Shown here: one piece after another, positions 1 to 39,432 of the stretch
Layout of the letters: the number at the start of each line of letters is the position of its first letter
Position numbering within the stretch: position 1 is the first letter of the stretch
Source of the DNA: a virus
Lineage: Duplodnaviria > Heunggongvirae > Uroviricota > Caudoviricetes
Length of the DNA stretch: 39,432 bases
IMG/VR virus record: IMGVR_UViG_2706794693_000007
Direction: 5' to 3' (one strand)
Translations under genes and position numbers: made by a program
Notes under the pieces: model-generated
The model's database searches: none
Seen by the model: the letters and a program-made list of their open reading frames with translations, nothing else
What the model was told of the DNA's origin: nothing

Positions 1-14
1 TCGGTTTACGGGAA
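1..14. other. Half of a gix-like recombination site (TCGGTTTACGGGAA), truncated by window start
   Basis: Exact reverse complement of the left half of the site at 1306-1331; matches the GGTTTnCnGGAA-type half-site of Gin/Hin/Cin crossover sites as recalled. Confidence 0.5.
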
Positions 15-353
15 ACGGTAAACAGGGCGGCGAATGCCCTGCCATCGGACGGCACCGCCGTTGCCGCGAACAGGCTGGCAAATGCCCACACAATTAATGG
101 TGTTCCCTTTGACGGGACGCAGGATATCACTATCTCATCAGGAACAGTAACCGCCATAAGACTGGGGTCGGTGACCGCACATATGCCCGGAACATGGGAA
201 AGCTGGGATCTGAATCTGGGGGGCGGCAATGTTCTTACCGGAATTAAAGTACAGGATGTCGGTAAGAATACGGCAGATAACGTCGGCGGCGTGTATTACC
301 GGCCGTTGCAGTATCTGTTAAATGGAGCATGGGTGACGGCTGCAAGTATATAA
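1..353 (+). CDS. Tail fibre alternative variable C-terminal segment (S'v-like), 5'-partial, silent in this orientation
   Basis: Frame open from position 2; first ~40 aa ([26 protein letters not shown]...[12 protein letters not shown]) match the minus-strand fibre after its gix site, then diverge; shared C-terminal RPLQ motif. Confidence 0.6.
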   Translation, partial: GLRETVNRAANALPSDGTAVAANRLANAHTINGVPFDGTQDITISSGTVTAIRLGSVTAHMPGTWESWDLNLGGGNVLTGIKVQDVGKNTADNVGGVYYRPLQYLLNGAWVTAASI

Positions 354-384
354 TGATATTCAGAAGGCCTTCCGGCCTTCTTTA

Positions 385-906
385 TTACTGTGGCTGCTCA
401 GGCCATTTAATGGCGTTAAATTCAGCTTCTGTTTTAATGGCGGGTAGTTCCATTTTCTTCACCTGACTGATGTATGCCATCCATTGGGTAAGTGCTGCTC
501 TGTCTTCATCGCTGATGGTGCCCAGTTGTAGCTCCGTTCTCCAGTCATTAATTTTTTCATATGCCTGATTAAGATATGACTGGCGCATTGCTTCCAGTTT
601 TCTTGCGTAGTTAACCGGAATACGGGAGATTATGCCATTATCAAACTTCCAGTTTCCTGAAATATCCGTGCCTTCAGGGAGTTCATCGACCTCAACCACA
701 GAAAACCCCGCAGGATACAGCGCCGAGGCGTCCTGTGATATTGAGCAGATAACGCCGCTGTCAGGTGTTATGCAAAGTTTATATTTTTTGGTGAATAATG
801 GCAGGGATTCGTAGAAATCCTTACCATCTTCACTCTGGAAATACTGAACATTATTACCATATGGCATATTTTCAGGATAATAACGGGTTATATTTTTTAG
901 TTCCAT
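385..906 (-). CDS. Tail fibre assembly protein (Tfa / Mu U-like chaperone)
   Basis: 173 aa; strong RBS AGGAGG upstream of ATG; lies directly downstream of the minus-strand fibre variable part; C-terminal ...KWPEQPQ resembles Tfa family. Confidence 0.75.
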   Translation of the reverse strand: MELKNITRYYPENMPYGNNVQYFQSEDGKDFYESLPLFTKKYKLCITPDSGVICSISQDASALYPAGFSVVEVDELPEGTDISGNWKFDNGIISRIPVNYARKLEAMRQSYLNQAYEKINDWRTELQLGTISDEDRAALTQWMAYISQVKKMELPAIKTEAEFNAIKWPEQPQ

Positions 907-960
907 AAAATCCTCCTGGAAATAAATCTGTTTTAAAATATATTATTTACTGACTATTTA

Positions 961-1537
961 TAACTGAGATACCGTAATCCATGTACCTCCGACTAATTTT
1001 TGCAGGGGTCTGAATGCTATAAAATCGTTTGAAGCATCAACTTTACTGTCAATCTGCAGGCCTGCCATAACATTACCGTACGCAGAGTAATATGCCCCAC
1101 CGTACATTACCTGCCTGTTCTCTGCTCCCAGCCTGATATCCTGGATATATCGGGAATCCGCATCCTGCTGTGTTATACCAGAAGTGATGTTTATGTCCTG
1201 CGTCCCGTCAAAGGGAACCCCATTAATATTTCTTGGGGTGGCGAGTCTATTCGCGGCAACGGCGGTGCCGTCCGATGGCAGAGCATTCGCCGCCCTGTTT
1301 ACCGTTTCCCGTAAACCGACGTTATCGATAAAAGCCCCTTTATCCGGAATGTCTGCGCCGTTCTGCTCCCTGCGCAGGTAACGGTTATCACCTTCGCTTT
1401 TGCTGTAAACATCCAGATTATTACGGGCGGTTCCCTTATTCTCCAGGTCGGCGAGATTCTGATCCTTCGCCAGGGCATTAACGTCAGCGGGACCAAGACT
1501 GTTTTTTGTGGCAAGCGTCCCCAGACCAAGATAACCA
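961..1537 (-). CDS. Tail fibre protein, 3' portion (end of constant part plus variable Sv part); 5' continues at 6894-7275 if the 71-bp overlap is joined
   Basis: Open frame from 1537 to stop at 961-963; translation ...[35 protein letters not shown]...[17 protein letters not shown]; first 71 nt identical to 6894-6964. Confidence 0.75.
1306..1331. other. gix/hix-like 26-bp crossover site (TTCCCGTAAACCGACGTTATCGATAA) inside the tail-fibre gene
   Basis: Two 12-bp imperfect inverted half-sites around a 2-bp core; lies at the constant/variable junction of the fibre gene. Confidence 0.55.
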
Positions 1538-1750
1538 NNNNNNNNNNNNNNNNNNNNNNNNNNNNNNNNNNNNNNNNNNNNNNNNNNNNNNNNNNNNNNN
1601 NNNNNNNNNNNNNNNNNNNNNNNNNNNNNNNNNNNNNNNNNNNNNNNNNNNNNNNNNNNNNNNNNNNNNNNNNNNNNNNNNNNNNNNNNNNNNNNNNNNN
1701 NNNNNNNNNNNNNNNNNNNNNNNNNNNNNNNNNNNNNNNNNNNNNNNNNN
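1538..1750. other. Run of 213 N (unresolved or masked); hides the 5' end of gin
   Basis: N characters in sequence. Confidence 0.95.
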
Positions 1751-2253
1751 GTGCAGGATGTGAGCTGTTTTTCGAAGACAGAATAAGCGGTAAGACAAGG
1801 GAGCGTCCCGGACTTAAACGCGCATTAAAGCGACTCCGGCCAGGGGATACCCTGCTGGTCTGGAAACTGGATCGCCTTGGACGCAGTATGCAGCACCTTG
1901 TCCTTTTAACAGAAGAACTCCGGCAACGCGGCGTTAACTTCCGCAGCATTACGGACAATATTGATACATCCACTCCCATGGGACGTTTCTTTTTCCATAT
2001 AATGGGCGCGCTGGCGGAAATGGAGCGGGAACTCATTATTGAACGTACACGCGCGGGTCTTGCTGCTGCCCGTGCTCAGGGGCGTCATGGCGGCAGACCT
2101 CAGAAACTGACAGAGAAAGAGCGGGAGCAAATCGCCCGTTTGCTGGCTAATGGCGAGTCCCGTAAACAAATCGCACTGATATTTGATATTGGCCTTTCCA
2201 CCCTTTATCGTTATTTTCCTGCCTCACCAGCTCCGTCACCAAAAGTACCGTGA
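1751..2253 (+). CDS. gin: Serine DNA invertase of the Gin/Hin/Cin/Pin family, N-terminal ~24 codons lost in the N-run
   Basis: Translation AGCELFFEDRISGKTRERPGLKRALKRLRPGDTLLVWKLDRLGRSMQHLV...MGRFFFHIMGALAEMERELIIERT...GGRPQKLT closely matches the Gin/Hin resolvase-type catalytic core and C-terminal HTH. Confidence 0.9.
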
Positions 2254-2338
2254 CGCTTTTTTGAATTTCCGCAAAACACATATTTTTCAGCGGTCGCTAT
2301 TCTGACTCTGTTTAATTCAGAAACAGGCAGAAAAGACG

Positions 2339-4393
2339 ATGTCAGACTCCAAGTGGAAAATGCTCTCCGCCATGCCCGGAGAGTTTTCAGTCAAGGTTGC
2401 CGGTGGCACGGTGGCATTTATTGAAAGCCCTTTCCGCCCTTCGGGTAATAAAGGGGGGATCACCTTCGCAGACTGCGTGATCCGCTTCAGCACGAAAGAG
2501 CCATTATGGGTAATGCCGGTATCCGGTAATCCCAGTGCAGAAATCACCAGTTCAGGCGTGACTGGCATCATTCCAATCACATCTGACGTGGCCGGAACGC
2601 TCACGCCCTCCGACTGGAATGCACCGGATAACGCCGGGCCTTCCGGTAGCACGAATGGCAGCAGTTCAGAGCCGGAATATTACTTTGTTGTCATTCTCGC
2701 GGGTCAGTCAAATGGCATGGCCTACGGCGAGGGGCTGCCGTTACCGGATTCGTTTGACCGCCCGGACCCACGCATTAAGCAACTGGCACGCCGCAGTACG
2801 GTAACGCCCAACGGTACGTCGTGTACATACAACGACATCATTCCGGCAGACCACTGCCTGCATGATGTTCAGGATATGAGCGGGATAAACCACCCGAAAG
2901 CTGATCTGGCAAAAGGCCAGTACGGGACTGTCGGTCAGGGGTTGCATATTGCCAAAAAACTGCTTCCCTATATCCCACAGAATGCCGGGATACTTCTGGT
3001 GCCCTGTTGTCGTGGCGGGTCAGCATTCACCACTGGAGCCGACGGCTCATTCAGTGAGGCCAGCGGTGCTTCCGCTGATTCTTCACGCTGGGGGGCCGGT
3101 AAACCTCTGTATCAGGACCTGGTAAGCCGCACCAAAGTCGCGCTGGCGAAAAACCCGAAAAACAAACTTCTGGCTGTGGTCTGGATGCAGGGAGAGGCAG
3201 ACCTTGCCTCAGGAAGCCAGCAGCATAATAGTTTATTCACGGCCATGGTTCAGCAGTTCAGAACTGACCTGGCTCCGCTTGCTGCGCAGTGCGTGAGTGG
3301 AAATGCCACCACGGTGCCGTGGATTTGCGGTGATACCACGTATTACTGGAAAAACGCTGGCACCGATAAATATGAGGCAGTATACGGTGGCTACAAAGGC
3401 AAGGAAGCACAGAAAATTTTCTTTGTACCGTTCCTGACGGATGAGAATGGACAGAGCACGCCAACGAATGCTCCGGCGGAAGACCCGGATATTGTGGCTG
3501 TCGGGTATTACGGTGCAGCATCCCGAACCCAGGGCAGTTTTGTTTCGACACAGCGTGACAGCCATTTCAGCTCATGGGCACGCAGGGGCGTCATTTCAGA
3601 CCGTCTGGCCTCAGCTATTATGCTCCATGCAGGGCGCACGGCTGAACTGATGCGTGGGCAGACCGTGACACCACCGGATGAGAAGCCGTCACCTGATACA
3701 CCATCAAAACCGTCCACGCCACCCGCAGACACCACGACGATGAGTACGCTATTTGCTTACCGGGCATCTGAGTCTGAAGGACGGTTGACACCACAGGGTT
3801 GGGCTGCCGGAGGTGGCAAGGCTCAAATCGTGGATGATGCCGGAGCCAGCGGGGGTAAGGCAATGAAACTGACCAAGGAAACAGGAAGAGCCCCCTGGTA
3901 CCTTGAGCATGATGCTGGTAATGGTGCGGACCTGCTGGGTAAAGGTGGTCTTGTCAGTTGTCGTTTTAAACTCGATGGCGCGCTTACGGCTAATCAGTAC
4001 GCACTGGCGCTGTACTGGCCGGTTTCTGCCCTGCCGCAAGGGGTTACTCTGGAAGGAAATGCCGGTCATAACCTGCTGGCATCGTTCTACGTACAGAGCG
4101 ATGCCACAGACCTTAACGTGATGTATCACAAAGGAAACACGGCGCAGAACACGAAGCTGGGGTCATTCGGCGCATTTAATAACGAATGGCATACGCTGGG
4201 CTTCCGTTTTGCCGGTAACAACAGTATTGAGGTGACGCCGGTCATTGATGGTAAGGACGGGACACCATTCATGCTGTCGCAGTCTCCGGTCGGCACGTTT
4301 ACGGCAGACAAGTTGCGCGTGACCGATATCACTAAAAATGCGACTTACCCGGTACTGATTGACAGTATCGTGGTGGAAGTGAATAACGCGTAA
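2339..4393 (+). CDS. SASA-family (sialate O-acetylesterase-like, NanS-p-like) SGNH hydrolase with N-terminal domain, Pro/Thr-rich linker and C-terminal lectin-like domain
   Basis: 684 aa; motifs YYFVVILAGQSNGMAYGEG (GQSN block) and AVVWMQGEADL (WxQGE(S/A)D block); candidate Asp/His at RDSHFS; linker TPPDEKPSPDTPSKPSTPPADTTT; start codon uncertain (weak RBS). Confidence 0.6.
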   Translation: MSDSKWKMLSAMPGEFSVKVAGGTVAFIESPFRPSGNKGGITFADCVIRFSTKEPLWVMPVSGNPSAEITSSGVTGIIPITSDVAGTLTPSDWNAPDNAGPSGSTNGSSSEPEYYFVVILAGQSNGMAYGEGLPLPDSFDRPDPRIKQLARRSTVTPNGTSCTYNDIIPADHCLHDVQDMSGINHPKADLAKGQYGTVGQGLHIAKKLLPYIPQNAGILLVPCCRGGSAFTTGADGSFSEASGASADSSRWGAGKPLYQDLVSRTKVALAKNPKNKLLAVVWMQGEADLASGSQQHNSLFTAMVQQFRTDLAPLAAQCVSGNATTVPWICGDTTYYWKNAGTDKYEAVYGGYKGKEAQKIFFVPFLTDENGQSTPTNAPAEDPDIVAVGYYGAASRTQGSFVSTQRDSHFSSWARRGVISDRLASAIMLHAGRTAELMRGQTVTPPDEKPSPDTPSKPSTPPADTTTMSTLFAYRASESEGRLTPQGWAAGGGKAQIVDDAGASGGKAMKLTKETGRAPWYLEHDAGNGADLLGKGGLVSCRFKLDGALTANQYALALYWPVSALPQGVTLEGNAGHNLLASFYVQSDATDLNVMYHKGNTAQNTKLGSFGAFNNEWHTLGFRFAGNNSIEVTPVIDGKDGTPFMLSQSPVGTFTADKLRVTDITKNATYPVLIDSIVVEVNNA

Positions 4394-4400
4394 GCAGGAT

Positions 4401-4442
4401 AAAAAAATGCCGCCGGTAAGGGAAAACAAGAAACCGGCGGCA
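4401..4442 (-). terminator. Candidate intrinsic terminator, oriented for the minus strand
   Basis: 9-bp GC-rich stem GCCGCCGGT/ACCGGCGGC with 15-nt loop; run of 7 T follows on the minus strand, only an A-rich tract on the plus strand. Confidence 0.4.
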
Positions 4443-4537
4443 AAAAGATCGTTATATCCAAAGCAAAAAATGCAGTGCACCTTTTTACCTAACAGATATT
4501 ACCGGTGTCAACACCATGTCAATAATTGGGAGGGATA

Positions 4538-4720
4538 ATGACATTTTTACAGCTTATTTTATTGTATTTCTGCACGGCAGTATGTGCGTTATATCTGGTG
4601 AGTGGTGGTTATAAGGCCATCAGAAATTATGTTCGCCGCAAAATTGAGGACGCAGCAGCTGAAAAACTCAGTAAAACAGCGCAGGTAACTCCGCTCCCAA
4701 AAGACCCGACCCAGCCCTGA
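4538..4720 (+). CDS. Small membrane protein (60 aa, one N-terminal TM helix, charged C-terminus), function unknown
   Basis: RBS GGGAGGG 3 nt before ATG at 4538; MTFLQLILLYFCTAVCALYLVSGGYKAIRNY... hydrophobic N-terminus. Confidence 0.5.
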   Translation: MTFLQLILLYFCTAVCALYLVSGGYKAIRNYVRRKIEDAAAEKLSKTAQVTPLPKDPTQP

Positions 4721-4755
4721 TTGCAGGGCTTTATTCCCGCATAAGGAGGATATAC

Positions 4756-5010
4756 ATGCCAGAAATTAAAGGCACCGTCACTGAAGACCTGGTAAAACAG
4801 GCACTGTATTCCGGTGAAGTAAATAAGTTGCTGAAAGCGCAGGTCCGCAAGGATTTTGAGGCACAAATCGACACTTACGTTGATGAAGTGCTGGCAAAAC
4901 TTATTGGGCCAGCAGTTGCGGCCAGTGATGCTGATAATGAGCCGAAAACCGACGCGCAGCCAGAGCAACCAGACCCGGCTCAGCCCGGAACTGACAGTAC
5001 CATGATGTAA
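4756..5010 (+). CDS. Hypothetical 84-aa acidic protein
   Basis: Strong RBS TAAGGAGG 7 nt before ATG; coding-like composition; hairpins downstream. Confidence 0.6.
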   Translation: MPEIKGTVTEDLVKQALYSGEVNKLLKAQVRKDFEAQIDTYVDEVLAKLIGPAVAASDADNEPKTDAQPEQPDPAQPGTDSTMM

Positions 5011-5177
5011 CAATACAAACCGGTGGTGTCCTCTGCCGGTTTGACACTAATGAAAACATCTTTGCCGCTATCCAGCCATATGTAATCGCTGGATAGTATT
5101 TCGTATTCAGAAATATAGCTGCTTATGGAGCAGTCAATCCTGCTTCCCCATCCGGGCAGGCAAATGAACCGGTATCA

Positions 5178-5471
5178 TTAGTCCGATTCACGCTTTTGTA
5201 GAATCGTTCCCAGAATGCTATACAGCTCATTAGCCTGTTGCTCCATCATTGAGACGGAGGCTATACGGTGCAAAGTGATTTCAGGAGGTGGCACACCTCC
5301 ATCTTCTTGCTGTGGAGGAAAAACATAAGATTTAATAAAAAAGTTGAAGCATATGAACTCTCCCGCACTCGAACTGTATTTGCAGGCATCTGAATAATCG
5401 GAAAAATAATCATTATAGATTTCCGCATTTTCAATCATTTTTCGATTTCTCGTCGTTACATGATTGTCCAT
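5178..5471 (-). CDS. Hypothetical 97-aa protein, convergent with the 84-aa gene
   Basis: RBS AAGAGG before ATG at 5471; AT-rich ORF with no recognisable motif. Confidence 0.5.
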   Translation of the reverse strand: MDNHVTTRNRKMIENAEIYNDYFSDYSDACKYSSSAGEFICFNFFIKSYVFPPQQEDGGVPPPEITLHRIASVSMMEQQANELYSILGTILQKRESD

Positions 5472-5594
5472 AGCAGCCTCTTACGCTGGCAATTAACCAA
5501 TTGACTTCTATAAATTAGTTGATTTGTTTGCTTTGCGGTATTCAAATGTACAATCATTCAGCACTTATGCGTTACAGCACCGTTTAAAATTAGT

Positions 5595-5680
5595 GATCAA
5601 ACTCATAAATTTTCGCTAATGACATTTCGTGTTATTTGTTGTATCAATTAAATAAATCAAATCGATCGTTTTTGTCGATC
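5595..5680. promoter_or_regulatory. Upstream regulatory region of com-mom with three GATC (Dam) sites
   Basis: GATC at 5595-5598, 5664-5667, 5677-5680, the last two inside near-direct repeats TCGATCG; Mu mom is known to be controlled through upstream Dam sites. Confidence 0.4.
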
Positions 5681-5727
5681 GATTGAGTGATAAAGATATC
5701 AACAACAAAGCAGGAGGTTATGCGGCC

Positions 5728-5928
5728 ATGTATCGAAACATACGGTGCCGACATTGTAACAAGCTACTGGCACGAGCCAGCTTCAGTTATCTGGAAGTTA
5801 AATGTCCGCGCTGTAAAACCCTCAATCAAATCACATCTCAGAGCGCCACAGAGCACCCCACATACACAAGGAAATCCTGTCGTGGGGAACAGAAAGCAAG
5901 TTACATCCCGTATCATCAGCACGCCTGA
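5728..5928 (+). CDS. com: Com-like zinc-finger translational activator of mom
   Basis: 66 aa; AGGAGG RBS 10 nt upstream; [14 protein letters not shown]...[10 protein letters not shown] with CxxC...CxxC; immediately precedes and overlaps mom as in Mu. Confidence 0.75.
5856..5887 (+). promoter_or_regulatory. Stem-loop sequestering the putative mom start codon (candidate Com target)
   Basis: CCCCAC (5856-5861) pairs with GTGGGG (5882-5887); the 20-nt loop contains AAGGA; GTG at 5882 is in the mom frame. Confidence 0.45.
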
Positions 5929-6619
5929 ACTTATTCACTATAACGACAATATCGTCGGTTATGGCTCCCGTGAGTTACGGGTTGAGACAATAAGTTGCTG
6001 GCTGGCCCGGCTGGTCGTCGTCAATAAACATTACAGCCATCGTTTCGTAAATAATTCCTACCTTCATCTGGGCATATTTTCAGAACGGGAGCTGGTTGGC
6101 GTAATGCAATGGGGTTATGCCCTTAATCCAAACAATGGTGCACGCGTCGTAACTGGCACGCAGAACCGCGAATATATGGAGCTTAACCGGTTATGGCTGC
6201 ATGACTGTATGCCGAGAAACTCCGAATCAAGGGCAATCAGTTACGCGCTCAAACTAATCAGACAACTTTATCCGCAGGTGCAGTGGGTTCAGTCGTTTGC
6301 AGATGAGCGTTGTGGCTGTCTTGGTGTCGTGTACCAGGCAAGCAATTTTGATTATGTAGGCAGTCATGAAACAACATTCTATGAACTTGATGGCGAGTGG
6401 TATCACGAGATTTGCAAGAATGCAATCAAACGAGGAGGACAGCGAGGTGAACATCTGCGGGCTAATATCGACAGAGCCAGTGTTCATAAATTCCGTCAGT
6501 TTCGTTACATCCGGTTTCTGGACAAGAGAGCCAGAAAACGCCTTAACACAAAGCTATTCAAAGTCCAGCCTTACCCAAAACCACAAACAGTTAAAACTGG
6601 TTTGAAAGAGAGTGAATGA
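5882..6619 (+). CDS. mom: Mom-like DNA adenine modification protein; start assigned to GTG 5882, uncertain
   Basis: Long ORF in the frame overlapping the 3' end of com; com-mom architecture, size about 245 aa; no ATG between com and residue ~130 so a non-ATG start is required. Confidence 0.65.
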
Positions 6620-6664
6620 ACGCTTAAAAACTCATTCTAAAACTCAAAAGAAAAGCGCCGATTT

Positions 6665-6681
6665 AGTATCAAATAAGTTGC
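6665..6681 (+). repeat. Prophage end-like repeat (GTATCAAATAAGTTGCG) just downstream of mom
   Basis: 17-nt near-match to GTATCAAATGAGTTGCC at 38755-38771 and to repeats at 38817 and 38902; preceded by GCCGATTT as at 38767. Confidence 0.45.
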
Positions 6682-6691
6682 GTATCGGCGT

Positions 6692-6893
6692 NNNNNNNNN
6701 NNNNNNNNNNNNNNNNNNNNNNNNNNNNNNNNNNNNNNNNNNNNNNNNNNNNNNNNNNNNNNNNNNNNNNNNNNNNNNNNNNNNNNNNNNNNNNNNNNNN
6801 NNNNNNNNNNNNNNNNNNNNNNNNNNNNNNNNNNNNNNNNNNNNNNNNNNNNNNNNNNNNNNNNNNNNNNNNNNNNNNNNNNNNNNNNNNNNN
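6692..6893. other. Run of 202 N (unresolved or masked)
   Basis: N characters in sequence. Confidence 0.95.
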
Positions 6894-7275
6894 TCGCCAG
6901 GGCATTAACGTCAGCGGGACCAAGACTGTTTTTTGTGGCAAGCGTCCCCAGACCAAGATAACCACGGGCCAGACGCTGGGCCTCCGCACCGGCATCAGCA
7001 ATTTCTTTCAGGTTATTTTTCCGGGAAAAGGCATTCGCAGCGATAATGGCTTTAATGGACAGCGTAAGCTGGTTTAACTGCGCCTTATCCGGCTGAATAC
7101 TGGCTTCAGCCAGAATATTCAGCAGTTCGGCCTGGAGAATATTCAGCCAGTCCTGACCAATCCAGCTGATACCTTTTTGTCCGTCACCTTCGGTAAACCA
7201 GGTGGTGGTATTACTCTGCGCCGGTGCCAGCGCAGGCATATTCGCCACGCCGGAATTATTATCAACATGAAACAT
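6894..7275 (-). CDS. Tail fibre protein, N-terminal constant part (Sc), 3' end runs into N-run
   Basis: ATG at 7275 overlapping upstream stop; MFHVDNNSGVANMPALAPAQ...[24 protein letters not shown]; last 71 nt identical to 1467-1537. Confidence 0.75.
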
Positions 7276-7835
7276 TAAATAGTCTCCTCTTCATGGCTGT
7301 TTGCATAAACGTAAATAAACGTCTGCCATGCAGGCTTATAACGGTTCAGAATACATTCCAGCGCACCGCCTTCATAAATACGCAGCGGCGTGAGAATATC
7401 ATCCAGCACATTCATATTCCGGTAGCCGGTTTCACTGTTAATCGTGACAATACTGACCCACTGCGAATCCGGTGAGGGCTGAATGTCAATCTGATAACCA
7501 AACTCCGCCGCAAACCGGATATAAAATTCACGGTTCAGCGAGGGCTTCATCCGGTATTTATTTCCGGCATAACGCTGTCGCTCCGTGAGGGTGGCTCCGG
7601 CCATATCACACTCGGGAAGCCCGAGATAACGCTCCCAGTCTTCCAGCAGCAGGCGCGACGTGTCAGGGAAACGCTCGGCAAGCAGCTGTTTACCCGTCCA
7701 GGATACACGCGCTGTCGAATGACTGAGGCCCAGACATAATGATGCCAGTACGGATGACGGACGCTTGTCCCATGCCAGCCCGTCAGGCAGTAACTGCAAC
7801 AGGGCGCGCTGATGCGGGGTCAGGGTTACAGCCAT
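7275..7835 (-). CDS. Tail/baseplate protein (Mu gp48-like, P2 gpI-like)
   Basis: 186 aa, position between baseplate J-like gene and tail fibre; overlapping stop/start. Confidence 0.7.
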   Translation of the reverse strand: MAVTLTPHQRALLQLLPDGLAWDKRPSSVLASLCLGLSHSTARVSWTGKQLLAERFPDTSRLLLEDWERYLGLPECDMAGATLTERQRYAGNKYRMKPSLNREFYIRFAAEFGYQIDIQPSPDSQWVSIVTINSETGYRNMNVLDDILTPLRIYEGGALECILNRYKPAWQTFIYVYANSHEEETI

Positions 7836-8908
7836 GTGATTTCTCCTACCGTCAGCAGCTCACTGTCTCCCGCCTGAACTGACGTCAGCGGACTGCGCAC
7901 TTCAAAATCCTCCAGATTTTTCACCCCTGCCACCGCCCGCCAGAAAGACGACGGCAGAACCAGACCGCCGGGCCGGGATTCGTTATACAACAGGTCGGTC
8001 AGCGCCTGTTTTACGGCCGCCTGATTCTCCGGTGTTTTCGGGATGATCCTGATGCTGAAGGGCACCGGCTTATTGGTCAGTTTAAACACGGTCACCGTCG
8101 GCCCCAGAGGCTGTCCGACAGGCTGGCCGGTCGCCGGATCATCATGACTGCGGATATAATCCGCCACCCGCTGAACATCACCGTCACCGGGGAAAATATC
8201 CGGGTTATTATCCTGAACAAACGTTACCCCCACGCTGCCCGCCTGCGGCCATTCCGGGCGGCACCATGCCCGCGTCACGCCCGGCACTTCACGCGCCCAG
8301 CGTTCAAAATCATACTGCGTGCCGCCGGACGGTGGATTCTGCACCCGGAAAACCAGACGGGAAAGCAGCTCCGGCACGGTTTCCACATCCGCACCACCGG
8401 TGATCCCCGTTCCGGTCACCGTGGCCGTCTGGTTGATCCCCGCCTGCGGTGTGATAAATGTCAGTTTTGTCCCTGCCGGGGCATTCCCCGCACGACCGGC
8501 ACTTTCGGCTTCCACACTGACATTCAGCGTACCGGCCTTACCGGTCAGGGAGGTGGTGATACGGTAAACCACGCCATCACTTCGCTGGAGAAGCACACCT
8601 TCCTTGATCCCCGCATCCGTGGTCAGCATCAGCTGAACCGGCCCGTCCCCCCGAGAGGCAGGCTTACGCATGACGCCCCAGAATGCACAGTGTTTCAGCA
8701 GTTCGGCTTCATCGGCTTCGGTCGGGATGATCTGACGCGCAATCCAGGCCAGATGCTCATGCTCCTGAGCAGATAACCCTGCCTGAGCGTAAGCAATGGC
8801 ATTCAGGGTGGTTTCATTCACACCCGGCTGCGAGCCGGGCAGGCGCTGGCTGATATCCTGCTGTGTCTGCGTGATTAACTGTGCCAGCGGTAAAGGCTGA
8901 TAAGGCAT
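7826..8908 (-). CDS. Baseplate J-like protein (Mu gp47-like)
   Basis: 360 aa, synteny in baseplate cluster. Confidence 0.75.
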   Translation of the reverse strand: MPYQPLPLAQLITQTQQDISQRLPGSQPGVNETTLNAIAYAQAGLSAQEHEHLAWIARQIIPTEADEAELLKHCAFWGVMRKPASRGDGPVQLMLTTDAGIKEGVLLQRSDGVVYRITTSLTGKAGTLNVSVEAESAGRAGNAPAGTKLTFITPQAGINQTATVTGTGITGGADVETVPELLSRLVFRVQNPPSGGTQYDFERWAREVPGVTRAWCRPEWPQAGSVGVTFVQDNNPDIFPGDGDVQRVADYIRSHDDPATGQPVGQPLGPTVTVFKLTNKPVPFSIRIIPKTPENQAAVKQALTDLLYNESRPGGLVLPSSFWRAVAGVKNLEDFEVRSPLTSVQAGDSELLTVGEITWL

Positions 8909-9345
8909 TACTCCCCCTTAAGATCAGCATAAAAAATCATGGGCCTCACTGAACCATCAGGCAGGGTTATGCGCACCGAAAGCGCCAGCCGCGCGTGTCC
9001 CACACGTTCTGCATGACAGACCACGGATGACGCCACGCCATCCTGACTGAGCCAGCCCAGCGCCTCATCCGCGTAAGCACGGGCACGGCTTATCACCGAG
9101 GCCAGCGTTTTTTCCCGGCTGAGAAGCCACAGACGGGAGCCAATGGGGCGCGGGCGAAAACTGTCTCCCCACCATCCCCGGCGGTCGCGCGTACCGTCAG
9201 GGATTTCATCCGATGCCAGCGCCCGGCGGTCAGTAAACAGCGAAATCAGAACGGCCGTCAGCAGACTGTCATCCGTCAGCAAGTCGGCACCGTTCAGTTG
9301 CAGCGAACCGCACCCCTGATCCCATACAATTGCAATATCAGCCAT
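8908..9345 (-). CDS. Baseplate wedge protein (GPW/gp25-like, Mu gp46-like); start moved to ATG 9345
   Basis: GGAG RBS before MADIAIVWDQG...; upstream part of the 193-aa ORF overlaps the preceding gene. Confidence 0.65.
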   Translation of the reverse strand: MADIAIVWDQGCGSLQLNGADLLTDDSLLTAVLISLFTDRRALASDEIPDGTRDRRGWWGDSFRPRPIGSRLWLLSREKTLASVISRARAYADEALGWLSQDGVASSVVCHAERVGHARLALSVRITLPDGSVRPMIFYADLKGE

Positions 9346-9952
9346 TCTCCGGCGCTCCTGTCTTACTGCCTTTGCCGTTATCCTGATGCACATGGCCGGA
9401 ATAGGTGATCCCGGCAATAACGGCATCAGACATCGTGAACAGCCCGTCTGATTTACCTGTACCATCAAGCACGAAATTACCCTTAACATGCAGGTTTTTA
9501 TCCACCGTCACATTGCCCGTAAAGGTGGCCTCCGGCGTATCCACCCGCATCCCCTCATCGGCGTAAATCTCCAGCATTTTGCATGTCACAATAATGCGAC
9601 CATCCTTTGTTAACCGTATCCGGTGCCCCTCATGGTGATACACCCCCGTATCTCCGGCTGTGAGTCCGGTCGGGCGGCTGCGCCGGTCTTCCACCACAAG
9701 CACCACAGTCTGATCCCGCTGTCCGCCCAGACAGGCAAAAAAGGTTTCCGCACCCGGCAGGGGAACGCTGATCTGCCCGTACTGCTGGGGACGCTCCACA
9801 TCATCAAAGGTTTCGCCGTCCATGCCGGTGAGCTGCACATTCTGCATTTTCAGTTCGTCATGTGTGCCGGTCAGAACGCCCCGGCCAAACAACAGGCGAA
9901 TACCGCGCGTTACCGGGGCAATCAGGCGGCTGAACACTTCATCATTCATCAA
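9338..9952 (-). CDS. Baseplate assembly / central spike protein (gpV-like, Mu gp45-like)
   Basis: 204 aa, synteny. Confidence 0.65.
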   Translation of the reverse strand: MMNDEVFSRLIAPVTRGIRLLFGRGVLTGTHDELKMQNVQLTGMDGETFDDVERPQQYGQISVPLPGAETFFACLGGQRDQTVVLVVEDRRSRPTGLTAGDTGVYHHEGHRIRLTKDGRIIVTCKMLEIYADEGMRVDTPEATFTGNVTVDKNLHVKGNFVLDGTGKSDGLFTMSDAVIAGITYSGHVHQDNGKGSKTGAPENG

Positions 9953-11066
9953 AGCTGATCCCCTGTTTTTTCATCTGCTGGCGAATAAAGGCATCAACAT
10001 CGTCACCGGAACCACCCCGGCCCTTACTGTCCGGCTCTGCCGGAACGATAAAGCCGTCACGCGGTGCCAGTACCAGCCGGGTGACTTCCCCGTTATGTTC
10101 ATCAAGTAAAAACTCCACCTGACAGACCAGCAGTTCAGTCTGTTCTATACCGAAACGCAGGGCTGAAACACCGGTCAGCAGATTGACATCCCATAACCGG
10201 CCATCATCCCGGAACCAGCCACGCACGGTGGCAGAAAACCGTTCTGAACGGGCAATCGCACGGCGCATTTCACGCAGGGCACGCTGCCGTGCACCGGTGG
10301 TGTCTGTCTGTTGATCGGCGAGGATGATTTTCGACCGGTAGCGGCCGATCTGCTCATCACTGATGACGCCCACAGGTGCTGCCAGACGGGCGGCGGATTC
10401 GCTGTCTCCCCGTTTGCCACCACCGCGCCCGTGTCCCCGGACACGGTATTCGCTGTATCGTCCTCGCCAGTCCGTGTTGTAATCGGCATCAAGCAGGTTA
10501 TCTCCCAGCACCAGTCTGTCCGTCTGCTGGCTTCCTGCCTGGGTGAACACCAGATCGCCGTCAGCATTACTGGTCACCAGCACCCCGCGATGCCGGGCAG
10601 CACGGGTCAGCGCATCCGCCACGGTTTCTGAGTTTTCCAGCGTAAAAGAGCTGAAGGGGCGTGCAGCCGTGTCGTCGTTAACCTGCCAGCGCACGGCTAT
10701 CCCGAAGGGCGCACATAAATCTGCGGCAATCTGTGCCAGCGTCCGGTTGCGCCACTGGCTGCCGGGATGGATGGCGGCACAGTCCACCAGGTCGCCGGTT
10801 TTATCCCGACCGCTGATGCTGATCTGATGACGGGTTGCACTGATCCGCTGACTGACCTGATCCAGCCAGCCACTGATGACCGTCTGCCCGTTAATTCTGA
10901 GCGTCAGGGACTGACCGGTTCGCAGGGCTGAGGGGATGCGCTCACCGGGCAGCATCAGCCCCAGTTCAAACGACCCGGCCAGATGCTCCAGCGAGCGACG
11001 GACGCTGACCGTCAGCCAGCCGGAAAAAATACTGCCACCGATATACAGTTCAATCCTGCTGCTCAC
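9942..11066 (-). CDS. Tail protein of the P2 gpD / Mu P family (baseplate hub)
   Basis: 374 aa, synteny downstream of DNA circulation protein. Confidence 0.7.
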   Translation of the reverse strand: MSSRIELYIGGSIFSGWLTVSVRRSLEHLAGSFELGLMLPGERIPSALRTGQSLTLRINGQTVISGWLDQVSQRISATRHQISISGRDKTGDLVDCAAIHPGSQWRNRTLAQIAADLCAPFGIAVRWQVNDDTAARPFSSFTLENSETVADALTRAARHRGVLVTSNADGDLVFTQAGSQQTDRLVLGDNLLDADYNTDWRGRYSEYRVRGHGRGGGKRGDSESAARLAAPVGVISDEQIGRYRSKIILADQQTDTTGARQRALREMRRAIARSERFSATVRGWFRDDGRLWDVNLLTGVSALRFGIEQTELLVCQVEFLLDEHNGEVTRLVLAPRDGFIVPAEPDSKGRGGSGDDVDAFIRQQMKKQGISFDE

Positions 11067-12408
11067 TGATCACCTCCACGCTGCGGCCACCCGGAACAAA
11101 AACCGGATCGGGGATATTGTTTCTGCGGACAAAATACTGCCAGCGACTGCTGTTGCCGGTGGCACGGTACAGCGTGACCAGTGCCGGTTCGGTGGTGCGA
11201 ACCATGACCTGAAAAGCACCGGGAAGATGCACGCTCCGTGTGGTTAAATCTTCTGTCAGCGCAAGCCCTGCATCACGTAATGCAAGGGCAGTCCCGGTAT
11301 AGCCCTGTGCGGACAGATCCAGCACCTGTTGTTCCATGGCATCGCTCAAATCCCGGTTGATACGCTGCACATCAGCAGAACTTTCCAGCCAGGCCAGTCC
11401 GCCCGAACGGTCAGTATCCTGAACGTGCGTCGTATTCTGCCGGATGACCTGATCCAGCAGTTTTCCGAGCGTCTGTGCCTGCGACACCAGGGTTGCACTC
11501 TGCATCACGCTCCGCAGCAGACGGATATTTTTCTGTGCCGCAGGCGTCAGGCCAATCAGGCGCTGTGGATCATCCTGTTCGCTGAGGGTGTAACGCAGGG
11601 AGGAAAGTGTGCGGTACAGCTGCGGCATGGCCTGCTCTGCCATGCTGTCACGGTTTGTGGTCAGGCTGCCGGACGGCGTTCCGGCTTTTCCGGTCAGAGA
11701 CAGGGAAGGATCGCCGGGCAGCCCGGTCAGCACGGCAAACATTCCGGCCAGCGATTCAGCCATGCGACGGGGCGCATTAATCAGGGCGGCGGCATTGCCT
11801 TTCAGGGCAGTAAAACTGGCCGTAAAGGCACTGATATCCTGCACAATCCCCATCCCCGAAACGGCATTCTCCAGTGCATCAATCTTATCGCTGATGGTGT
11901 CGGTCATGGCCTGTACATCATGCAGACCGTCTGAAATCACCGTCCAGCCGTCTGAAAGCGTGTTAAACAGCTGATTCATTGCTGAGCCGCTTTTCTGCTC
12001 CAGCGCAGCTGCCGTATCTTCTGCCACCGCAGGGGCGGTATCGTCACTGGCGGGGATCACGTTGATCGTGAACTCAACCGTTCCCTGCTCGCTGGCGTTA
12101 TAACGGCTTTCAAAGCTGTTTATCAGCACGTTTAACGTGCCGTAATCCGGGTGCATCAGTTCACCGGCACCGGGTGCACGCAGCGCATCACGCAGGCGGC
12201 TTCGCTGTGTCTGAAGATCGTCTCCGGTCACCAGAACCGTGAATGTGAACTCCGGGAGTTTTGGCCCCAGATCATCCGCACCGCCGCTTTCACGCAGTGG
12301 GTATTCACGGCGCACAATGTTACGTCCGCCCCGTTCCCGCTGCTCCTGATAAACCAGGAACGGTACGCCACGAAAGGAGCCACGCCCCGGCGTGTCAGTA
12401 GAGGCCAT
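11050..12408 (-). CDS. DNA circulation protein (Mu N-like tail protein)
   Basis: 452 aa, follows tape measure gene. Confidence 0.7.
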   Translation of the reverse strand: MASTDTPGRGSFRGVPFLVYQEQRERGGRNIVRREYPLRESGGADDLGPKLPEFTFTVLVTGDDLQTQRSRLRDALRAPGAGELMHPDYGTLNVLINSFESRYNASEQGTVEFTINVIPASDDTAPAVAEDTAAALEQKSGSAMNQLFNTLSDGWTVISDGLHDVQAMTDTISDKIDALENAVSGMGIVQDISAFTASFTALKGNAAALINAPRRMAESLAGMFAVLTGLPGDPSLSLTGKAGTPSGSLTTNRDSMAEQAMPQLYRTLSSLRYTLSEQDDPQRLIGLTPAAQKNIRLLRSVMQSATLVSQAQTLGKLLDQVIRQNTTHVQDTDRSGGLAWLESSADVQRINRDLSDAMEQQVLDLSAQGYTGTALALRDAGLALTEDLTTRSVHLPGAFQVMVRTTEPALVTLYRATGNSSRWQYFVRRNNIPDPVFVPGGRSVEVISEQQD

Positions 12409-14452
12409 AGTTCCCTCCGTTCCAGACGTTCACATCCAGGCCATGCTGTGCGGTATCATCCACATCAATACTGCGCGCCCGCCAGCCTTCAGGGGCAACA
12501 AGCTCCACCCGTGCGGCGGTTTTCGCGGTGGCCTGTCCGCCGTTTTCGTCACTGCCGCCACGCAGTTTCTGCCAGGCCTGCGTCAGCCAGCCCCCCAGAT
12601 AATCACCGAGATAGCTGCCCACCGTGGAACCAATGGCAACCCCGACCGGACCGGCAGCCGCCCCCAGCGCGCCACCGGCGATACTTCCGGCAAGGGAACC
12701 CACGGCACCGGCTTTATCGGCTGCACTGGCGCTGCTGTCCAGCAGTACAGGAGCCGCCATGGCACCGGCCCACAGGGCACCACCACCCAGCCGACCGGCA
12801 CCACGGAACAGCCCGGCAAAACGCCCCAGCCCCATGCGGTTTCCGGCCGCCGTTAGCAGACCACCGGCACGGCTCATCATACGACCGAAGAAGCCCTGTT
12901 TACCGGCACTCTCCGCCAGTTGCTCACCGGCAGTCACGACGGTCGTGACACCCCGTCCACGTCCGGGGCCGCGTTTTTTACGGCCGCGCACGGTTTTGCC
13001 GTCACCGCTGACCACCACATCCCCGCCACCTGAGGCCAGGCCACCCGCAGGCCAATTGGTGACCAGCACGGGCTGAACGGCAGCCGGATTTACCCCGGTA
13101 AGGAAATTCAGGAACCGGCCAGCGCGTCCGGGCTGCGTTCCCGGTACAGTGGTCTGCGGTTTGCGGAAGGGCGACGTCAGCACGGAGGTCATCGCCATGC
13201 CATAGCGTAAGGGGGTTGCGCCGAGACGTAATGCCCCCGTCCCCGCAAACCTGAGCACCTTCAGCGCACGGGAGGCGAGATACATATACATCAGGTACTT
13301 TGCGGCGGTCTGCGCACCCTGACCAATGCGATCCAGCGCATCGCCATAACCGGCGTCGCGCAGTGCCTGAAGCGTTTCCCTGACTTTCTGAATGACCCGG
13401 TAAAAGCCGGTCGCAGCGTCTCTGGCATACTCAAATCCCTGATTCAGGGCTGAGGCCGTCTGTGTGGCCAGCTTATCCTGTAAGCCGCTTTTCTGTGCCG
13501 CATCAGCATAATCCAGAAAGCCTTTCAGGCTCTTTTTCAGGCTGTCAAACGGTCCCTTTGCCATCACCTCGCGGGCAAATCCGTCCCAGACATCGCCCAT
13601 CATGGACGTCATTCCCGTCCAGGAATTCATGGCGTTTTTCTGGGCACCTTTTGCCTGTTCGGCCATCACCTGAAATAACAGGCGAATGCTGTCCGGTCCC
13701 AGTTTTCCTTTCTCGCCTTTCTCACGGATGATCTTCTGGTTTACACCCAGCTTATCGGCCAGCAACTGGTAAACGTTAATCCCGTATCCGGTCAGAATAT
13801 TGGCGTCCGCTGCCTGGATACTCTGGCGGGCAAACATCTGTTTGAGTTGCAGGGACGCACCCTGTGCATCTGACAGTGACCAGCCGTGATAGCCGCCCTG
13901 ATCCTGAAGCATGGTAATAAAGCGACGGGCTTCCCTGTCACTCATACCGAACCCGCGACTGGAGGCGTATTCCTGCATAACCCCCGCCAGCCCCCAGGTG
14001 GTGTCTTTGGCGTTCTGTACCGCCCAGGCTTTCACTGCTTCCGTTTTTGCCGTATCGCCATGATTAATGGCGTTGAGACGCAGAATATAGTTCTCCATCT
14101 CTGCGGCCGGGCGGATAAAGGCTTTATTAAACCCGTAGACCGCAGCCCCTCCCGCCAGCATCCCGTAAAGGTTGCTTATCCGCCCGATGGTGCCGGTAAT
14201 GCTGCCCTGAAGGCGGTCAAAATCTGACGTCACCGTGCGGATACTGCCACGAACACCGGCAAGCGTTCGCTGCATACGGGAGCCGACAAGTTCTGTCTCC
14301 TGACCGGCACGACGTGCTGCATTTCCAAGACCACCCAGCCCCGTCCTGCCGGAACGGGAGAATGCCCCCAGCTCCTGTGACCACTGGCGGGATTTGGCAG
14401 AAATATTGCCGAGTAAATCGACAATCAGGGAGGCTTTCAGGTTTTTTGCCAT
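12395..14452 (-). CDS. Tail tape measure protein
   Basis: 685 aa, Gly/Ala-rich C-terminal half, position after tail tube/chaperone genes. Confidence 0.85.
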   Translation of the reverse strand: MAKNLKASLIVDLLGNISAKSRQWSQELGAFSRSGRTGLGGLGNAARRAGQETELVGSRMQRTLAGVRGSIRTVTSDFDRLQGSITGTIGRISNLYGMLAGGAAVYGFNKAFIRPAAEMENYILRLNAINHGDTAKTEAVKAWAVQNAKDTTWGLAGVMQEYASSRGFGMSDREARRFITMLQDQGGYHGWSLSDAQGASLQLKQMFARQSIQAADANILTGYGINVYQLLADKLGVNQKIIREKGEKGKLGPDSIRLLFQVMAEQAKGAQKNAMNSWTGMTSMMGDVWDGFAREVMAKGPFDSLKKSLKGFLDYADAAQKSGLQDKLATQTASALNQGFEYARDAATGFYRVIQKVRETLQALRDAGYGDALDRIGQGAQTAAKYLMYMYLASRALKVLRFAGTGALRLGATPLRYGMAMTSVLTSPFRKPQTTVPGTQPGRAGRFLNFLTGVNPAAVQPVLVTNWPAGGLASGGGDVVVSGDGKTVRGRKKRGPGRGRGVTTVVTAGEQLAESAGKQGFFGRMMSRAGGLLTAAGNRMGLGRFAGLFRGAGRLGGGALWAGAMAAPVLLDSSASAADKAGAVGSLAGSIAGGALGAAAGPVGVAIGSTVGSYLGDYLGGWLTQAWQKLRGGSDENGGQATAKTAARVELVAPEGWRARSIDVDDTAQHGLDVNVWNGGNYGLY

Positions 14453-14455
14453 GGG

Positions 14456-14656
14456 TTACTGCTTCGTTCTGAGAATTTTTTCGGTCTGTCGGCAGTGCCG
14501 GTAAAGCTGCGATAAGGGGAGGTTAAGCGCCCACTCCGGGCCGCTTTTTGTCACCATCCCCAGCACAATTGCGGCTTCTTCAATCTGATCCCGGCACTGC
14601 ATCTGGTCGCCCCCGTTCAGCGACCAGCTTTCCGGCCATCGCGGAATCAAGCAGGC
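14456..14656 (-). CDS. Out-of-frame extension of the tail assembly chaperone (candidate programmed frameshift product, G/GT-like)
   Basis: Frame opens only 2 codons upstream of the chaperone overlap, has no ATG, overlaps the last 25 codons of the chaperone ORF in the +1 frame and stops 3 nt before the tape measure start. Confidence 0.4.
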   Translation of the reverse strand, partial: ACLIPRWPESWSLNGGDQMQCRDQIEEAAIVLGMVTKSGPEWALNLPLSQLYRHCRQTEKILRTKQ

Positions 14657-14909
14657 TTACTGCCGCCATCAGTCGGGAGAGATCGCGCTCGCTGAGCTGT
14701 CCTATCTGACGCGGAGACAATGGCCCCTCAATCTGGCCGACAGCGGCAATCTGACGGCGCAGCAGCGCAATGCCGCGCAGTGCCGGTGAGGCCACAAGAA
14801 CCGGACCGTTTCGGGTTTCCATAAGACGCTCGGCCTCGCTCTCCGCATCAATGCTGTCTTTTGCCGTCAGTTCGCGGAAGGTGACGCGGTATTCACGGGA
14901 TTCCCCGAA
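14580..14909 (-). CDS. Tail assembly chaperone (Mu gp41-like), 5' end hidden in N-run
   Basis: Open frame after the N-run ending ...LVAERGRPDAVPGSD; position between tube and tape measure. Confidence 0.5.
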   Translation of the reverse strand, partial: FGESREYRVTFRELTAKDSIDAESEAERLMETRNGPVLVASPALRGIALLRRQIAAVGQIEGPLSPRQIGQLSERDLSRLMAAVSLLDSAMAGKLVAERGRPDAVPGSD

Positions 14910-15161
14910 NNNNNNNNNNNNNNNNNNNNNNNNNNNNNNNNNNNNNNNNNNNNNNNNNNNNNNNNNNNNNNNNNNNNNNNNNNNNNNNNNNNNNNNNNNN
15001 NNNNNNNNNNNNNNNNNNNNNNNNNNNNNNNNNNNNNNNNNNNNNNNNNNNNNNNNNNNNNNNNNNNNNNNNNNNNNNNNNNNNNNNNNNNNNNNNNNNN
15101 NNNNNNNNNNNNNNNNNNNNNNNNNNNNNNNNNNNNNNNNNNNNNNNNNNNNNNNNNNNNN
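14910..15161. other. Run of 252 N (unresolved or masked) spanning the end of the tail tube gene and the start of the chaperone gene
   Basis: N characters in sequence. Confidence 0.95.
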
Positions 15162-15446
15162 CCAGGCCTTCGTCATCATGTGGACTTCACCGGTATCGGC
15201 CACGAACTCAATCGTGACCGCAGTCCAGGTGTTGATTTCATCGGCAGCCGGTGAACCTTCTCCGCCCGCCGGGAATTTACAGTCCAGCGTCGCCTCACGG
15301 GGTTTCTCGCGATAGCCGTAAACTTTCGCGCCTTTCACCACTTCACGCTCAAAGCCGGACGGGGAGAACGTGGCCCCCTCAAGGGTGTCGTACTCCTGCC
15401 CGTTCACACGGATGGTGGCCGTGCCCTGATACTGTTTTCCGCTCAT
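15162..15446 (-). CDS. Tail tube protein (Mu M-like), 3' end hidden in N-run
   Basis: Starts MSGKQYQGTATIRVNGQEYDTLEG... immediately after the sheath gene. Confidence 0.7.
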
Positions 15447-15454
15447 GCCTTACC

Positions 15455-16957
15455 TCACAAAATGAAACGGATCTGCGCGGCCATGAAGCGGAACTGGTTA
15501 ACCAGATCCGGTGTACACATCACATCCAGACGGTTACGGTCTTTTGTGTTGCGCTCCACGAGCAGATTCTTTTTAAAGGTGTCCAGATTTTCGACCAGTC
15601 CCAGATCCACCCATTCTTCCCCCAGCGAAATTAACTGAAGTTTCATGATCTCCGGTGTCACGATATTCTGACCGGCACGAACGGGCGTCCCGTCATCAGC
15701 CAGTTTATGGCGCGGAAAACGCTGCGTGATAAAGGTGCGCAGGGAATAACGCAGATATGACAGGGTGTAGATGGTTTCCACATCCAGATAGCTGGGATCG
15801 ATTTCGCCGTATGCATTCTGACGGTACATCGTCACCTGACGTTCAATCTGCACCACATCCGCGGCCGCGACGGTCACCGTGGACATGCCGGTATAAAGCA
15901 GGCTGTTTCGCTCTTCCCGCGTCAGACGATCCGGTGCTTCAGGTGCCATACGGGCAGGCAGCGCCAGTGTCTGTAATGGTCGGGCCGGATCCGTTGACAG
16001 GGAGGGCGCACAGACCGCACAAATGGAGGCAGCCCAGACATAATCCGGCTCTGGTGCTTTAGGAATAGAAGTGCAGGTAAACAGGAAGTCATTACGGGAT
16101 TCACCAAAACTGGTTGCCGTACCGAAGGTGCCGGTATGCGCCATCCAGACCATACCGTCCGACATTTTTACCGGTCCCCAGCGTTTCAGCAGTTCATCCG
16201 CCAGAATTTTGAGATTTGCCGCATCCTTATAGGGCATGACGATGTAGTTGTACTGACGATTCCCCATCCCTGAGACGCTACGGGTGATATCGGGGTTTGT
16301 TGCCTTCTGTGTTGGCGCGACGAGCTCCAGCGTAAGACCGGCCGGTGTAGTTTCACCGTCATAATAGTTCACCCGTAAATCATGAGCTGAGCATTCACCG
16401 ATAAAGCGGGCGTTAACCCCCATGCTGCCTTTAAGTCCTTCAGCATTATCACCACTGACTTCAGCTGCGATAGCAGTGAATGGCGCATCAGTGTCAGCGT
16501 TAATGACCTTAGCCAGCTCTTCCACAAGCTCTTTACCTTTTTTCCCCTTACTGACGGGCAGGAGGTAACGGCGACCGCCGATGTAAACACTTAACACCCC
16601 GTCTGCCAATGCTGTTCCAATGATATTCATCACGCATGCCCTGGACTGACCTGTTCCAGCCCCCTGTGCAATGGCATATAACTCTGTGTCAGGGTTAATG
16701 GCGATAAATTCCTCTACCATCAGTGCAATCATGGAACCTCGCCCCCAGAGTTCTCTTGCTTGTGAAGCTCGGGTAATACGTACTGGTACATCAAGCTGAC
16801 CGCGCCCCTGAATGGTAGTGTCTTTCATTGCAGCCTGACCAAACAACAGTACCGCCTGACGCTGTGGTGGAGTGCCGGTCACGGCCATTGAATTATTGAT
16901 TTCAATCTGTACCAGCGGAATGCGATTGTTATCGCCGATATAATCAAAGTTAATCAT
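15455..16957 (-). CDS. Tail sheath protein (Mu L-like)
   Basis: 500 aa, synteny. Confidence 0.85.
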   Translation of the reverse strand: MINFDYIGDNNRIPLVQIEINNSMAVTGTPPQRQAVLLFGQAAMKDTTIQGRGQLDVPVRITRASQARELWGRGSMIALMVEEFIAINPDTELYAIAQGAGTGQSRACVMNIIGTALADGVLSVYIGGRRYLLPVSKGKKGKELVEELAKVINADTDAPFTAIAAEVSGDNAEGLKGSMGVNARFIGECSAHDLRVNYYDGETTPAGLTLELVAPTQKATNPDITRSVSGMGNRQYNYIVMPYKDAANLKILADELLKRWGPVKMSDGMVWMAHTGTFGTATSFGESRNDFLFTCTSIPKAPEPDYVWAASICAVCAPSLSTDPARPLQTLALPARMAPEAPDRLTREERNSLLYTGMSTVTVAAADVVQIERQVTMYRQNAYGEIDPSYLDVETIYTLSYLRYSLRTFITQRFPRHKLADDGTPVRAGQNIVTPEIMKLQLISLGEEWVDLGLVENLDTFKKNLLVERNTKDRNRLDVMCTPDLVNQFRFMAAQIRFIL

Positions 16958-17235
16958 CAGGACGTCCCCTTATCTGATGCTGCGGTTTTTTCAGCCACCG
17001 CCGCAGTTTTTTCTGCTACCGCTCCCGCTGGTTTTGCCGCCGCGCCGGTATTAGCAGTTGTGGCAGCCGGGGCAGGCTCCGCCGTTTTATCCACCACAAT
17101 GACGTCGCCATCATTAAGACGGCGGCACCAGAACGGAGTGAAGGGTTTCTCTTCCCCGTCCTGAGAGAGCGGAGTCATCGTGTCGGGATCGCGGATCAGG
17201 CATCCCGGCGCAGGTTTAATAAAAATGGTTGTCAT
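16957..17235 (-). CDS. Small Ala-rich protein (Mu gp38-like)
   Basis: 92 aa, position before sheath gene. Confidence 0.55.
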   Translation of the reverse strand: MTTIFIKPAPGCLIRDPDTMTPLSQDGEEKPFTPFWCRRLNDGDVIVVDKTAEPAPAATTANTGAAAKPAGAVAEKTAAVAEKTAASDKGTS

Positions 17236-17238
17236 CTG

Positions 17239-17802
17239 TTATTCCTCTGACAGTCCGGCGTTTTCACCGGCGGCAGTTGCACCAGGCAGACGGATGTGTG
17301 CCTTAAATTCCGGCGTGCCTTCCGGTTCGGTAAAGGTTTCGTAATGGCGCAGGAAATCATCCAGCGAGCTGATATCCGTCAGCGGGTCGATCATTTCCTC
17401 GCATGAGAAATACAGGGCGTACATCACGGCACCGCTGCCTGCCTGCGTTTCGGTGTAACCGTTGACCGCCTTTTCAAAGTAAAGCGGTGAGGTTTTTTCT
17501 GCTCTGAAGCCGTCCAGCACGGTAATCAGGCGGGCCACAATCTGATAAAGCCCGGGACGGCTGACCTCACGGCCATTGAGCATGTCGCCGATGACGTAGA
17601 ACACCCAGTGACTGACCAGACGCCCACGGGTACGCCCTTCACCGGCACCCAGCCAGGCAACATAGATAGCCGGGGCGTTAATCAGCATGGTGCGCAGTAC
17701 GCTGTCGCTCCAGTCGCCGGGATGTGTGTCAACAGACACCAGTTCATTCCCGAAATACTCACGGATACGGGCGATGTACGCCTGCTCGGTTTCCGTAATC
17801 AT
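17239..17802 (-). CDS. Tail completion / head-tail joining protein (Mu gp37-like)
   Basis: 187 aa, synteny. Confidence 0.65.
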   Translation of the reverse strand: MITETEQAYIARIREYFGNELVSVDTHPGDWSDSVLRTMLINAPAIYVAWLGAGEGRTRGRLVSHWVFYVIGDMLNGREVSRPGLYQIVARLITVLDGFRAEKTSPLYFEKAVNGYTETQAGSGAVMYALYFSCEEMIDPLTDISSLDDFLRHYETFTEPEGTPEFKAHIRLPGATAAGENAGLSEE

Positions 17803-18218
17803 ATAAAGCCCTTCTGGTTGCGCCCGAACACCGCCGCATCAGACTGCACCTGCGGTAAATCCCCGGATTCAGGGGCCGCACCGTCTGTATCCACGCCGAC
17901 CGGCACGTTACCGTTCATGACATCTTTCAGCCAGGCCAGCGCCTCACGGTAACGGTCACGCGCCTGATCGGATGCCCGCTGATCGCACAGGTAATAAAAG
18001 GCAATCGTGCAGCAATGCTGAACAAGGACCGCCGGAACCACCGCCAGCGGCAGCGTGTAACGGGAAGACAGATAGCTGTCGATAAGGGCAGACGCGTCCG
18101 TCAGTGCCCGGTTCAGCTTGCGCGTGTCCGGTTCATCCGAACGGGGCACGGCCAGTAATGGCCTGAGCAAATCCTCGCGGTAACGTGCCCGCATATCGGT
18201 TTCGGTGGCGTAATTCAT
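17799..18218 (-). CDS. Head-tail connector protein (Mu gp36-like)
   Basis: 139 aa, synteny. Confidence 0.65.
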   Translation of the reverse strand: MNYATETDMRARYREDLLRPLLAVPRSDEPDTRKLNRALTDASALIDSYLSSRYTLPLAVVPAVLVQHCCTIAFYYLCDQRASDQARDRYREALAWLKDVMNGNVPVGVDTDGAAPESGDLPQVQSDAAVFGRNQKGFI

Positions 18219-18574
18219 GCGCGCGCCTTTTTCGCCTGTCTGGCGTTATTGCCGGTCTTTTTCCGGGGAGCATCCTGTACGGTTTCGGCTTCGGCTAAAT
18301 CTGCACCGGTCTCTGCATGAACCACACCCGCCACGGCTCCCGCATCATCACCAGGCGTCTGTAGTATTCGTACAGTGAGGCATGGCTCCGCTTCCAGTCG
18401 GGCAAGCTGCTCCGGGGTGACGTCAACCTGCTGGCGTCCCCGCATGAACAGGAACCCCGCACGACGAAAATGCGTACGACTGCAACGCACTTCTGCCAGT
18501 ACCGTGACAGGACTGTCACCACTGACCTGAAGGCCTGAATCATCTGTTGCTGCCACAGTGTGATGTTCATTCAT
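18215..18574 (-). CDS. Hypothetical head-associated protein (Mu gp35 position)
   Basis: 119 aa, follows major head gene. Confidence 0.5.
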   Translation of the reverse strand: MNEHHTVAATDDSGLQVSGDSPVTVLAEVRCSRTHFRRAGFLFMRGRQQVDVTPEQLARLEAEPCLTVRILQTPGDDAGAVAGVVHAETGADLAEAETVQDAPRKKTGNNARQAKKARA

Positions 18575-18617
18575 ATTTGCCCTCCGCAGGGGCCGGGCCG
18601 TAAGCCCGGCTCACCGT

Positions 18618-19565
18618 TTACAGATAATCCGCGACAACCAGCTCCAGCTTGCCCTTCATCTCGTTAGAGACTGTGGCGTTACCGTCTGCGAACAGCTCGC
18701 GCTCCAGCAGCTGCACCGCCTGTTTTTCCAGCGAGGTGGGGACAACAATATGGGTGGGTTTGATGCCGAGTTTGCGGCCACCGTCAGCCTTAAAGTCACG
18801 CATGGCTGACCAGCCGTGCCACAGCGCATCCAGCGTCAGCGGTGACTGCATCATGTAGGCCATCTGCCAGAAGCCGTAGCCCACATTGCGACGGGCGGAA
18901 GCACCGAACACAAACTCGTTATCAGTAAACGCACGGCCTTCATCGACTTTTGTCTGGGCAACCAGTTCGGCTTTGCGGCGATCCTGATAAATCAGCGGTT
19001 TTACCGCGCGGGAGCAGTCAAGCAGATACCAGGCCGGGCCGCTGTAATCCGCCTGTGCACCGACAGAGCCGGTTTTTGCCACAAACATATTGCTGACCAT
19101 CTGTGCATCACCGGAGCCATCCACTTTGGGGTAAACAGGGTGTTCGGTATCAAAGAAGTTCTGGCCGTCATAGCAGGCCGCATTCAGACCATCACGCAGT
19201 GCAGCAAAGACCAGTTCATCCGGTTGTGCCGCAGCGGCACGACCCATTTCCTGGAATAACGGGGAGTAGATGCCGAGATTGTCGTCTTCAAAGTCATCGC
19301 GGCTAATGGCAACGGTGCCTTCAAAGGTTTTGTTCACGATGGCGTAGCCATAGGCTTTCATCTTCTCGATGACGCGGGAGCCGATCCACTCACGGAACTG
19401 CGGGAACTGCCCCAGCCAGCCGTAGGTGTTGGATTTCGAGGTGGACGGCACGGTCATCGCAATTTTCTGGTACTGCGACGGAGCCATGGACATCCCGGCC
19501 TGAAAATCAGAACGGTAGCCCGTCATCAGGGCGGTGATCATCGCCGGTGTAATCGGGGTAGGCAT
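18618..19565 (-). CDS. Major head (capsid) subunit, Mu T-like
   Basis: 315 aa, follows protease/scaffold gene with overlapping stop/start. Confidence 0.85.
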   Translation of the reverse strand: MPTPITPAMITALMTGYRSDFQAGMSMAPSQYQKIAMTVPSTSKSNTYGWLGQFPQFREWIGSRVIEKMKAYGYAIVNKTFEGTVAISRDDFEDDNLGIYSPLFQEMGRAAAAQPDELVFAALRDGLNAACYDGQNFFDTEHPVYPKVDGSGDAQMVSNMFVAKTGSVGAQADYSGPAWYLLDCSRAVKPLIYQDRRKAELVAQTKVDEGRAFTDNEFVFGASARRNVGYGFWQMAYMMQSPLTLDALWHGWSAMRDFKADGGRKLGIKPTHIVVPTSLEKQAVQLLERELFADGNATVSNEMKGKLELVVADYL

Positions 19566-20698
19566 TATTGCATTTCCTCTTTCATTTTCAGGAACTCGGC
19601 TTCGGTTTTACCCAACAGACGTGCGGCGGCGATATCTTCAGCCGACAGCACAGCGGTGGCGGTCTTTTTATCCGGCACGGTTACGGTGTCGGTCTGAAGA
19701 GTGGTCAGAGCCGCAACCGGCTGGCGGGCGTCAAGCTGTGCAGAAAGTGCCGCGACGCCAATCTGTTGTCCGAGTCCTTCCATGTATCCGCGTTCGCTTT
19801 TGAAAATGCGTCCTTCGGACTCGGCCTTATCCAGCAACTGCTCCAGCGTGGTGCTGCCGTGTTGTGCCGACAGCGCGGCATATTCGGTACGCAGGGCGTT
19901 ATACGTCTCAACGGGCACATATTTCGTCAGATCAATAGTGCCGCCAGTTGGTGTGCCTTTTGCGGTTTCCAGTTCTGCCGACAGGCTGGCAACCTGCGTT
20001 TTCAGGGTGTCGTGCGCATCCGCACGGGTTTTGATCCCGGTAAGGGCAGACAGCGCCGCCGTGCCCAGTTCCGGTGTAAATTCGTCACCGTCAGCCACGG
20101 TCAGACCGAGCGCCGTCAGCAACTGGCGTAATTGCTCATTCATGGGGGATTGCTCCTGAGAAGGGGAAACGACATAGAGATCATCAGCACTGAGTGCCGC
20201 GACAGGGTTCATACCCGTAATACCCGGATCATTCGTCAGGGAAGCCATGCGCAACAGGTAGGGTTCCCCGGTGTCAGCGAAATAATGCATATATGCAGAC
20301 AGATAGGCATATTCACGGTCATCAATATGTTTTTGTGCCTGTGGTGTCCATTCAGGTTTAATGAAAATCCCCTGACCCTCACGCCATTCGATGTTTTCCG
20401 GCTTAACCCATCCTGCAGCAATAGCCTTGAATCCGTTTTTCTGCGCATTCACGGAGTGATGGTCATAATCAATCAGTAACGGCTGATGCAGGGCGGAAAG
20501 CCCGGCTTTCATCCGGTTACAGGCGGATTCGTTAATCAGCCAGCCTTCAGTCGGTTTTTCCGGGCGACCGTCACGGGCCTTTACCCGACCGGCTGGCAGT
20601 AACTGACACCATCCGTCGCCGGATGCAGTCAGCGAAGCTGAAAGCACGGCTAAACCGGAGGGGCGATTTGCGTCTTTTGGGTGATTTTCTGTCTTCAT
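19565..20698 (-). CDS. Head protease / scaffold protein (Mu I-like)
   Basis: 377 aa, position between G-like gene and major head gene. Confidence 0.8.
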   Translation of the reverse strand: MKTENHPKDANRPSGLAVLSASLTASGDGWCQLLPAGRVKARDGRPEKPTEGWLINESACNRMKAGLSALHQPLLIDYDHHSVNAQKNGFKAIAAGWVKPENIEWREGQGIFIKPEWTPQAQKHIDDREYAYLSAYMHYFADTGEPYLLRMASLTNDPGITGMNPVAALSADDLYVVSPSQEQSPMNEQLRQLLTALGLTVADGDEFTPELGTAALSALTGIKTRADAHDTLKTQVASLSAELETAKGTPTGGTIDLTKYVPVETYNALRTEYAALSAQHGSTTLEQLLDKAESEGRIFKSERGYMEGLGQQIGVAALSAQLDARQPVAALTTLQTDTVTVPDKKTATAVLSAEDIAAARLLGKTEAEFLKMKEEMQ

Positions 20699-20875
20699 AC
20701 CGGCAGCATAAGCCGGGTATTTTTGGGGCTGGTTTTGCGGGACTTCAGAAAGTGCTGACAGGGGGGGAATGAGAAAGGCGCTTCACGCAGATTTTAAAGC
20801 CCGTTAAATACAGGTTAGAAAATCACGACACGCGCCTGAAGGGGGTAAGGTAATACGTTTGCATACCTTAAACCA

Positions 20876-21349
20876 TTACGGCGTTTCTGTGGCCTTTTTA
20901 AAGCGTTTTCTGATTTCGTCCATGATCTCCTGTTCTGCCACCTGATCAAAGCCCATATACGGACGTGCGCCAATGGCCGCCGGTCCCGGTGGCATACCAG
21001 GCAGGCCACCCCACTGATGAATGGCTGCATAAGGTTCATTTGATCCAATCAGCGCCCAGGTATCGCCATAATCCGTGGTCAGGCGGCGGGCCAGATCGCC
21101 GTTCAGCGTCAGGATTTTGCCGGGCGTGTATCCCTTACGGGTACGCCACTCACGGTAAGGATCTGACCAGTCATGCCAGCGTTCACCATCCGGCTCTTTT
21201 TCCTGCTCAAACGCCATTTCTGACGATGACAGAAGACTCGCCGCCACACTGCGGGCCAGGTCTTTTCCGCCGCCCACAAACTGAAGCCGGGCAAACACTC
21301 GCTGGAGACGCGTAACGTCAACAACGACAGCTGCATCAATGGATGACAT
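20876..21349 (-). CDS. Virion morphogenesis protein (Mu G-like)
   Basis: 157 aa, follows F-like gene. Confidence 0.75.
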   Translation of the reverse strand: MSSIDAAVVVDVTRLQRVFARLQFVGGGKDLARSVAASLLSSSEMAFEQEKEPDGERWHDWSDPYREWRTRKGYTPGKILTLNGDLARRLTTDYGDTWALIGSNEPYAAIHQWGGLPGMPPGPAAIGARPYMGFDQVAEQEIMDEIRKRFKKATETP

Positions 21350-21470
21350 ATTGCCTCCGCATAAAGGATGAATATAAAATAAACAGGCGGTCAGTGTACG
21401 CTTAACTGGTAAAGTCGGTGCCTGCCTCCGGGTGGATCATGTATGCGGGTTCGACCCCCGCCACTGACCG

Positions 21471-22802
21471 TTAATCAATTTGTCCTTCCAGCACCTCAAG
21501 CATTCCGCCCCGGATATCCGATTTCAGCTTATCCATATTGATAACCCGGTAAGCATTCACAATCACATCCAGTTTGTCGGGCTGACGTTTCAGACTGTAC
21601 GGTGCATTAACGGCAATCTGCACACTGCCATCCTGATTTTCCACGATATACATCAGATTGTTGTGCCGTTTGTCCCACAGTACCGCTTTTGGCCTTGCCA
21701 GCATTGCCGGTAAGCGCCCGAAGTCCTCCGGCGTCAGAGCGATGCCGTCATTCTGATGTTTCACACTGTCCGCATGGAGCACATTTTTACCGCTCATCGC
21801 CAGCAGGCGGGCCGGTGGCGTTCCCGTCCGGCTTTCCACTGCCTGCGCAATGCTTTCAGTCATAAAGCCCAGCGTGCGGATATCGTTACCACCTCGCCGG
21901 GTCTGCATGATGTTTTTTGCCCAGATGCGGAACGCCAGCTGCCGCTCCGGGCTGTTGTTCATCTCCTGAACCACCATTTCCCGTAACGCCGGGCTTTTCA
22001 CCTCGATCAGTTTGCGGATCAGCGCCTGGTCTGTGCCGAACGCTGCCGAGCCGGGGTTATATGACCAGCCCACATCCGGTGTCATGGTTCTGGCGCCATC
22101 TGAATATGTGGTCACCGGCATTTCTCTGACTTCTCCGGTCTGTTTATCCACGCCAGCCTCAACATTGCGGGTGGAGAGATGATCCTCACCGGATGAAACG
22201 GATAACCCCATTGCATCCAGACGGGCCTGAGACAATGGCCGCACACGGCAGCGGCAGTTCCAGCCATTGGGCGGGTAGTGTGTTTTCCAGAACGGATCGT
22301 CATAGCGGAATACCAGACCGTTAAGGGCGGAATGCGACGGGCGGGTACGGCTGTCCATGACCGCCACATACTGCCAGAACGGATGCGTGTCCGTGTTGTT
22401 CATCATCTGCGTGTAACGCCCGGCATTGTAAGCCACACGGGTGTTCACGTTGTAAATCAGCGCCAGACGACGGGGACTGCCCTGCTGCACTTCTTCCGCG
22501 TTACCGTCGCTGTCCACCACAATCTGCTTTCCCCACCATCCCAGCTTTTGCAGGCGTGGCGTCAGTGTGCGGATAAATTCTTTCTGTGAAATCCCCTCAT
22601 CAATGGCCCGCTGCACTTCGGCCTGTAATGTGGTTACCACATCCAGCCGTGCCGTTTTTGCTGCCGTGAATGAGCGGGCATGAACATCCGCGTCTGTTTC
22701 GAACCAGTTCCAGCTGATATGCGCCCCTTTGGCGCGGAAGTATGCCACCGTCTCTTTTGAGGGAAGCGTGGCGGCATAACCTAAATCAATCCCCTGAGCC
22801 AT
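21471..22802 (-). CDS. Head morphogenesis protein (Mu F-like)
   Basis: 443 aa, follows portal gene with overlap. Confidence 0.8.
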   Translation of the reverse strand: MAQGIDLGYAATLPSKETVAYFRAKGAHISWNWFETDADVHARSFTAAKTARLDVVTTLQAEVQRAIDEGISQKEFIRTLTPRLQKLGWWGKQIVVDSDGNAEEVQQGSPRRLALIYNVNTRVAYNAGRYTQMMNNTDTHPFWQYVAVMDSRTRPSHSALNGLVFRYDDPFWKTHYPPNGWNCRCRVRPLSQARLDAMGLSVSSGEDHLSTRNVEAGVDKQTGEVREMPVTTYSDGARTMTPDVGWSYNPGSAAFGTDQALIRKLIEVKSPALREMVVQEMNNSPERQLAFRIWAKNIMQTRRGGNDIRTLGFMTESIAQAVESRTGTPPARLLAMSGKNVLHADSVKHQNDGIALTPEDFGRLPAMLARPKAVLWDKRHNNLMYIVENQDGSVQIAVNAPYSLKRQPDKLDVIVNAYRVINMDKLKSDIRGGMLEVLEGQID

Positions 22803-24375
22803 CCAGCATCCCCTTCATTTCCGCAGCAAACATGGCATCACTGAGCAGCGTCATCAGGCGGGAATCATCCATTTCACGGTAAAGGGCAGGCAGGTCTGCC
22901 AGTGCCTCCGCCAGCCCCCGCGTTCTGATGACATCAATGACCGGCTCCAGCACCGGATCGATGGCCTCCTGTAAGCGGCGGGCAGGCACCGCGTCCCCCA
23001 TGTCGTCCAGTTCATCACGCGGCGTGTTTTTCGCTTCCGGCAGTCGGGCTGAAAGCGCCGTCTGTTCTGTCTTTTCCTGTTTTTCCGGTAGCGTTTCCCT
23101 GTCAGGCATGGCCGGTTCATTACTGCTCTGACGGACACGGAATATGGCTTCACCGGGCGTGGGCTGTGGAATACCGGTCTGATCCCGTACCCAGGGATCA
23201 GGAATATCCATCCCCGCACTGAGTTGCATCACCGCACTGGCTATTTTGGTGATATCCCCCGGTTCTTTGGTCTGGAAACAGATACGCGGCAGGCGACGGA
23301 TATCAATGGCGTGGGCGGTGTTCAGGGCATACAGCGGATACACCAGATCGCGGTTCAGGGTTGCAGCCAGCTGGCGTAAATCAGAATCCCTGATTTCCCG
23401 GCGCACCTCGTTATGCACCTCACCCAGCGAGCGCGCGCCTTTGTCTCCGGCTTCTGTGGTCAGCGTGCCGCCGAGTATTGCTTTGGAGATGGAACGCTCA
23501 CCCCACGAAATCATGGTTTCAAACGGATCGGCCTGACCGTTCGCTGCCGCCTGAAACTCCAGCGACATCCCGGCCGGGATGATCCCGCCTGTACGTCGCC
23601 CGATATCCATCACCGCCCGCATCAGGGCACTTTTCTGCTCCGGTGTTGCCCCGGACGGGTATTTCCCGACCTTCATTGGCAGGCCGTACACCTCCAGAAA
23701 TTCCGCCAGATCGCGCACGGAATAGTTTTTGAAAATGAACGGCCAGATAAGCGTTCTGACAAGCCCCGTCGCACCACCGTAGCCGGTGCGTGAACGCGAC
23801 TGATGCACTATCCAGCCAAAGGGCTGAAACGCCACCCCGGCATGGCTGCCGTCACGCAGCCGCAGTTCGCTCAAATCATCCGGGTTAAGGCAGAAATGCC
23901 CGCTGTCACGCCAGCGGATGGCGCGGATGATGTGCATTTTACCGAGCATCCCGTGCTCAATTTCCATGCAGGAATAGCCCTTCAGGATGGCATCCGTGGC
24001 GTCAAACAGCATGGCATCAAACCAGTCTGCGGAATGCAGATATTCGTCGAGCATTTCCGCGTCCTTTTTCTCATTCGCGCTGGCGTTCGGTGGCGGCTCA
24101 ATACTCCATGGCACCCCCTGAATGGCAAGACGTCGCTTGCCCAGCTCCGCAAAAAGGTGGGTGTCCTTTTCTTCAATATCAGCGGCCAGATCGGACTGGG
24201 CAATCAGATCGCCACGTTCAGCCCCGCGAAGGCACTGCGCCGCCCGGTTCGGGGTGATACCCGAAGCCGGATGTTCAATATAACGGCTGGCAATCTGCGG
24301 AATATCCAGCGCGGCACTCTGCATCTCCGGGTCAAAGGAGAAAGGTTTTCCGTCAGTATCAATGATGCGTCCCAC
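22786..24375 (-). CDS. Portal protein (Mu gp29/H-like)
   Basis: 529 aa, follows large terminase with overlapping stop/start. Confidence 0.85.
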   Translation of the reverse strand: MGRIIDTDGKPFSFDPEMQSAALDIPQIASRYIEHPASGITPNRAAQCLRGAERGDLIAQSDLAADIEEKDTHLFAELGKRRLAIQGVPWSIEPPPNASANEKKDAEMLDEYLHSADWFDAMLFDATDAILKGYSCMEIEHGMLGKMHIIRAIRWRDSGHFCLNPDDLSELRLRDGSHAGVAFQPFGWIVHQSRSRTGYGGATGLVRTLIWPFIFKNYSVRDLAEFLEVYGLPMKVGKYPSGATPEQKSALMRAVMDIGRRTGGIIPAGMSLEFQAAANGQADPFETMISWGERSISKAILGGTLTTEAGDKGARSLGEVHNEVRREIRDSDLRQLAATLNRDLVYPLYALNTAHAIDIRRLPRICFQTKEPGDITKIASAVMQLSAGMDIPDPWVRDQTGIPQPTPGEAIFRVRQSSNEPAMPDRETLPEKQEKTEQTALSARLPEAKNTPRDELDDMGDAVPARRLQEAIDPVLEPVIDVIRTRGLAEALADLPALYREMDDSRLMTLLSDAMFAAEMKGMLDGSGD

Positions 24376-26042
24376 TACCAGCCCCCCCGATCAAATTCAT
24401 GATATGCCTCATCGTCATCACGATAACCGCCCTCCATTGCCCGCGACCGCTCCTGTAGCGCCTGACAGGCTGATTCATCCAGGATGAAGCCCTCCATGTA
24501 TGACGCCCGGTTTGCCATACAGAGCGCCACGGCAAAATCACCATGGCGGCGGGCGTTCGCAGCCGTTGCGTTCTGGTCCTTCGTGCGCCCCTTGTCGATT
24601 TGCGGGATACCATTCACTACCTTCACATGGCGCAAATCATCAAGCGTGGTCTGATGGCGGGCGACGAGGATATTCTGATCTTCAAACTCGGCTTTCAGTT
24701 TTGGCATCCACTCGCCGTACCACTTCGGCGACAACATCACGCAGTCGATGATGTCCGGGCCAAAGGCCAGCAGTGCGGCCTCTGCCAGATAGCCGCCGTT
24801 ACCGGTGGCGTCGAACGCCGCACCGACCAGCGCCGGAACGCGGGTCAGGATGTACATCATCACCTGTTCCTGCTGGGCATACGGCAGGTTGCGCAGCTCC
24901 ACGCGAAACACCTCGCGCTTTGCCAGGGATTCGGTGATTTCCAGCAGCACAAAGCAGGACAGGTCACCGGTGCGGGCAAAGTCTTCCCCGAAGCTGAAGC
25001 GGGAACGGGGATTTAATTTCTCTAAAAGCGGTTTTAAATGTTCTTCACACCAGGTTAAAACTTCCGATTCACGCAGCCATGCGGCACGGCTGATGAAGTT
25101 GTCCGGGGCTTCAAACGTCAGAATCGGGATGTCGCGGATCATCGCCATTTCAATAAGCGCGTGGGGGATATAGGCACCGCCGGATTTTTTCGGGATACAG
25201 CCGTATTCCTCGTCGGCATCCTCACGGGTCGGGGCGTTTTTGTAGAGATCATCACGCCATTTCTGCTCGCTTTCCGGTGACCATTCCTGATCGGTGACGT
25301 AACAGATACGACGGTACAGCCCGTCCGCAATGGCATCATCCAGGGTTATGCGGTGGACGCTGTAATCCTTGCGCCCCTCGCGGGCTTCCTGAATGTACTG
25401 ATTAAACAGATTATCGACGCCGTTATGCGTGGAGATAATACGCACGCGCGCGCCCCACATAGTGAGCGCCATTGCCGCCTTGAGAAGCTCATCCAGTGAC
25501 TCGTGGAACGCGGCTTCATCAATCACCACATCCCCCTGAAGGCCGCGCAGGTTTGACGGACGGGAAGACAATGCCTGAATTTTGAATCCACTGTTCGGAA
25601 AGCGGATCATGTAGGTCAAAATTTCTTCTTTTTTATCCCGATCCCAGAATGTCTGCTCATACACATCAGCATCTGCCAGCTGGTTAAAGGCACGGGAGAA
25701 CAGCGCGCAGGCAGAAATATATTCCAGCGCCATCTCCTGCTTTGATCCCACATAAAACACATTGCGGCCACCACGACGCTTCGGTTTTGCAGCAGTAATG
25801 ACGTTACGCCCGGCTTCCGCCCAGGTAAGACCGGTGCGGCGGGATTTCTCCGCGATGCAGACCTGACTTTCATCTGCAAACCAGCGGGCCTGATAATCCA
25901 GAAACACCGGCATATCACCGGGCAAATCAAGGCTGTCCGGCACATCCACGCCCAGCAGGGCTTTTTCACCTGACAGATCAATTTTGCGGGGAGGCGTCAT
26001 TTGCATCAGTGAAGGCGACGTTTCTCTGGCTTTGTTCATCAT
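24375..26042 (-). CDS. Terminase large subunit (Mu gp28-like)
   Basis: 555 aa, between small-terminase-like gene and portal. Confidence 0.85.
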   Translation of the reverse strand: MMNKARETSPSLMQMTPPRKIDLSGEKALLGVDVPDSLDLPGDMPVFLDYQARWFADESQVCIAEKSRRTGLTWAEAGRNVITAAKPKRRGGRNVFYVGSKQEMALEYISACALFSRAFNQLADADVYEQTFWDRDKKEEILTYMIRFPNSGFKIQALSSRPSNLRGLQGDVVIDEAAFHESLDELLKAAMALTMWGARVRIISTHNGVDNLFNQYIQEAREGRKDYSVHRITLDDAIADGLYRRICYVTDQEWSPESEQKWRDDLYKNAPTREDADEEYGCIPKKSGGAYIPHALIEMAMIRDIPILTFEAPDNFISRAAWLRESEVLTWCEEHLKPLLEKLNPRSRFSFGEDFARTGDLSCFVLLEITESLAKREVFRVELRNLPYAQQEQVMMYILTRVPALVGAAFDATGNGGYLAEAALLAFGPDIIDCVMLSPKWYGEWMPKLKAEFEDQNILVARHQTTLDDLRHVKVVNGIPQIDKGRTKDQNATAANARRHGDFAVALCMANRASYMEGFILDESACQALQERSRAMEGGYRDDDEAYHEFDRGGW

Positions 26043-26287
26043 GCTTTACCTGTCAGAATGCTTTTGATTCGGGACTCAAGCTCTTCAGTCATCACGTCCA
26101 CGCCGCTCAACTCATCAGTGGCAGCCTCTGCCAGCAGCGAATGCAGTTGTTCCAGGGATATTTCCCCGGCAATGCTGAGTTCAGTCAACTCACGACATAC
26201 CTTTATGGTTTCAGGAGGTAACTGTGTTGCAAGACTGAATGCTTTCTGATGGGCACTGCTCATCAGTGAGCGGTTATCTGTTGCCAT
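26039..26287 (-). CDS. 82-aa protein homologous to the C-terminal part of the upstream small-terminase-like protein
   Basis: AGGAGG RBS; C-terminus TDELSGVDVMTEELESRIKSILTGKA vs VTDELRGVDGMSEQIEFRIRQMLLGKA of the 193-aa protein. Confidence 0.6.
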   Translation of the reverse strand: MATDNRSLMSSAHQKAFSLATQLPPETIKVCRELTELSIAGEISLEQLHSLLAEAATDELSGVDVMTEELESRIKSILTGKA

Positions 26288-26297
26288 GATTCACCTC

Positions 26298-26879
26298 CTA
26301 CGCCTTACCCAGCAGCATCTGCCTGATACGGAATTCGATCTGCTCGCTCATGCCATCCACGCCGCGCAACTCATCGGTGACCGCATTCGCCATCTCTTCA
26401 GCAAATGCGGCCCGGATTTCTTTTTCACGCTTAATGCTGCGCTCGGCGGCACTTTCTGCACGCTGTGCCGACAGGAGGATGTCCTTAATAAGGCGCATAT
26501 CCACATCGCTGTCGCTGTTCAGGGATTCGGTGGCGGCACGCAGACGGCGGTACATCAGGGCACGGGACATCTCCAGAATCAGTGCCGTGGTTTCACCGGT
26601 CGGCTTATCCCCCAGTTCGGCCATCATGGCTTTTGTCTGCTCGCGTAAATCACGCAGATTACGGGCAATCAGCTCATTACGGGAGGCTTCCCGGCTGATG
26701 GCCGCCGGTGAGAGCTGCTGCTCTTCCGGCAGACCTGCTTCACGGATCAGACGGTTGATTTCCTCGCGGATCTGGACCTGCGTCAGACGTTTTTCACGCA
26801 GCATTTCCAGCAGCGGCTTACGGATGCTGTCGGGGAGCAAATCCACCTTGCGTACACGGCCACGCGCTGGCTTATCCAT
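26298..26879 (-). CDS. Terminase small subunit-like protein (Mu gp27-like)
   Basis: 193 aa, helical, directly upstream of large terminase. Confidence 0.65.
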   Translation of the reverse strand: MDKPARGRVRKVDLLPDSIRKPLLEMLREKRLTQVQIREEINRLIREAGLPEEQQLSPAAISREASRNELIARNLRDLREQTKAMMAELGDKPTGETTALILEMSRALMYRRLRAATESLNSDSDVDMRLIKDILLSAQRAESAAERSIKREKEIRAAFAEEMANAVTDELRGVDGMSEQIEFRIRQMLLGKA

Positions 26880-26881
26880 CG

Positions 26882-27172
26882 TTACCCCCTTGCGCGTGGT
26901 TTCTTCACACCCGGAACGGTGGCGCGGCCTTCCGCCACATCCTGACCCCGGCCGGTCAGTTCAGCGATGAAATAACCGTTAACAAGCGTGCGCTTACGCA
27001 CCAGTCCCTGCTCGGCAAGCCAGGCAATGTGGGTATGAACGGTGTCGCGGGACACGCGGTGACCGTAATCATCCAGGCAGTCCTGAAGCACGGATTCGCC
27101 CAGTTCGCCGTTGTAATCCGCCAGCGACCGCAGAATGACAAGACGCTGATCTTCAGTAATGAAATCACTCAT
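26882..27172 (-). CDS. Hypothetical protein (Mu gp26 position)
   Basis: 96 aa ORF in late operon. Confidence 0.5.
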   Translation of the reverse strand: MSDFITEDQRLVILRSLADYNGELGESVLQDCLDDYGHRVSRDTVHTHIAWLAEQGLVRKRTLVNGYFIAELTGRGQDVAEGRATVPGVKKPRARG

Positions 27173-27476
27173 TGTGTTTTTTCCTTACAGCCTGCTCCAG
27201 CAGCAGTTCGTTCTGATGGGAGACGGATTTCAGGGTGGCATTGGTGGCCTTAAGCTCACCGCGCAGGGTGGTGATTTCGATATTGAGTCTGTTCACCTCC
27301 TGCTGCGTGGGCAGGCCGGAAATCCGGCTCTCCACCCGCTCAACCCGGTCGGAGAGTTTTTCAAAGGCCTCGCGGGGGACAAAGGTTTTGCGCATCAGCG
27401 CCATGAAGATCCCCCCGGCTGTGGCCGTTGCCGACAGGATCGGCACGACATAATCTTTAACGATGCTGACCCACAT
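27165..27476 (-). CDS. Membrane protein with N-terminal TM helix and coiled coil (possible lysis accessory/releasin-like)
   Basis: 103 aa; hydrophobic VVPILSATATAGGIFMALM then heptad-rich region; lies in lysis neighbourhood. Confidence 0.5.
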   Translation of the reverse strand: MWVSIVKDYVVPILSATATAGGIFMALMRKTFVPREAFEKLSDRVERVESRISGLPTQQEVNRLNIEITTLRGELKATNATLKSVSHQNELLLEQAVRKKHNE

Positions 27477-27684
27477 GACCGGCCTCCATGATGTTCTGGC
27501 AGTTCACACAACGGATGGCATCCGGCACGGCAACCAGACGGGCAGCCGGAATGTCACCCCCGCAGTCCGCGCATACACGCCTGCCCGGTGTCTCCGCCAC
27601 CCGGCGCTTACGTGTCAGCCGGTCACAAAGGGCGCGTTCTGTTGCACGCTCCATGACTGCCTGAGCACAATCTGAATCATCCAT
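27457..27684 (-). CDS. TraR/DksA-family C4 zinc-finger protein; start moved to ATG 27684
   Basis: RBS AAGGAAAAAGG before MDDSDCAQAVMER...; CADCGGDIPAARL...CVNCQ four-cysteine motif. Confidence 0.7.
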   Translation of the reverse strand: MDDSDCAQAVMERATERALCDRLTRKRRVAETPGRRVCADCGGDIPAARLVAVPDAIRCVNCQNIMEAGHVGQHR

Positions 27685-27694
27685 ACCTTTTTCC

Positions 27695-28066
27695 TTACTT
27701 CGTCTTTCCTGCCGGAACAGCAGTCGTTCCGGCCATATCAGTAAATTCATGCTGTCGCTGTGTCTCCAGACGGCGGATGCTGGCCTTGTCCACGTTGCAG
27801 TTTTTAATCACCGCCAGCAGTTGCAGGTTGTAAGTGACCGATGCACCAAACGTGAACGGCTGCGGCGCGGGAGGGACCAGGCAGTCAGCCAGCCATTCAG
27901 CGGGGATCGGCACCGGCTTCACCGGCACGTATTTCACAGACGGCCCGCCGCACCCGGTCAGCCACATCATCAGGCACAGGCACAGCGGCAGCAGGCACCG
28001 TTGCCAGTGACCGGCGGACAATGCTCTGCTGTTCCTCGCTGTGCTGCATGTTCTGCTGTTTTTCAT
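27695..28066 (-). CDS. Outer-membrane spanin (o-spanin, Rz1-like lipoprotein), overlapping the i-spanin gene in another frame
   Basis: Lipobox LTGC after hydrophobic LLPLCLCLMMW; Pro-rich mature part; start codon choice uncertain. Confidence 0.5.
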   Translation of the reverse strand: MKNSRTCSTARNSRALSAGHWQRCLLPLCLCLMMWLTGCGGPSVKYVPVKPVPIPAEWLADCLVPPAPQPFTFGASVTYNLQLLAVIKNCNVDKASIRRLETQRQHEFTDMAGTTAVPAGKTK

Positions 28067-28250
28067 TCGTGGCCGCCTTGCTGATTTGTGAAATGAGTTG
28101 CAGGGTGCGTTGCTGGTTTGCCAGCACCAGACGGGCTTCGTCCCGTTCACGCACAAGCACATGATTATTGTCCTCAAGGCGCTGCGTCTTCTGGTGCATT
28201 CCCCATACCACGGCAGCCAGCACGCTCATCACCCCCAGCGCCGCCATACA
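27897..28250 (-). CDS. Inner-membrane spanin (i-spanin, Rz-like)
   Basis: GGAGG RBS 6 nt before ATG 28250; N-terminal TM AALGVMSVLAAVVWG followed by long charged coiled coil. Confidence 0.6.
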   Translation of the reverse strand, partial: CMAALGVMSVLAAVVWGMHQKTQRLEDNNHVLVRERDEARLVLANQQRTLQLISQISKAATNEKQQNMQHSEEQQSIVRRSLATVPAAAVPVPDDVADRVRRAVCEIRAGEAGADPR

Positions 28251-28359
28251 GCCTCCGGCAATCAGGGCCGGTAAGGGATTGTTCACCGCAGACACAGCAC
28301 ACCCCGCAGCAGCACAACGGCACACAGCAGCGCAATCATGAGCGGTCGCCAGAAGCGGT

Positions 28360-28860
28360 TCAGACTTTCGGCAAATCGTAACGACATAACCATTCATCCG
28401 CCGAACGGCGGGCCTCAAGACCGGGGAGTTTTACCCCCTTTGAATAAATCCAGCGGATATACTGCTTACAGGACGCGGGCATCTGCCCGGCATTGATAAG
28501 GCGCAGGAGCGTGGAGTTGCGAAAGTTCGTTTCACCGGCCCAGAAAATCCAGGAGGCCAGCGCCACCGTCTGACCACGGGTAAGCGGCACCTGAACATGA
28601 CGATCGATAGCCGCAAAGGCCCATTTCATGTCCTTTTCCAGCAGCTCCAGACACTCTTCATCAGTTTTTGTCATCCCCGGTTTCACATCCGGGCCGGTAT
28701 GGCCGTAACAGATGGTGGGGGTGCCGGTGGGATCAATGTACGTGGTGTTTTCTTTCCCTTCCCAGTAGCCGGTGTAGTGCGTGGCAATGGTGAACGTCCC
28801 GGCTCCGGCCAGAACAAGGGCAATCAGCTTTTTACGCAGGGGTGCGGGGAGTTTTGGCAT
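28360..28860 (-). CDS. SAR endolysin (T4-lysozyme-type, signal-arrest-release N-terminus)
   Basis: 166 aa; Gly/Ala-rich weakly hydrophobic N-terminus LIALVLAGAGTFTIATHY; lysozyme block YWEGKENTTYIDPTGTPTICYGHT. Confidence 0.8.
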   Translation of the reverse strand: MPKLPAPLRKKLIALVLAGAGTFTIATHYTGYWEGKENTTYIDPTGTPTICYGHTGPDVKPGMTKTDEECLELLEKDMKWAFAAIDRHVQVPLTRGQTVALASWIFWAGETNFRNSTLLRLINAGQMPASCKQYIRWIYSKGVKLPGLEARRSADEWLCRYDLPKV

Positions 28861-28931
28861 TGTTACGCTGTCTCATGGTGTTCTCTGAGTCAGCGTAACC
28901 GTGAGGAAAAGGGGGCAGGATTTGCGGAATA

Positions 28932-29354
28932 TCAGAAAAGCCGTGGCTGCGTGCGTTCCTGATGCAGGCGACGCTGGTTGCGGATAACGGAGTAAATCTG
29001 CGTCTCTGACATCTGGTAGTGGCGGCGCAGGGTTTCAATTTTTTCGCCCTGGCTCCAGCGGGAAAAAATTTCATTATTGCGCAGTTCGGTGAAAAGGGAT
29101 TCACCGACCGGGAGATAATAACCACGCCCGCCCATGTACCCGGCCTGTGCGGCTGCAACCTTACGGGCAAGCATTCCCGCCTGAGCAGGTTCAATCCCCT
29201 GACGGTGCAGTTCAGCACTGATCACATCAACCAGGTCCCGCAGCGTGCCGGGCCAGTTCTTTTTCAGCTCATCATCAGGAATATCATCCAGACGGTCAAT
29301 CAGCGCGTGCAGCTGTTCGCTGTCACCAAACATGCTCATCTGTGTTTCAGCCAT
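28932..29354 (-). CDS. Mor/C-family transcriptional activator of middle/late genes
   Basis: 140 aa; C-terminal HTH FSRWSQGEKIETLRRHYQMSETQIYSVIR; located between GemA-like gene and lysis genes. Confidence 0.75.
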   Translation of the reverse strand: MAETQMSMFGDSEQLHALIDRLDDIPDDELKKNWPGTLRDLVDVISAELHRQGIEPAQAGMLARKVAAAQAGYMGGRGYYLPVGESLFTELRNNEIFSRWSQGEKIETLRRHYQMSETQIYSVIRNQRRLHQERTQPRLF

Positions 29355-29424
29355 ACCCGCCTCCGGTCATCATTACACAGGGCAAGTTTAAAATAAAAAT
29401 CCCGCGCTGTGGCGGGATTTGGGG

Positions 29425-29937
29425 TTAACGGGGGAATGATTTTTCATACAGCCTGCAAACACGCTCATAACTCATCACTGCACGTTCCGACATATCCAGG
29501 GCTGCCAGCATTTTGCGGCGGTGCCAGCGTTTGAGACGCTCCAGCACATCAGAGGCCAGCGCGGGTTGTTGCTCCAGCCACTGCCAGTTAGCCACACCTT
29601 CGCCGTCGTTCTGCGCGGCCGTCTGCGATTTCACCCAGCGGTTAAGGGCCGTTTCCCCGCCATCAGAGATAAATCCCTGCCGGTGCATCACTTTCCAGAT
29701 GGCGCGAATTTTGGCGGTCACCGTACCCGGTTTTAAGGCCCGGTTAACCGGCTTCTGACGCACTTTAAAACCGCGTTTTTTGAAAACATCCAGCACGCGG
29801 GATAACTCACCGGGTGACATATCACGGCAACTGGATTTGCCGGTGGCTGCCAGCAGCGCGGATGTATAGGTATCATGGTCAAGCTGTAGATCGCGTTTTG
29901 CGACATGTATTAAGGTAATCAGGGAAGCGCGATTCAT
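29425..29937 (-). CDS. GemA-like protein (Mu gp16 family)
   Basis: 170 aa; N-terminal LITLIHVAKRDLQLDHDTYTSALLAATGK resembles the GemA signature; precedes Mor as in Mu. Confidence 0.65.
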   Translation of the reverse strand: MNRASLITLIHVAKRDLQLDHDTYTSALLAATGKSSCRDMSPGELSRVLDVFKKRGFKVRQKPVNRALKPGTVTAKIRAIWKVMHRQGFISDGGETALNRWVKSQTAAQNDGEGVANWQWLEQQPALASDVLERLKRWHRRKMLAALDMSERAVMSYERVCRLYEKSFPR

Positions 29938-29950
29938 TATCGTGGCTCCA

Positions 29951-29980
29951 TAAAAAATGGGCGGTGTTACCGCACCGCCA
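29951..29980 (-). terminator. Candidate intrinsic terminator on the minus strand upstream of GemA
   Basis: 7-bp stem GGCGGTG/CACCGCC with 6-nt loop, followed on the minus strand by TTTTTT. Confidence 0.4.
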
Positions 29981-30007
29981 TGTCAATTAACATAAAAGGA
30001 AAAATCT

Positions 30008-30247
30008 ATGTCAGATATAAAAAATGCACTTGATGTTGCCGCATTCACAATGGCTGGAAATCTTATGGTAACCCTGTTCGATAAGGGGCTGATTTCCCGT
30101 GAGGAGGCAATACATATTATCAATCTCGCTCAAAAAAACTCTACCCCGGAAAATGCAGAAGATATCCAGGATGGCTCATATATTAATACCGACTGGCATT
30201 TCGACAATCTCCGGGCCTGTATGGGGATTACCGCTGAAAAAGATTAA
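30008..30247 (+). CDS. Hypothetical 79-aa protein encoded antisense to the early operon
   Basis: RBS AAAGGA before ATG; convergent with and overlapping by 20 nt the 3' end of the minus-strand gene 30228-30524. Confidence 0.5.
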   Translation: MSDIKNALDVAAFTMAGNLMVTLFDKGLISREEAIHIINLAQKNSTPENAEDIQDGSYINTDWHFDNLRACMGITAEKD

Positions 30248-30524
30248 AAATTTTTGCATAATGTTCAGATGTAAGAATTGCTGAACCATCAACACCGAGC
30301 CTACGGCGAACGTATTCCTCGCGGGCTATTTTATTATCCAGAGATACAGCATCCTTAATCAGGTTAATCTCCCGCTCCATTATCAAAAGGGCTTCTCTGG
30401 CTGCAAGATTTTCTTTTATCGCATATTCGATAATGTCCCGCATACGTTCAAGCATGCCGATTTTAGCCAGTTCTTCGTCGATAGATTTAGGCGCAAATTT
30501 GATTTCTTTTTCCATATTATTCAT
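30228..30524 (-). CDS. Hypothetical 98-aa helical protein; start moved to ATG 30524
   Basis: GAGG RBS, start overlaps stop of upstream small zinc-ribbon ORF; AT-rich. Confidence 0.55.
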   Translation of the reverse strand: MNNMEKEIKFAPKSIDEELAKIGMLERMRDIIEYAIKENLAAREALLIMEREINLIKDAVSLDNKIAREEYVRRRLGVDGSAILTSEHYAKIFNLFQR

Positions 30525-30660
30525 CCTCACAATTTATACATGCAGTGTCGTCGCCCATATCGCAGTGGTTACATTTTATCTCACCACAATGTGGGCACTC
30601 TTTCAGATACTCCGGGTCCTCATTTCCACAGGTGGGACATTCAACAATTTGCTCATCCAT
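30517..30660 (-). CDS. Small zinc-ribbon protein (47 aa, four CxxC pairs), absent from the ORF track
   Basis: MDEQIVECPTCGNEDPEYLKECPHCGEIKCNHCDMGDDTACINCEDE; ATG overlaps upstream stop and its stop overlaps the downstream start (translational coupling). Confidence 0.5.
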   Translation of the reverse strand: MDEQIVECPTCGNEDPEYLKECPHCGEIKCNHCDMGDDTACINCEDE

Positions 30661-30985
30661 TATGTATCCCCTGTAATTCCGGCAAGGCCGAAAGATGGCA
30701 CCAGTGCGTCACCTGTCCGTCCTCATCTTCAAGGCAGGCTCCGGTTTCTTCATCAATAAAAAAGCCTTCATACCCCATATGGCCGATGCGCAGTTCCTGT
30801 TGGTCACCATACTGAACAATCAGCACGACAGCCTCCATATCAGGCGGAAATGCGTCATCCAGTGAATGCCAGGGATAACCGCGCAAATCCCCGAAATAAA
30901 CGCCGGTCAGCGTTCCGCCACAGAGCGGCATTCCGGCGGCACACACAAGAGGTTCATCTGATTCAACAAATAAGGTCGTTATCAT
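30653..30985 (-). CDS. Hypothetical early protein (110 aa)
   Basis: ORF in early operon with overlapping stop/start to neighbours. Confidence 0.55.
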   Translation of the reverse strand: MITTLFVESDEPLVCAAGMPLCGGTLTGVYFGDLRGYPWHSLDDAFPPDMEAVVLIVQYGDQQELRIGHMGYEGFFIDEETGACLEDEDGQVTHWCHLSALPELQGIHNG

Positions 30986-31533
30986 GGCGTTAACTCCCGT
31001 AATACAGCGTCCTCGGCAGTCCGGCGACGGTAATAAACTGCGTGAGCAGAATGTTCAGATATTCCAAACTTTTCGCCAATTTCCCGGAATGACAGACGGC
31101 GTGGGTAATCGGAATCACGCAGCTCACGTATAAGACGTACATCATCATCAGATATGCGCGTGCCGGGGCGTAACTCTCCGCACTTTGTTAATCCAGCACC
31201 AATCATTCCTGCCCGACATCTGACAGAATCTTTATTACGTCCGAGATATTCTCCCATTTGCTGGCAGGTCATTGTTCTGGCATTTTTTCGAATAAACTTA
31301 TCTTCATCAGGTGTAAATCTTGGGTGTTTATATTTCAGTAACTCCGGGTATGAACTGCGCAATACACCAGTCCGGTTATATACAGCCCAGACAGTTCTTT
31401 TTATTCTGGCAGCAATATCCTTAACCGGGGTGGATGAATAAAGCGCAATCAGCAGCGCATCTTCTTCAGGTGTCCACGGACGGACATGAGCGGGGGCGCG
31501 ACCTTTTAGTCCCATGGGTTGTAATTTCATCAT
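30982..31533 (-). CDS. Hypothetical early DNA-binding protein with two Myb/SANT-like repeats
   Basis: Repeats WTPEEDALLIALY... and FTPDEDKFIRKN...; 183 aa. Confidence 0.5.
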   Translation of the reverse strand: MMKLQPMGLKGRAPAHVRPWTPEEDALLIALYSSTPVKDIAARIKRTVWAVYNRTGVLRSSYPELLKYKHPRFTPDEDKFIRKNARTMTCQQMGEYLGRNKDSVRCRAGMIGAGLTKCGELRPGTRISDDDVRLIRELRDSDYPRRLSFREIGEKFGISEHSAHAVYYRRRTAEDAVLRELTP

Positions 31534-31536
31534 GCA

Positions 31537-32052
31537 TCACCCCCTGACTCGCTTTTCAGCAGCATAAAACTCATCAGACAGTATTTCGGTCATTTTCTGT
31601 TTTGCGGGTTTTACGCCGCACTGAAGGTAAATCACATCGTCAACGCAGAACCACTTCACAGGGCCAAACAGGATTGCCGAGAAATCAATACCCAACCAGA
31701 ACAACAGCGCATCGGTTCTGGCATACGTGACGGGCGAATATTCACGCCACAGACTGTTCAGTTCATCAGAGGCAACACGCAGGGTTTTAGGGATACGTGA
31801 TGTGCGCGGTGTGCAGCTCCAGCCATTCGACGCAGTCGGTTTTCGCCATAAGTCGCGATGAAAAGGATATTTGTCCTCCGTAAAACGCAGTCCCTTAAAG
31901 TAAAATCCACTGATACCGGATACAAATACCGACCGGCACGCAACATTCAGCACGGCCTCAAGGCGTTTTGCCTCATCCTTAACTTTCTGGCAGTCCTGCT
32001 GGTATTTTTGCCACGCAGCCAGCGCGGAAGGGTTTGATGTTTTAAAGAACAT
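31537..32052 (-). CDS. Hypothetical early protein (171 aa)
   Basis: ORF in early operon. Confidence 0.55.
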   Translation of the reverse strand: MFFKTSNPSALAAWQKYQQDCQKVKDEAKRLEAVLNVACRSVFVSGISGFYFKGLRFTEDKYPFHRDLWRKPTASNGWSCTPRTSRIPKTLRVASDELNSLWREYSPVTYARTDALLFWLGIDFSAILFGPVKWFCVDDVIYLQCGVKPAKQKMTEILSDEFYAAEKRVRG

Positions 32053-32585
32053 TACGCCACCTCCGCAGATATCCCGGCAGGCGCTGCTGTCCGGTCAACA
32101 ATCAGGTAGCGCAGAACATGTTCAGTGATATTCCAGCCGCTTAAACCGCAGATAATGACGCCCAGGCGTATGTCGATATACGCCATCACAAACTGGGGCA
32201 CGCCTTCTTTCATGGCCTGCTCATCAACTTCAGCCACCACATAAACGGTTTCACAGGTCAGAACGCCCTGAGCAAATTCCCACGCCATCGACGGAATATC
32301 ATGCCCCTCAATCCATGGCAGGGATTTTCTGAAGCCGCACCACTGAACATCATCAGCCGCAGATTCCTGGCTGCATTTGCGACGAACCGGCTGCACCGGG
32401 CGGGGACGCGGAATATCATAAAAACCGTTACATTCCGTCAGCACGCCTGCATCAACCGCATCACGCAGAAAATAAACCATGGAGGATGGCGGCATATTCA
32501 TTTTTTCAGCCAGTACACCGCAGGTCAGGCGGCCATAAATACACAGCCAGTTTTTAACCCCTTCAAGCACTTTTGCATCAATCAT
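32052..32585 (-). CDS. Hypothetical early protein (177 aa)
   Basis: ORF in early operon. Confidence 0.55.
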   Translation of the reverse strand: MIDAKVLEGVKNWLCIYGRLTCGVLAEKMNMPPSSMVYFLRDAVDAGVLTECNGFYDIPRPRPVQPVRRKCSQESAADDVQWCGFRKSLPWIEGHDIPSMAWEFAQGVLTCETVYVVAEVDEQAMKEGVPQFVMAYIDIRLGVIICGLSGWNITEHVLRYLIVDRTAAPAGISAEVA

Positions 32586-32730
32586 GATTTATTTCCCCAC
32601 CACATTATTAATGACGATATAAACGTATTTCATATTTCTTAACCCTTATTTTCTGTTTTCAGGCGCAAGCAGTCCCCTGACGCGAGCGCCATAATTAAAA
32701 TGAAGTGATATTTAATTGATTAATGCGGTG

Positions 32731-33261
32731 TTATTTATTCAGTCCGGCGTCCTGTTCAAAAGGCTCGACATAAAAACTTTCAGCGCCTTTATTCACCTTG
32801 ATACCGGCAATGCCTTTCACAGCATCCGGCTCCGCCAGGACGGCTTCCTTGTTCACTTCCTCTTTCGTGCGGATGAAACGCTCAAGCCCCATACGGCGCA
32901 GCATTTCAATCACACCTTCCACATCACGGCTGACGCTGCATGATGGCGTTCCCAGCCGCCATGACACCGTTCCGGTGGTCAGATTGGCTGTTTTGGTTTT
33001 GCCGCCGTTCGTCAGCTCATCACGGTTGGTTTTGCACCAGTCCTGAATCCCTTTAAAAAGCACTTTGATTTGCTTTTTAAGATTTTCAATCTGCGGCGTA
33101 TAACGGGCGGTGATTTCTGCCACTTCGTCATTCATCGCCGTTTCCAGGCGCAGCGCCTCTCGCTGAATATCTCCCAGGGTGCGGATATCACGGCTGACTT
33201 CTTCCCGGGTCTGCGGTGCCGCCTCGGCTGCGGCCTTTAATTTTGTAACGCGTTTAGCCAT
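32731..33261 (-). CDS. gam: Gam-like host-nuclease inhibitor (Ku-like DNA end-binding protein)
   Basis: 176 aa; sequence and size typical of Mu Gam; position in early region. Confidence 0.75.
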   Translation of the reverse strand: MAKRVTKLKAAAEAAPQTREEVSRDIRTLGDIQREALRLETAMNDEVAEITARYTPQIENLKKQIKVLFKGIQDWCKTNRDELTNGGKTKTANLTTGTVSWRLGTPSCSVSRDVEGVIEMLRRMGLERFIRTKEEVNKEAVLAEPDAVKGIAGIKVNKGAESFYVEPFEQDAGLNK

Positions 33262-33272
33262 TTTGTTTTTCC

Positions 33273-33566
33273 TTATTGCAGTGTGCCTGATGCTTTATGC
33301 ACGCGGTGGCGTTTAATGATGGCATCCGCTCCAAAAGACTGTGCAGATGCCTGAAATTCCGCTGAGAGAAACTGAATAATTGCAGGACTGTGATACTGGA
33401 GAATACTTGCATAAACGTCACAGAGTGACGTCGGCCTGTTATCCGTATCACGTTCTGTTTTCACATCCACTCCAATCTTTTCATGCACTTCAACACAGTC
33501 ATTGCCTGCCAACTTTTCGTCATGCGAAACATGATTAAATTCAAAAATAACGCGTACTTTGCTCAT
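33273..33566 (-). CDS. Small early protein, paralogue A (start at MSKVRVIFEF)
   Basis: AGGGG RBS; N-terminus MSKVRVIFEFNHV similar to the next gene. Confidence 0.5.
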   Translation of the reverse strand: MSKVRVIFEFNHVSHDEKLAGNDCVEVHEKIGVDVKTERDTDNRPTSLCDVYASILQYHSPAIIQFLSAEFQASAQSFGADAIIKRHRVHKASGTLQ

Positions 33567-33570
33567 GGAA

Positions 33571-33843
33571 TTACCCCTGTTGATTAAATTCATTACCGTT
33601 AATAACCCCGGAAGCCATGCCTCTGTCTTTCATGAATGCACTGGCTTTCATTGCCACAAACTCTGCGAAGTTTCTGCTTTCTGCCAGCATAACCACCCCA
33701 AAAATCATGGCGGGTCCATTATCTTTCTTCTTTATTCCGGTTGAACGTATATCCAGACTTACCCCTCTGTGCGTGCTGCCATCAGAGTTTTTGCAGATAA
33801 CATCTTCCTTGTATTCGAAAATAATGCGTACGACTTTACTCAT
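33571..33843 (-). CDS. Small early protein, paralogue B (MSKVVRIIFEYKED)
   Basis: RBS AGAGG; N-terminal similarity to 33273-33566. Confidence 0.5.
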   Translation of the reverse strand: MSKVVRIIFEYKEDVICKNSDGSTHRGVSLDIRSTGIKKKDNGPAMIFGVVMLAESRNFAEFVAMKASAFMKDRGMASGVINGNEFNQQG

Positions 33844-34121
33844 CCTCTGGTCCTCGTTCTGTTTGGATAACTGACCCGGCGTCTAACCTCACGGCAGAAC
33901 CGAATCATGGCATTAAAGGCTTCTTCCTCCGTCACCGCTTCCGGTATCCCCGGAACCAGTAACTGCTCCTGTTCATCACGTCCATGACGCGCCATAACCT
34001 CAATCACATGCCGTACCGTGGCAGGCTTTCCGGCAACTATCGGCAATGCACCTTCCGGCAGGACGTAACCAAACTCAATAAGACCACTCGACCACGCCCA
34101 TGCAATGAGATTTTTTTTCAC
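33840..34121 (-). CDS. Hypothetical early protein (93 aa)
   Basis: ORF in early operon. Confidence 0.5.
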   Translation of the reverse strand: MKKNLIAWAWSSGLIEFGYVLPEGALPIVAGKPATVRHVIEVMARHGRDEQEQLLVPGIPEAVTEEEAFNAMIRFCREVRRRVSYPNRTRTRG

Positions 34122-34122
34122 C

Positions 34123-34389
34123 TCACACCTCCCAGTAAACCGTGCAGCCGCTGATGCGGGTGGCCTTCACACGGCGGCGCAGGCCGTTGGTCTGTATGGT
34201 GATTTCAATTTCACCGGTTCCCTGCACGTTGCCTACCGGCGGCGTGGTTTTCAGTGCAAAACGTTGCGGATAGCGCTTACTGCGTTCCAGTACCGCACCG
34301 GCAAGTTCGGTCAGACGGCGCGCGCTGTTCAGGGAGTCGAATAAATTCATTTTGTTACCGCAGGATTGCATATTCATATAACACCTCAT
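34123..34389 (-). CDS. Hypothetical early protein (88 aa)
   Basis: ORF in early operon. Confidence 0.5.
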   Translation of the reverse strand: MRCYMNMQSCGNKMNLFDSLNSARRLTELAGAVLERSKRYPQRFALKTTPPVGNVQGTGEIEITIQTNGLRRRVKATRISGCTVYWEV

Positions 34390-34617
34390 TTAGCTGACTT
34401 GTTTCGCACCAACAGAACGGCATATTCCGCTGTAAACTTCTGTCGCACCTTCGCGATCAAGTCCGGCAGATATCACCATTCGTGTGCGGTCATTAAATTC
34501 AAAAAGTAAATCGCCACATTCTTTATTTTCGGCCAGTGAAATCACCTTCACGTTATCGAAATTAACCAGGTAAAAGCGTCCGTAAATATCAGGAATATTA
34601 AATACCGCCATAATCAC
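34390..34617 (-). CDS. Hypothetical early protein (75 aa) at the position of Mu kil
   Basis: Immediately downstream of B with overlapping stop/start; no sequence motif recognised. Confidence 0.45.
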   Translation of the reverse strand: MIMAVFNIPDIYGRFYLVNFDNVKVISLAENKECGDLLFEFNDRTRMVISAGLDREGATEVYSGICRSVGAKQVS

Positions 34618-35555
34618 ACCTGTGAGAGTAATTCAGGGTTGGTATAAACCTCTTTAAAGGCCGCATTAATATGTTTTTCTGTCAGCGCCGCGCCTTCACC
34701 GCTGGCGGTGAGCCACGCCTGGTTAAGCGTATGTGTCAGAACGCGTAACGCTCCCGGCTTTTCAGCGATAGCCTGCATGACGGCCAGCTCGGCCTCACCA
34801 CTGATCCCCCACGCCATGGCAATGGCCAGCACATCCGCCTTTTTGGCCTTGCGAAGTTGTTTTGTACGGGCAAGACGGCTGAACAGGCGCGATAAATCAT
34901 CAAAGGCGCGGCGTCCACCTTTAAACAATCCGCGCGGGTTACCAATAAGCACCATCCCGATCCCCGTGGCGTCCTGAATTGCCCGGAGTTGCTCCAGACC
35001 GTCAATACCAAGATGATCCGCCTCATCCACAATCACCAGTCCACGCGTTCCCATCAGGCGACGGCGGATGGCGCGGGATAATGCCCCTTTGTTCGCGCGG
35101 GTGTAATCAATCCCCAGCGCATCGGCCAGCTCCAGCAGACACTCCGTGACGCTGGAGTGCGCGGGTGACAGGGTGATCATCCAGGTGTTTGGTTGCTCCT
35201 GGCAGTAATTACGGGCAGTGGCCGTTTTACCCACACCCGGTACGCCCACAATAACGTTAATACAGCCCATCAGGCGAACCGCCTGAAACAGTGCGCGCAG
35301 CTCCTGGACTGTCTGAGTTTCCACAAACTGCGGCGGTTCCGGCAGTGCGCTTTGTTTATTCCAGTTCTCATACCAGGAGCGCAGGGAAGCAGCCACAGCA
35401 GCGTTATCGCCTTTATATTTTCCCTTACGGAAAGCCGATAATGTGCCGTCGGAAATTCCCGCCTCTCTGGCGATGGCATACTGCGTCAGTACGCCGCCAT
35501 CAATAAGTTCATCAATGGTCTTGATTACATCGTTAATATCGGTCATATTATTCAC
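34614..35555 (-). CDS. B: Mu B-like AAA+ ATPase (target DNA activator of transposition)
   Basis: 313 aa; Walker A VGVPGVGKT; N-terminal HTH; directly downstream of transposase. Confidence 0.9.
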   Translation of the reverse strand: MNNMTDINDVIKTIDELIDGGVLTQYAIAREAGISDGTLSAFRKGKYKGDNAAVAASLRSWYENWNKQSALPEPPQFVETQTVQELRALFQAVRLMGCINVIVGVPGVGKTATARNYCQEQPNTWMITLSPAHSSVTECLLELADALGIDYTRANKGALSRAIRRRLMGTRGLVIVDEADHLGIDGLEQLRAIQDATGIGMVLIGNPRGLFKGGRRAFDDLSRLFSRLARTKQLRKAKKADVLAIAMAWGISGEAELAVMQAIAEKPGALRVLTHTLNQAWLTASGEGAALTEKHINAAFKEVYTNPELLSQV

Positions 35556-35628
35556 CTCGCTTGAGACAGCATTCTCCGAGACTGAAACCTCAAATAACCT
35601 GAGTCACCCCTCGGGTTATTTTTTTATT

Positions 35629-37716
35629 TCAGGCCAGCGGATCACTTTCTTTTAATTTCGCTTCGAGCAGTTGCAATCCCCGCTGGAAATTACGCTCGTA
35701 TTCTTCATCAGGTTCATCGTCAGCGACCGGTTGCTGAACGGTCACCGTATTACCCACAGGGCGGTATATGTTTTCCAGCCAGGGCTCCTGCGGCTTGTGC
35801 TCCAGCACGTTGACAACCTCATCCTCGGCATCACGGATTTTTTCCTCTGCGCGTTTACGCATGCCTTTAAGGCGCTGCTGCTGTTTGTAGTATTCCGCGC
35901 TGACAGGGAAGGCTTCGCGTTTATTGCCGTCCCATACCGCCTCGCAAATCACGCTGCCATCCGGGCGGCGCACGGTAATTCGTTCGGCATCATGAATGTC
36001 ATAGCTGATAAGTACCTTACGGCCATGCTCGTCACGCAGCTCGGGCGCGTAGTAAATATTATTCAGCCAGCGTATTTCACAGCGTCTTACAGGGCGCTCC
36101 ACCATCGGCCGGAACATATCCCGCAGTTCAACATCGGACAGCCATTCAATTTCCGTGTCCTCTTCCGCCAGGCGTTTTTTTCTGAACTCCGCCGGGCTGT
36201 AATGTTTACCGTTCGGCTTCATGGGTAATTCATCGTGCGGCCGGTTGTTGTACCACTCAACACCGTCACGAATGGCATCAATCAGTTCAGACCAGGACGG
36301 TAAATCACGCATCGCTGACTGCTGCCGGGCGTTCAGCCGTTTGCCCTGTTGCAGGGCACTGAATGCCGAGCGTAAATCGCGGTTGGTTTTACGTAACGTC
36401 TCGCGATCTGCTCCTTTCCCGAAATAGGTGCGGTATTTACGGGCTATGCGCATCGGTAATGTGCGGTTAAGCCGTTCGATAATGCCCCGTCCCTGCGGAT
36501 TACCGGCAATCCCTGTCGGGTGATTAATCCCCAGTCGTGGCAGTATCCCCACAATCTCCTTATCCAGGACGTCGGCGGTTTCCCCGGAGCCATTATCCGA
36601 GTAATACAGAAACGGTTTGCCATGATGGCGAATACCGTGCTGTATGGCACCGGCTACGGCGAAAACATTTTCAGCCAGGTCAAGGCTCCAGCCCACCACA
36701 AAGCGCGTGCCACCGTCGATAACAAAGGTCACTTCCGGTGCGAATGGCCGCCCGTGAACCGGGTGCGCGCATTTCAGCTTCATGCCGTGACCGTCACCAA
36801 TCCAGACATAATTCACCGGCATTCTGGACCAGTCGCGGCGCGTGAATCCCTCAAGCTGACGGTATTCACTGCCAGTTACCCGGCCTTTTTGTTTCACCAC
36901 TTCCGGCAGTTTCTTCATTGCGCGGCGAATGGTGTCATAAGAGGGCATGATATCGAGCATATAAGGCTCATCAGCGTGCCGGTGCTGCCATTCAGCAACA
37001 AAATCCTCGTAAGCCTCGGTCATTGGTCGGCCGTTTGACTGGCGATACTGCGCCAGAAATTCGGGCAGCCAGTTAATATCTTCGGCTTTTATTTCCTGGC
37101 GTTTACCCGGTGCCAGTAAAAGCAGGCGTTCAGCGGCGTTCTGTGCCTTGTTAAAGGCCGCAATCCAGCGTTTCAGCGTGATTTCACTCAACGCGCGGCT
37201 GTTTCCCTTTTTGGCGTTCGCCGTCTCAACCATTGCCACAATGCGCTCGTCCAGTTGTGATCGTGCCAGGCTGTTAACGAGGAACCGGATAGCTTTAGCG
37301 CAGCTGAAACCGGGTTGTTGCGTGAATTTCAGCACCTCACTGACGATCGCAATGCGTGCGTCTGCCACCTGGCGCTGGTTTTCAGTCAGGGCATTGAGGC
37401 GTTCGACCATCAGTTGTGGTGATCCGCGATATGCCTCCACCGCATCAACCACGGCAGACGAGCGTCTGGCCTTTGTCACCACCGGAGCCGGTGATTCATC
37501 GGCTTTTTGCGTCATCAGTTGCAGGGCATAACGTTCGCGTAATGCCTGCTGTGTCACTTCAGGTAAACAGTCAATGCTGTATTCAAAACCTTTAGCGCCT
37601 TTCTTGCGGCGTCTGCTGGTTTCGCTGGTTGCATACTTCCTGATTGAATAGCGAACGCCTTGCTCCGTTCCCGGCATCCCCGGTAATCCAACCAGTTCTT
37701 TAACTGAAGCAAACAT
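35629..37716 (-). CDS. A: Mu A-like DDE transposase
   Basis: 695 aa; located between ner and B; size and domain order as MuA. Confidence 0.9.
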   Translation of the reverse strand: MFASVKELVGLPGMPGTEQGVRYSIRKYATSETSRRRKKGAKGFEYSIDCLPEVTQQALRERYALQLMTQKADESPAPVVTKARRSSAVVDAVEAYRGSPQLMVERLNALTENQRQVADARIAIVSEVLKFTQQPGFSCAKAIRFLVNSLARSQLDERIVAMVETANAKKGNSRALSEITLKRWIAAFNKAQNAAERLLLLAPGKRQEIKAEDINWLPEFLAQYRQSNGRPMTEAYEDFVAEWQHRHADEPYMLDIMPSYDTIRRAMKKLPEVVKQKGRVTGSEYRQLEGFTRRDWSRMPVNYVWIGDGHGMKLKCAHPVHGRPFAPEVTFVIDGGTRFVVGWSLDLAENVFAVAGAIQHGIRHHGKPFLYYSDNGSGETADVLDKEIVGILPRLGINHPTGIAGNPQGRGIIERLNRTLPMRIARKYRTYFGKGADRETLRKTNRDLRSAFSALQQGKRLNARQQSAMRDLPSWSELIDAIRDGVEWYNNRPHDELPMKPNGKHYSPAEFRKKRLAEEDTEIEWLSDVELRDMFRPMVERPVRRCEIRWLNNIYYAPELRDEHGRKVLISYDIHDAERITVRRPDGSVICEAVWDGNKREAFPVSAEYYKQQQRLKGMRKRAEEKIRDAEDEVVNVLEHKPQEPWLENIYRPVGNTVTVQQPVADDEPDEEYERNFQRGLQLLEAKLKESDPLA

Positions 37717-37718
37717 AA

Positions 37719-37949
37719 TTACGCGACCTTACGAATGTAGCGGCTGGGCCAAATCTCCTCGGGCGGCACCCCCAGGCATTCCGCGATAATCCCCTCATAC
37801 TTGGGAACATGGCGGTATACCGCGTTGTACAGATTGTTCTGACCCACGCCAGCTTTACGGGCCAGCGCCCTCATGCTTCCTTCTCTGGCTCTGACTTCCC
37901 CCAAAATTCTTTGAGGATGCCAATCAGGCTTAACTTCATTTCTCGCCAT
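37719..37949 (-). CDS. ner: Ner-like DNA-binding regulator
   Basis: 76 aa; PDWHP...ALARKAGV...LYNAV...IWPSRY matches the Ner/Nlp family. Confidence 0.85.
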   Translation of the reverse strand: MARNEVKPDWHPQRILGEVRAREGSMRALARKAGVGQNNLYNAVYRHVPKYEGIIAECLGVPPEEIWPSRYIRKVA

Positions 37950-37980
37950 GATTCATCTATCCTAAAAAGTTACGAAATTT

Positions 37981-38000
37981 GATAACTAAACTTAGTTATC
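37981..38000. promoter_or_regulatory. Candidate operator: perfect 9-bp inverted repeat GATAACTAA-AC-TTAGTTATC between ner and the repressor gene
   Basis: Palindrome seen directly; position in the divergent early control region. Confidence 0.4.
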
Positions 38001-38016
38001 AAGTTTGATATAAGTA

Positions 38017-38079
38017 TTGATCCACTTCTGCTTCATGTAAAGCAAAAAAAACATCTTTCTTTTGTCTATTGTGGATCAA
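38017..38079. promoter_or_regulatory. Inverted repeat TTGATCCAC ... GTGGATCAA (each arm contains GATC) flanking an A-rich tract in the c/ner control region
   Basis: Arms at 38017-38025 and 38071-38079. Confidence 0.35.
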
Positions 38080-38134
38080 TGGTTGCTGACAACACTAAAA
38101 GTTAATAATTTCAAATTGATAGGAAGAAAAGAAA

Positions 38135-38680
38135 ATGAACAAGCAAACAACAACATCTCTTTCTTTTCCTGGTGGTAGAAAAGAAAGCATTGCTGAGCGT
38201 CTGAAAAGGCTGATTGGCTCCCGCAGCGTCAGAGCTGCAGCAAGAGATTGGGGGCTTTCATTTTCAACACTAAACAATTATCTGTCTCGTGGCACTGAGC
38301 CATCCTTAAGTGTCGCCCTTCAGATTGCGTCTATCGAAGGAGTAAGTGTTGAGTGGCTATGTGGATTCAGTGATGCATCACAAGTGAATCGGTGTGAGAT
38401 CAAGGAAAATCAAGATGAAAGCAAGAAGATAATTATGACGATTATCAGCGCACTTGATGAAAAAGACTTAGAGCAGCTATCGAAAAATTTGGTTCTGAAT
38501 GGAGCCAAGTACTTAGCTCGGTTGTTAGAGCCTGAAAATCAAGATCTAATCCGCTTAGAAGGAAGGAAAAGAATAGCTGCATTACAGCTTGAAGGTATGT
38601 CTGACGAACGCGTCAGAGAGATTTTGGAAGAAACTGAGAGAAGTCGCAAATCTAACGCGGTAGAACCAAAAGCGGGTTAA
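38135..38680 (+). CDS. Putative prophage repressor (c-like), HTH N-terminus and coiled-coil C-terminus
   Basis: 181 aa, divergent from ner as in Mu; sequence not recognisably Mu c itself. Confidence 0.6.
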   Translation: MNKQTTTSLSFPGGRKESIAERLKRLIGSRSVRAAARDWGLSFSTLNNYLSRGTEPSLSVALQIASIEGVSVEWLCGFSDASQVNRCEIKENQDESKKIIMTIISALDEKDLEQLSKNLVLNGAKYLARLLEPENQDLIRLEGRKRIAALQLEGMSDERVREILEETERSRKSNAVEPKAG

Positions 38681-38754
38681 TAGCATTAGCCCGCATTTTG
38701 CACTATATCGAGTATTTCGCATTGTTTGGAACGCCTTAAAAGACTAAAACCACA

Positions 38755-38913
38755 GTATCAAATGAGTTGCCGATTTTATAATAAATGACTAATTATTGCA
38801 CAATCGGTATCAAATAGACCTTATCCGCACATCTAGCCATCACCTGTTTTATTTCAGTATCTTACAGGTGATTTCACCTCCTTTCACTAAACCCCTTGTC
38901 GGTATCAAATGAT
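38755..38913. repeat. Prophage end region with three direct copies of a GTATCAAAT(G/A) motif (candidate transposase binding sites)
   Basis: Copies at 38755-38766, 38817-38827, 38902-38913; sequence ends ...TTCA at 38916. Confidence 0.5.
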
Positions 38914-39237
38914 TCACCTGGTTATATGTCGCCAGTCGATACCTTCCAGCAGCATCGCCAGCTGCGCCTGTGTAAGGAACACTTTGCCATCACGGGCTGA
39001 CGGCCAGGCGAAGCGCCCACGCTCCAGCCGTTTGGTCAGGAGGCACAGTCCGTCACTGGTGGACCACAGCAGTTTAACCTGACTGCCGCTGCGGCCCCGG
39101 AAAATGAAAACATGGCCGGACATGGGATCGTCTTTCAGCGCCGTCTGTACTTTCGCAGCCAGGCCGTTGAAGCCATTTCTCATATCGGTGATACCGGCAA
39201 CCAGCCAAATTTTGATCCCGGAAGGTAACGGGATCAT
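38914..39237 (-). CDS. tnpB: IS66-family TnpB (Orf2), probably with altered C-terminus at the prophage junction
   Basis: MIPLPSGIKIWLVAGITDMRNGFNGLAAKVQ...LEGIDWR characteristic of IS66 Orf2; stop codon lies in the phage-end TTCA. Confidence 0.8.
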   Translation of the reverse strand: MIPLPSGIKIWLVAGITDMRNGFNGLAAKVQTALKDDPMSGHVFIFRGRSGSQVKLLWSTSDGLCLLTKRLERGRFAWPSARDGKVFLTQAQLAMLLEGIDWRHITR

Positions 39238-39432
39238 CGCTTCAGTTCCTGTATCAGCAGAGTCAGGAGCTTTTCGCTGACATTGCCATTGAAGCGGAGC
39301 GTCCCGTGCCGGAACGTTACCTCACAGCTGATACTGAGGGTTTTCGGGTCCTCTGCGAGCGATTCTGGCTGTTCGGCAGCTGCATCGAGAGTCACAGGAA
39401 GTAGCTGGGGGCTCTCTGAAGAAGGTAATAGC
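38917..39432 (-). mobile_element. IS66-family insertion sequence fragment (tnpA-tnpB), lacking its transposase gene on this side
   Basis: IS66 orf1/orf2 pair with ATGA overlap; expected third gene replaced by prophage sequence. Confidence 0.7.
39234..39432 (-). CDS. tnpA: IS66-family TnpA (Orf1), 3' part only
   Basis: Open frame ending ...NGNVSEKLLTLLIQELKR with stop overlapping the tnpB start as ATGA. Confidence 0.6.
   Translation of the reverse strand, partial: LLPSSESPQLLPVTLDAAAEQPESLAEDPKTLSISCEVTFRHGTLRFNGNVSEKLLTLLIQELKR

Follow-up and report, generated by a model that had tools for sequence, protein, structure and literature searches.

The first 1,319 nt of the window, by which we mean the whole 39,432-nt stretch of DNA that was analysed, very probably correspond to the G segment of Mu and form, in an E. 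coli prophage of the Mu-like Sp18 type, a Gin/gix-type switch of the tail-fibre tip. The initial annotation had proposed a Gin-type switch that exchanges the C-terminal end of the fibre, and this proposal is supported by the crossover sites, by the homology of the invertase to Gin and by the occurrence of both orientations in nature. The mechanism is a textbook one in a common E. coli prophage family, and no new mechanism is involved. The useful results are a corrected gene order, a complete second site, comparative proof of inversion and the finding of a single chaperone gene. The main value of the analysis lies in annotation and assembly; biologically, it describes another textbook host-range switch.

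The segment is bounded by two 26-bp imperfect palindromes, inverted relative to each other and with the same asymmetric 2-bp core, the second of which is complete only in relatives that are 100% or 99.6% identical (Table 1). The site that had been reported within the fibre gene, TTCCCGTAAACCGACGTTATCGATAA, is found at 1306–1331. Its inverted half, reported at the very start of the record, is there as well: window bases 1–14 read TCGGTTTACGGGAA, the reverse complement of the first 14 nt of TTCCCGTAAACCGACGTTATCGATAA, and bases 1–2 are the core dinucleotide itself. This 14-mer of half-site plus core occurs only twice in the 39.4 kb when up to two mismatches are allowed, compared with 0.21 occurrences expected by chance. 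Alignment with Mu gix gives identity at 22 of 26 positions for the fibre-side site and at 21 of 26 for the gin-side site. Genomes with 100% identity to 1–1537 contain a complete second site, with the half that the record lacks, directly before "position 1". In one of these, E. coli DLI.5a, TTCCTGAAAACC immediately precedes that position and is the missing outer half-site. The gin-side site is also complete in JE86-ST05 and 600029, and its inner half and GA core are the same in all three strains. The outer half-sites of the two sites diverge from the first base past the core. On the inner side, the repeat arms are exact over the 37 nt that lead away from the core; mismatches appear first at position 38 and then at 71, and 69 of the leading 70 nt are identical.

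Table 1. Features of the invertible segment, the fibre and invertase genes and the scaffold gaps, with the sites used for comparison. Coordinates are those of the window.
Feature	Position	Strand	Description
Gin-proximal crossover site, inner half	1–14	−	TTCCCGTAAACC plus GA core; outer half-site outside the window
Inverted-repeat arm 1	1–79		Pairs with 1241–1319; 95% complementary over 79 nt
Sv', alternative fibre C-terminus	1–353	+	116 aa; stop at 351–353; silent in this contig's orientation
Hairpin	362–381	+	GC-rich, terminator-like; between the convergent Sv' and chaperone genes
Tail-fibre assembly chaperone gene	385–906	−	Sole chaperone gene; co-oriented with Sv; Mu U homologue
Sv, fibre C-terminus	958–1319	−	119 aa and a stop codon; joined to Sc in this contig
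Fibre-proximal crossover site, complete	1306–1331	+	TTCCCGTAAACC-GA-CGTTATCGATAA; core at 1318–1319; 22/26 versus Mu gix
Sc, constant fibre region (part)	1320–1537	−	0 mismatches over 218 nt versus JE86-ST05 Sc
Scaffold gap, first N-run	1538–1750		213 N; in real genomes, 147 nt beside gin with the outer half-site, the gin promoter region and gin nt 1–71
gin-type serine invertase gene	1751–2253	+	Codons 25–190; Resolvase and HTH_7; misplaced and flipped by scaffolding
Second N-run	6692–6893		202 N
Sc, 5' part of fibre gene	6894–7275	−	ATG at 7275; continues into 1466–958
Third N-run	14910–15161		252 N
Gin-side site, full			TTCCCGTAAACC-GA-GGTTTTCAGGAA; complete in relatives; 21/26 versus Mu gix
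Mu gix used for comparison			TTCCTGTAAACC-GA-GGTTTTGGATAA

These sites are embedded in a fibre cassette whose constant 5' part lies outside the segment and whose two alternative 3' parts lie inside it, on opposite strands and both in frame. The two opposite-strand fibre C-termini of the initial annotation are confirmed: plus-strand 1–353 and minus-strand 958–1319 are each open when fused to the constant part. Fusion of Sc to Sv gives a 296-aa fibre identical to the annotated DLI.5a fibre, and fusion of Sc to Sv' gives a 293-aa ORF identical to the annotated JE86-ST05 fibre. Both forms match the tail-fibre family PHROG 1833, the Sc-Sv' form with E = 7e-141. In the junction valine codon at Sv', the core TC occupies codon positions 2–3. 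The two tips are 47% identical to each other. The stretch of Sc at 6894–7275 is orthologous to Mu S residues 1–191 (47% identity, E = 2e-49; PDB 5YVQ chain A, E = 5e-51), and the fibre is 47% identical to Mu S over the constant part and across the crossover. There, the fibre-side site encodes FIDNVGLRE, aligned to the FIQNLGLQE that spans Mu gixL, and the crossover falls at the same codons; the fibre peptide at the crossover likewise aligns to Mu FIQNLGLQETVNRA, which spans gixL. Further along, the 65-residue distal tip of Sv is homologous to Mu S residues 437–502, the C-terminal end of that protein. Because of this orthology to Mu S/S', a change of tip would be expected to alter the receptor recognised and hence the host range.

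The order in which these features appear in the record calls for correction. The window is a scaffold of four contigs (1–1537, 1751–6691, 6894–14909 and 15162–39432), and these are wrongly ordered. Bases 1467–1537 are an exact copy of 6894–6964 (71 nt, 100% identity), a contig-end overlap whose two copies lie flush against N-runs. Therefore, the fibre gene that passes 1331 toward 1537 continues at 6965–7275. As judged from sequence comparison, the true order is 1751–6691 reversed, 147 missing nt, 1–1466, and then 6894 onward. Complete relatives are arranged in Mu order, from the left end through the tail genes, Sc, 147 nt, the segment, another 147 nt, gin and com-mom to the right end; strain 600029, which is 99.6–99.98% identical to all four contigs, has this Mu-like order. 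In the record, contig 1751–6691 carries on its plus strand gin (from codon 25), the SASA/DUF6645 gene, com, mom and most of the right end, and the rest of the prophage lies on the minus strand, toward c, ner and MuA at 35.6–38.7 kb. The missing 147 nt next to gin are absent everywhere in the window.

Another account of the N-runs, as length-preserving masks over contiguous real sequence, was considered and set aside. Two complete genomes with 100% identical flanks have 242 nt where the window has 252 N; the N-runs are therefore estimated scaffold gaps. Moreover, no contiguous model fits the first gap, and the order of the contigs contradicts every complete relative. An invertible switch can fragment or scramble short-read scaffolds; here, the gin/mom contig was flipped and placed inside the fibre gene. 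That contig ends, at 6620–6691, ~58 nt before the phage right end. The "GTATCAAA" transposase-binding-type repeats in this stretch are direct, not inverted, relative to those at 38757–38910, which was the first clue to the flip.

Complete genomes provide natural examples of both orientations. In the chromosomes of NCCP 13983 (5,189,943 bp) and FORC_029 (5,189,944 bp), the prophage occupies the same locus. After in silico inversion between the cores, the two loci show 0 mismatches over 19,319 nt; without the inversion there are 819 mismatches, all of them within the segment. In this way the breakpoints can be narrowed to the 37 nt of exact identity but not to the dinucleotide. The Sc-Sv fusion occurs in 6 and the Sc-Sv' fusion in 23 of 5,426 complete E. 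coli genomes. The segments of JE86-ST05, 600029 and others are 99.6% identical to that of the window and, with respect to Sc and gin, are turned the other way round. Three strains, DLI.5a and TOE17 (both 100% identical to 1–1537) and AST46, each hold both fusion types, in different prophage copies. Comparison between genomes, rather than within the sequenced strain, thus indicates that the segment inverts in nature at the two sites, at a resolution of 37 nt.

In DLI.5a, one of the copies is defective (locus L001, 7352–7923 and 9848–10303), with a frameshift in gin and the loss of a stretch that extends from the tail gene next to the fibre as far as DUF2730. This copy keeps a segment 100% identical to 1–1537, and the second copy is in the other orientation.

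The same inversions could in principle arise by RecA-dependent recombination across the 79-nt inverted repeat, taken as ordinary fibre-gene homology. The near-perfect match of the leading 70 nt of the arms would suit such a process, as would a breakpoint resolved no finer than 37 nt. But the repeat ends exactly at a 26-bp dyad-symmetric site that agrees with Mu gix at 21–22 of 26 positions and has the GA core in both copies. This site also stands at the same codon position as Mu gixL, and a Gin homologue with 74% identity to that of Mu is encoded alongside. Moreover, a repeat of 37–70 nt is a poor RecA substrate. We therefore regard RecA-dependent inversion as extremely improbable and attribute the inversions to site-specific recombination of the Gin type.

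The invertase gene that the initial annotation had placed near the segment is present at 1751–2253. Its visible 503 nt are identical to an intact 190-aa recombinase gene of strain 600029, whose product contains the motif YIRVSTNDQ; its first 71 nt fall in the scaffold gap, outside the window. The product matches Pfam Resolvase (E = 2e-51) and HTH_7, has the motif MLIGYIRVSTNDQ and is the 74% identical Gin homologue referred to above. In the Gin/Hin/Cin family, a Fis-dependent enhancer is located within the 5' portion of the gene for the invertase. In the relatives, gin is identical to Mu at 113 of its first 150 positions, which include the perfect blocks TCAACAAATGACCAGAATAC and TGTGCAGGATGTGA, which presumably lie where the Mu enhancer would be expected. 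Most of this presumed enhancer region falls in the window's gap.

With the start of gin outside the window, the segment of this particular strain might be a fossil, its sites and repeats persisting while its invertase is inactive and its orientation frozen. DLI.5a provides an example of such a combination, for there a frameshifted gin stands beside a segment 100% identical to that of the window. The visible 503 nt of gin match an intact gene exactly, however, and isogenic chromosomes differ by the inversion only. In addition, other Pin/Gin-type invertases in E. coli could act in trans on such a segment. A frozen segment is thus improbable, if somewhat less so than inversion by RecA, and the segment is probably a working switch.

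The initial annotation had further noted that the record starts precisely at a crossover and had ascribed this to mixed orientations in the sequenced population. The break is indeed located exactly at the core; the proposed cause fits the evidence, although it is unproven. Within 150 nt of the two sites there are three contig ends, and both contigs that flank the segment start exactly 147 nt from a core, with that end facing arm 2 of 1–1537. A contig that ends exactly at the core is the outcome of a graph assembler when reads leaving arm 1 enter two flanks. In a pure population, by comparison, an exact repeat of 37 nt should not break the assembly, if the 71-nt overlap is the assembler's word size. 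These considerations favour the presence of both junction types in the sequenced reads. Both junction types would fit within-culture switching and two prophage copies of opposite orientation alike.

It is useful to weigh these two origins. If the assembler collapsed two Mu-like copies of opposite orientation, or if the break at base 1 is a generic scaffolding error, the switch would still be real, but the start of the record would be uninformative on ongoing inversion. DLI.5a, TOE17 and AST46 do hold both fusion types in separate copies, and several Mu-like prophages are present in JE86-ST05. Furthermore, the N-runs of 213 and 202 match no distance expected from either orientation. Collapsed copies would, however, be expected to break the assembly at two places where it runs on. 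Contig 15162–39432 is unbroken through the phage left end into IS66, and contig 6894–14909 is unbroken past the point at which the defective DLI.5a copy diverges; these unbroken contigs argue mildly for a single copy. The common 147-nt offset of the flanking contigs, both facing arm 2, is likewise the pattern to be expected if arm 2 linked both flanks. None of the de Bruijn or scaffolder models that we tried could account for gaps of 213 and 202 or for the 147-nt offset that the flanking contigs have in common. On balance, a collapse of copies or a scaffolding error is unlikely, although of all the alternatives considered here it is the one with the best claim; mixed orientations in the sequenced culture may be the origin of the break.

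Our model of the switch follows the Gin/Hin family. A Gin-family invertase, which in real genomes is encoded beside the segment, would bind the two inverted 26-bp gix-like sites. Both sites would be cut at the central GA, the ends rotated by 180 degrees and religated, and the 1.3-kb segment would thereby be flipped. As in other members of the family, the site-bound dimers would be expected to synapse on a Fis-bound enhancer in supercoiled DNA, and we infer both this dependence on Fis and the enhancer and activity of the switch in this particular strain. The fibre gene begins outside the segment (7275 to 6894, then 1466 to 1320) and reads through the fibre-proximal site. In the orientation of the contig, it ends in Sv (958–1319), with the chaperone gene next; in the other orientation, it ends in Sv' (1–353), with no chaperone gene after it.

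This single chaperone gene may be relevant to how the two orientations function. The protein encoded at 385–906 matches Pfam Caudo_TAP (E = 5e-19), PHROG 136 and PDB 5YVQ chain B, which is Mu U (E = 4e-16). The segment contains no second, U'-like chaperone gene, and 3' of Sv' there is only a hairpin. Upstream of 906, no minus-strand promoter for the chaperone gene was found at the scan threshold. Because the single chaperone gene is co-oriented with one tip only, inversion might toggle chaperone co-expression along with the fibre tip and so make the switch asymmetric. We offer this tentatively and consider it doubtful. If it is correct, Sv' may fold without a dedicated chaperone or borrow one from another promoter or prophage; alternatively, one orientation may give particles with poorly assembled fibres, an ON/OFF-like layer on the host-range switch. 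In complete genomes, the chaperone-less Sv' orientation is the commoner one (23 versus 6). The layout of one chaperone and short tips is a modest variation, useful for asking when tips require a dedicated chaperone.

It is also useful to compare this segment with that of Mu. The overall layout is shared: a constant fibre part, a site, the invertible segment, a second site, gin, and com-mom at the right end. Shared, too, are a Gin that is 74% identical, sites that agree at 21–22 of 26 positions and have the GA core, an orthologous S and a chaperone homologous to U. There are differences as well. The segment is ~3 kb in Mu but 1.3 kb here, the variable tips are ~330 aa in Mu but 116 and 119 aa here, and the fibre is 504 aa in Mu but 293–296 aa here. 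Mu has both U and U', whereas this segment has one chaperone gene, so that its two orientations would lack the functional symmetry of those in Mu. Also unlike Mu, this prophage has an exact inverted repeat of 37 nt and two outer half-sites that are unlike each other. Between gin and com there are four extra genes, one of which encodes a 684-aa SASA/DUF6645 protein. At the DNA level, the rest of the prophage shows only a distant relationship to Mu.

Closer relatives are found among the prophages of E. coli. The Mu-like prophage Sp18 of E. coli O157:H7 Sakai belongs, with its relatives, to the same family; shared features are gin, the DUF6645 gene, a segment with a single chaperone gene and a fibre of ~300 aa. 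In an O157:H7 genome, the fibre-side site is identical and the one-chaperone layout is the same. The O157 copy differs in its variable tips and in the sequence of its chaperone, the match (~92%) being confined to the repeat and the constant part, and its gin-side site is more degenerate. The invertible region of the Sp18-type Mu-like prophage has already been mentioned in the literature. In RefSeq, the fibre is labelled "hypothetical protein" and gin "recombinase family protein", the silent tip is entered as a truncated pseudogene, and the invertible element is annotated in none of the ~230 complete E. coli genomes that carry the Sp18-type prophage family.

Other invertible tail-fibre segments in E. 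coli prophages include the e14 P segment and the segment of EPEC E2348/69. For the e14 P segment and its invertase Pin, phase variation of a prophage fibre segment has been demonstrated in clonal E. coli cultures (PMC4272514). For the Mu-like prophage of EPEC E2348/69, both orientations were found to coexist in clonal cultures, with ~60% in the forward orientation (Goldberg et al. 2014; PMC4272514). We considered whether the "Mu prophage" inversion of E2348/69 involves the same element as ours and rejected this identification. The repeat of the E2348/69 segment, AAACCTTGGTTTGGGAGAA, is of another site type, the segment includes a pair of chaperone genes, and the annotation shows no adjoining gene for an invertase. 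More exactly, at 5192–7434 of the E2348/69 locus (L014), the interval from the segment to the end of the prophage has no annotated invertase gene. Inversion of the E2348/69 segment is therefore presumably catalysed in trans.

Finally, the remainder of the window is that of a Mu-like prophage. The ORF map, together with the RefSeq annotation of relatives that are 99.6–99.98% identical, identifies c, ner, MuA, MuB, Mor, com and mom, with tail genes in Mu order. At ~38917–39432, the left end of the prophage adjoins an IS66-family tnpB/tnpA element, within which the window ends. A megablast search of complete E. coli genomes gave no match to this phage/IS66 junction, and an exact 40-mer across it was likewise absent from the viral and genome contig collections. 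In relatives, a "tRNA-OTHER" is placed by RefSeq between the genes for virion morphogenesis and head morphogenesis (locus L007, 20674–20753), which corresponds to window ~21350–21470; a scan of the whole window with ARAGORN gave no tRNA. Between gin and com/mom, the plus strand of the window at 2339–4393 encodes the 684-aa protein, in which a sialate-O-acetylesterase-like SASA/SGNH region is followed by a C-terminal DUF6645 (PHROG 143). The gene is conserved in all relatives, including the O157 Sp18-type prophages, and its product could be a receptor-modifying or lysogenic-conversion enzyme. The 695-aa MuA is encoded on the minus strand at 35629–37716. An identical protein occurs in >1,000 blocks of the public collection, at many insertion sites and beside many host genes, which suggests a widespread and recently mobile phage.

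Follow-up and report, generated by a model that had tools for sequence, protein, structure and literature searches.

The locus examined here raises the question of how an invertible tail-fibre segment with two alternative fibre tips can operate with only one gene for a tail-fibre assembly (Tfa) chaperone, and which of the tips that chaperone serves. Tfa chaperones are usually treated as matched partners of their tips, a practical obstacle in fibre swaps intended to re-target phages and tailocins. The stretch of DNA that was analysed, hereafter referred to as the window, is 39,432 nucleotides long and contains a Mu-like transposable prophage of E. coli, which runs on the minus strand from the transposase to the baseplate genes, from ~38.7 kb down to 6.9 kb. 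A first-pass annotation of the window had set its single chaperone gene against Mu-type segments, which carry one for each fibre variant, and had proposed that either the alternative tip needs no chaperone or one orientation yields a non-functional fibre. The contrast with Mu-type segments stands, at least for the S-U-U'-S' arrangement of SfMu, and a segment in which two tips have one chaperone between them is a genuine and conserved variation on the Mu G-segment switch. No account of such a one-chaperone asymmetry was found in the literature that we searched.

Organization of the invertible segment

Window positions 1-1319 are a Gin/gix invertible segment of 1.32 kb, with two convergent fibre tips and one tfa. 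It is flanked by two inverted 26-bp crossover sites with a central dinucleotide, and the relevant features of the window are as follows.

1-14: inner half of the left gix (central TC at 1-2, half-site GGTTTACGGGAA at 3-14); left boundary of the segment and end of the contig; full site seen in the related locus L002
1-79: left inverted-repeat arm (95% complementarity with 1241-1319), made up of the gix half and coding sequence common to both tips
3-353, plus strand: SvA, alternative fibre 3' end (116 codons plus stop, stop at 351-353), classed with Mu S'/SfMu S'; silent in the orientation assembled, no tfa behind it
362-381: GC-rich hairpin common to both convergent genes, with a T-rich tail on the SvA strand (-17.3 and -14.8 kcal/mol; z -3.1 and -2.9)
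385-906, minus strand: tfa, the sole tail-fibre assembly gene of the segment (ATG at 906, stop at 385-387; 173 aa)
907-957, minus strand: tip-tfa spacer, 51 nt, AT-rich, with Shine-Dalgarno GGAGG, between the SvB stop and the tfa ATG
958-1317, minus strand: SvB, alternative fibre 3' end, in frame with the constant part Sc in this assembly and followed by tfa
1306-1331: second gix, centre 1318-1319 (minus-strand TTATCGATAACG-TC-GGTTTACGGGAA), inside the fibre reading frame at ..IDNVGLRE..
1320-1537, minus strand: Sc residues 105-177; bases 1467-1537 duplicate 6894-6964, which shows the true join to the contig starting at 6894
1751-2253, plus strand: serine invertase of the gin type, residues 25-190 (1753-2250 matches the intact L002 protein at 100%); 5' end lost in the gap 1538-1750
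6894-7275, minus strand: Sc residues 1-127, beginning with the start codon at 7275 and immediately following the baseplate gene gp48/YmfQ (7275-7835)

The full left gix in L002 reads TTCCTGAAAACC-TC-GGTTTACGGGAA, and the gix sites here resemble the Mu gix consensus. The invertase of L002 matches the Resolvase (1.6e-51) and HTH_7 (4.9e-15) domains, and in complete genomes the invertase adjoins the segment, whereas the window scaffold is mis-ordered at that place. The part of gin that is visible in the window is free of frameshifts. In E. coli DLI.5a and TOE17, the adjacent invertase is frameshifted (L001 8352-8923 and L004 6352-6923), and SvB is therefore probably fixed in the on state in those copies.

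The constant fibre part Sc comprises 177 residues, to which either tip adds about 115, and both possible fusions are intact open reading frames (Sc-SvA, 293 aa; Sc-SvB, 296 aa). With SvA on, 31 nt separate the end of the fibre gene from the convergent tfa stop, and SvB is without a start codon. The placement of tfa on the minus strand, behind the minus-strand tip only, was correctly described in the first-pass annotation, and the gene is identified by a match to Pfam Caudo_TAP PF02413 (4.8e-19, 69.2 bits against a gathering cut-off of 22.1), a match to PHROG 136 at 4.7e-56, and a match to Mu U (PDB 5YVQ_B, E 4.2e-16), in which query residues 18-153 are aligned to chain residues 24-164 and the fibre-binding N-domain is covered. 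The observation that the plus-strand variant stops 31 bp short of the convergent tfa stop was likewise accurate (stop 351-353, gap 354-384). The accompanying claim that this variant has no chaperone gene of its own withstood a sensitive search as well: when a profile of seven diverse Tfa proteins was compared with 54 six-frame fragments of 1-1537, the known tfa alone matched (E 9.8e-81) and the rest had E > 2. An antisense open reading frame within tfa (632-814, plus strand) was considered as a hidden SvA chaperone and rejected; it merely mirrors the conserved gene, and selection acts on the tfa frame.

Assembly of the window

The window contains three runs of N (1538-1750, 6692-6893, and 14910-15161). 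They might be taken for masks of the same length as the sequence they replace, but this was ruled out by three observations: the third run spans 252 nt, versus 242 nt in close relatives; the join of the mom end to the constant fibre part (window 6620-6894) is absent from all complete E. coli genomes searched; and bases 1467-1537 are identical to 6894-6964, a 71-nt overlap of two contigs. The window is therefore a mis-ordered scaffold of at least four contigs, one of which (1751-6691, from gin to mom, the right end of the prophage) is misplaced and inverted. In the real order, 1751-6691 comes first as its reverse complement and is followed by 1-1537 and by 6965 onward; this is the order found in TOE17 and DLI.5a.

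Window 1-1537 is 100% identical to these same two complete genomes, both of which have gin 77 nt to the left of position 1; flipped genomes have the constant fibre part at that place, and a second tfa is present in neither arrangement. The first contig begins exactly at the gix crossover, positions 1-2 being the central TC, and the plus-strand variant is therefore complete from the crossover onward. A contig break at the crossover fits a mixed culture in which both orientations were present.

Conservation of the single-tfa layout among related prophages

Members of this prophage family occur in about 230 of the 5,426 complete E. coli genomes, Shiga-toxin-producing strains among them, and some hosts (TOE17, DLI.5a, JE86-ST05) have at least two copies. 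At 93-100% identity, the segment itself is found in 20 complete E. coli genomes, five with SvB on and tfa downstream and 15 flipped with SvA on; both orientations are represented among copies that are 99.4-100% identical. From this genome comparison, it is apparent that inversion occurs and that it swaps the in-frame fibre 3' ends. Further loci were collected by scanning viral contigs and species-representative genomes for the constant fibre part, as well as by later searches, and were mapped by tblastn. Comparison with related Mu-like prophages, a check that the first-pass annotation had suggested, thereby revealed the single-tfa layout in about 35 related loci, with three tip/tfa allele sets and both orientations. 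The mapped loci include 16 with SvA on and eight with SvB on, in the allele combinations A1/B1, A2/B2, and A2/B3; in all 24 of these invertible loci the single tfa lies behind the B-type tip, and none has two full tfa genes. The tfa alleles are either 60-62% or 86-100% identical to that of the window, and the gene is intact in 33 of the 33 cases extracted. The tip-tfa spacer measures 51, 77, or about 122 nt in the three allele types, as opposed to 1-2 nt in SfMu. With such a long spacer and its own Shine-Dalgarno sequence, tfa translation is therefore uncoupled from the tip gene; the spacer also has room for a weak promoter, although this proves nothing. The canonical S-U-U'-S' layout is kept in SfMu and in a more distant relative (L043).

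The two tips are, by homology, predicted C-terminal receptor-binding domains of the Mu S/S' family. SvB matches residues 435-502 of Mu S (i-E 1e-4), and SvA matches SfMu S' (4e-16) and a tip from a P1 relative (3e-19, 52% identity). Their alignment reveals a terminal motif common to both, [YF]RP[LV]Q-x5-W-T. A-type tips are 48-59% identical to SfMu S', and B3 is 61% identical to Mu S. The three B tips are only 39-47% identical among themselves, no closer than they are to the A tips (36-53%), and the SvA alleles are 41-53% identical to each other with the reading frame kept. Nei-Gojobori dN/dS estimates are 0.07-0.15 for SvA, with dS up to about 1.4, 0.11-0.2 for well-diverged pairs of SvB, and 0.1-0.23 for tfa; SvA, SvB, and tfa are all under purifying selection. 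By these measures, SvA would clearly be functional and no decayed remnant. The suggestion that the plus-strand orientation gives a non-functional fibre, or that this variant has decayed, is accordingly disfavoured by the intact 293-aa Sc-SvA fusion of 15 complete genomes and by the low dN/dS of SvA.

Occasional tip frameshifts are found, in SvA in L011 and in SvB in L050. In one rearranged locus, in the second prophage copy of TOE17 (L003 4600-5900), a C-terminal piece of tfa and a tfa truncated at its 5' end lie on opposite strands, together with an SvB::SvA chimera that is out of frame; this copy is decaying, and the prophage there also lacks part of the tail genes. These three cases are ordinary prophage decay. 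The one-tfa asymmetry, judged from its recurrence across the loci described above, is a conserved trait, not an accident or the outcome of decay.

Relationship to known fibre switches

The segment resembles the Mu G segment with Gin and SfMu orf49-53 in its genome position between gp47/gp48 and gin-com-mom. The constant fibre part is homologous to that of Mu (Mu S 1-191, E 2e-44), gix occupies the equivalent place in the reading frame (..GL[QR]ETVN..), the tips are homologous to the C-terminal domains of Mu S and S', and Tfa is homologous to U. The differences from Mu are equally evident: the segment is 1.32 kb long rather than about 3 kb, its variable parts have about 115 rather than about 320 aa, and it has a single tfa, whereas Mu has two, U and U'. 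More generally, Mu-type segments have one tfa per fibre variant (S-U / U'-S'), an arrangement found in SfMu but not here. The tip-tfa spacer of 51-122 nt with its own Shine-Dalgarno sequence also differs from the 1-2 nt of Mu and SfMu. In EPEC E2348/69, inversion of a Mu prophage locus in culture has been reported from experiments (PMC4272514).

Other serine invertase systems offer partial parallels. As in the P1 C segment with Cin and the e14 P segment with Pin, a serine invertase swaps tail-fibre 3' ends, and the SvA-like tip of a P1 relative (52%) extends the resemblance. The P1 C segment and the e14 P segment have a tfa for each variant. The carotovoricin Er/Ein inversion (Nguyen et al. 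2001, as cited in PMC13195805 and PMC4272514) is similar in that the invertase swaps only the C-terminal end of the fibre within a small segment. Unlike this prophage, carotovoricin Er is a tailocin and not a Mu-like phage. Its segment is about 0.8 kb and too small for a chaperone gene, such that any chaperone would lie outside and be shared.

A second asymmetric case is found in a more distantly related Mu-like prophage of C. braakii ATCC 51113 (L069 6001-9871). Its expressed fibre of 472 aa has no tfa behind it and converges on a single tfa located behind the alternative, A-class tip, beside an invertase. In contrast to the window, the tfa here belongs to an A-class tip and the chaperone consists of a Caudo_TAP N-part plus DUF4376 (229 aa); the constant part is 74% identical. 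Two further systems, Rac-SA53 tail1/tail2 and phage 186 K/orf, resemble the window in the Tfa N-domain (61% and 53%, respectively) and, in the case of Rac-SA53, in having an A2-like fibre tip. They differ from it in having neither an invertase nor an alternative tip, and in the tight coupling of tfa, which follows 2 nt after the fibre gene. Phage 186 gene K also contains an annotated relic, a 'Mu-like inversion crossover site' (L087 909-934). This relic site and the 53% N-domain identity fit repeated exchange of tip-plus-tfa modules between P2-like and Mu-like phages.

Tfa specificity

The N-domain of Mu U binds the fibre tip and has been described as the variable, specific part of the protein (PMC9608196). 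The model of North et al. 2019, as summarised in PMC9608196, accordingly has a variable, tip-specific N-domain and a conserved C-domain. The Tfa proteins of this clade follow a different pattern, in which the N-domain is conserved beside B1, B2, and B3, while the C-domain is divergent. Moreover, two Tfa classes pair freely with A1, A2, B1, B2, and B3. Since the N-domain is conserved across B tips as dissimilar as 39-47% identity and pairing is free, the Tfa of this clade looks like a generalist.

Relatives outside the Mu-like family point in a similar direction. In an N-domain search, the nearest were Rac-SA53 (61% identity), phage 186 (53%), and the POP15 group (40%). The tfa of Rac-SA53, 49% identical overall, starts 2 nt after a fibre gene whose tip is A2-like, with 64% identity to A2 (E 3e-35), 40% to A1 of the window (E 1e-16), and no significant match to B1 (E 0.14). 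POP15 has the same pairing, with tfa directly behind an SvA-type tip. Indeed, every A-class tip that was checked elsewhere has a tfa in cis (SfMu, the C. braakii prophage, POP15, pPE4, and 19-1-2). Since the A-class tips examined elsewhere are always accompanied by a tfa, one of this Tfa family, the tip that lacks a chaperone gene here belongs to a chaperone-bearing kind, and these pairings suggest that this Tfa family is competent for A-type tips. The earlier proposal that the alternative tip needs no chaperone thereby loses weight but keeps some probability, given the presence of a tfa in cis of SvA-class tips in these five other phages and prophages and the position of the Rac-SA53 tfa, the closest non-Mu relative, directly behind such a tip.

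Expression of tfa when SvA is on

We searched the present locus for a promoter that might drive tfa when SvA is on. In Mu, whichever half of the G segment lies inverted is silent. Sigma-70 scans of the window, L002, L006, and L029 gave nothing at or above 9/12 upstream of tfa on its own strand in the invertible forms, and the counts were at chance level. The best candidate found by eye in a spacer is GTTATA-16-TATATT, which scores 8/12 and lies in the 51-nt spacer. A second type of promoter was sought with a matrix derived from the prophage itself. A late box, TTTCTGA..T.CCGCAAA.CC.GCCCC followed 30 nt later by TA[CT]GCT, occurs on the minus strand at 28910-28940, 20723-20753, and 11111-11141, preceding the lysozyme, head protease, and baseplate genes, respectively; the three sites presumably mark Plys, PI, and PP, the late, C-dependent promoters of the prophage. 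The matrix derived from the three sites scores 23-32 bits there, while its maximum was 8.8 bits within the type I (window-type) segment and 11.9 bits in other alleles, with no match placed to drive tfa; the box itself is missing upstream of tfa. A sequence shared by the mom upstream region and the type III spacer, TCAGCAC...TATGCGTTA, was attributed to chance, as the window contains seven matches versus 6.8 expected and none were found in other loci.

Derivatives retaining only the SvA tip

A single ancestral deletion took SvB, one gix, and about 500 nt (most) of gin, leaving Sc-SvA and the convergent tfa. The exact deletion junction was found in E. coli CI5, eight IMG/VR contigs, and three metagenome contigs (frozen loci L031 6914-7760, L015-L017, L019, L022, L024, L084-L086, and E. 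coli CI5). We rejected an initial reading in which the frozen form is the majority form in E. coli, since most of the matches are partial tfa in other alleles of the prophage family and the exact junction occurs in few genomes. The frozen derivatives have only tip A1 or A2 and are found in several hosts, and tfa is full-length in all ten frozen contigs in which the gene is present. A sigma-70-like sequence, ATGATA-17-TATAAT (10/12), lies on the tfa strand at the deletion junction, although its -35 is weaker (ACGATA) in three of five alleles. The tfa genes of the frozen forms vary more than the junction does, and their variation may therefore have been imported by recombination; for this reason, their low dN/dS is not clean evidence of selection. 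The frozen forms support a role for Tfa with SvA, although the evidence is not clean.

Competing explanations for the asymmetry

The first steps of a working model are established by the data above: a Gin-type invertase flips the 1.32-kb segment between the gix in the fibre gene and the gix beside gin, and flipping joins the 177 residues of Sc to SvA or SvB, as a host-range switch. The further steps are proposed. With SvB on, tfa would be co-transcribed behind SvB from the late fibre operon, and with SvA on, it lies antisense to that operon, in which case Tfa might be supplied from a weak promoter on its own strand or from sister copies flipped during replication. One generalist Tfa would fold both tips, presumably via their common C-terminal motif. 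That one shared Tfa serves both tips is the reading that we tentatively prefer, while giving it slightly less than even credence. Its transcriptional counterpart, in which tfa is expressed in either orientation from a promoter in the spacer or in the silent tip and one promiscuous chaperone attends to both tips, seems to us just as possible, and likewise a little short of probable. A different view, which we consider rather unlikely while giving it real weight, is that Tfa serves SvB only and that SvA trimerises unaided, in which case the switch would alternate between SvB fibres assisted, and possibly capped, by Tfa and SvA fibres that are bare. The gene order is most simply read in this way, tfa being located behind the B-type tip alone in every invertible locus, and such a view is consistent with our finding neither a sigma-70-like nor a late-type promoter for tfa with SvA on, as well as with the clear signs that SvA is functional (the intact fusion and low dN/dS). 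Furthermore, Mu Tfa is retained by the mature fibre (PMC9608196), and adsorption could therefore be altered simply by whether Tfa is there or not. Such a division of labor is nonetheless difficult to reconcile with the common fold family and C-terminal motif of SvA and SvB, with the tfa in cis of every A-class tip checked elsewhere, with the nearest Tfa relatives outside Mu-like prophages (Rac-SA53 and POP15) being cis partners of A-class tips, and with the intact tfa in 10 of 10 contigs of the derivatives that have SvA as their sole tip.

It could also be that SvA needs Tfa and that the element does not supply it when SvA is on, in which case particles would be fibre-defective unless Tfa came in trans from a second copy or another prophage. 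The multiple copies of the family in TOE17, DLI.5a, and JE86-ST05 and the many tfa genes of E. coli genomes would provide such sources, the Tfa looks promiscuous, and no promoter was found for the SvA-on state. We nevertheless regard this scenario as improbable: strong purifying selection on SvA across deep divergence would be hard to sustain on chance co-residents, and SvA-only derivatives persist in several hosts with two SvA alleles. Finally, one might suspect an artefact or a recent decay, with a second tfa lying beyond the window edge or lost in this genome alone, especially as the first base of the window already falls within the invertible region and the scaffold is mis-ordered and interrupted by N gaps. 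We regard this as excluded, given that 1-1537 is 100% identical to two complete genomes, with gin 77 nt to the left or, in flipped genomes, the constant fibre part, that the profile search yielded no second tfa, and that the layout recurs in about 35 loci with diverged alleles. The remaining probability falls to mechanisms beyond these four readings.

Whichever tip or tips the chaperone serves, the prophage family lends itself to a natural test on a small scale, combining a pair of homologous tips, each of about 115 residues, with a single Tfa of 173 residues; the natural derivatives add forms with only the tip that lacks its own chaperone gene. If Tfa is shared, as we tentatively prefer, the segment would be a 'shared-chaperone' host-range switch, and Tfa specificity could then be set by a conserved motif in the C-terminal part of the tips, without matched pairing. 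If tfa is truly silent with SvA on, SvA would represent a natural exception, independent of Tfa, in a tip family that otherwise depends on it, and if SvA folds alone, it would reveal what makes a tip chaperone-dependent.

Additional genes between gin and com

Unlike Mu and SfMu, the prophage has extra genes between gin and com. Three small ones lie between the largest of them and com (4526-4720, 4756-5010, and, on the minus strand, 5178-5471); they correspond to DUF1378, DUF826, and a minus-strand hypothetical gene and have no SfMu counterparts. The largest (2339-4393, plus strand) encodes a protein of 684 aa with a sialate-O-acetylesterase-like SASA domain and DUF6645. SfMu is without this gene, and to our knowledge it is absent from Mu as well. 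Between the gin stop and 2339-4393 there is a late-box match, CTTTTTTGAATTTCCGCAAAACAC, at 2256-2286 on the plus strand, whose CCGCA core is followed by TATTCT at a distance of 29 nt. The gene product resembles a carbohydrate esterase expressed late, and it might serve as a second factor acting on the host surface.

Follow-up and report, generated by a model that had tools for sequence, protein, structure and literature searches.

The gin-to-mom layout in the window, the whole stretch of 39,432 nt that was analysed, is not a real feature: the placement of this block is an assembly error, non-random, and an artefact of the ordinary sort at a familiar type of switch. The window is a scaffold of four contigs (A, 1–1537; B, 1751–6691; C, 6894–14909; D, 15162–39432), and it is most probable (about 85%) that it is a short-read scaffold in which contig B was misplaced and flipped between the overlapping contigs A and C, the misjoin having been caused at a real Gin inversion switch. 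The switch itself, a compact tail-fibre switch of the Mu type, is widespread in E. coli Mu-like prophages, and is real and belongs to a well-known type.

The anomaly is bounded by N-runs, and was flagged in the sequence-only reading by a 71-bp duplicate. Window positions 1467–1537 and 6894–6964 were found to be identical at 71 of 71 positions on the same strand, with each copy adjoining an N-run, as had been described; because Ns start at 1538 and stop at 6893, the identity is not extendable. A chance origin for a 71-nt match within 39 kb can effectively be dismissed, its probability being about 4^-71 for each pair of positions. Joining the two copies yields a single in-frame fibre open reading frame, as that reading had claimed, with a length of 296 codons (7275..6894 plus 1466..961) in place of the 295 aa given there, and the 296-aa gene is annotated intact in finished genomes (L004, 8838–9728; L005, 8838–9728). 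The break had been placed at the boundary between the fibre constant part and the invertible segment, and lies instead 147–218 nt within the constant part; the segment was found to be window 1–1319, and therefore takes in the variable part of the rebuilt frame as well as the sequence below 961.

The proposal that the gin-to-mom contig sits at the wrong place and in the wrong orientation was borne out by a finished genome, E. coli DLI.5a, whose prophage copy 2 reads as reverse-complemented B, 147 nt, A and C. In this copy, window 1–1537 is matched at 100.000%, window 1751–6691 is found reversed at 99.96% and 147 nt to the left of position 1, and the sequence from window 6894 onward overlaps A by exactly 71 nt. 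With contig B removed the sequence is intact in finished genomes, and across the A/C join STEC2018-553 is identical at 401 of 401 positions. The block 1751–6691 (gin, esterase, small genes, com and mom) does lie on the strand opposite to the late genes in the window, as had been noted. At all independent loci carrying both markers (20/20), gin to mom are co-oriented with the late genes and lie beyond the invertible segment, in line with the misplacement reading, and the layout of the window was found at none of them (0/20). In 20 loci the phage right terminus, 56 nt beyond window 6691, has the same sequence; 19 of these loci extend past it, and each runs on into a host flank of its own, never into fibre sequence.

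Comparison with Mu (AF083977) confirmed that gin, com and mom lie beyond the invertible segment near the right end there, and the order is shared: on one strand, late genes, fibre constant part, invertible segment, gin, com, mom and right end. In window orientation, the true order would be host, phage right end, reverse-complemented B, 147 nt, A, C and D, and gin-com-mom would therefore lie beyond the invertible segment on the late-gene strand, as in Mu. Coordinates are collected in the table below.

Table. Features of the switch, the misplaced contig and the scaffold gaps, in window coordinates
Feature	Position	Strand	Remarks
Half gix-like site at scaffold start	1..14		Core TC (1–2), inner half-site GGTTTACGGGAA (3–14); outer half absent
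Sv_alt, 3' part of alternative fibre C-terminus	1..353	+	Expressed in state 2 only, giving a 293-aa fibre
Tail fibre assembly chaperone, 173 aa	385..906	-	Pfam Caudo_TAP, E = 4.8e-19; sole chaperone of the segment
Sv, variable C-terminal fibre part	958..1319	-	State 1 (the state of the scaffold); includes the stop codon of the rebuilt fibre frame, 958–960
Complete 26-bp gix-like site	1306..1331		TTCCCGTAAACC-GA-CGTTATCGATAA; Sv/Sc junction, core 1318–1319
Fibre constant part (Sc), 218 nt on contig A	1320..1537	-	Final 71 nt (1467–1537) are the first duplicate copy
N-run 1 (213)	1538..1750		False A/B join; in state-2 genomes just 147 nt from core to window 1751
gin, codons 25–190	1751..2253	+	First 24 codons absent from scaffold; Resolvase and HTH_7
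SASA esterase/DUF6645 protein	2339–4393	+	Misplaced contig B
DUF1378 protein	4538–4720	+	Misplaced contig B
DUF826 protein	4756–5010	+	Misplaced contig B
Hypothetical gene	5178–5438	-	Misplaced contig B
com	5728–5928	+	Misplaced contig B
mom	5882–6619	+	Misplaced contig B
Start of prophage right-end region	6620..6691	+	Contig B ends 56 nt before terminus ...CGCCGCGCTATA (20 loci)
N-run 2 (202)	6692..6893		False join, phage right-end region to fibre gene
Fibre gene 5' part (Sc)	6894..7275	-	6894–6964 is the second copy of the 71-nt duplicate
N-run 3 (252)	14910..15161		Ordinary gap, placed correctly; flanks 242 nt apart in 11/11 spanning relatives
Prophage left terminus, then host flank	38900..39432		Terminus ends 38926; flank within IS66-family tnpB (PF05717 TnpB_IS66), scaffold end

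The 1.32-kb segment (window 1–1319) is bounded by two inverted 26-bp gix-like sites of 12-2-12 form, which share one asymmetric core dinucleotide (GA/TC). The outer half-site missing at the window start is TTCCTGAAAACC in L005, on the gin side. Mu sites for comparison were read from AF083977; Mu gix is TTCCTGTAAACC-GA-GGTTTTGGATAA, and the Mu sites have the same 12-2-12 form and GA/TC core, with inner half-sites identical to those here at 11/12 positions, whereas the outer half-sites match at only 8/12. The recombinase gene lies directly outside the segment and is transcribed away from it at every finished locus, a placement obscured in the window by the misjoin and the absent 147 nt. The full Gin (from HH35) is a serine recombinase by its Pfam matches (Resolvase, E = 1.6e-51; HTH_7, E = 4.9e-15) and shares 74% identity with Mu Gin across 184 aa; its N-terminal motif YIRVSTNDQ, which we take to be the location of the catalytic serine, falls in the absent 147 nt. 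As in Mu, inversion swaps the fibre C-terminus: the adjacent Gin flips window 1–1319, and the flip exchanges the final ~110 residues of the tail fibre.

The segment departs from that of Mu in several respects, being 1.32 kb long against about 3.06 kb in Mu, with fibres of 296 or 293 aa against 504 aa. Within it, the single Caudo_TAP gene is co-oriented with Sv and none follows Sv_alt, whereas Mu has U and U'. A chaperone for each C-terminus is a trait of the Mu segment that is dispensable for the inversion mechanism. About 3.4 kb of extra genes (SASA esterase/DUF6645, DUF1378, DUF826 and one hypothetical) also lie between gin and com, unlike in Mu. The serine invertase gene likewise adjoins a segment bounded by inverted 26-bp sites in P1 (Cin/C), e14 (Pin/P) and Salmonella (Hin/H), and these switches have two alternative expression states; unlike P1 or lambdoid phages, the present prophage has a Mu-like backbone (MuA, MuB, Mor, Com, Mom).

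Both orientations of the segment were found in finished genomes, colinearity switching exactly at the GA core. By junction probes, 5 finished genomes had the state-1 junction at full length and at least 99% identity, and 17 had the state-2 junction. A marker census, in which state calls are marker distances, gave state 2 at 19 loci and state 1 at 6 loci; a 40-mer state diagnostic was dropped, as a single SNP lay behind it and L006 and L026 were misclassified. NCCP 13983 and FORC_029 are in opposite states and differ by 1 bp in chromosome length, and some finished genomes (DLI.5a, TOE17) carry two prophage copies in opposite states. In HH35 and 12 other finished genomes, window 1..6691 is matched as one place at 99.8–99.9%, A and B adjoining there as in state 2 (in HH35, locus L002, window 1–1336 corresponds to 12001–13335 and the fibre CDS to 11472–12353). 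The adjacency of A to gin, in window orientation, is thus the natural junction of the other state of the segment, which had gone unnoticed in the sequence-only reading.

Because of the inversion switch, the right end of A has two legitimate neighbours. In state 1 it joins the fibre constant part, giving the A/C overlap, and in state 2 it joins the 5' end of gin, giving A followed by B in the order and orientation of the window. We infer that each of the two junctions was represented in the reads, whether because the culture was a mixture of both states or because two copies of the prophage differed in state, and that the scaffolder then strung both neighbours in a row after A; the 71-nt duplicate would be the A/C overlap left unmerged. 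An exact duplicate at contig ends beside N-runs resembles unmerged contig-end overlaps in short-read scaffolds, as the deletion of an interposed contig to restore a gene intact in finished genomes, together with estimated N-run lengths, resembles short-read misjoins. The case differs from the usual unmerged overlap in that A and C are not scaffold neighbours, a third contig lying between them, and from the usual misjoin at invertible DNA in that the break lies 147–218 nt from the switch and not at it.

Several observations count against a misjoin caused at the switch. N-run 1 has 213 nt, against a state-2 read-pair distance of about -71, the latter because A already extends 218 nt beyond the core; the B-to-C join is without any natural link; the starts of contigs B and C each lie precisely 147 nt beyond a core; and contig A stops at a core on its left end and reads through a core on its right end, unlike a simple mixed-state de Bruijn graph. 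The values 71, 147, 213 and 202 gave no convincing match as assembler-parameter values. In favour of the misjoin, another draft contig (L042) follows a chimeric path through the same invertible segment; its value as proof of a mixed culture is weakened, as its two gin-side arms differ and two gene copies are equally possible.

The first alternative is a generic scaffolding or gap-filling artefact unrelated to inversion. Its cause might be unreliable mate-pair links, a repeat in another part of the genome or the extension of A into the wrong gap during gap filling, and the resemblance to state 2 would be due to chance. Such an origin would accommodate the position of the A/C break outside the crossover site, the gap lengths of 213 and 202, which match no natural distance, and the further break in the assembly at gap 3, where the sequence is unremarkable. 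It is nevertheless unlikely, since B stands to A, in side and orientation, exactly as in state 2 (roughly 1/10 of possible placements, a rough estimate), the first base of the scaffold is the first base of a crossover core, and contigs B and C share one starting distance from a core, 147 nt. A mosaic or repeat boundary at 1537 was ruled out in relatives (across the join, L004 is identical at 401/401 positions and L007 at 99.5%), and no further repeated contig end was found within the window, both of which argue against it as well.

It is very unlikely that the duplicate represents a separate second copy of the fibre gene, for instance from a second related prophage, whose contig end was drawn into the scaffold. 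Two prophage copies in opposite states do occur together in both DLI.5a and TOE17, and the gin-side arms of L042 differ by one indel and one SNP, suggesting two gene copies there. Against this, the scaffold crosses the left phage terminus without a break and enters one specific host flank, and it likewise crosses 7681 and 27115, where the second copy of DLI.5a is deleted; A is 100% identical to sequence that runs on into C in finished genomes; and with a second copy the layout would remain an artefact.

The prospect of a genuine rearrangement is slighter still. In this alternative the gin-to-mom block truly lies in reverse orientation, with a partial duplicate of the fibre constant region on one side and the remaining fibre gene on the other, for example through aberrant recombination, and the N-runs would hide real junctions. 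Two points favour it: the phage terminus has GTATCAAAAAAA-TC, by inspection weakly like a gix half-site and core, and the length of N-run 2 (202) differs by just 1 nt from the sum of the absent nucleotides of the right end (56) and of Sc (147), a near-coincidence that was also counted against the preferred misjoin at the switch. N-run lengths are estimates, however, because N-run 3 has 252 N for 242 nt in 11 relatives, a difference that also ruled out N-runs as equal-length masks over real sequence. The layout, as given above, is absent from the independent loci, and the 71-mer is never duplicated elsewhere, being single-copy in 28 of the 28 loci that have it. The rearrangement would have split both the fibre gene and gin, set a transposon terminus against internal phage DNA, and required a link across gap 1, of 213 nt, from the fibre constant part to gin. 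No inversion at the available sites yields such a link: pairing the terminal pseudo-site with the gin-side site would give B-G-C in place of G-B-C, the pseudo-site and the fibre-side site are directly and not inversely oriented, and neither pairing yields the observed A-B-C order. Least likely of all is a version in which the source prophage was truly rearranged, for example by Gin acting aberrantly at a secondary site close to the terminus, so that the inverted gin-to-mom block came to adjoin a partial duplicate of the fibre constant region and both the fibre gene and gin were split.

Gene maps drawn from the scaffold call for caution, because the misjoin and the bases absent from the scaffold would make the fibre gene look split, gin truncated and the gin-mom module inverted, all of them falsely. 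A 'wrong' contig beside an invertible segment can also signal that the material sequenced contained both states of the switch.

The prophage is of the Mu-like transposable type, carrying HTH_Tnp_Mu_1, Mu-transpos_C, Phage-MuB_C, Mor, Com and Mom. A junction-specific 60-mer had no match in viral_contigs, and the 37-mer at the segment ends had none in genome_contigs; a metagenome scan returned 9 related contigs, none of them the source. The same IS66 insertion is found in the finished genome CP176614.1. A 452-aa protein failed as a lineage-specific marker, since 2,729 blocks of the collection contain it.

The block running from gin to mom (contig B) is best read as a contig that was misplaced and flipped in the scaffold, the reading preferred from sequence alone, which was supported by gene order in finished genomes and by a census of the fetched loci. 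The 71-nt duplicate on which it was based was real, with positions 1467-1537 identical to 6894-6964 on the same strand and an N-run bounding each copy, and no other contig end was repeated anywhere in the window. Joining 7275..6894 to 1466..961 produced the predicted single open frame, with a length of 296 codons where 295 had been counted, and the 71-mer was present in one copy in 28 of the 28 loci containing it. Since gap 3 measured 242 nt in all 11 spanning relatives, versus 252 N in the scaffold, the N-runs were taken as estimated gap sizes and not as masked real sequence. This third gap, over the junction of the tail tube gene and gp41, was correctly placed and had no flanking repeat.

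Contigs, gaps and switch features of the window
Feature	Position	Strand	Detail
Contig A	1-1537
N-run 1	1538-1750		213 nt
Contig B	1751-6691
N-run 2	6692-6893		202 nt
Contig C	6894-14909
N-run 3	14910-15161		252 nt
Contig D	15162-39432
Alternative fibre C-terminus	1-353	plus	within segment
Single chaperone gene (Caudo_TAP)	385-906	minus	within segment
Other fibre C-terminus	958-1319	minus	within segment
26-bp site	1306-1331		TTCCCGTAAACC-GA-CGTTATCGATAA, core 1318-1319

The prophage was present in finished E. coli genomes at 99-100% identity. In copy 2 of DLI.5a, contig A matched at 100.000%, contig B lay reversed (99.96%) on the left of contig A, 147 nt away from window position 1, and the sequence from 6894 onward continued contig A with an overlap of exactly 71 nt. 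STEC2018-553 had the same order, with an A/C join identical at 401/401 positions, and the fibre annotated as one 296-aa gene. The Mu record bore out the expected order of late genes, fibre constant part, G segment, gin, com and mom, on one strand throughout. All fetched loci were scored by sequence markers, and among those with the fibre constant part as well as gin, the latter was co-oriented with the late genes in 20/20, the segment being in one state in 17 and in the other in 3. The window's layout was found in 0 of these 20, and a genuine rearrangement in the source was given a chance of only a few per cent. The phage right terminus (...CGCCGCGCTATA) lay exactly 56 nt past window 6691 in 20 loci, and the 19 extending beyond it each continued into different host sequence, never into fibre sequence.

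The fibre switch at this locus is genuine, though of the ordinary Mu Gin/gix type. Base-level comparison showed that the two arrangements diverge at the GA core of the 26-bp site; HH35 had the same inner half and core, then GGTTTTCAGGAA, then gin. The gix sites in the Mu record were TTATCCAAAACC-TC-GGTTTACAGGAA and TTCCTGTAAACC-GA-GGTTTTGGATAA. A second, inverted site (TC-GGTTTACGGGAA) has the first base of its core at window position 1, and the two cores thus delimit 1-1319 as a 1.32-kb invertible segment. Window 1-6691 matched as an unbroken stretch (99.8-99.9%) in HH35 and in 12 further finished genomes, so A beside B, as oriented, is also a natural arrangement. Opposite states were found in NCCP 13983 and FORC_029, whose chromosome lengths are 1 bp apart, and nine N-free metagenome contigs were each in one state or the other. 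Junction probes matching at full length and at least 99% identity detected the window's state in 5 finished genomes against 17 for the other, a set to which NCCP 13983 and FORC_029 belong; the commoner state turns the chaperone gene antisense to the late operon. The lone chaperone is co-oriented only with the variable C-terminus of the scaffold's state, despite the two alternative C-termini, whereas in Mu each state has a chaperone. Five related prophages (L021, L024, L029, L032, L034) encoded a 303-aa fibre without gin or a second variable part, and look like derivatives fixed in a single state.

The right end of A has two legitimate neighbours, the fibre constant part in the scaffold's state, giving the A/C overlap, and gin in the flipped state, giving the order A then B. 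If the reads included both junctions, a scaffolder could have placed both neighbours after A, and the A/C overlap would then have stayed unmerged. Such reads could stem from a culture in which both switch states coexisted, or from a pair of oppositely switched prophage copies like those of DLI.5a and TOE17. That the scaffold starts exactly on the crossover core is consistent with a branch of the assembly graph there. In an N-free draft genome contig (AIFX01000077.1, 1-1700), the segment lay between gin 5' sequence on both sides, indicating that chimeric paths do occur at this switch; its inverted 191-nt arms are not identical, with one indel that puts gin out of frame and one SNP that falls in the outer half-site, so the contig may reflect either chimeric assembly or the presence of two copies of gin.

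Several numbers sat less easily with this account. The A/C break lay 147-218 nt outside the crossover, with no mosaic boundary there in the relatives compared, the starts of B and C each lay exactly 147 nt outside a core, and N-run 1 had 213 nt versus about -71 nt implied by the flipped-state link. The length of N-run 2 was within 1 nt of 56 (missing phage right end) plus 147 (missing fibre constant part), a match treated as coincidence. No assembler parameter was matched to the break offsets and N-run lengths, and no natural rearrangement constructed fitted the numbers; inversions via a half-site near the phage terminus that weakly resembles gix were rejected, as they yield a different gene order.

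Profile searches upheld the earlier gene calls for block B, identifying a resolvase-family recombinase that lacks its first 24 codons, a fusion of a SASA carbohydrate esterase with DUF6645, and separate genes for DUF1378, DUF826, Com and Mom. The recombinase shares 74% identity with Mu Gin. Mu has no counterpart of the ~3.4 kb between gin and com (window 2339-5471), where the esterase/DUF6645 protein (684 aa), DUF1378, DUF826 and a minus-strand hypothetical gene lie. A RefSeq 'tRNA-OTHER' in HH35 (L003, 3226-3305) corresponds to window ~21390-21470, where ARAGORN and Rfam gave no match in the window. The prophage left end (window 38914-39432) was inserted in an IS66-family tnpB, cutting it to 107 aa, and the same fusion protein was found in 110 blocks of the collection, one of them the finished chromosome CP176614.1, with the longest contig only 20-50 kb in 108 of the 110, which suggests a much-sequenced clonal lineage.

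Follow-up and report, generated by a model that had tools for sequence, protein, structure and literature searches.

Introduction

NanS-p esterases are thought to aid the growth of pathogenic Escherichia coli on mucus sialic acids. The activity has been experimentally established for the chromosomal enzyme NanS and for several NanS-p proteins (PMC8065619). Prototype NanS carries a Ser19-His301 dyad and has no catalytic Asp (PMC9063846), and in lambdoid phages the nanS-p gene is followed by a DUF1378 gene (PMC10462455). A 2026 preprint described a NanS-p protein that decorates the capsid of an Stx phage and reported that the DUF1737 domain of phi24B gp84 forms hexamers in the capsid hexons (bioRxiv 10.64898/2026.04.10.717836). 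Benefit to the lysogen and association with the virion are both live hypotheses for NanS-p (PMC8065619; bioRxiv 10.64898/2026.04.10.717836), and they match the two options, a lysogenic conversion factor or a virion-associated depolymerase, which the original prediction had offered for the gene described here. The window, that is, the whole stretch of viral DNA analysed, comprised 39,432 nucleotides.

Identity of the esterase gene

The ORF of 684 amino acids (AA) with an ATG start was confirmed at 2339–4393 on the forward strand. The other phage genes in the window encode a transposase, a gpT head protein, protease I, and the Mu gp44–48 baseplate proteins, which revealed a Mu-like prophage. The profile search against Pfam that had been suggested as a check placed the SASA family PF03629 at AA 117–312 with 51.3 bits (gathering score, 24.8), bearing out the predicted SASA/SGNH esterase, and also placed DUF6645 (PF20350) at AA 533–650 with 226 bits. 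Among solved structures, AA 110–428 matched E. coli NanS (PDB 3PT5, E 1.8e-117), with an identity of roughly two-thirds as estimated from this structure-match alignment, while AA 469–683 matched the lectin-like domain of NanS-p (PDB 6YP6, E 7e-98). The PHROG family phrog_143 spanned AA 71–684. The full-length AlphaFold model from a 16-sequence alignment was unusable (mean pLDDT 40.6) and was not needed for the catalytic and lectin domains, since solved homologues exist for both.

We put the probability at about 75% that the gene, an accessory cargo gene at the right end of a Mu-type transposable prophage related to Sp18, encodes a sialate 9-O-acetylesterase of the NanS-p family. It represents a known phage enzyme type, found here in a Mu-like prophage with a lineage-specific N-terminal domain and a putative late-type promoter. 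Esterase activity and the substrate, O-acetyl groups of Neu5,9Ac2 and mucin, were assigned by homology to NanS and to NanS-p alleles of 62–66% identity, which have been assayed (PMC8065619).

Catalytic and lectin-like domains

The SASA/SGNH type II catalytic domain, which corresponds to the 3PT5 match, occupied AA 111–430 (2669–3628, forward strand). Both sequence blocks that had been named beforehand could be located, GQSN at AA 122–125 and the WxQGE(S/A)D block as WMQGEAD at AA 282–288. Gln123 and Ser124 lie in GQSN (Ser124 codon, 2708–2710), and His409 (codon, 3563–3565) lies within RDSH. Ser124 and His409 aligned to Ser19 and His301 of NanS; Gln123, Ser124, and His409 all aligned to the residues of NanS and 933W and were invariant in 12 homologues. 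On this alignment, Gln123 and Ser124 are assigned as the nucleophile-oxyanion pair and His409 as the base, forming a Ser-His dyad as in NanS. The DxxH motif of SGNH block V was not found, as the block reads R406-D407-S408-H409 with Asp407 at −2 and not at −3, and the position of Asp407 was occupied by Ala or Ser in 933W, in the related locus L002, and in NanS. The missing catalytic Asp is no argument against activity, because prototype NanS likewise lacks it. The original prediction had proposed the absence of a Ser/His/Asp triad as a refuting test, which was mis-set, as NanS itself relies on a Ser-His dyad (PMC9063846).

Linker 2 extended over AA 431–467 (3629–3739, forward strand) and contains PPDEKPSPDTPSKPSTPPADTTT in translation, so that the predicted Pro/Thr-rich linker could be recognized as a Pro/Thr/Ser-rich stretch at about AA 445–467. 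Its length varied among homologues. The equivalent linker is a reported autoproteolysis site in phi24B gp84 (bioRxiv 10.64898/2026.04.10.717836). The C-terminal domain (AA 468–684 with the stop codon, 3740–4393, forward strand), which had been described as beta-rich and lectin-like, consisted of about 217 AA and corresponded to the solved jelly-roll of phi24B NanS-p (6YP6) and to DUF6645 (PF20350). Four aromatic residues were retained, Y554, Y559, Y584, and F654, equivalent to phi24B Y510, Y515, Y540, and F611, which belong to a proposed sugar site (PMC10462455).

N-terminal domain and linker 1

The extra N-terminal domain of about 110 AA that had been anticipated was resolved into a beta-barrel of about 80 AA (AA 1–82; 2339–2584, forward strand), followed by linker 1 (AA 83–110; 2585–2668, forward strand), which is rich in Ser, Gly, Pro, and Asn and predicted to be disordered. 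Structure prediction gave a small, confident all-beta barrel and then a disordered tether, with pLDDT below 50 for AA 83–108. No Pfam match to DUF1737 (PF08410) was obtained in the esterase, and its N-terminus did not align with the DUF1737-type proteins. Pfam assignments revealed PF08410 in the esterase class of 647–650 AA and its absence from the class of 678–691 AA. The usual DUF1737 domain is replaced in the Mu lineage by an unrelated barrel of about 80 AA and a disordered linker.

The N-domain was seen only fused to NanS-p-type esterases and only in Mu-like prophages, just downstream of the G segment and gin (41 of 41 loci). These loci include a Salmonella Mu-like relative with 29% identity in which the architecture is conserved. 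Judged by substitution ratios, the N-domain is under strong purifying selection and functional, with a dN/dS of 0.035–0.044, below that of the catalytic domain; linker 1 was more variable than the domains on either side (dN/dS 0.05–0.32). An exhaustive HMMER search with the N-domain recovered one distant relative. Word-indexed homologue searches returned fragments only, the profile scan of genome contigs with the N-domain alignment gave no match, and fold searches gave no informative match, the weak ones being to small cupin or jelly-roll barrels, some of them sugar-related. No paralogue of the N-domain, such as an anchor in a structural protein, was found among the window proteins. Divergence of the N-domain does not appear to track that of the capsid, since the capsid genes of type-1 and type-2 phages were about 92% identical and their N-domains 60% identical at the AA level, a comparison that says little about co-evolution.

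Genomic context

Upstream of the esterase, the visible 3′ 503 nt of a gin-type serine invertase were identified at 1751–2253 on the forward strand (Resolvase, 142.9 bits, with HTH_7). The 5′ end of gin is not visible because it is masked by Ns at 1538–1750. In identical natural loci, the counterpart of gin is annotated as 'recombinase family protein'. Downstream lie com (5728–5928) and mom (about 5882–6619), the right-end DNA-modification operon, on the forward strand (PF10122 and PF25680), an assignment with which the PGAP annotation of identical loci agrees. The predicted position of the esterase between gin and com/mom held, with a gin–com interval of about 3.4 kb compared to 94 bp in phage Mu. 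Gin was directly upstream in most of the 41 N-domain loci and was cut down to a 3′ remnant in eight, while the Salmonella locus contained two small ORFs between gin and the esterase. No 'empty site' relative, with gin adjoining com, was found in E. coli.

The gene is followed by two small cassette genes on the forward strand, one for a DUF1378 small membrane protein (4538–4720; PF07125, 109 bits), which is part of the lambdoid-shared cassette, and one for a DUF826 protein (4756–5010; PF05696, 58.7 bits). A 97-AA antisense ORF (5178–5471, reverse strand) lies in a low-GC spacer and is annotated as a hypothetical protein in natural loci; it had no Pfam, PHROG, NCBIfam, or PADLOC match. PADLOC analysis of the esterase and its neighbours revealed no defence system. 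The prophage right end begins with 72 visible nt at 6620–6691 (forward strand), and the remaining 56 nt lie under the N-run at 6692–6893. The right end in 15 natural loci continues TTTTCAGCGG...CGCGCTATA and then diverges into differing host DNA.

The block from gin to mom is placed in the window on the opposite strand from the rest of the phage, an arrangement seen in no natural relative. The junctions of this inverted right-end block lie under N-runs.

Candidate late promoter

A candidate Mor/C-family-dependent late promoter was located at 2257–2303 on the forward strand. It consists of a 19-bp imperfect dyad, TTTTTTG-AATTT-CCGCAAA (2257–2275), a 22-nt spacer, and a −10-like hexamer TATTCT (2298–2303), and the transcription start of the esterase is predicted near 2310. 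Elsewhere in the window, the dyad with TAnnnT occurred only upstream of the lysozyme gene (28939–28921, reverse strand) and protease I (20752–20734, reverse strand). The general form at all three sites was TTTnYTG-N5-CMGCAAA, placed 22–23 nt upstream of TAnnnT. When the consensus was derived from the lys and I sites alone, the esterase site was the sole extra match in the window, with 0.13 expected by chance. The dyad/−10 element was kept upstream of the esterase in 40 of 40 related loci, and the lys, I, and esterase sites were again the only three in two intact prophages.

Assuming the usual −10 position, the centre of the dyad falls at about −44/−45; the C site of Mu is centred at −43.5 (PMC2582627). 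The element has the architecture of Mor/C-type late promoters, with a −10 and no −35 and an imperfect dyad near −43.5 that is common to the late promoters. A single Mor-family gene (28932–29354) was found just upstream of lys. The shared element upstream of lysozyme, protease I, and esterase implies late expression via a Mor/C-family activator, and we infer that one promoter class serves the lysozyme, head-protease, and esterase genes.

A generic sigma-70 and terminator scan of 1751–6691 produced nothing above shuffled sequences. The Mu C-site motif TTAT-N6-ATAA was tried and rejected, with one match in the window, which is the chance level, and at no late promoter. Activator specificity would accordingly differ from that of Mu, since this motif is absent upstream of the late genes here. 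The dyad motif may not describe all late promoters, as no match was present at the tail-gene promoter or the mom promoter.

Cassette exchange with lambdoid prophages

The claim that similar esterases occur in lambdoid prophages of pathogenic E. coli was supported by 349 phage records, mostly from Stx phages. Homology to the lambdoid nanS-p loci by BLASTn was limited to 2669–4672, beginning at 2669–2671, with 87–88% DNA identity. The left boundary coincides exactly with the junction of the N-domain and the catalytic domain, and the right boundary, 4672, lies inside the DUF1378 gene. Lambdoid DUF1737-type proteins were 84–91% identical over AA ~100–684, and lambdoid genes were located upstream in 80 of 80 DUF1737-type loci. 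Two loci, L002 and L038, have the N-domain in common (dS 0.1) but saturated divergence in the SASA and C-terminal domains, and one genome carries a reciprocal lambdoid/Mu hybrid pair. DUF1378 comes after nanS-p in lambdoid phages as well, and the DUF826 gene of lambdoid prophages is likewise found at this place, ahead of the holin gene. These sequence patterns indicate that homologous recombination with lambdoid late-region nanS-p cassettes exchanges the catalytic and lectin modules along with the DUF1378 gene, and that the N-terminal barrel remains with the Mu-like backbone. The original prediction of a cargo gene between gin and com/mom was correct as to position; the gene did not prove to be inserted on its own and belongs to a nanS-p/DUF1378/DUF826 cassette common to lambdoid late regions.

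Proposed role and alternative explanations

Transcription of the esterase gene would take place late in the lytic cycle, with its promoter activated by the single Mor/C-family protein of the phage, and read-through from gin might add low expression in lysogens. As the protein has no signal peptide, its access to the substrate would depend on cell lysis or on transport by the particle. Sialic acids, both free and bound to mucin, would then lose their 9-O-acetyl groups and become usable by sialidases and by the Nan pathway in lysogens that survive. The most likely role is to de-O-acetylate the sialic acids of mucin, either in the course of lytic growth or afterwards. More speculatively, the N-domain may do the work of DUF1737 and anchor the esterase to the virion in a manner suited to the Mu-like particle. 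We propose only tentatively, and with clear doubt, that the Mu-lineage beta-barrel could be a previously unrecognised virion-docking module (head or tail) for an exchangeable esterase/lectin payload, the structural counterpart of DUF1737 on phi24B capsids.

The enzyme might act solely as a soluble 'public good', released by the lysing fraction of the lysogens or leaked via gin read-through to feed the survivors; the N-domain would then not bind virions and would instead bind carbohydrate as a second such module, or serve oligomerisation or stability, its inheritance along with the Mu backbone being incidental. For lambdoid NanS-p, this model is the established one (PMC8065619), and we consider it a serious contender at somewhat less than even odds. 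An intact, 100% identical esterase gene was found in a heavily degraded prophage in ypdB (L001) that is unable to make particles, which fits a host-beneficial role needing no virion, and intact genes in degraded prophages were also kept at L143 and L149. The weak fold matches to small barrels, some of them sugar-related, and the N-domain divergence that seems not to follow the capsid point in the same direction, and the association of N-domain type with phage type alone is no proof of a virion role, since simple physical linkage predicts the same. However, phi24B NanS-p has at the homologous position a domain for which capsid binding has been demonstrated, the N-domain is under tighter constraint than the enzyme and is joined to it by a disordered tether of about 28 AA typical of an anchor-plus-payload design, and it was always fused to the esterase and always part of a Mu-like phage. 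An aid to adsorption, in which the N-domain docks to the baseplate or fibre region and the esterase de-O-acetylates O-antigen, K-antigen, or polysialic acid to expose a receptor, is improbable. Its model is the SGNH tailspikes of other phages, and the gene does directly follow the tail-fibre/G-segment/gin block. SASA domains are also present in annotated tail proteins (phrog_25867 'tail protein', E 1e-6, and a minor tail protein of an Arthrobacter phage), and NanS-p has been suggested to modify receptors (PMC8065619). Yet the catalytic and lectin modules are about 85–90% identical to those of lambdoid NanS-p, which acts on host sialoglycans (PMC8065619), and the phi24B protein is on the capsid and not on the tail. 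Moreover, the gene is not part of the tail operon, being located on the far side of gin and adjoining com/mom, and the protein revealed neither a trimeric fibre-like or adaptor motif nor a resemblance to the N-terminus of the S protein or to other proteins of the window.

The mosaic structure, with evident recombination between prophages, and the occurrence of some copies within degraded prophages could also be produced by a decaying remnant of accidental recombination with a lambdoid prophage, functionless in the Mu-like phage. The conservation statistics effectively refute this and leave it a negligible likelihood: the full-length ORF was intact in about 235 of 5426 complete E. coli genomes and in thousands of assemblies, dN/dS was 0.04–0.14 across all domains, the catalytic residues were invariant, the distant Salmonella Mu-like phage has the same architecture, and the promoter-like element upstream is conserved.

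Significance

The enzyme-plus-lectin payload is also present in Mu-type transposable prophages of STEC, Shigella, and Salmonella, including about 4% of complete E. coli genomes. What is new is its placement behind a different, strongly constrained N-module and what appears to be a promoter of the phage's own late class. The N-module is predicted to set which particle or partner the enzyme attaches to. If it is a docking module, unrelated phage architectures would have one design, an anchor plus a swappable mucus-glycan enzyme, and the particles of the Sp18-like Mu phages from O157:H7, Shigella, and Salmonella would be decorated with the esterase and act on gut mucus. If it is not an anchor, the finding would come down to one more allele class, annotated before, of an accessory gene that is already known. 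The shared esterase gene is also a recombination substrate between unrelated prophages, which can shuffle cargo and rearrange chromosomes.

Comparison with known systems

Acetylesterases acting on surface or mucus glycans are carried on virus particles by influenza C (HEF), coronaviruses (HE), and phage G7C (gp63.1 tailspike). HEF, HE, and the SGNH tailspikes serve in attachment or in receptor destruction, whereas for the Mu-type protein a place on the virion is only putative. Among natural relatives, phage Mu and the Sp18-like prophages have the order G segment, gin, (cargo), com, mom, and right end; Mu differs by having no esterase and a gin–com interval of 94 bp, and some relatives carry a C5 DNA methyltransferase in place of Mom. 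The Sp18-like prophages of O157:H7 and other STEC encode a type-2 allele (WP_010917876.1) with an N-domain 60% identical to that of the window protein.

The catalytic domain matched chromosomal NanS (YjhS, 3PT5) end to end, including GQSN and the R-x-S-H block, and has the same SGNH type II fold and Ser-His dyad with no catalytic Asp. NanS belongs to the nan regulon and consists of one domain only, with about 326 AA, whereas the window protein is phage-borne and has an added barrel, two linkers, and a lectin domain.

The closest likeness is to lambdoid NanS-p (933W L0105/z1466; phi24B vb_24B_21, gp84), which has the same order of SASA and DUF6645, the same catalytic and sugar-site residues, and DUF1378 and DUF826 genes coming next. 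The window esterase was 62–66% identical to 933W-type alleles and, beyond residue ~100, 84–91% identical to some non-Stx lambdoid alleles. It differs in having no DUF1737 (PF08410), an unrelated barrel of about 80 AA, and a longer linker; the capsid-binding domain of phi24B gp84 is this DUF1737, and the window protein lacks it. The gene is carried by a Mu-like transposable myovirus and stands after gin with no holin gene next to it, whereas the lambdoid genes have Q/stx upstream and holin S after them. Expression appears to be that of a late gene in both, from a putative Mor/C-activator type promoter in the Mu-like phage and from the Q-antiterminated pR' in the lambdoid phages.

Identity of the esterase

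The open reading frame at 2339–4393 (+) was confirmed as real and encodes a 684-aa protein with an ATG start. All motifs named in the original prediction could be located (GQSN, aa 122–125; WMQGEAD, aa 282–288), and a Pro/Thr/Ser-rich stretch at approximately aa 445–467 is followed, as had been claimed, by a C-terminal region of about 217 aa. Pfam profiles matched the SASA family PF03629 at aa 117–312 (51.3 bits against a cutoff of 24.8) and DUF6645 (PF20350) at aa 533–650 (226 bits), while PHROG 143 spans aa 71–684. Comparison with solved structures was decisive for the identity of the protein. Residues 110–428 resemble E. coli NanS/YjhS (3PT5; E 1.8e-117), a 9-O-acetyl-N-acetylneuraminate esterase, and residues 469–683 resemble the crystallised C-terminal domain of NanS-p (6YP6; E 7e-98). 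In NanS, Ser19 and His301 are employed, Gln18 belongs to the oxyanion hole, and a catalytic Asp is missing (PMC9063846), so that the Ser/His/Asp triad expected in the original prediction does not suit this family. The alignment gave Gln123, Ser124, and His409 as the counterparts, which were invariant in all homologues examined. For the C-terminal domain of phi24B, a sugar site of four aromatic residues has been proposed (Y510, Y515, Y540, and F611; PMC10462455); these, too, have conserved counterparts, in Y554, Y559, Y584, and F654. On the basis of the structural matches and these conserved catalytic and sugar-site residues, the protein could be assigned to the NanS-p family of sialate O-acetylesterases, and homology shows the NanS-type esterase to be intact and joined to a carbohydrate-binding module. 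Databases already list the protein, under the names 'DUF6645 domain-containing protein' or 'sialate O-acetylesterase'; its exact sequence was present at no fewer than nine insertion sites among thousands of assemblies, including Shigella sonnei 53G.

The N-terminal domain and its distribution

The esterase's N-terminal domain (N-domain, aa 1–82) was modelled by AlphaFold from a six-sequence alignment as a six-stranded all-beta barrel at aa 7–79 (pLDDT approximately 70–89, pTM 0.61), followed by disordered residues 83–108. No Pfam family, no significant BFVD match, and no paralogue elsewhere in the window could be found for it. When 1.84 billion representative proteins were searched exhaustively with HMMER, a single relative was revealed besides fragments of the same protein: a Salmonella enterica protein of 29% identity, truncated where its contig stops. 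Its architecture is the same (N-domain, P/T linker, SASA), and it lies downstream of gin, with two small ORFs between them, in a divergent Mu-like prophage.

Two types of the N-domain occur in E. coli. Type 1, that of the window, was present in 32 of 5426 complete genomes, and type 2, approximately 60% identical to it, in 205 of 5426; the carriers of type 2 are Sp18-like prophages in O157:H7 and other STEC (e.g. WP_010917876.1). All 41 N-domain loci were Mu-like, in the order baseplate, S, G segment, (gin), esterase, DUF1378, DUF826, com, and mom or C5 methylase, whereas lambdoid genes lay upstream in 80 of 80 sampled DUF1737-type loci. In eight of the 41 (L003, L012, L013, L017, L020, L026–L028), gin was cut to a 3' remnant, and the G-segment genes were kept along with the esterase and the dyad element upstream of it. 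Among type-1 sequences, dN/dS was 0.035–0.044 for the N-domain compared to 0.09–0.14 for SASA and 0.12–0.13 for the C-terminal domain; purifying selection is stronger on the N-domain than on the enzyme. Three to four copies of the gene were seen at different loci in E. coli JE86-ST05, AST198, TOE17, and OkiPb01696, consistent with recent transposition of these prophages. A heavily degraded copy in ypdB of E. coli DLI.5a (L001; also L143 and L149), an insertion that recurs in several genomes, has a truncated transposase, a frameshifted gin, and mostly deleted head and tail genes; its esterase, DUF1378, DUF826, com, and mom are nevertheless complete, at 100% identity.

Exchange with lambdoid nanS-p loci

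Described NanS-p proteins carry an N-terminal DUF1737 (PMC10462455), whereas Pfam revealed none in the esterase. Close homologues in the database search fell into two classes, one of 678–691 aa with SASA and DUF6645 covering 98–100% of the query, and another of approximately 647–650 aa with DUF1737, SASA, and DUF6645 that is 84–91% identical only past residue ~100. The switch between them is sharp and lies just N-terminal of the conserved EPEYY motif (residue ~110). At the DNA level, homology of 87–88% to lambdoid nanS-p loci starts at 2669–2671 (codon 111) and stops at 4672, inside the downstream DUF1378 gene; the lambdoid late-region order is Q, methylase, nanS-p, DUF1378, DUF826, holin, and lysozyme. 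These limits indicate that the catalytic and lectin domains, together with part of DUF1378, are exchanged with lambdoid late regions as one unit. The N-domain is part of the Mu-like backbone. Repeated swapping of the payload behind a fixed N-module is indicated by two type-2 phages with nearly identical N-domains (dS 0.1) and SASA and C-terminal domains diverged to saturation.

One genome carries two reciprocal hybrids. In L060 (IMGVR_UViG_2617270962_000007), lambdoid Q, methylase, DUF1737, and SASA are followed by a block of C-terminal domain, DUF1378, DUF826, com, and mom that is 100% identical to the window; in L013 (IMGVR_UViG_2617270962_000005), Mu-like genes from the baseplate to the N-domain and SASA are followed by a lambdoid-like C-terminal domain and DUF1378. 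Such a pair is the mark of a lambdoid and a Mu-like prophage having recombined homologously within nanS-p, an event that would rearrange the chromosome.

Genomic setting and layout of the window

A gin-type invertase (1751–2253, 5' end masked) and Com and Mom (5728–6619) flank the esterase as predicted, and the gin–com interval is indeed enlarged, to approximately 3.4 kb compared to only 94 bp in phage Mu. The Mu-like character held as well, the rest of the window containing a transposase, GemA, one Mor/C-family activator, lysozyme, protease I, gpT head protein, and gp44–48 baseplate genes. The low-GC (~41%) spacer between DUF826 and com contains an antisense 97-aa ORF at 5178–5471 (-), annotated as 86 aa in RefSeq, with no match in Pfam, PHROGs, NCBIfam, or PADLOC; it is kept in type-1 loci, and type-2 loci have other small ORFs there. 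Upstream of com, a GATC cluster at 5655–5690 (AAATCGATCG...GTCGATCGATT) recalls the Dam/OxyR control region of Mu Pmom (GATCGAATCAATTAAATCGATCGGTAATACAGATCGATT); the C-site that comes next in Mu is not conserved at that place. Downstream of Com, which is kept, Mom is replaced by a 350-aa C5 DNA cytosine methyltransferase in L002 (11420–12472) and in L004–L006, L025, L031, and L037, which gives this right-end position a different DNA-modification cargo.

Compared with 6894–39432, the block at 1751–6691, which runs from gin to mom and takes in 72 nt of the right end, is inverted, whereas every one of the 40+ natural relatives and the intact prophage of E. coli HH35 are collinear throughout. Position 1 is the exact central TC of a gix site (TTATCGATAACG-TC-GGTTTACGGGAA), a 71-nt S-gene piece occurs twice (1467–1537 and 6894–6964), and both new junctions lie under N-runs (1538–1750 and 6692–6893), which leaves segments 1–1537, 1751–6691, and 6894–39432. 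In none of 5426 complete E. coli genomes did mom and its right end lie on the S-gene strand and within 1.7 kb of that gene. The simplest reading is mis-assembly at the inverted repeats of the G segment, the other being a rare real rearrangement. The left-end flank (38927–39432) is an IS66-family element (tnpA/tnpB) 99.6% identical to many copies; the phage was therefore inserted into an IS, which also accounts for where a short-read contig would break off. A third N-run of 252 nt (14910–15161) falls where the genes for tail assembly and the tail tube are located; HH35 has 242 nt between the same flanks, so that the masks keep the natural length roughly, not exactly.

Candidate late promoter

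A generic sigma-70 scan of 1751–6691 gave no signal above chance, and the Mu C-site was absent upstream of the late genes. Comparison of upstream regions revealed a common element, a 19-bp imperfect dyad (TTTnYTG-N5-CMGCAAA) followed 22–23 nt on by TAnnnT, with three occurrences in total over the two strands of the whole window: upstream of lysozyme, right after the Mor/C-family gene (28921–28939, -), upstream of the head protease I (20734–20752, -), and upstream of the esterase (2257–2303, +). When a 17-base consensus was built from the lysozyme and protease I sites alone, with three mismatches allowed (chance expectation 0.13 hits), the esterase site was the sole other match in the window. 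Two intact natural prophages had the same three sites and no others. The element was kept upstream of the esterase in 40 of 40 loci, including type 2, which has a better -10 hexamer (TATGAT).

In this Sp18-like phage group, the late promoters are probably those marked by the lysozyme and protease I sites. The phage has a single Mor/C-family activator gene (28932–29354) and does not use the Mu site TTAT-N6-ATAA. Mu late promoters lack a -35 element, and C binds a dyad centred at -43.5 (PMC2582627); the esterase dyad matches this geometry, with its centre at about -44/-45 if the -10 is at its usual place. From the conservation of the dyad and this geometry we infer late, activator-dependent transcription of the esterase, a claim limited by the lack of a motif match at the mom and tail-gene promoters of the window. 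Read-through from gin is possible because no terminator lies between the two genes. An inverted repeat, CTGAAT(T)...(A)ATTCAG (2266–2272 and 2318–2324), flanks the putative promoter and leader and is shared by type-1 and type-2 loci despite an overall identity of approximately 69%, and may serve as an operator or form an RNA hairpin.

Proposed role of the esterase

NanS-p enzymes remove O-acetyl groups from Neu5,9Ac2 and mucin glycans and enable growth on them (PMC8065619). Presumably made late, and lacking a signal peptide, the esterase would be active on the particle or once the cell has lysed. Within this role, interest centres on the N-domain. In phi24B, the DUF1737 at the equivalent position assembles into hexamers within the capsid hexons, and gp84 is abundant in the virion and processes itself (bioRxiv 10.64898/2026.04.10.717836). 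By analogy, the N-domain may be an alternative anchor onto the Mu-like particle, to which we give a probability of roughly 0.3. It is a different N-module under strong constraint, with a flexible tether behind it, and was seen only in Mu-type phages and only fused to the esterase payload; however, this evidence is indirect: linkage is enough to explain the restriction to one phage type, phages with N-domains of 60% identity share 92% identity in the capsid region, and the gene is intact in a degraded prophage. A soluble public-good esterase with a non-anchoring N-domain carries similar weight, while a tail-associated, receptor-modifying esterase is improbable.

In the literature covered, which is incomplete, no publication was found that ties NanS-p to Mu-like phages or describes this alternative N-terminus. 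Expression of lambdoid nanS-p is late and Q-dependent (PMC10462455; PMC8065619), and the late expression suggested for the esterase would parallel it.

Follow-up and report, generated by a model that had tools for sequence, protein, structure and literature searches.

The window analyzed here (the whole stretch of DNA, 39,432 nt) is an Escherichia coli Mu-like prophage, in which positions 4401–5471 hold the distal end of a mobile esterase moron and a separate orphan cassette, both located in the cargo site between gin and com-mom. The gene order is a NanS-p-type esterase, an antisense gene for a predicted small RNA (sRNA) of ~77 nt, DUF1378, DUF826, a hairpin, and a slot that contains a 97-aa gene. 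The three open reading frames on which the original prediction was based (60 aa, 4538–4720, plus strand; 84 aa, 4756–5010, plus strand; 97 aa, 5178–5471, minus strand) are present as given there; all three had been regarded as ORFans, which holds for the 97-aa gene and not for the 60-aa and 84-aa genes, which belong to the DUF1378 and DUF826 families, respectively. The features of the locus are as follows.

1753–2250: gin invertase, left neighbour of the cargo site
2339–4393, plus strand: NanS-p-type sialate O-acetylesterase, 684 aa, with SASA (PF03629) and DUF6645 (PF20350) domains; head of the cassette
4399–4475, minus strand: predicted Hfq-type sRNA gene of ~77 nt, EcOnc33-like, proposed from promoter and terminator conservation, with a putative start near 4475
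4408–4442, minus strand: predicted sRNA terminator hairpin (10-bp stem, 15-nt loop), followed by U7 at 4407–4401 and abutting the esterase stop codon
4482–4511, minus strand: predicted sRNA promoter, with −35 TTGACA at 4511–4506, an 18-nt spacer, and −10 TAAAAA at 4487–4482
4538–4720, plus strand: DUF1378 protein, 60 aa (PF07125, phrog_494), with ribosome-binding site GGGAGGG at 4528–4534
4756–5010, plus strand: DUF826 protein, 84 aa, acidic (PF05696, phrog_311), with ribosome-binding site AAGGAGG at 4743–4749 and a 6-nt spacer
5016–5043, either strand: hairpin 1, 11 bp, directly after the DUF826 stop codon (from folding)
5045–5605 (approximate), no strand assigned: variable cargo slot holding the 97-aa gene (from inter-lineage alignments)
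5067–5097, plus strand: hairpin 2, 10 bp + 2 bp, then UAUUUCGUAUUC (from folding); inside the variable cassette
5119–5133, minus strand: weak terminator-like hairpin 3′ of the 97-aa gene (from a pattern scan; its fold is no better than shuffles)
5178–5471, minus strand: 97-aa orphan gene, with ribosome-binding site AAGAGG at 5482–5477; the RefSeq start is Met12, giving 86 aa
5728–5928: com, right neighbour of the cargo site
ending at 6619: mom, 3′ of com

That the region is acquired cargo, as had been proposed from its base composition, is borne out by three observations: its GC content is low (0.48, 0.42, and 0.40 across 4501–6000, compared to 0.55–0.68 in the structural core), the block occurs in two unrelated phage backbones (see below), and the synonymous divergence (dS) of the cargo between Mu-like lineages (0.5–1.7) is far greater than that of the adjoining mom (0.22). 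The difference in dS indicates that cassette alleles have been exchanged rather than inherited with the backbone. The segment 4394–5700 is found at 100% identity in 14 complete E. coli genomes, in which the copies lie at the right end of Mu-like prophages at different chromosomal insertion sites; a megablast search of the same segment against phage records returned zero matches.

The 60-aa protein matches PF07125 with 109.4 bits (gathering cut-off 25) over residues 1–58 of the 59-position profile and phrog_494 of the PHROG collection with E 1e-32. As noted in the original prediction it has one hydrophobic stretch, at about residues 3–25, which is followed by K26, R29, R33, R34, and K35; its single transmembrane helix is N-terminal, and after it come an amphipathic basic segment and a tail rich in Pro, and the invariant core of the family, LYF..V..L.SGGY, falls within the sole hydrophobic helix. 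Under the positive-inside rule, DUF1378 would have an N-out/C-in topology. The 84-aa protein matches PF05696 over residues 1–57 (58.7 bits, gathering cut-off 25) and phrog_311 over its full length (E 5e-28); its acidic character (16 D/E vs. 8 K/R) and the very strong ribosome-binding site of its gene (AAGGAGG) are as had been described. In the AlphaFold2 model of DUF826, pLDDT is 81–94 over residues 11–50 and below 50 after residue 55, depicting one long helix (confident over residues 20–50) and a disordered acidic/Pro tail that ends in PGTDxxMM. The dN/dS ratios are low for both DUF1378 (0.12–0.32) and DUF826 (0.09–0.40), from which it follows that both are real, constrained genes. Searches for holin or antiholin families in Pfam and PHROGs gave no match for either member of the pair, no similarity to secretion families was seen, and a search of solved structures with all three proteins of the region returned only noise. 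Literature searches by locus tag or DUF name yielded no functional work on the pair and a single mention, of ECs1211, in a microarray study.

The order NanS-p-type esterase, DUF1378, DUF826 was found in all 85 related loci with a readable upstream flank, in a sample composed of 80 viral contigs seeded on DUF1378 plus annotated loci from complete genomes and phages; the window has the same order, and the Citrobacter locus agrees as well. DUF1378 and DUF826 are adjacent in every surveyed locus that has both genes, consistent with the earlier description of a tight pair. Two backbones carry the block: in lambdoid phages the order is Q, sometimes stx, esterase, DUF1378, DUF826, holin, lysozyme, and in Mu-like phages it is gin, esterase, DUF1378, DUF826, a variable minus-strand gene, com, mom. 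Among the closest known systems is the lambdoid NanS-p moron of Stx and other lambdoid phages, including the L0105 region of 933W (Q-stx-nanS-p-DUF1378-DUF826-S), which shares with the window three protein families in identical order, an esterase with the domains SASA and DUF6645, an sRNA gene in antisense after the esterase stop codon, and a hairpin after DUF826. It differs in that the window block lies between gin and com-mom, has no downstream holin, and is followed by a minus-strand orphan gene; in addition, the N-terminal ~115 aa of the window esterase match neither DUF1737 nor any other Pfam family, unlike those of the lambdoid esterases. In Stx2a phages, DUF826 and DUF1378 ORFs have been noted between nanS-p and S, with nothing further said of them (PMC10462455).

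Named homologues of the pair come nearly all from Escherichia or Shigella, plus Citrobacter farmeri, and one further species, Cedecea neteri, was found among 185,579 species-representative genomes. The linkage of esterase and pair is obligatory in neither direction. Among phage records, 347 carry the esterase and 309 carry DUF1378, with ~38 of the 347 esterase-bearing records having no DUF1378; in enteropathogenic E. coli (EPEC) E2348/69, the esterase is followed by sRNA genes and then a holin or an IS element, with DUF1378 and DUF826 absent; and in Cedecea neteri, DUF1378 stands alone 3′ of a tail-fibre gene, without an esterase, followed by what is likely a DNA methylase gene, judging from the translated ORF. 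When phage records were searched with the DUF826 protein, only two came up, the lambdoid alleles being too divergent to be recovered. Membership of YdfR or YbcW in DUF826/DUF1378 was not borne out by the product labels of the K-12 cryptic prophages Qin and DLP12, in which no annotated product is labelled as either family.

The end of the unit is marked by a hairpin. The two hairpins that had been proposed between the convergent genes were found at 5016–5043 and 5067–5097, and together they fold better than shuffled sequences (z −5.0). Four Mu-like lineages keep hairpin 1, which in the FORC_069 type has a good U-tract; of hairpin 2, the CI5 lineage retains only a part. Lambdoid loci likewise have a terminator-like hairpin after DUF826 and before the holin. 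A hairpin at this position is thus present in both backbones, with a clear U-tract only in some lineages, and from its presence in both we conclude that the pair belongs to the esterase unit rather than to the lysis cassette. The same hairpin bears on whether the pair modulates lysis by tuning the timing of the holin or of a SAR endolysin. Such a role would fit the position of the pair directly upstream of a class II holin and lysozyme in every lambdoid locus that reaches that far, the endolysins of both backbones, which have a hydrophobic, SAR-like segment at the N-terminus, and the co-orientation of the pair with late genes in all contexts, Cedecea included; however, a terminator-like hairpin stands between pair and holin, the pair in Mu-like phages is ~23 kb from the lysis genes (the window endolysin is at 28360–28860), and, as described above, the pair belongs to no holin or antiholin family. 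We regard the tuning of lysis timing as possible but doubtful, and a late-phase modulation of membrane or lysis events in the broader sense as an equally tentative assignment, which nonetheless ranks first among the roles considered for the pair.

Past hairpin 1, similarity between Mu-like lineages breaks and returns near 5605, upstream of com, which delimits the slot that carries the 97-aa gene. In other Mu-like lineages, an unrelated 154-aa gene occupies this slot, and no homology was detected between the two slot genes. Lack of conservation in related prophages, which the original prediction had regarded as counting against the genes, is therefore not seen for the pair, which is kept, and is seen in part for the 97-aa gene. 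Relatives of the 97-aa protein form 14 clusters, the named ones all from E. coli or Shigella, at identities of at least 79%; an exhaustive HMMER search of 1.84 billion representative proteins recovered only three representatives, namely its own cluster and fragments. Remote-homology searches and structure prediction, informative for the pair (Pfam and PHROG families, and the DUF826 helix), gave for the 97-aa protein no family match in Pfam, PHROG, PADLOC, or NCBIfam, no match in phage records, and a predicted structure that is unusable (pLDDT 50). The 97-aa gene is thus a true orphan in a lineage-variable slot. That it might instead be a frame left open by chance in AT-rich cargo was considered, given the narrow E. 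coli/Shigella group to which its homologues are limited, its low-confidence structure, the lack of a convincing promoter, and a RefSeq annotation that disagrees on the start codon, selecting Met12 over the upstream ATG. This is an unlikely explanation, since the frame is open in strain CI5 at 79% identity and varies only by an in-frame indel of three codons close to the C-terminus, dN/dS relative to CI5 is 0.36, the upstream ATG is preceded by a good AAGAGG ribosome-binding site, and the gene is convergent with the pair and has hairpins on its 3′ side. The full-length start is also present in the CI5 form, which is 100 aa.

The minus-strand terminator that had been reported at 4401–4442 is real but is not a stray element: as judged from the sequence, it is the 3′ end of a conserved, predicted sRNA gene. 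The hairpin (4408–4442) has a folding energy of −20.1 kcal/mol (z −5.7 to −6.6 relative to shuffles), and U7 follows it on the minus strand only. Covariation supports the stem, in that 5 of its 10 pairs vary on both sides, 84.6% of cells pair, compared to no more than 58.5% with the partner shifted, and the observed score is reached by 0 of 500 shuffles. In a comparison of 31–33 distinct variants of the esterase-DUF1378 spacer, the minus strand of nearly all presents TTGAC(A), a gap of 16–19 nt, TAAAAA, and, ~70–100 nt further on, a GC-rich hairpin with a U-run next to the esterase stop codon; even diverged variants have an almost unchanging TTGAC and keep the TAAAAA-like box. Promoter and terminator are both kept in 30 of 31 distinct variants, with lineage L009 being without the element. 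The consensus promoter scan did not list this promoter, owing to the rule it applies to the −10 element, and the promoter was read from the sequence.

Prophage Sp6 of E. coli O157:H7 Sakai has a copy of the predicted sRNA gene between ECs_1527 (esterase) and ECs_1528 (DUF1378), with an identical promoter. The window and Sp6 sRNAs are ~85% identical by eye (not computed), with one difference in the 5′ 27 nt and an unchanged stem sequence. Candidate Hfq-bound sRNAs have been mapped in this strain (Tree et al., 2014): EcOnc33, at 1557089–1557136 on the minus strand in Sp6, is ~71 nt on a northern blot and was recovered in 5 of 5 Hfq CRAC sets (PMC4104026), and EcOnc37 is at 5077340–5077410 on the minus strand in the Mu-like Sp18 (PMC4104026, Table S2). 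These published coordinates refer to an older genome version, and calibration on AsxR gives an offset of ~+137 nt; with this shift, both peaks land in esterase-DUF1378 spacers, and EcOnc33 has its 5′ edge no more than a few nucleotides from the predicted sRNA start. We infer that EcOnc33 and EcOnc37 lie at esterase-DUF1378 sites, a placement that is our own mapping and not a statement of that paper. By analogy, the window copy may be expressed and bound by Hfq like the Sakai copies. EcOnc33 and EcOnc37 would share with the window RNA both the site, from the esterase stop codon to DUF1378, and the strand; the Sp6 version has few differences from the window RNA in the 5′ 35 nt and differs in the terminator loop and the spacer before the stem, whereas the body of the Sp18 version (EcOnc37) is unlike that of the window RNA.

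Similar arrangements exist in EPEC E2348/69, in which PasA and PasC are, like the window RNA, antisense sRNAs encoded directly 3′ of a sialate esterase (PMC8550237; bioRxiv 10.64898/2026.05.13.724894). They too have TTGACA and an A-rich −10 box and are ~80 nt long, and the terminator of PasC lies directly against the stop codon of the esterase; applied to E2348/69, the promoter rule used here predicts that PasA is 84 nt and PasC 77 nt long, compared to the published 85 and 79. Their bodies, however, have no detectable sequence similarity to the window RNA, and they are followed by a holin or an IS element, unlike the DUF1378 and DUF826 genes of the window. Common family membership was rejected, as a covariance model of PasA, the adjacent unit, and PasC found no window match at E values up to 10; PasA and PasC are therefore positional analogues of the window sRNA. 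An Rfam scan of the window returned nothing at the gathering score. Esr41 (RF02676) was dismissed as a candidate, with 22.2 bits against a threshold of 102, the true Esr41 being on SpLE1; a second weak Esr41 match is seen at the equivalent site of VT2-Sakai.

A consensus scan of 4394–4537 found no plus-strand promoter, and the 4408–4442 hairpin has no U-tract on the plus strand, from which the pair is most likely expressed by read-through from the esterase. In lambdoid phages the source of read-through would be the Q-dependent late transcript, and in the window it would be transcription from gin/esterase; transcripts of the pair that originate at the esterase would end at 5016–5097. The sRNA promoter would fire head-on against this read-through transcript, and the sRNA, fully complementary to the esterase-DUF1378 junction, would probably lower or uncouple expression of the pair. 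Like its relatives in O157, it may also have Hfq-dependent activity in trans. Of the local start regions with which trans pairing of the sRNA was predicted, that of the esterase ranks in the top 0.3–0.8% in the window and CI5 types and does not do so in Sp6, Sp18, or VT2-Sakai, and this pairing is not counted as evidence. DUF1378 is proposed to be a single-pass inner-membrane protein, N-out/C-in, with its basic helix in the cytoplasm. The charges of DUF1378 (basic segment) and DUF826 (acidic helix) are complementary and point to a heterodimer at the membrane, in which DUF826 would probably dock on the basic helix of DUF1378; DUF1378 and DUF826 alleles reassort among loci, which argues against a tightly co-adapted interface. 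Our best guess from these sequence features is that the pair forms a membrane-anchored two-protein complex opposed by an antisense sRNA gene. As an account of the whole region, we somewhat favour an esterase-moron tail, with an antisense sRNA and a membrane-anchored pair expressed by read-through, next to an orphan cassette.

What such a complex would do was considered in light of its neighbours. The pair could be an accessory of the esterase that tethers NanS-p to the membrane or lets it exit the cell, and the enzyme would thereby reach extracellular O-acetylated sialic acids, since NanS-p has no signal peptide. Consistent with this, no signal peptide is evident from the sequence at the esterase N-terminus, E. 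coli, Shigella, and Citrobacter loci on two phage backbones all have the pair strictly adjacent to the esterase, the hairpin follows DUF826 and not the esterase (as a clear terminator in some lineages only), and the whole block has moved into Mu-like phages, where no holin is nearby. Esterases without the pair nevertheless exist and are retained, DUF1378 in Cedecea stands apart from any esterase, and the pair resembles no secretion or holin family; an esterase accessory thus seems unlikely, and release or placement of a signal-less esterase is given the same low standing among possible roles of the pair.

The original prediction had pointed to a layout seen in superinfection-exclusion and toxin-antitoxin modules. 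This suggestion gained no positive evidence. It draws on layout, in that the cargo DNA encodes a small single-TM protein and, tightly linked to it, a small partner, and on the detection by microarray of transcripts of one DUF826 copy in uninduced O157 cultures. Against it, there is no significant match to defence or toxin-antitoxin families in PADLOC, Pfam, or NCBIfam (the best, PADLOC PbeC, scores 12.9 bits, E 0.008), the pair lacks a dedicated promoter, and in lambdoid phages the pair is part of the Q-dependent late operon, behind the Q-dependent late terminator, and should therefore be silent in lysogens. Type II antitoxins normally carry an autoregulatory DNA-binding domain, and the pair has none. 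A superinfection-exclusion or toxin-antitoxin module composed of a membrane protein and its partner is accordingly a rather improbable reading, as is a role in exclusion or defence generally, and a toxin-like peptide with a neutraliser is more improbable still.

The sRNA brings to mind a different comparison, with type I toxin-antitoxin loci that have a divergent sRNA, such as tisB/istR-1, shoB/ohsC, and zorO/orzO. These loci and the window have in common a small single-TM gene and a divergent Hfq-type sRNA (predicted, in the window) with complementarity to the upstream portion of the mRNA, a layout that would fit the window if the DUF1378 mRNA starts, as inferred, upstream of 4399. DUF1378 is, however, larger than most type I toxins (60 aa, with a 35-aa polar tail) and, unlike them, has a protein partner; in addition, the sRNA also occurs without DUF1378, and in four lineages neither significant structure nor sequestration of the ribosome-binding site was found in the DUF1378 5′ UTR (fold z ~0). 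It is something of a long shot that DUF1378 is a membrane-active protein gated by the sRNA, in a type I toxin-antitoxin-like or standby-site-like manner, with DUF826 as a second antagonist or adaptor. If true, sRNA-gated DUF1378 and DUF826 would constitute a three-component control module on the esterase moron of Stx and Mu-like phages.

What is new at this locus is a further copy of known families in documented prophage cargo, an overlooked (predicted) sRNA gene, and one true orphan; apart from the sRNA and the family assignments, it is ordinary phage cargo. The annotation is corrected in that only one of the three genes is an orphan and the seemingly stray terminator is part of the predicted sRNA gene. 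The block of esterase, sRNA, DUF1378, and DUF826 is present in many copies in Shiga-toxin-producing and other pathogenic E. coli. The search for the role of the pair is narrowed by its transfer within an intact block between lambdoid and Mu-like prophages, and by its being bounded together with the esterase by a hairpin and opposed by a predicted antisense sRNA promoter.

Pairing of the predicted antisense sRNA with the start of the NanS-p-type esterase gene was computed between the 5' 35 nt of the sRNA and the esterase start region (window 2309-2368), giving approximately -22 to -25 kcal/mol. For the window type and the CI5 type, this pairing ranks in the top 0.3-0.8% of windows; the Sp6, Sp18, and VT2-Sakai types, copies at the same site in other lineages, fall outside that rank. 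A further sRNA-like unit is present in E. coli E2348/69 (L091):

L091 2466-2531, minus strand: second complete sRNA-like unit, between PasA and the esterase stop

This unit is similar to PasC, has a TTGACA element and a GAAAAA element separated by a 17-18-nt spacer, and ends in a terminator that abuts the esterase stop codon; the stretch that holds it has been taken in the literature as a 236-nt read-through form of PasA.

The esterases differ at the N-terminus: those of lambdoid prophages and Citrobacter carry DUF1737, whereas the Mu-type esterase of the window has approximately 115 residues (1-115; window 2339-2680) with no Pfam match. Weak PHROG matches of the window esterase are to tail and tail-fibre proteins.

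Contig IMGVR_UViG_2617270951_000022 (L075, 96-5136) is a hybrid in which gin and an esterase 99% identical to that of the window are followed, 3' of the esterase, by lambdoid-type DUF1378 and DUF826 genes and then by holin and lysozyme genes; either a Mu-like prophage and a lambdoid one recombined within the cassette, or the contig is a chimera of the assembly. Several lambdoid contigs (L047, L050, L058, and L070) have a DUF826 truncated at approximately 58% of full length, with a short esterase-like fragment after it, which suggests rearrangement inside the cassette. In the Sakai Stx2 prophage Sp5 (L094, 2335-5586), an IS629/IS1203 element interrupts the nanS-p gene of the esterase at its 3' end; the VT2-Sakai phage record lacks this insertion. 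The DUF1378 and DUF826 genes are still present downstream in Sp5. DUF1378 also occurs alone, in Cedecea neteri (L095, NZ_BCTL01000092.1):

L095 4797-4961: DUF1378 homologue, 54 aa, alone, 3' of a tail-fibre gene

On its downstream side lie a hairpin and then a putative DNA methyltransferase ORF; esterase, DUF826, and antisense promoter are all absent from this locus.

Repeats, runs of N, and a palindrome mark the layout of the window record:

1-79 and 1241-1319: inverted repeat, 79 nt, 95%
93-142 and 1178-1227: inverted repeat, 50 nt, 84%
1467-1537 and 6894-6964: direct repeat, 71 nt, exact, bordering two runs of N
1538-1750: run of N
5660-5684: perfect GATC-rich palindrome, AATCGATCGTTTTTGTCGATCGATT, upstream of com-mom
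6692-6893: run of N
14910-15161: run of N

With its three runs of N, the record has the appearance of a scaffold or of masked sequence. Its first 6691 positions (1-6691) follow the JE86-ST05 genome (L001 4892-11297) colinearly as far as the right end of the prophage, and from 6894 onward it matches the tail-fibre and baseplate genes (L001 4744 downward) as their reverse complement. Downstream of mom, complete genomes have host DNA, not tail fibre. Both inverted repeats flank the tail-fibre-assembly segment adjoining gin, a layout that fits, as expected, a Gin-invertible G-like segment. The palindrome, from which a weak Rfam match to IS102 RNA arises, is invariant in four Mu-like lineages and is probably the methylation-sensitive control region of mom.

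Follow-up and report, generated by a model that had tools for sequence, protein, structure and literature searches.

The com and mom genes

The window, as we call the whole 39,432-nt stretch of phage DNA analysed here, carries two overlapping genes on its plus strand. The first, com (5728–5928), runs from ATG 5728 to the TGA at 5926–5928 and encodes a 66-aa zinc-ribbon protein with four cysteines (C7, C10, C27 and C30); the second, mom (5882–6619), opens with a GUG codon and encodes the 245-aa Mom, a tRNA-Gly-dependent adenine-modifying GNAT enzyme. The overlap measures 47 nt (5882–5928), with mom in the +1 frame relative to com and the com stop codon 44 nt past the mom GUG; in phage Mu, too, com overlaps mom in another frame. 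A Shine-Dalgarno (SD) sequence for com, AGGAGG (5712–5717, plus strand), ends 10 nt before ATG 5728, and an equivalent GGAGG is kept in relatives.

Com matches the Pfam family Zn_ribbon_Com (PF10122; E=7.5e-13, above the gathering score) which, together with the overlap, bears out the original prediction of a Com-like zinc finger covering the start of mom. Its cysteines 7, 10, 27 and 30 align with C6, C9, C26 and C29 of Mu Com. A sequence search of the PDB with Com gave no match, and no NCBIfam model matches Com, Mom or the 97-aa ORF upstream. The PGAP label for Com in the complete genome L003 (6249–6449) is ‘DNA-binding transcriptional regulator’; Com is an RNA-binding translational activator.

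Mom, in the form starting at the GTG, matches the Pfam family Mom (PF25680) with E=7.8e-78, the domain beginning at residue 31, and the Mu Mom crystal structure (PDB 8BV8) with E=2.4e-123. Published work on Mu Mom (241-aa numbering) names R111, S124, D149, R151, H58, Y59, W48, Y159 and W181 as essential or important. In our alignment the catalytic R111, S124, D149 and R151 correspond to R103, S116, D141 and R143 of the window Mom, all identical, and W40, H50, Y51, Y151 and W173 are likewise identical to their Mu equivalents. Mom transfers glycine from Gly-tRNA(Gly) to the N6 of adenine in double-stranded DNA (PMC13219725).

Alignment with Mu com and mom, which the original prediction had proposed as a check, identifies the window module as a clear orthologue (Mom 78% and Com 45% identical). 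At the DNA level the window and Mu share ~72% identity over 5931–6579 (the com 3' end and most of mom), while the body of com and the region upstream gave no DNA-level alignment to Mu. The 1.2-kb com-mom region is 100% identical in at least 10 complete E. coli genomes, and is present, identical or at 90–100% identity, in 233 of the 5426 complete E. coli genomes. In the RefSeq annotation of one of the genomes with the identical region, the limits of Com and Mom map exactly to 5728–5928 and 5882–6619 (GTG start). Beyond the end of mom at 6619 comes right-end sequence. L003 and L002, in which the junction of prophage and host is annotated or visible, have the same order: the start of this sequence in the window (6620–6691, plus strand) is identical to L003 7141–7212, the remainder being masked (N, 6692–6893), and in L003 the prophage-host junction follows ~54 nt beyond 7212. 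The Mu com-mom operon is likewise found at the right end of its genome.

Judged by its sequence, the module is therefore an ordinary copy, carried by an E. coli Mu-like prophage, of the well-studied switch of phage Mu, where a small zinc-finger protein frees the GUG start of a toxic DNA-modifying enzyme from an RNA hairpin. We put the probability that this is the right-end com-mom operon of an Sp18-type Mu-like prophage, and that it most likely works as in Mu, at roughly 85%. Such a finding is already known and had been correctly read in the original prediction; for the window itself, the confirmation matters little. What it adds is that a widespread E. coli Mu-like prophage, seen in the 233 genomes above, has an intact and, by its predicted layout, tightly gated Mu-type Mom anti-restriction system.

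The start codon of mom

The open frame that contains mom extends from 5687 to 6619, with GTG 5882 in frame. Upstream of this GTG the only in-frame start codons are ATG 5720 and GTG 5687, both before or at the com start. Initiation at either would yield a protein of 299–310 aa, the longest ORF, and a mechanically called ORF does span 5687–6619; the RefSeq Mu Mom likewise begins at an upstream ATG (241 aa). We nevertheless consider initiation at these codons exceedingly improbable. It would have mom overlap all of com, and ATG 5720 lies just 2 nt after the AGGAGG. Relatives with a 96–97% identical Mom carry an in-frame stop codon 84 nt 5' of the GTG with no intervening start codon, and in the L049 locus an in-frame stop lies only 6 nt upstream. 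The Pfam domain begins only at residue 31 of the GTG form, PGAP chooses GTG 5882, and loss of the first 10 residues, which turns Mu Mom into the GUG form, reportedly does it little harm; a construct of the same length has yielded crystals.

Downstream, the next in-frame start is the Met at residue 75 of the mom-frame translation, a poor candidate because initiation there would remove W40, H50 and Y51 (W48, H58 and Y59 in Mu). Near-identical com cassettes precede mom, C5 methylase and N6/N4 methylase genes, and each of these genes is in frame with the same GTG. GTG 5882 is thus well supported as the mom start: as the original prediction had it, this is the sole plausible start near the overlap. 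A better-conserved in-frame alternative was sought among the relatives and none exists, and PGAP and RefSeq make the same choice. The further claim that the mom product begins with a non-ATG codon also stands, though not as a peculiarity of this phage, since Mu mom itself starts at GUG.

These comparisons offer independent support for the GUG start of mom in general. The RefSeq Mu record still has Mom starting at the upstream ATG (241 aa; L001 628, NC_000929 35877), whereas the literature and the comparative data presented here place the start of Mu Mom at the GUG (231 aa; L001 658, NC_000929 35907).

A predicted hairpin encloses the mom start codon

The mom GTG lies within a predicted hairpin (5856–5887, plus strand) formed by a 6-bp stem, a 20-nt loop and an inner helix in which the GG of the mom SD is paired. 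The stem arms are CCCCAC (5856–5861) and GTGGGG (5882–5887), the GTG being the first three bases of the 3' arm; the SD, AAGGA (5868–5872, plus strand), sits in the loop 9 nt before GTG 5882 and has a probability of being unpaired of 0.44. All three elements – stem, AAGGA in the loop, GTG in the 3' arm – are found where the original prediction had placed them. Only one match to CCCCAC-N8-26-GTGGGG exists in the window, as compared to 0.08 expected by chance, and relatives have purine-rich SDs at the same loop position.

Mu carries catCCCACggagaaacattGTGGGaa at the equivalent position. Common to both are a CCCAC/GUGGG stem, a GUG in its 3' arm and an SD in the loop. The two differ in detail: the outer stem pair is U-A in Mu and C-G in the window, the loop has 11 nt in Mu but 20 nt and the inner helix in the window, and the SD is GGAG, 7 nt from the GUG, in Mu as compared to AAGGA at 9 nt in the window. 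The Mu hairpin is a translation-inhibition structure supported by enzymatic and chemical probing (PMC6483171).

The hairpin is part of the minimum free energy structure. Folded in isolation, its 36 nt reach −12.6 kcal/mol (z=−2.26; 8 of 200 shuffled sequences fold as well), while a fold of 81 nt shows no unusual stability overall (z=−0.76), so that global stability is uninformative here and it is the local hairpin that informs. In the ensemble computed for a 101-nt context, the probability of the GUG being unpaired is 0.00, and the codon is paired in essentially the whole ensemble in both the window and Mu. Folding predicts equivalent hairpins in Mu and in seven further lineages; the instability that would count against the hairpin was thus not encountered in any lineage examined.

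All six stem pairs can form in each of the 19 aligned distinct sequences. Five of the six are invariant, and support from covariation is therefore thin: the sole compensatory change is in the outer pair, which turns from C-G to U-A in the Mu clade, probably in one event. The arms double as coding sequence, for the conserved Com residues E-H-P-T and for the very beginning of the downstream gene, and coding constraint may for that reason explain part of their conservation. Could the hairpin be nothing but a by-product of overlapping coding (the E-H-P-T tail of Com and the downstream V-G), with no regulatory role? The near absence of covariation and the weak z-score in the longer context would fit such an explanation. 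We find it highly improbable, as the 3' arm GUGGG(G/A) is retained before three unrelated protein families, and as loop length (11–20 nt across the aligned lineages) and loop sequence vary freely while the arms stay fixed, even where the downstream protein family changes. The switch of the outer pair is compensatory, the hairpins of two more distant com-mom lineages (L033 and L047), different as they are, again enclose the SD or an AUG, and the literature regards the probed Mu counterpart as a translation-inhibition structure.

The more distant lineages deserve description in their own right. L033, L047 and L048 (~1440–1500) are without the CCCAC/GUGGG stem and have other hairpins directly after the GAG-rich com region. 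In L033 (1440–1495), which has an ATG start, GUCUCCG/CGGAGAC covers the SD; in L047 (1455–1500), CCAUC/GAUGG covers an in-frame AUG and part of a GGAG. Our Rfam scan of 5400–6700 yielded a sub-threshold chance match alone (IS102, E=0.59) and no curated com-mom leader family.

A putative Com site abuts the stem

Immediately 5' of the hairpin, and reaching into it, is a bipartite putative Com site, GAGCGCC-ACA-GAGCACC (5841–5857, plus strand). It consists of two copies of GAG(N)2CC, a motif obtained by SELEX with the zinc finger of H. sputorum Com (PMC6483171); the second of them extends into the stem, over its two outer C-G pairs. It is the sole match to the bipartite motif in the window even with one mismatch allowed. 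Such uniqueness proves little by itself, since ~2 matches would be expected by chance, and the argument is carried by position and conservation: GA(G/A)NNCC-N3-GAGCA(U)CC is kept in all 19 aligned lineages, and in Mu, as in the window, it abuts the stem. The short Com-binding hairpin proposed for Mu (an AUGC/GCAU stem with a 6-nt loop) has a mere 2-bp counterpart in the window.

When 5841–5857 is held single-stranded in the folding model, the ensemble energy goes up by ~7 kcal/mol, from −16.6 to −9.7 kcal/mol, and the 5' arm is left 78% unpaired. The GUG, in turn, re-pairs with CAC 5865–5867, and its probability of being unpaired reaches 0.07. These predictions support destabilisation of the hairpin upon occupancy of the motif; they do not demonstrate in silico the exposure of the GUG.

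The published architecture of Mu com-mom comprises the Com zinc finger, the overlapping mom, the GUG in the 3' arm of the hairpin, an SD in its loop and GATC sites upstream (PMC6483171). The window arrangement matches it, and the window is a clear orthologue; the original reading of a mom initiation site that is opened by Com is consistent with both. By analogy with Mu, the switch would work as follows. A single transcript would bear com and mom. Com would be translated from its own strong SD, while mom would initially be silent because GUG 5882 is sequestered by pairing in the 3' arm and, within the loop, the GG of the mom SD is in part paired too. Com, as a four-Cys zinc-ribbon RNA-binding protein, would then bind the GAG(N)2CC repeats that abut and overlap the 5' arm, and the binding would destabilise the hairpin, so that ribosomes initiate at the GUG. 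Mom would modify adenines of the phage DNA with Gly-tRNA(Gly) as the donor and thereby protect it from restriction. Transcription would probably be gated by Dam methylation of two GATC sites in the dyad at 5661–5685, discussed below.

Alternatively, mom could be unlocked in cis, by ribosomes that translate com and melt the hairpin as they pass, with no need for Com binding. The geometry would allow it: the com ORF spans the whole of 5856–5887 and ends at 5928, and none of the mom, C5-methylase and N6/N4-methylase cassettes has lost the overlap. We nonetheless deem Com-independent unlocking quite unlikely, given that the Com recognition motif is conserved in two copies and that the conserved zinc-ribbon of Com (a Pfam domain with its four cysteines) would be superfluous for simple coupling. 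Wulczyn, Bolker and Kahmann reportedly established in 1989 that Mu Com activates mom translation in trans. Furthermore, Mu Com is an RNA-binding protein that recognises this very region (PMC6483171). Opening by Com is the reading we retain, and melting in cis and Com binding could act together.

The com cassette precedes different DNA-modification genes

The region that is conserved as a unit extends from 5619 to 5895 (plus strand) and comprises regulatory DNA, com, the hairpin, the start codon and the first few downstream codons. It shares 92.4% identity with L002 3001–3278, with unrelated sequence on both flanks. L002 is a Mu-like phage inserted in an Stx2c phage; its downstream gene encodes a C5 methylase, and the identity ends a few codons past the GTG. 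A search with the window's Com yielded 72 IMG/VR loci. All 72 have a CCCAC-N-GTGGG hairpin in the 3' part of com and a GTG in frame with the downstream gene, which encodes Mom in 28 of them, a C5 cytosine methylase (PF00145) in 9 and an N6/N4 methylase (PF01555) in 35. Fusion a few codons after the GTG is seen in L002 (3001–4316) and in L110–L120, L121–L155 and L157–L159. More distant Com homologues are followed by a D12 adenine methylase (PF02086); there the junction differs and the start codon is ATG.

It is known from earlier work that Com homologues precede methyltransferases at the mom position: HI1522.1/HI1523 of FluMu, NMA1821 of Pnm1, Hia5 and ORF47/48 of B3 each pair a Com homologue directly with a DNA-modification gene, and Com sites have been proposed at the 5' end of the downstream gene in com-methyltransferase cassettes (PMC3299994). 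The window differs from FluMu, Pnm1, Hia5 and B3, which have a methyltransferase downstream, in encoding a true Mom; like them, its own close com relatives precede C5 and N6/N4 methylases. The comparison speaks for a com-hairpin unit that is exchanged as a cassette between different DNA-modification enzymes. The cassette would be useful for annotating the start codons of phage methylases, and as a compact protein-gated translational switch.

GATC sites and the promoter region

Three GATC sites lie upstream of com, at 5595, 5664 and 5677, with no other GATC between 4451 and 8044. The original prediction had listed all three as part of the module, and all three are at the positions given; only 5664 and 5677, however, belong to the conserved block and are homologous to sites of Mu. 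These two are carried by a dyad, AATCGATCG-N7-CGATCGATT, with 9-bp arms (5661–5685). They are invariant in nine lineages including Mu, where they align with the pair nearest to com among its three clustered GATCs, and in Mu, as in the window, an upstream dyad contains the two sites. Of the related com loci, 69 of 72 have at least two GATCs within 110 nt upstream. The case for 5664 and 5677 lies in this conservation, since, counted across the window, GATCs lying close together in pairs are nothing unusual. The promoter-distal GATC of Mu has no counterpart in the window, so that Mu has three clustered sites and the window two. GATC 5595 (5595–5598), outside the conserved block, occurs in window-type relatives only (the window itself, L084 and L085) and is missing from L002-type relatives in which the com region is otherwise 92–97% identical. 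It is probably not part of the module.

The dyad would, by analogy with Mu, where it is bound by OxyR, act as a Dam-methylation-sensitive operator. The E. coli agn43/flu promoter is another that is sensitive to methylation through Dam and OxyR. The window shares with such promoters, Mu Pmom and agn43/flu, clustered GATCs in a dyad before a gene that is harmful if expressed in an untimely manner; it differs in having just two GATCs and a dyad, here a putative OxyR site, that appears to overlap the core promoter. The Mu positions of the GATCs, the OxyR footprint and the C site used in these comparisons were mapped by us onto the Mu sequence.

The geometry of the promoter region is not that of Mu. 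From the last GATC to the com ATG there are 51 nt in the window as compared to 79 nt in Mu, an interval shorter by ~28 bp. We looked in the window upstream region for the Mu sequence TTATGCCCCAATAACC, which we take to be the C-binding site, and for the T6 run of Mu; both are absent. Pmom of Mu also has a long spacer. Among the features of Mu com-mom that sequence and predicted structure can show, the window has all but the C-dependent promoter and one GATC of the trio, the Mu-type C-dependent Pmom architecture not being found there. In Mu, the T6 stretch lies in the Pmom spacer, and C gives a footprint over Pmom (PMC4461284). In sister lineages a TATACT or TATCAT hexamer follows the last GATC at 8–9 nt, a spacing that suggests an overlap of the dyad with the core promoter in these phages.

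If so, the dyad would cover the −35 element and the spacer, the methylation state, or a protein bound there, would influence RNA polymerase directly, and activation by C as in Mu may not apply. We advance this tentatively, as a possibility with rather less than even odds. The short distance from the last GATC to the com ATG, the absence of TTATGCCCCAATAACC and the T6 run, and the good −10 hexamers of the sister lineages speak for it, as does the fact that the window itself offers weak −10 candidates only (TGATAAAGAT, 5688–5697). On the other side, a consensus scan of the plus strand passed no sigma-70-like promoter, and the two GATCs are homologous to the OxyR/Dam sites of Mu. A gene for a Mor/C-family activator is present at 28932–29354 in the adjacent Mu-like copy, and activator dependence therefore remains likely; a different activator site in the window is possible. 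The region upstream of com showed no resemblance to the lys promoter region in this adjacent copy.

Taken together with the cassette junctions, this leads to a broader proposal, which is equally tentative: 5619–5895 may be a self-contained, portable ‘safety catch’ that recombines within the first codons with at least three unrelated kinds of DNA-modification gene (Mom, C5 methylase and N6/N4 methylase), and its Dam-sensitive dyad would lie on the core promoter, so that its transcriptional logic would differ from that of Mu. What is new beyond the Mu system is modest and consists of the exact boundaries of the cassette and the different promoter geometry.

Two side observations concern the GATC sites. 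Three of the 72 loci are without GATC within 110 nt upstream of com, and in L151 and L154 (region 1391–1503), variants with com and an N6/N4 methylase, the whole GATC cluster is deleted while the TATCAT and com are kept; such loci offer a possible natural experiment on what the GATCs do. We also considered the dyad as a terminator and rejected it: it scores as a weak terminator-like hairpin on the minus strand, at the chance rate.

Related mom loci and the surroundings of the module

Sp18 has been cited as encoding Mom and its regulators (PMC3299994). Sp18-type prophages, e.g. that of O157:H7 in RefSeq, have the same limits of Com and Mom including the GTG, and nothing of substance differs within the module; the difference from the window lies beyond the right end.

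Mom homologues without com are found mid-contig in phage contigs of 40–50 kb; in L068, the one locus examined, mom lies between a Q antiterminator and a holin gene. In 5 of the 34 com-less loci, an intact tRNA-Gly(UCC) gene on the same strand is located just upstream of mom (L066 633–706, L068 1310–1384, L074 1306–1379, L077 1218–1291 and L081 1306–1379), ~120–210 nt from the mom match in four loci and ~190 nt in L066. No mention of tRNA-Gly beside mom was found in the main text of the paper on the Gly-tRNA(Gly) donor (PMC13219725). The com-less loci (L050–L083) have a conserved structured leader ~130 nt before the mom start (e.g. L050 1389–1492 and L059 1342–1475). Its elements are, in order, GGG(U/C)G, a GC-rich hairpin whose arms vary by lineage, (C/U)(A/G)CCC, GGUCAYGAGUAYA and UAUUGGAGUAC. 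Of the 4 pairs in a helix between a GUAC-type sequence and the SD region, 2 show compensatory changes; the leader has no Rfam match. It may represent a different, SD-sequestering control of mom.

In the window, com-mom and the right end (plus strand) converge on the N-terminal part of a tail-fibre gene (7275 to 6894, minus strand) that belongs to an oppositely oriented Mu-like prophage (6894 to ~39000), whereas in complete genomes (L003) the com-mom, tail-fibre and other genes are all on one strand. The com-mom/tail-fibre junction, which runs across the masked 6692–6893, is present in none of the 5426 complete E. coli genomes. Insertion of one Mu-like copy into another, an inversion or mis-assembly are possible explanations. 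The window has three runs of N: 1538–1750 (213 nt), 6692–6893 (202 nt) and 14910–15161 (252 nt). The first covers the expected inversion site beside a gin-like recombinase gene (1888–2253, truncated by the mask), and the second hides the prophage right end. Divergent from com is the 97-aa ORF (5178–5471, minus strand), for which no Pfam, PHROG or NCBIfam match was obtained; its segment varies between close relatives, and in L002 another small, Cys-rich ORF takes its place. The 684-aa protein encoded upstream (2339–4393, plus strand), between the recombinase gene and com, has SASA esterase and DUF6645 domains.

Follow-up and report, generated by a model that had tools for sequence, protein, structure and literature searches.

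The DNA analysed here, referred to as the window, is a stretch of 39,432 nt that holds a Mu-like prophage, host DNA beyond one of its ends and runs of N. Its features are listed below, with the strand given where one was assigned; for items under N the content is predicted from related prophages.

1 to 1319, no strand assigned: invertible tail-fibre (G-like) segment, with both junction states found in relatives.
1467 to 1537, plus strand: the last 71 nt before N-run 1, equal to 6894 to 6964, an overlap piece that joins 1-1537 to 6894 onward.
1751 to 6691, plus strand: block c, carrying a Gin-like recombinase gene (5' end under N-run 1, gene end at 2253), DUF6645, DUF1378, DUF826, com, mom and the repeat R3; inverted relative to the remaining prophage.
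5728 to 5928: com, upstream of mom; no further gene separates this pair from the right end.
5882 to 6619, plus strand: mom, 245 aa, from the RefSeq annotation of 100% identical DNA (mom and com have Pfam PF25680 and PF10122).
6666 to 6682, plus strand: R3, AGTATCAAATAAGTTGCG, assigned as the innermost right-end repeat and presumed, by analogy, to be a binding site of the MuA-like transposase.
6692 to 6893: N-run 2, 202 N, a gap of assembly or scaffolding; the sequences on its two sides are not adjacent in real genomes.
6692 to 6747, plus strand: predicted hidden sequence TTTTCAGCGGTATCAAATGAAATGCAAATCGGTATCAAAAAAATCGCCGCGCTATA, the 56 nt that precede unrelated host DNA at 29 independent insertion sites in relatives.
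About 6701 onward, about 6723 onward and about 6747, as predicted from relatives: R2, the terminal repeat R1 and the right terminus.
6894 to 7275, minus strand: 5' (constant) part of the tail-fibre gene, whose true continuation runs from 1466 down to about 955 and not into N-run 2.
34614 to 35555, minus strand: MuB-like ATPase, 310 aa.
35629 to 37716, minus strand: MuA-like transposase, 695 aa.
38755 to 38926, plus strand, read toward the terminus: left (c-proximal) end, with L3 at 38755, L2 at 38807, L1 at 38902 and the terminus ...GGTTATA at 38926.
38927 to 39432, minus strand: host DNA, with an IS66-family tnpB that the prophage truncates and the first part of tnpA.

The window encodes both a MuA-type DDE transposase (PF02316 and PF09299) and a MuB-type ATPase (PF09077), as judged by Pfam domains on identical proteins in the related loci L019 and L020. 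Exact-protein look-ups also gave Pfam hits to Gam and Mor, to head and tail proteins of the Mu type, to a serine recombinase and to Com and Mom. No tRNA genes were found in the window. The 992 bases preceding N-run 2 occur at 100% identity in many E. coli chromosomes, where Com and Mom are annotated, and the mom/right-end region is present at an identity of at least 90% in 233 of 5426 complete E. coli genomes. The only close matches in the phage collection were the regions labelled 'inserted Mu-like phage' in the Stx-phage records LC727881 and LC727895 (∼92-93% identity). Mu-like phages inserted at variable locations in several Stx phage genomes of a STEC lineage have been described as similar to Sp18 of O157 Sakai (PMC10132054), and the strain names and feature labels of the two records suggest that they belong to that study. 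We provisionally assign the prophage to the Sp18-like phages through its similarity to these two records and the description in that paper, rather than by an alignment to Sakai Sp18 itself. SfMu was considered as the closest relative and rejected: its tail fibre is near that of Mu (18 changes relative to Mu S'), and the genes of the Sp18 invertible region differ from Mu's. There were no SfMu records among the phage-collection matches.

Window positions 6657-6691 read GCCGATTTAGTATCAAATAAGTTGCGTATCGGCGT and are followed directly by the 202 N of N-run 2. Within them, 47 nt past the mom stop codon, lies the repeat GTATCAAATAAGTTGCG (6666-6682), which agrees at 15 of 17 positions with GTATCAAATGAGTTGCC at 38755-38771. 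This match had been reported in a first-pass annotation of the sequence, and it holds, although the repeat begins one base later than the 6665-6681 given there. The 9-mer GTATCAAAT has four exact matches in the 39.4-kb window (6666, 38755, 38807, and 38902), all on the plus strand and confined to the two prophage ends; 0.25 matches were expected, and none of 100 shuffled sequences reached four. The 16-mer GTATCAAATRAGTTGC matches at 6666 and 38755 only (0.07 expected), and R3 is more similar to this innermost left-end repeat than to the other two. R3 is invariant across 16 loci. The first-pass annotation had also noted that the motif GCCGATTT accompanies both repeats, which proved to be chance. 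The motif has three matches in the window against 2.0 expected, a number reached in 39 of 100 shuffles, and it is out of register: its copy at 6657-6664 is upstream of the right-end repeat, and its copy at 38769-38776 overlaps the left-end repeat on the downstream side. It was rejected as a part of the repeat for these reasons.

At the c-proximal end the three repeats previously noted, with that at 38755 as the innermost, were all recovered at 38755, 38807 and 38902. Comparison with an intact IS66 copy fixes the left junction exactly between 38926 and 38927, which puts the start of L1 25 nt ahead of the final phage base. The spacing is 95 bp from L1 to L2 and 52 bp from L2 to L3, with L1 set apart from the other two. 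In relatives the three left-end repeats form conserved islands separated by diverged spacers. Each end of this prophage type has three of these putative transposase sites, and in the intact prophage L006 the sites at one end are inverted relative to those at the other, an arrangement required of transposon ends. That the window shows them all on one strand is due solely to the inversion of block 1751-6691. The left end also contains, at 38839-38872, an inverted repeat with a 9-bp stem (ATCACCTGT...ACAGGTGAT) and a DNA fold z-score of −4.8. It sits in a block of ∼75 nt between L2 and L1 that is invariant where the remaining left end has diverged, and it could be a host-factor or regulatory site.

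The sequence beyond 6691 was read from relatives. Loci with the same mom region were taken from complete genomes and contigs, and additional insertion junctions were obtained from exact look-ups of Mom, baseplate J, tail-fibre assembly protein, YmfQ, and gp44. In near-identical prophages at 29 independent insertion sites, the base equivalent to window position 6691 is followed by 56 invariant bases ending in ...GCGCTATA. Beyond these bases the 29 flanks are all different and have nothing in common, with all four bases occurring at the first flank position. The 56-nt stretch holds two further GGTATCAAA repeats, and the right end of the relatives is consequently made up of three direct repeats with the core GGTATCAAA, spaced by 35 bp from R3 to R2 and by 22 bp from R2 to R1. 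R1 begins 25 nt from the last phage base, as L1 does at the left end. The relatives have a Mu-type att site at the boundary between conserved phage DNA and variable host DNA; in the window this boundary is under N. Because 56 invariant bases give way to unrelated host DNA at 29 sites, the right terminus of the window prophage is predicted to lie at about 6747, inside N-run 2, in agreement with the earlier proposal that the mom-proximal terminus is to be found just inside that run. The expected true order would be tail fibre, G segment, gin, mom, ...GGTATCAAATGAAATGCAAATCGGTATCAAAAAAATCGCCGCGCTATA, and host DNA.

An open reading frame from the GTG at 6612 stays open through the whole right end (6612-6691 and on) and reads out into the host DNA, so that gene callers yield fusion ORFs or extended host genes. 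Examples are citF, whose annotated start falls within phage DNA (L002), and a 'hypothetical protein' of 67 aa from Shigella sonnei that is present on 69 contigs.

The right terminus is ...TATA at 29 of 29 sites. At the left end the terminus reads TGTAACC in three insertions and TATAACC in the window and in five fetched prophages, which represent four distinct insertion sites since HH35 and PO06021 share one. The termini are not of the form 5'-TG...CA-3', and the first-pass expectation of an end in CA is contradicted by the uniform TA of the right end. Exact 4-bp repeats flank all seven prophages for which both ends could be read (AACA, GACG, TACG, TAGA, ATAA, ACTG, and GGAG), and a duplication of 5 bp is excluded in five of the seven. 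For the insertion in ybaE, the empty site rebuilt by removal of one 4-bp copy aligned at 160 of 160 positions, free of gaps, to thousands of genomes. The 5-bp target duplication anticipated by the first-pass annotation is thus replaced by one of 4 bp, found in every two-ended prophage and in a reconstructed empty site. The relatives used for the termini and duplications were L005, L006, L012, L013, L016, and L053-L060. These data make it probable that Sp18-type phages transpose with a stagger of 4 bp rather than 5 bp and that they tolerate TA-3' in place of CA-3', the right end having it without exception. Our literature search found no description of a 4-bp stagger or TA termini in Sp18-type Mu-like phages, and no publication that describes this family's end repeats, its termini or how long its duplication is.

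When the window is mapped on the intact prophage L006, 1-1537 (the invertible tail-fibre segment and 200 nt of the fibre constant part) matches in reverse orientation, 1751-6691 (gin to mom) matches forward, and 6894-38926 (from the fibre constant part back to the left end) again matches in reverse. Positions 1467-1537 and 6894-6964 are identical over 71 nt. The window has no other long exact direct repeat, and the Sv/S'v arms are its only other exact repeat of at least 25 nt. Merging the sequence at the overlap gives an intact tail-fibre ORF of 296 aa, identical to the annotated protein of strain DLI.5a. The 71-nt identity and the restored tail-fibre gene indicate that 1-1537 and 6894 onward are truly adjacent. 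The join of mom to the fibre gene seen in the window was absent from all complete E. coli genomes searched, and in all of the 30-odd neighbourhoods that were fetched the tail fibre is followed by the G segment, gin, DUF6645, com, mom, the right end and the host. Among them is CP180015.1, a complete genome that shares 100% identity with the window along 4256 nt of the tail region and whose right-end fusion ORF carries a Shigella sonnei label in protein records. The first-pass annotation had described a run of N at 6692-6893, tail-fibre DNA beyond it and two sides that could not be contiguous. All of this stands: the run is 202 N long, the DNA past it, on the minus strand, belongs to the 5' portion of the tail-fibre gene, and the overlap, the intact merged gene and the inverted right-end block show that the two sides are not neighbours.

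Two other accounts of the block were discarded. Block 1751-6691 is not a second phage nested in the tail-fibre gene, since the 71-nt identity is an overlap of pieces that restores the gene and not a target duplication. A Gin-mediated inversion with a breakpoint at attR was rejected because adjacent pieces overlap by 71 nt and together restore an intact gene.

The first base of the window falls at the crossover dinucleotide of a gix-like site (TC, then GGTTTACGGGAA), which occupies window positions 1-14; a second gix-like site is at 1306-1331. The 26-bp gix-like sites are TTATCGATAACGTCGGTTTACGGGAA, within the tail-fibre gene, and TTCCCGTAAACCGAGGTTTTCAGGAA, adjoining the serine recombinase. 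Near-identical prophages carry segment 1-1319 in either orientation, and matches end at ∼1336 in genomes with the flipped segment. Piece 1-1537 stands next to gin in the window and carries the junction of the opposite G state, 1320-1537 being the fibre constant part. The succession of 1-1537 and gin therefore combines junctions of both G states, an arrangement that is impossible for a single molecule. The recombinase is annotated as frameshifted in DLI.5a and TOE17, the two genomes that match 1-1537 at 100%.

The arrangement of the window is most likely a scaffolding artefact. Inversion of the tail-fibre segment in the sequenced culture would have left both G states present. One state would link 1-1319 to gin (order piece a, block c) and the other would link it to the fibre constant part (piece a, piece e). 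A scaffolder given both links may then have set 1751-6691 upside down between the overlapping pieces 1-1537 and 6894 onward. Mixed G states together with the scaffolder are the likely cause of the misjoin, in a model that does not account in detail for the gap sizes of 213 and 202.

Alternatively, the arrangement might be real, the 6.7-kb right block from the G segment to attR having been inverted in the source strain, for example through recombination of inverted IS copies or through the action of Gin on a secondary site. In that case the right end and the tail-fibre gene would be true neighbours, and a prophage with its two ends in direct orientation would be immobile. The four visible end repeats are indeed all on the same strand, Shigella-type genomes are rich in IS elements, and another draft scaffold that carries a closely related prophage (L062; FUAQ01000016.1, 3200-4700) has a similar fold-back, reading mom on the plus strand, the right end, 65 bp, an IS and then tail fibre on the minus strand. 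The join in that scaffold, however, is a single N exactly at the IS end, leading into the middle of a tail-fibre assembly gene; it occurs in one of the 24 contigs read, and the complete genome of the same group shows the normal order. Inversions do not duplicate 71 nt, whereas merging 1-1537 with 6894 onward restores an intact gene, and the window join occurs in no complete E. coli genome. The presence beside gin of a junction of the opposite G state also cannot be reconciled with any single molecule. We consider a real inversion unlikely.

Stored genomes are described as having some stretches masked as N, and the runs could on that basis be length-preserving masks over contiguous sequence, with 202 real bases joining 6691 to 6894. 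This reading is more doubtful still. N-run 3 (14910-15161, in the tail tube/tail assembly genes), which is collinear in contrast to N-runs 1 and 2, has 252 N where relatives with 100% identical flanks have 242 coding bases, so that the run lengths must be estimates of the kind used for scaffold gaps. None of the genomes examined has the two sides of N-run 1, or those of N-run 2, next to each other, and the outer flank of one run overlaps that of the other. Finally, the position of 6666-6682 just 47 nt after the mom stop codon, as the single copy visible at the right end of the window, would suit a similarity that arose by chance, or a terminator or regulatory site that lies downstream of mom, but this is highly improbable given motif statistics far above chance, the two further copies that every relative has at 35 and 22 bp, up to the boundary of phage and host, and conservation of the same core at the left end over diverged relatives.

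We are confident, for these reasons, that 6666-6682 is the innermost of three right-end (attR) repeats of a Mu-like prophage, provisionally of the Sp18 type, that the outer two repeats and the terminus fall in the gap, and that the gap is a misjoin. If the relatives are a reliable guide, the first 56 positions of N-run 2 would contain the two outer repeats and the terminus. In practical terms, the window is not readable as a contiguous prophage, since 1751-6691 is wrongly oriented, and neither the true right end nor the host junction forming a pair with the one in IS66 at 38926 is present in the window.

At the left end, insertion of the prophage in IS66 tnpB creates a 107-aa fusion ORF (38914-39237, minus strand), for which the relatives are L019 and L020. 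The exact 107-aa ORF was found in 110 collection blocks, 108 of them with contigs of 20-50 kb, and in the complete genome CP176614.1. The attL/IS66 junction had no match in the set of complete E. coli genomes searched, and no exact match in the collections of genome contigs and viral contigs. The partner junction is predicted to read GCGCTATA followed directly by GACAGCC in IS66 tnpB, with a 4-bp GACA duplication, and the flank would be expected as GACAGCCTAAGCGG if the insertion is undisturbed. A search for this right-end/IS66 junction gave no match, and the fusion ORFs predicted under the 4-bp and 5-bp models were absent from the protein collection, in which a positive control was found. In CP180015.1, the closest complete genome, the right flank starts with GTAT and consists of 65 bp of other DNA followed by a 1264-bp IS, and from this it may be that the flanks were rearranged later in the lineage of the window. 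The same 1264-bp IS is also present ∼500 bp outside the left junction in L019.

By analogy with Mu, the MuA-like transposase would bind the three repeats at each end and pair the two ends. It would nick after the terminal A (...TATA-3') and attach the ends to the target at a stagger of 4 bp, with the MuB-like ATPase assisting. Given a 4-bp stagger and TA-3' ends, the transpososome of the Sp18-type phages would differ from that of MuA in geometry and in end recognition. The 4-bp duplications and TA termini, found over many independent insertions, are a small and testable departure from the Mu paradigm. The feature at 6666-6682 itself has little biological weight, being the expected right end of a common and already recognised E. 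coli/Shigella prophage family, cut by an assembly gap.

The feature is already known in kind, as the ordinary right end of a known transposable prophage type. Sp18 is a Mu-like prophage reported to be packaged, not to be circularised and to have an invertible host-range region (PMC2669165). The window prophage appears to share with Sp18 and the Sp18-like phages the same gene set and order (c, A, B, head, tail, invertible segment, gin, com, mom), an invertible host-range segment distinct from that of Mu, and insertion sites that vary by strain. The copies of the O157 type are only ∼81% identical in the left-end region, with the repeats conserved.

The invertible segment resembles the G segment and Gin-gix system of Mu in its gix-like sites, which are very close to those of Mu, in its serine recombinase and in the alternative C termini of the tail fibre; the fibre genes here are unlike those of Mu. 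Gin-gix bears on the present feature solely as a likely cause of the misassembly and is not part of the end repeat. The prophage ends themselves are similar to those of Mu in having three repeats of ∼22 bp at each end, of which the terminal repeat keeps a fixed distance to the end, right-end sites that are tightly packed and an L1 that stands apart at the left end. The right end follows directly after mom, the proteins are of the MuA and MuB types, and the insertion sites appear random, again as in Mu. The sequence of the end repeats is unrelated to the Mu consensus. The ends differ further from those of Mu in that all three right-end repeats have the same direction, the right terminus is TA-3' at all 29 sites with CA or TA at the left, and the target duplication is 4 bp compared with the 5 bp of Mu.

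Follow-up and report, generated by a model that had tools for sequence, protein, structure and literature searches.

Gene order and overlapping frames ahead of the tape measure gene

The window, by which we mean the whole stretch of 39,432 nucleotides that was analysed (IMG/VR record IMGVR_UViG_2706794693_000007), represents a complete Mu-like prophage that is flanked by the two halves of a split E. coli sgrR gene and that is matched at 100% (2.5 kb tested) by a chromosomal prophage of E. coli strain 600029. As taken from the annotation of a near-identical prophage, its gene content comprises a Mu transposase, a MuB-like AAA ATPase, Gam, Mor, lysis genes, head and tail genes, and Com/Mom. On the minus strand, the genes for sheath, tube, chaperone and tape measure follow one another, an order found with Pfam, with PHROGs and in the PGAP annotation of the near-identical prophage, and the chaperone gene is placed between the tube and tape measure genes of this contractile-tail Mu-like phage. 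The features of the region are:

15455–16957, minus strand: tail sheath gene (Mu L homologue; Pfam Phage_sheath_1 and Phage_sheath_1C; phrog_165, E 4.6e-195; PGAP in the near-identical prophage)
15162–15446, minus strand: tail tube gene (Mu M homologue), visible 5' part, with the 3' end under the N mask (Pfam Tail_tube PF10618, E 2.5e-25)
14910–15161, no strand: run of 252 N (mask), at the place where relatives hold 242 nt with the tube stop, a 14-nt spacer, the chaperone ATG and its first 49 codons
14580–14909, minus strand: visible part of the tail assembly chaperone gene (Mu gp41 homologue, lambda G analogue; Pfam Gp41_Mu PF23746; phrog_508)
14607–14615, minus strand: candidate slip site CGG GGG CGA, zero-frame codons 148–150 (Arg-Gly-Arg), containing the Mu octamer GG GGG CGA
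14600–14602, minus strand: in-frame ATG, a possible independent start that is not conserved, with GGGGG 7 nt upstream
14456–14614, minus strand: putative -2/+1-frame extension (Mu '41.5', lambda T analogue), from GGG 14614-14612 to TAA 14458-14456, about 50 residues
12395–14452, minus strand: tape measure gene (Mu gp42 homologue; Pfam TMP_3, E 2.1e-17; phrog_973, E 2.7e-198; PGAP 'tape measure protein')

Several further observations concern the prophage as a whole. Its nearest entries in the phage collection searched are Mu-like phages that reside inside Stx1a and Stx2c prophages, and a recombinase (Gin-like invertase) lies beside the tail-fibre genes, which is an invertible-segment layout. 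The window contains three runs of N, at 1538-1750 (213 nt), 6692-6893 (202 nt) and 14910-15161 (252 nt). In the relative L121, PGAP lists a 'tRNA-OTHER' at 17974-18053 (about 21390-21469 of the window) between the head morphogenesis and virion morphogenesis genes; ARAGORN found no tRNA at this site, neither in the relative nor in the window, and no Rfam family was found across the whole window.

The visible part of the chaperone matches the Pfam family Gp41_Mu (PF23746) with 105.8 bits against a cut-off of 27 (E 1.6e-30), which assigns it to this family, and it further matches phrog_508, "tail assembly chaperone", with an E-value of 8e-35. In a pairwise comparison it shows 51% identity to gp41 of Mu (E 2e-37), and its zero frame ends at TGA 14582-14580. 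The beginning of the gene is covered by the mask, the place of which is taken by the 242 nt described above in each of the 14 retrieved relatives in which both flanking anchors are present. In these relatives the chaperone ATG lies in a frame different from that of the tube gene, the CDS of which measures 366 nt in the relative L004. As the mask counts 252 instead of 242 nt, the apparent frame relationship is altered and a spurious ORF of 288 aa (14580-15446) arises, in which the mask joins the tube gene to the chaperone gene; the real length of the chaperone, as seen in a near-identical E. coli prophage, is 158 aa. The chaperone ORF proposed by the first-pass annotation thus holds for its 3' part, which is a Gp41_Mu chaperone, whereas the listed 288-aa ORF crosses the mask and is a tube-chaperone artefact.

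The second frame appears in the ORF list as 14456-14650 on the minus strand, with 64 aa and a TTG start. It opens after TAA 14659-14657, with GCC TGC as the two codons ahead of the TTG, stays open from 14656 to 14459 and is closed by TAA 14458-14456, which leaves 3 nt between this stop and the tape measure ATG (14452). The overlap with the chaperone gene comprises 71 nt if counted from the TTG and 77 nt if counted from the opening of the frame (about 24-25 codons). Relative to the chaperone the offset is +1, equivalent to -2, and the other alternative frame (-1/+2) comprises no more than 21 open codons and stops 98 nt short of the tape measure gene. Most of what had been said about this frame before, namely that it opens two codons upstream, overlaps about 25 chaperone codons, stops 3 nt before the tape measure start and is offset by +1 or -2 and not by -1, is borne out by the ORF list and by our reading of the strand. 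The statement that it has no ATG is correct for its 5' end only, since in-frame ATGs are present at 14602-14600 and 14557-14555.

The extension frame fills a gap of 127 nt ahead of the tape measure gene that otherwise lacks annotation. In the near-identical prophage, RefSeq/PGAP lists sheath, tube, a "phage tail assembly protein" (158 aa) and the tape measure, and leaves the 127-nt gap between the last two (window positions 14453-14579; L004 3331-3457) unannotated. In translation the extension peptide reads DQMQCRDQIEE...ILRTKQ, and it matches phrog_12783, a family of 54-aa entries of unknown function, with an E-value of 1.1e-38. Compared with the extension of Mu, the identity amounts to 54% in tblastn (E 3e-13) and to 52% in a pairwise BLASTP (E 1e-21); searches with the chaperone and the extension peptide by tblastn returned Mu, D108, SfMu and Mu-like phages of Yersinia, at 52-54% identity. 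The length of the open frame is at chance level, with about 24% of the +1-frame positions in the prophage genes lying in open runs of at least 66 codons.

The candidate slip site and its conservation

Within the overlap lies the octamer GG GGG CGA, the GGG and CGA of which are zero-frame codons of the chaperone (register 0). The longer stretch GAA CGG GGG CGA (14618-14607) is identical and in the same register in Mu, and it is also present in an 89%-identical Mu-like phage that is inserted in two Stx phages. The slip site itself is identical in Mu, in D108 and in phages of Pasteurella, Alteromonadaceae, Shewanella and Vibrio hosts.

For a comparative set, loci from annotated phages and viral contigs with a match to the chaperone were collected, and the chaperone stop, the motif and the alternative frames were located in each of them. 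The set holds 89 loci, i.e., the best 80 of 234 matches among viral contigs and nine phage or E. coli genome records, many of which are close relatives. Within this set of the best 80 of 234 contig matches and the nine records, GGGGCGA is found at the homologous place in all 89 loci, GGGGGCGA stands in register 0 in 78 of the 89, a variant with four Gs (AAG, TCG or CAG followed by GGG CGA) that keeps the +1-frame extension occurs in ten of the 89, and in 88 of the 89 the extension frame stays open up to, or close to, the tape measure start. The +1-frame extension measures 48-53 codons in all of these 88; in the 78 loci with GGGGGCGA, its end falls within a range from 17 nt inside the tape measure gene to 14 nt ahead of the start of this gene. 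The loci with four Gs (L061-L066, L068/L069, L101/L102) include some that are 75-80% identical to the chaperone of the window; a -2 slip would mispair the first codon position at such a site, and these lineages may either tolerate this or make use of a +1 shift.

The single exception regarding the open frame is L094 (~1540-1640), where one G fewer at the slip site fuses the chaperone and extension frames and where a later G-run shows a second one-base deficit. These indels probably reflect a homopolymer sequencing error or a decaying prophage. A search for a conserved slip site in related Mu-like phages, which had been suggested by the first-pass annotation, thus gave a clear positive result, and homologues with a closed second frame, which it had named as evidence against a frameshift, do not appear in the set apart from the special case of L094.

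The zero-frame GGG-CGA shows no synonymous variation, even between chaperones that are only 33-37% identical. In a non-redundant subset of 31 sequences, obtained by removal of those with at least 92% identity, 12 have a +1-frame stop at most eight codons upstream of the motif (in Mu, the distance is three codons), and 14 have a zero-frame stop at most eight codons downstream of it. The zero-frame stop follows one codon past the CGA in Vibrio phage martha and in Shewanella phage MuM16-2, and in the latter the whole overlap comprises only about 20 nt, with the motif at its centre. Since stops thus occur in both frames across the family, the motif is the only place where the two frames can join.

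Counted across the window, GGGGGCGA occurs twice, compared with 2.2 occurrences expected, and is hence at chance level. The second copy resides at 16739-16746 on the minus strand, inside the sheath gene. As neither the length of the ORF nor the count of the octamer exceeds chance, the case rests on homology and conservation: both frames are homologous to those of Mu, the slip motif does not vary among the relatives, and these two findings do exceed chance.

A stimulatory RNA structure downstream of the site was sought as well. RNAalifold returned only a trivial 3-bp helix for 20 diverse sequences, and the folding of the 50 nt that follow the site, evaluated for each sequence, gave a mean z-score of -0.85; the values for the window and for Mu are -1.5 and 0.0, respectively. 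A two-helix hairpin that was proposed by eye for the Mu/E. coli clade performed no better than shuffled or slid controls. We therefore reject a downstream stimulatory structure as a family-wide feature, and no conserved one was found in the Mu/E. coli clade.

Two local structures were noted in this context. In the window, the slip site lies within a 7-bp hairpin (14605-14625, minus strand; GGUCGCU-GAACGGG-GGCGACC), the complementary arm of which is absent in Mu and in the 89% relative, so that it is not conserved; the 86-nt stretch that holds it has a folding z-score of -0.73. In the clade of Pasteurella phage Pmp9 (L109, L112-L117), a stem of 7 bp starts 6 nt after the CGA and reads GCAGCAG…CTGCTGC in some and GCAACAA…TTGTTGC in other members, with three pairs changed on both sides and 97.6% of the cells paired. 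Folding z-scores reach -4.1 in this clade, which holds only six related sequences, and the stem is absent in the Mu/E. coli clade. It may represent a clade-specific stimulator of frameshifting.

A proposed -2 frameshift and its alternatives

From our point of view, the locus is most probably (with a probability of about 0.88) the recoding site of a Mu-type tail assembly chaperone gene pair in a Mu-like E. coli prophage, which would act by a -2 ribosomal frameshift, a reading that is drawn from sequence comparison. The proposal of the first-pass annotation that a programmed frameshift of the G/GT type leads into the +1/-2 frame is supported by the membership of the chaperone in the Gp41_Mu family, by the homology of the extension to that of Mu and by the presence of the slip sequence of Mu.

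According to this proposal, most ribosomes would read the chaperone gene to TGA 14582-14580 and give rise to the gp41 or 'G' product of about 158 aa, for which we predict 158 aa, 17.0 kDa and a C-terminus ending in …VAERGRPDAVPGSD. A minority of ribosomes would slip two nucleotides back at CGG GGG CGA (14615-14607), where the Gly-tRNA on GGG could re-pair perfectly with the GGG two bases upstream and where the Arg-tRNA (anticodon ICG) would, according to the tandem model for Mu, move from CGA to pair with GGC. Translation would then go on in the -2 (= +1) frame to TAA 14458-14456 and yield the gp41-41.5 or 'GT' fusion, which would comprise about 200 aa (22 kDa) with a C-terminal domain of 50 residues. 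A -2 slip at codons 149/150 predicts the junction …VAERGR-DQMQCRDQIEE… for tandem slippage or …VAERGG-DQMQ… if only the P-site tRNA slips, whereas a +1 slip would give 199 aa with the junction …VAERG-DQMQ….

By analogy with gpG/gpGT of lambda, the G part may coat the tape measure protein while the rare T extension may recruit the tube protein; the recruitment of tube protein would allow the tail to polymerise to the right length, and neither product would be expected to stay in the virion. That the frameshift takes place in the present prophage, how efficient it is and which partners its two domains bind is what we infer.

The same frame could also be reached by a +1 slip, during which a poorly decoded CGA would keep the A site waiting and the P-site Gly-tRNA would slide from GGG to GGC, with a fusion one residue short (…ERG-DQMQ…) as the result. 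The codon CGA is read by tRNA-Arg ICG through I:A wobble, which speaks for a +1 slip, and the ten loci with four Gs point in the same direction, as they keep the +1-frame extension although a -2 slip would mispair there. Tailed phages moreover vary at the chaperone step and use -1, -2 or +1 shifts (PMC5009743). The sequence taken by itself fits -2 and +1 alike; the window, however, carries the full five-G site of Mu, at which a -2 slip means perfect P-site re-pairing while the move from GGG to GGC means a wobble mismatch, and the shift of Mu is on record as a verified -2 event (AF083977.1; PMC3458567; PMC3498833). Because of the five-G site and the data on Mu, we regard a +1 slip as unlikely.

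One could further imagine that no frameshift occurs at all and that an independent small gene starts at ATG 14602-14600 (48 aa) or at TTG 14650, with the G-run serving as ribosome binding site. The GGGGG 7 nt upstream of the ATG is a plausible Shine-Dalgarno sequence, which makes some independent initiation physically plausible, and gene callers do annotate such ORFs separately, as can be seen from '41.5' of D108 and from the PHROG family of stand-alone 54-aa entries. The ATG, however, is kept only in relatives with at least 97% identity and is replaced by GCG in relatives with 84-92% identity, by CTG in Mu and D108 and by AAA or AAG in the Vibrio and Shewanella phages. In Mu and D108, moreover, neither ATG nor GTG nor TTG is found between the upstream stop and the slip motif, and the extension has no canonical start codon; the motif does not change even in phages that lack a start codon after it, and Mu is documented to make the fusion. 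As the start codon is not conserved, we reject an independent gene, which appears very improbable.

Slippage could also be placed at the level of transcription, in that RNA polymerase slips on the G5 run and deletes one G or adds two, so that the ribosome would translate a frameshifted mRNA without slipping itself. A homopolymer run is indeed located exactly at the shift point, and the indels of L094, both of them in G-runs, indicate that such runs are error-prone at the DNA or sequencing level. Productive transcriptional slippage, on the other hand, typically needs longer runs of A or T, for which five Gs are short; the invariant CGA beside the run is explained by tRNA re-pairing and not by polymerase slippage, and the annotation of Mu (AF083977.1) calls the event translational. 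We hence consider this mechanism hardly credible.

The same low standing applies to the view that the open frame is an untranslated chance feature of a G+C-rich spacer. It would agree with the 24% of positions that lie in +1-frame open runs of at least 66 codons and with an octamer count that equals expectation. It is excluded by the conservation of the extension peptide across genera (E 3e-13 to Mu, E 1e-38 to the PHROG family), and in 88 of the 89 loci (best 80 of 234 contig matches and nine records) the frame stays open as far as the tape measure start.

Finally, there is a slim chance that the -2 shift is not the only event at this site: either the G-run doubles as a Shine-Dalgarno sequence for the newly acquired ATG 14602-14600, so that a rare -2 fusion would be accompanied by a free T peptide of 48 aa, or the site shifts both +1 and -2 and would thus give rise to two fusion isoforms.

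Comparison with phages Mu, lambda and P2

In 2004, Xu, Hendrix and Duda reportedly described that the gp41/gp41-41.5 fusion of Mu arises by a -2 programmed ribosomal frameshift on GG GGG CGA. As such, the phenomenon is already known since 2004, and the only new element is its presence in an E. coli prophage which, like many database records, lacks its annotation. Biologically, the present locus represents a further copy of the textbook -2 frameshift of Mu, which belongs to the small number of natural -2 recoding sites that are known. It is of practical use for annotation, since the extension is either omitted (PGAP) or called as a stand-alone ORF from CTG (D108). In the D108 record the extension is listed as a separate gene, '41.5', that is annotated from this CTG, and the RefSeq record of Mu (NC_000929) contains no fusion CDS. 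Because GGG CGA after a G-run shows no variation among Mu-like phages from Escherichia, Pasteurella, Vibrio, Shewanella and Alteromonadaceae hosts, the rule 'Gp41_Mu match + GGGGCGA near 3' end' would annotate the fusion product reliably.

For Mu itself, the record AF083977.1 gives two products of the locus, the chaperone Mu_41 and the two-piece join Mu_56, and describes the latter as 'verified -2 translational frameshift in PMID 15469818'. The slippage on GG GGG CGA has been described as a tandem -2 event, for which the A-site tRNA-Arg (anticodon ICG) finds a better pairing in the -2 frame than it would in the -1 frame (PMC3458567). The efficiency of the Mu frameshift was found to be about 2.2% in vivo (PMC3498833) and 14% in a cell-free assay (2025 preprint, bioRxiv 10.1101/2025.10.02.679949). 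Mu is among the few known -2 cases (PMC5009743).

The present locus resembles gp41/gp41-41.5 of Mu in the Gp41_Mu family of its chaperone, the homologous extension, the identical GAA CGG GGG CGA in register and the +1/-2 offset, which is a hallmark of the Mu-type family, as documented for Mu. It is further alike in its place between the tube and tape measure genes and in an extension that ends just before the tape measure start. Some differences exist: the chaperone has a longer N-terminus (158 aa compared with 144 aa in Mu), the zero-frame tail after the slip site comprises eight codons instead of six, and the distance from the extension stop to the tape measure ATG is 3 nt instead of 14 nt. 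An in-frame ATG is found four codons after the slip GGG in the window but is missing in Mu. Every testable sequence-level feature by which the Mu frameshift is defined is present here; as regards an own start of the extension, the window has ATG 14602-14600, which is absent in Mu, in D108 and in the relatives with 84-92% identity. The frameshift was shown experimentally in Mu, and for the present prophage it is predicted from the sequence.

With gpG/gpGT of lambda, the locus shares the presumed role and the layout, in which a short chaperone made in large amounts and a scarce form with a C-terminal extension are encoded directly ahead of the tape measure gene; in lambda, the tape measure protein is bound by G and the tube protein by T (PMC5009743). 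The Pfam search revealed no similarity in sequence to lambda G. The mechanisms differ in that lambda relies on a -1 shift on a heptanucleotide slippery sequence, whereas the shift proposed here is -2. The lambda-type -1 class, with its X XXY YYZ heptamer, does not fit the locus, since the extension is in the +1/-2 frame, and a -1 frameshift is rejected because the -1 (+2) frame closes after 21 codons.

The E/E+E' pair of P2 belongs to a contractile-tail phage too, occupies the same gene position and gives two products from overlapping frames, and the present chaperone shares with it the type of tail, the position and the overlapping-frame layout. P2 is listed among the -1 cases (PMC2628397). 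A weak Pfam match of the chaperone to the E/E' family of P2, Phage_TAC_7 (PF10109), stays with 23.8 bits below the curated cut-off of 25 and was not accepted.
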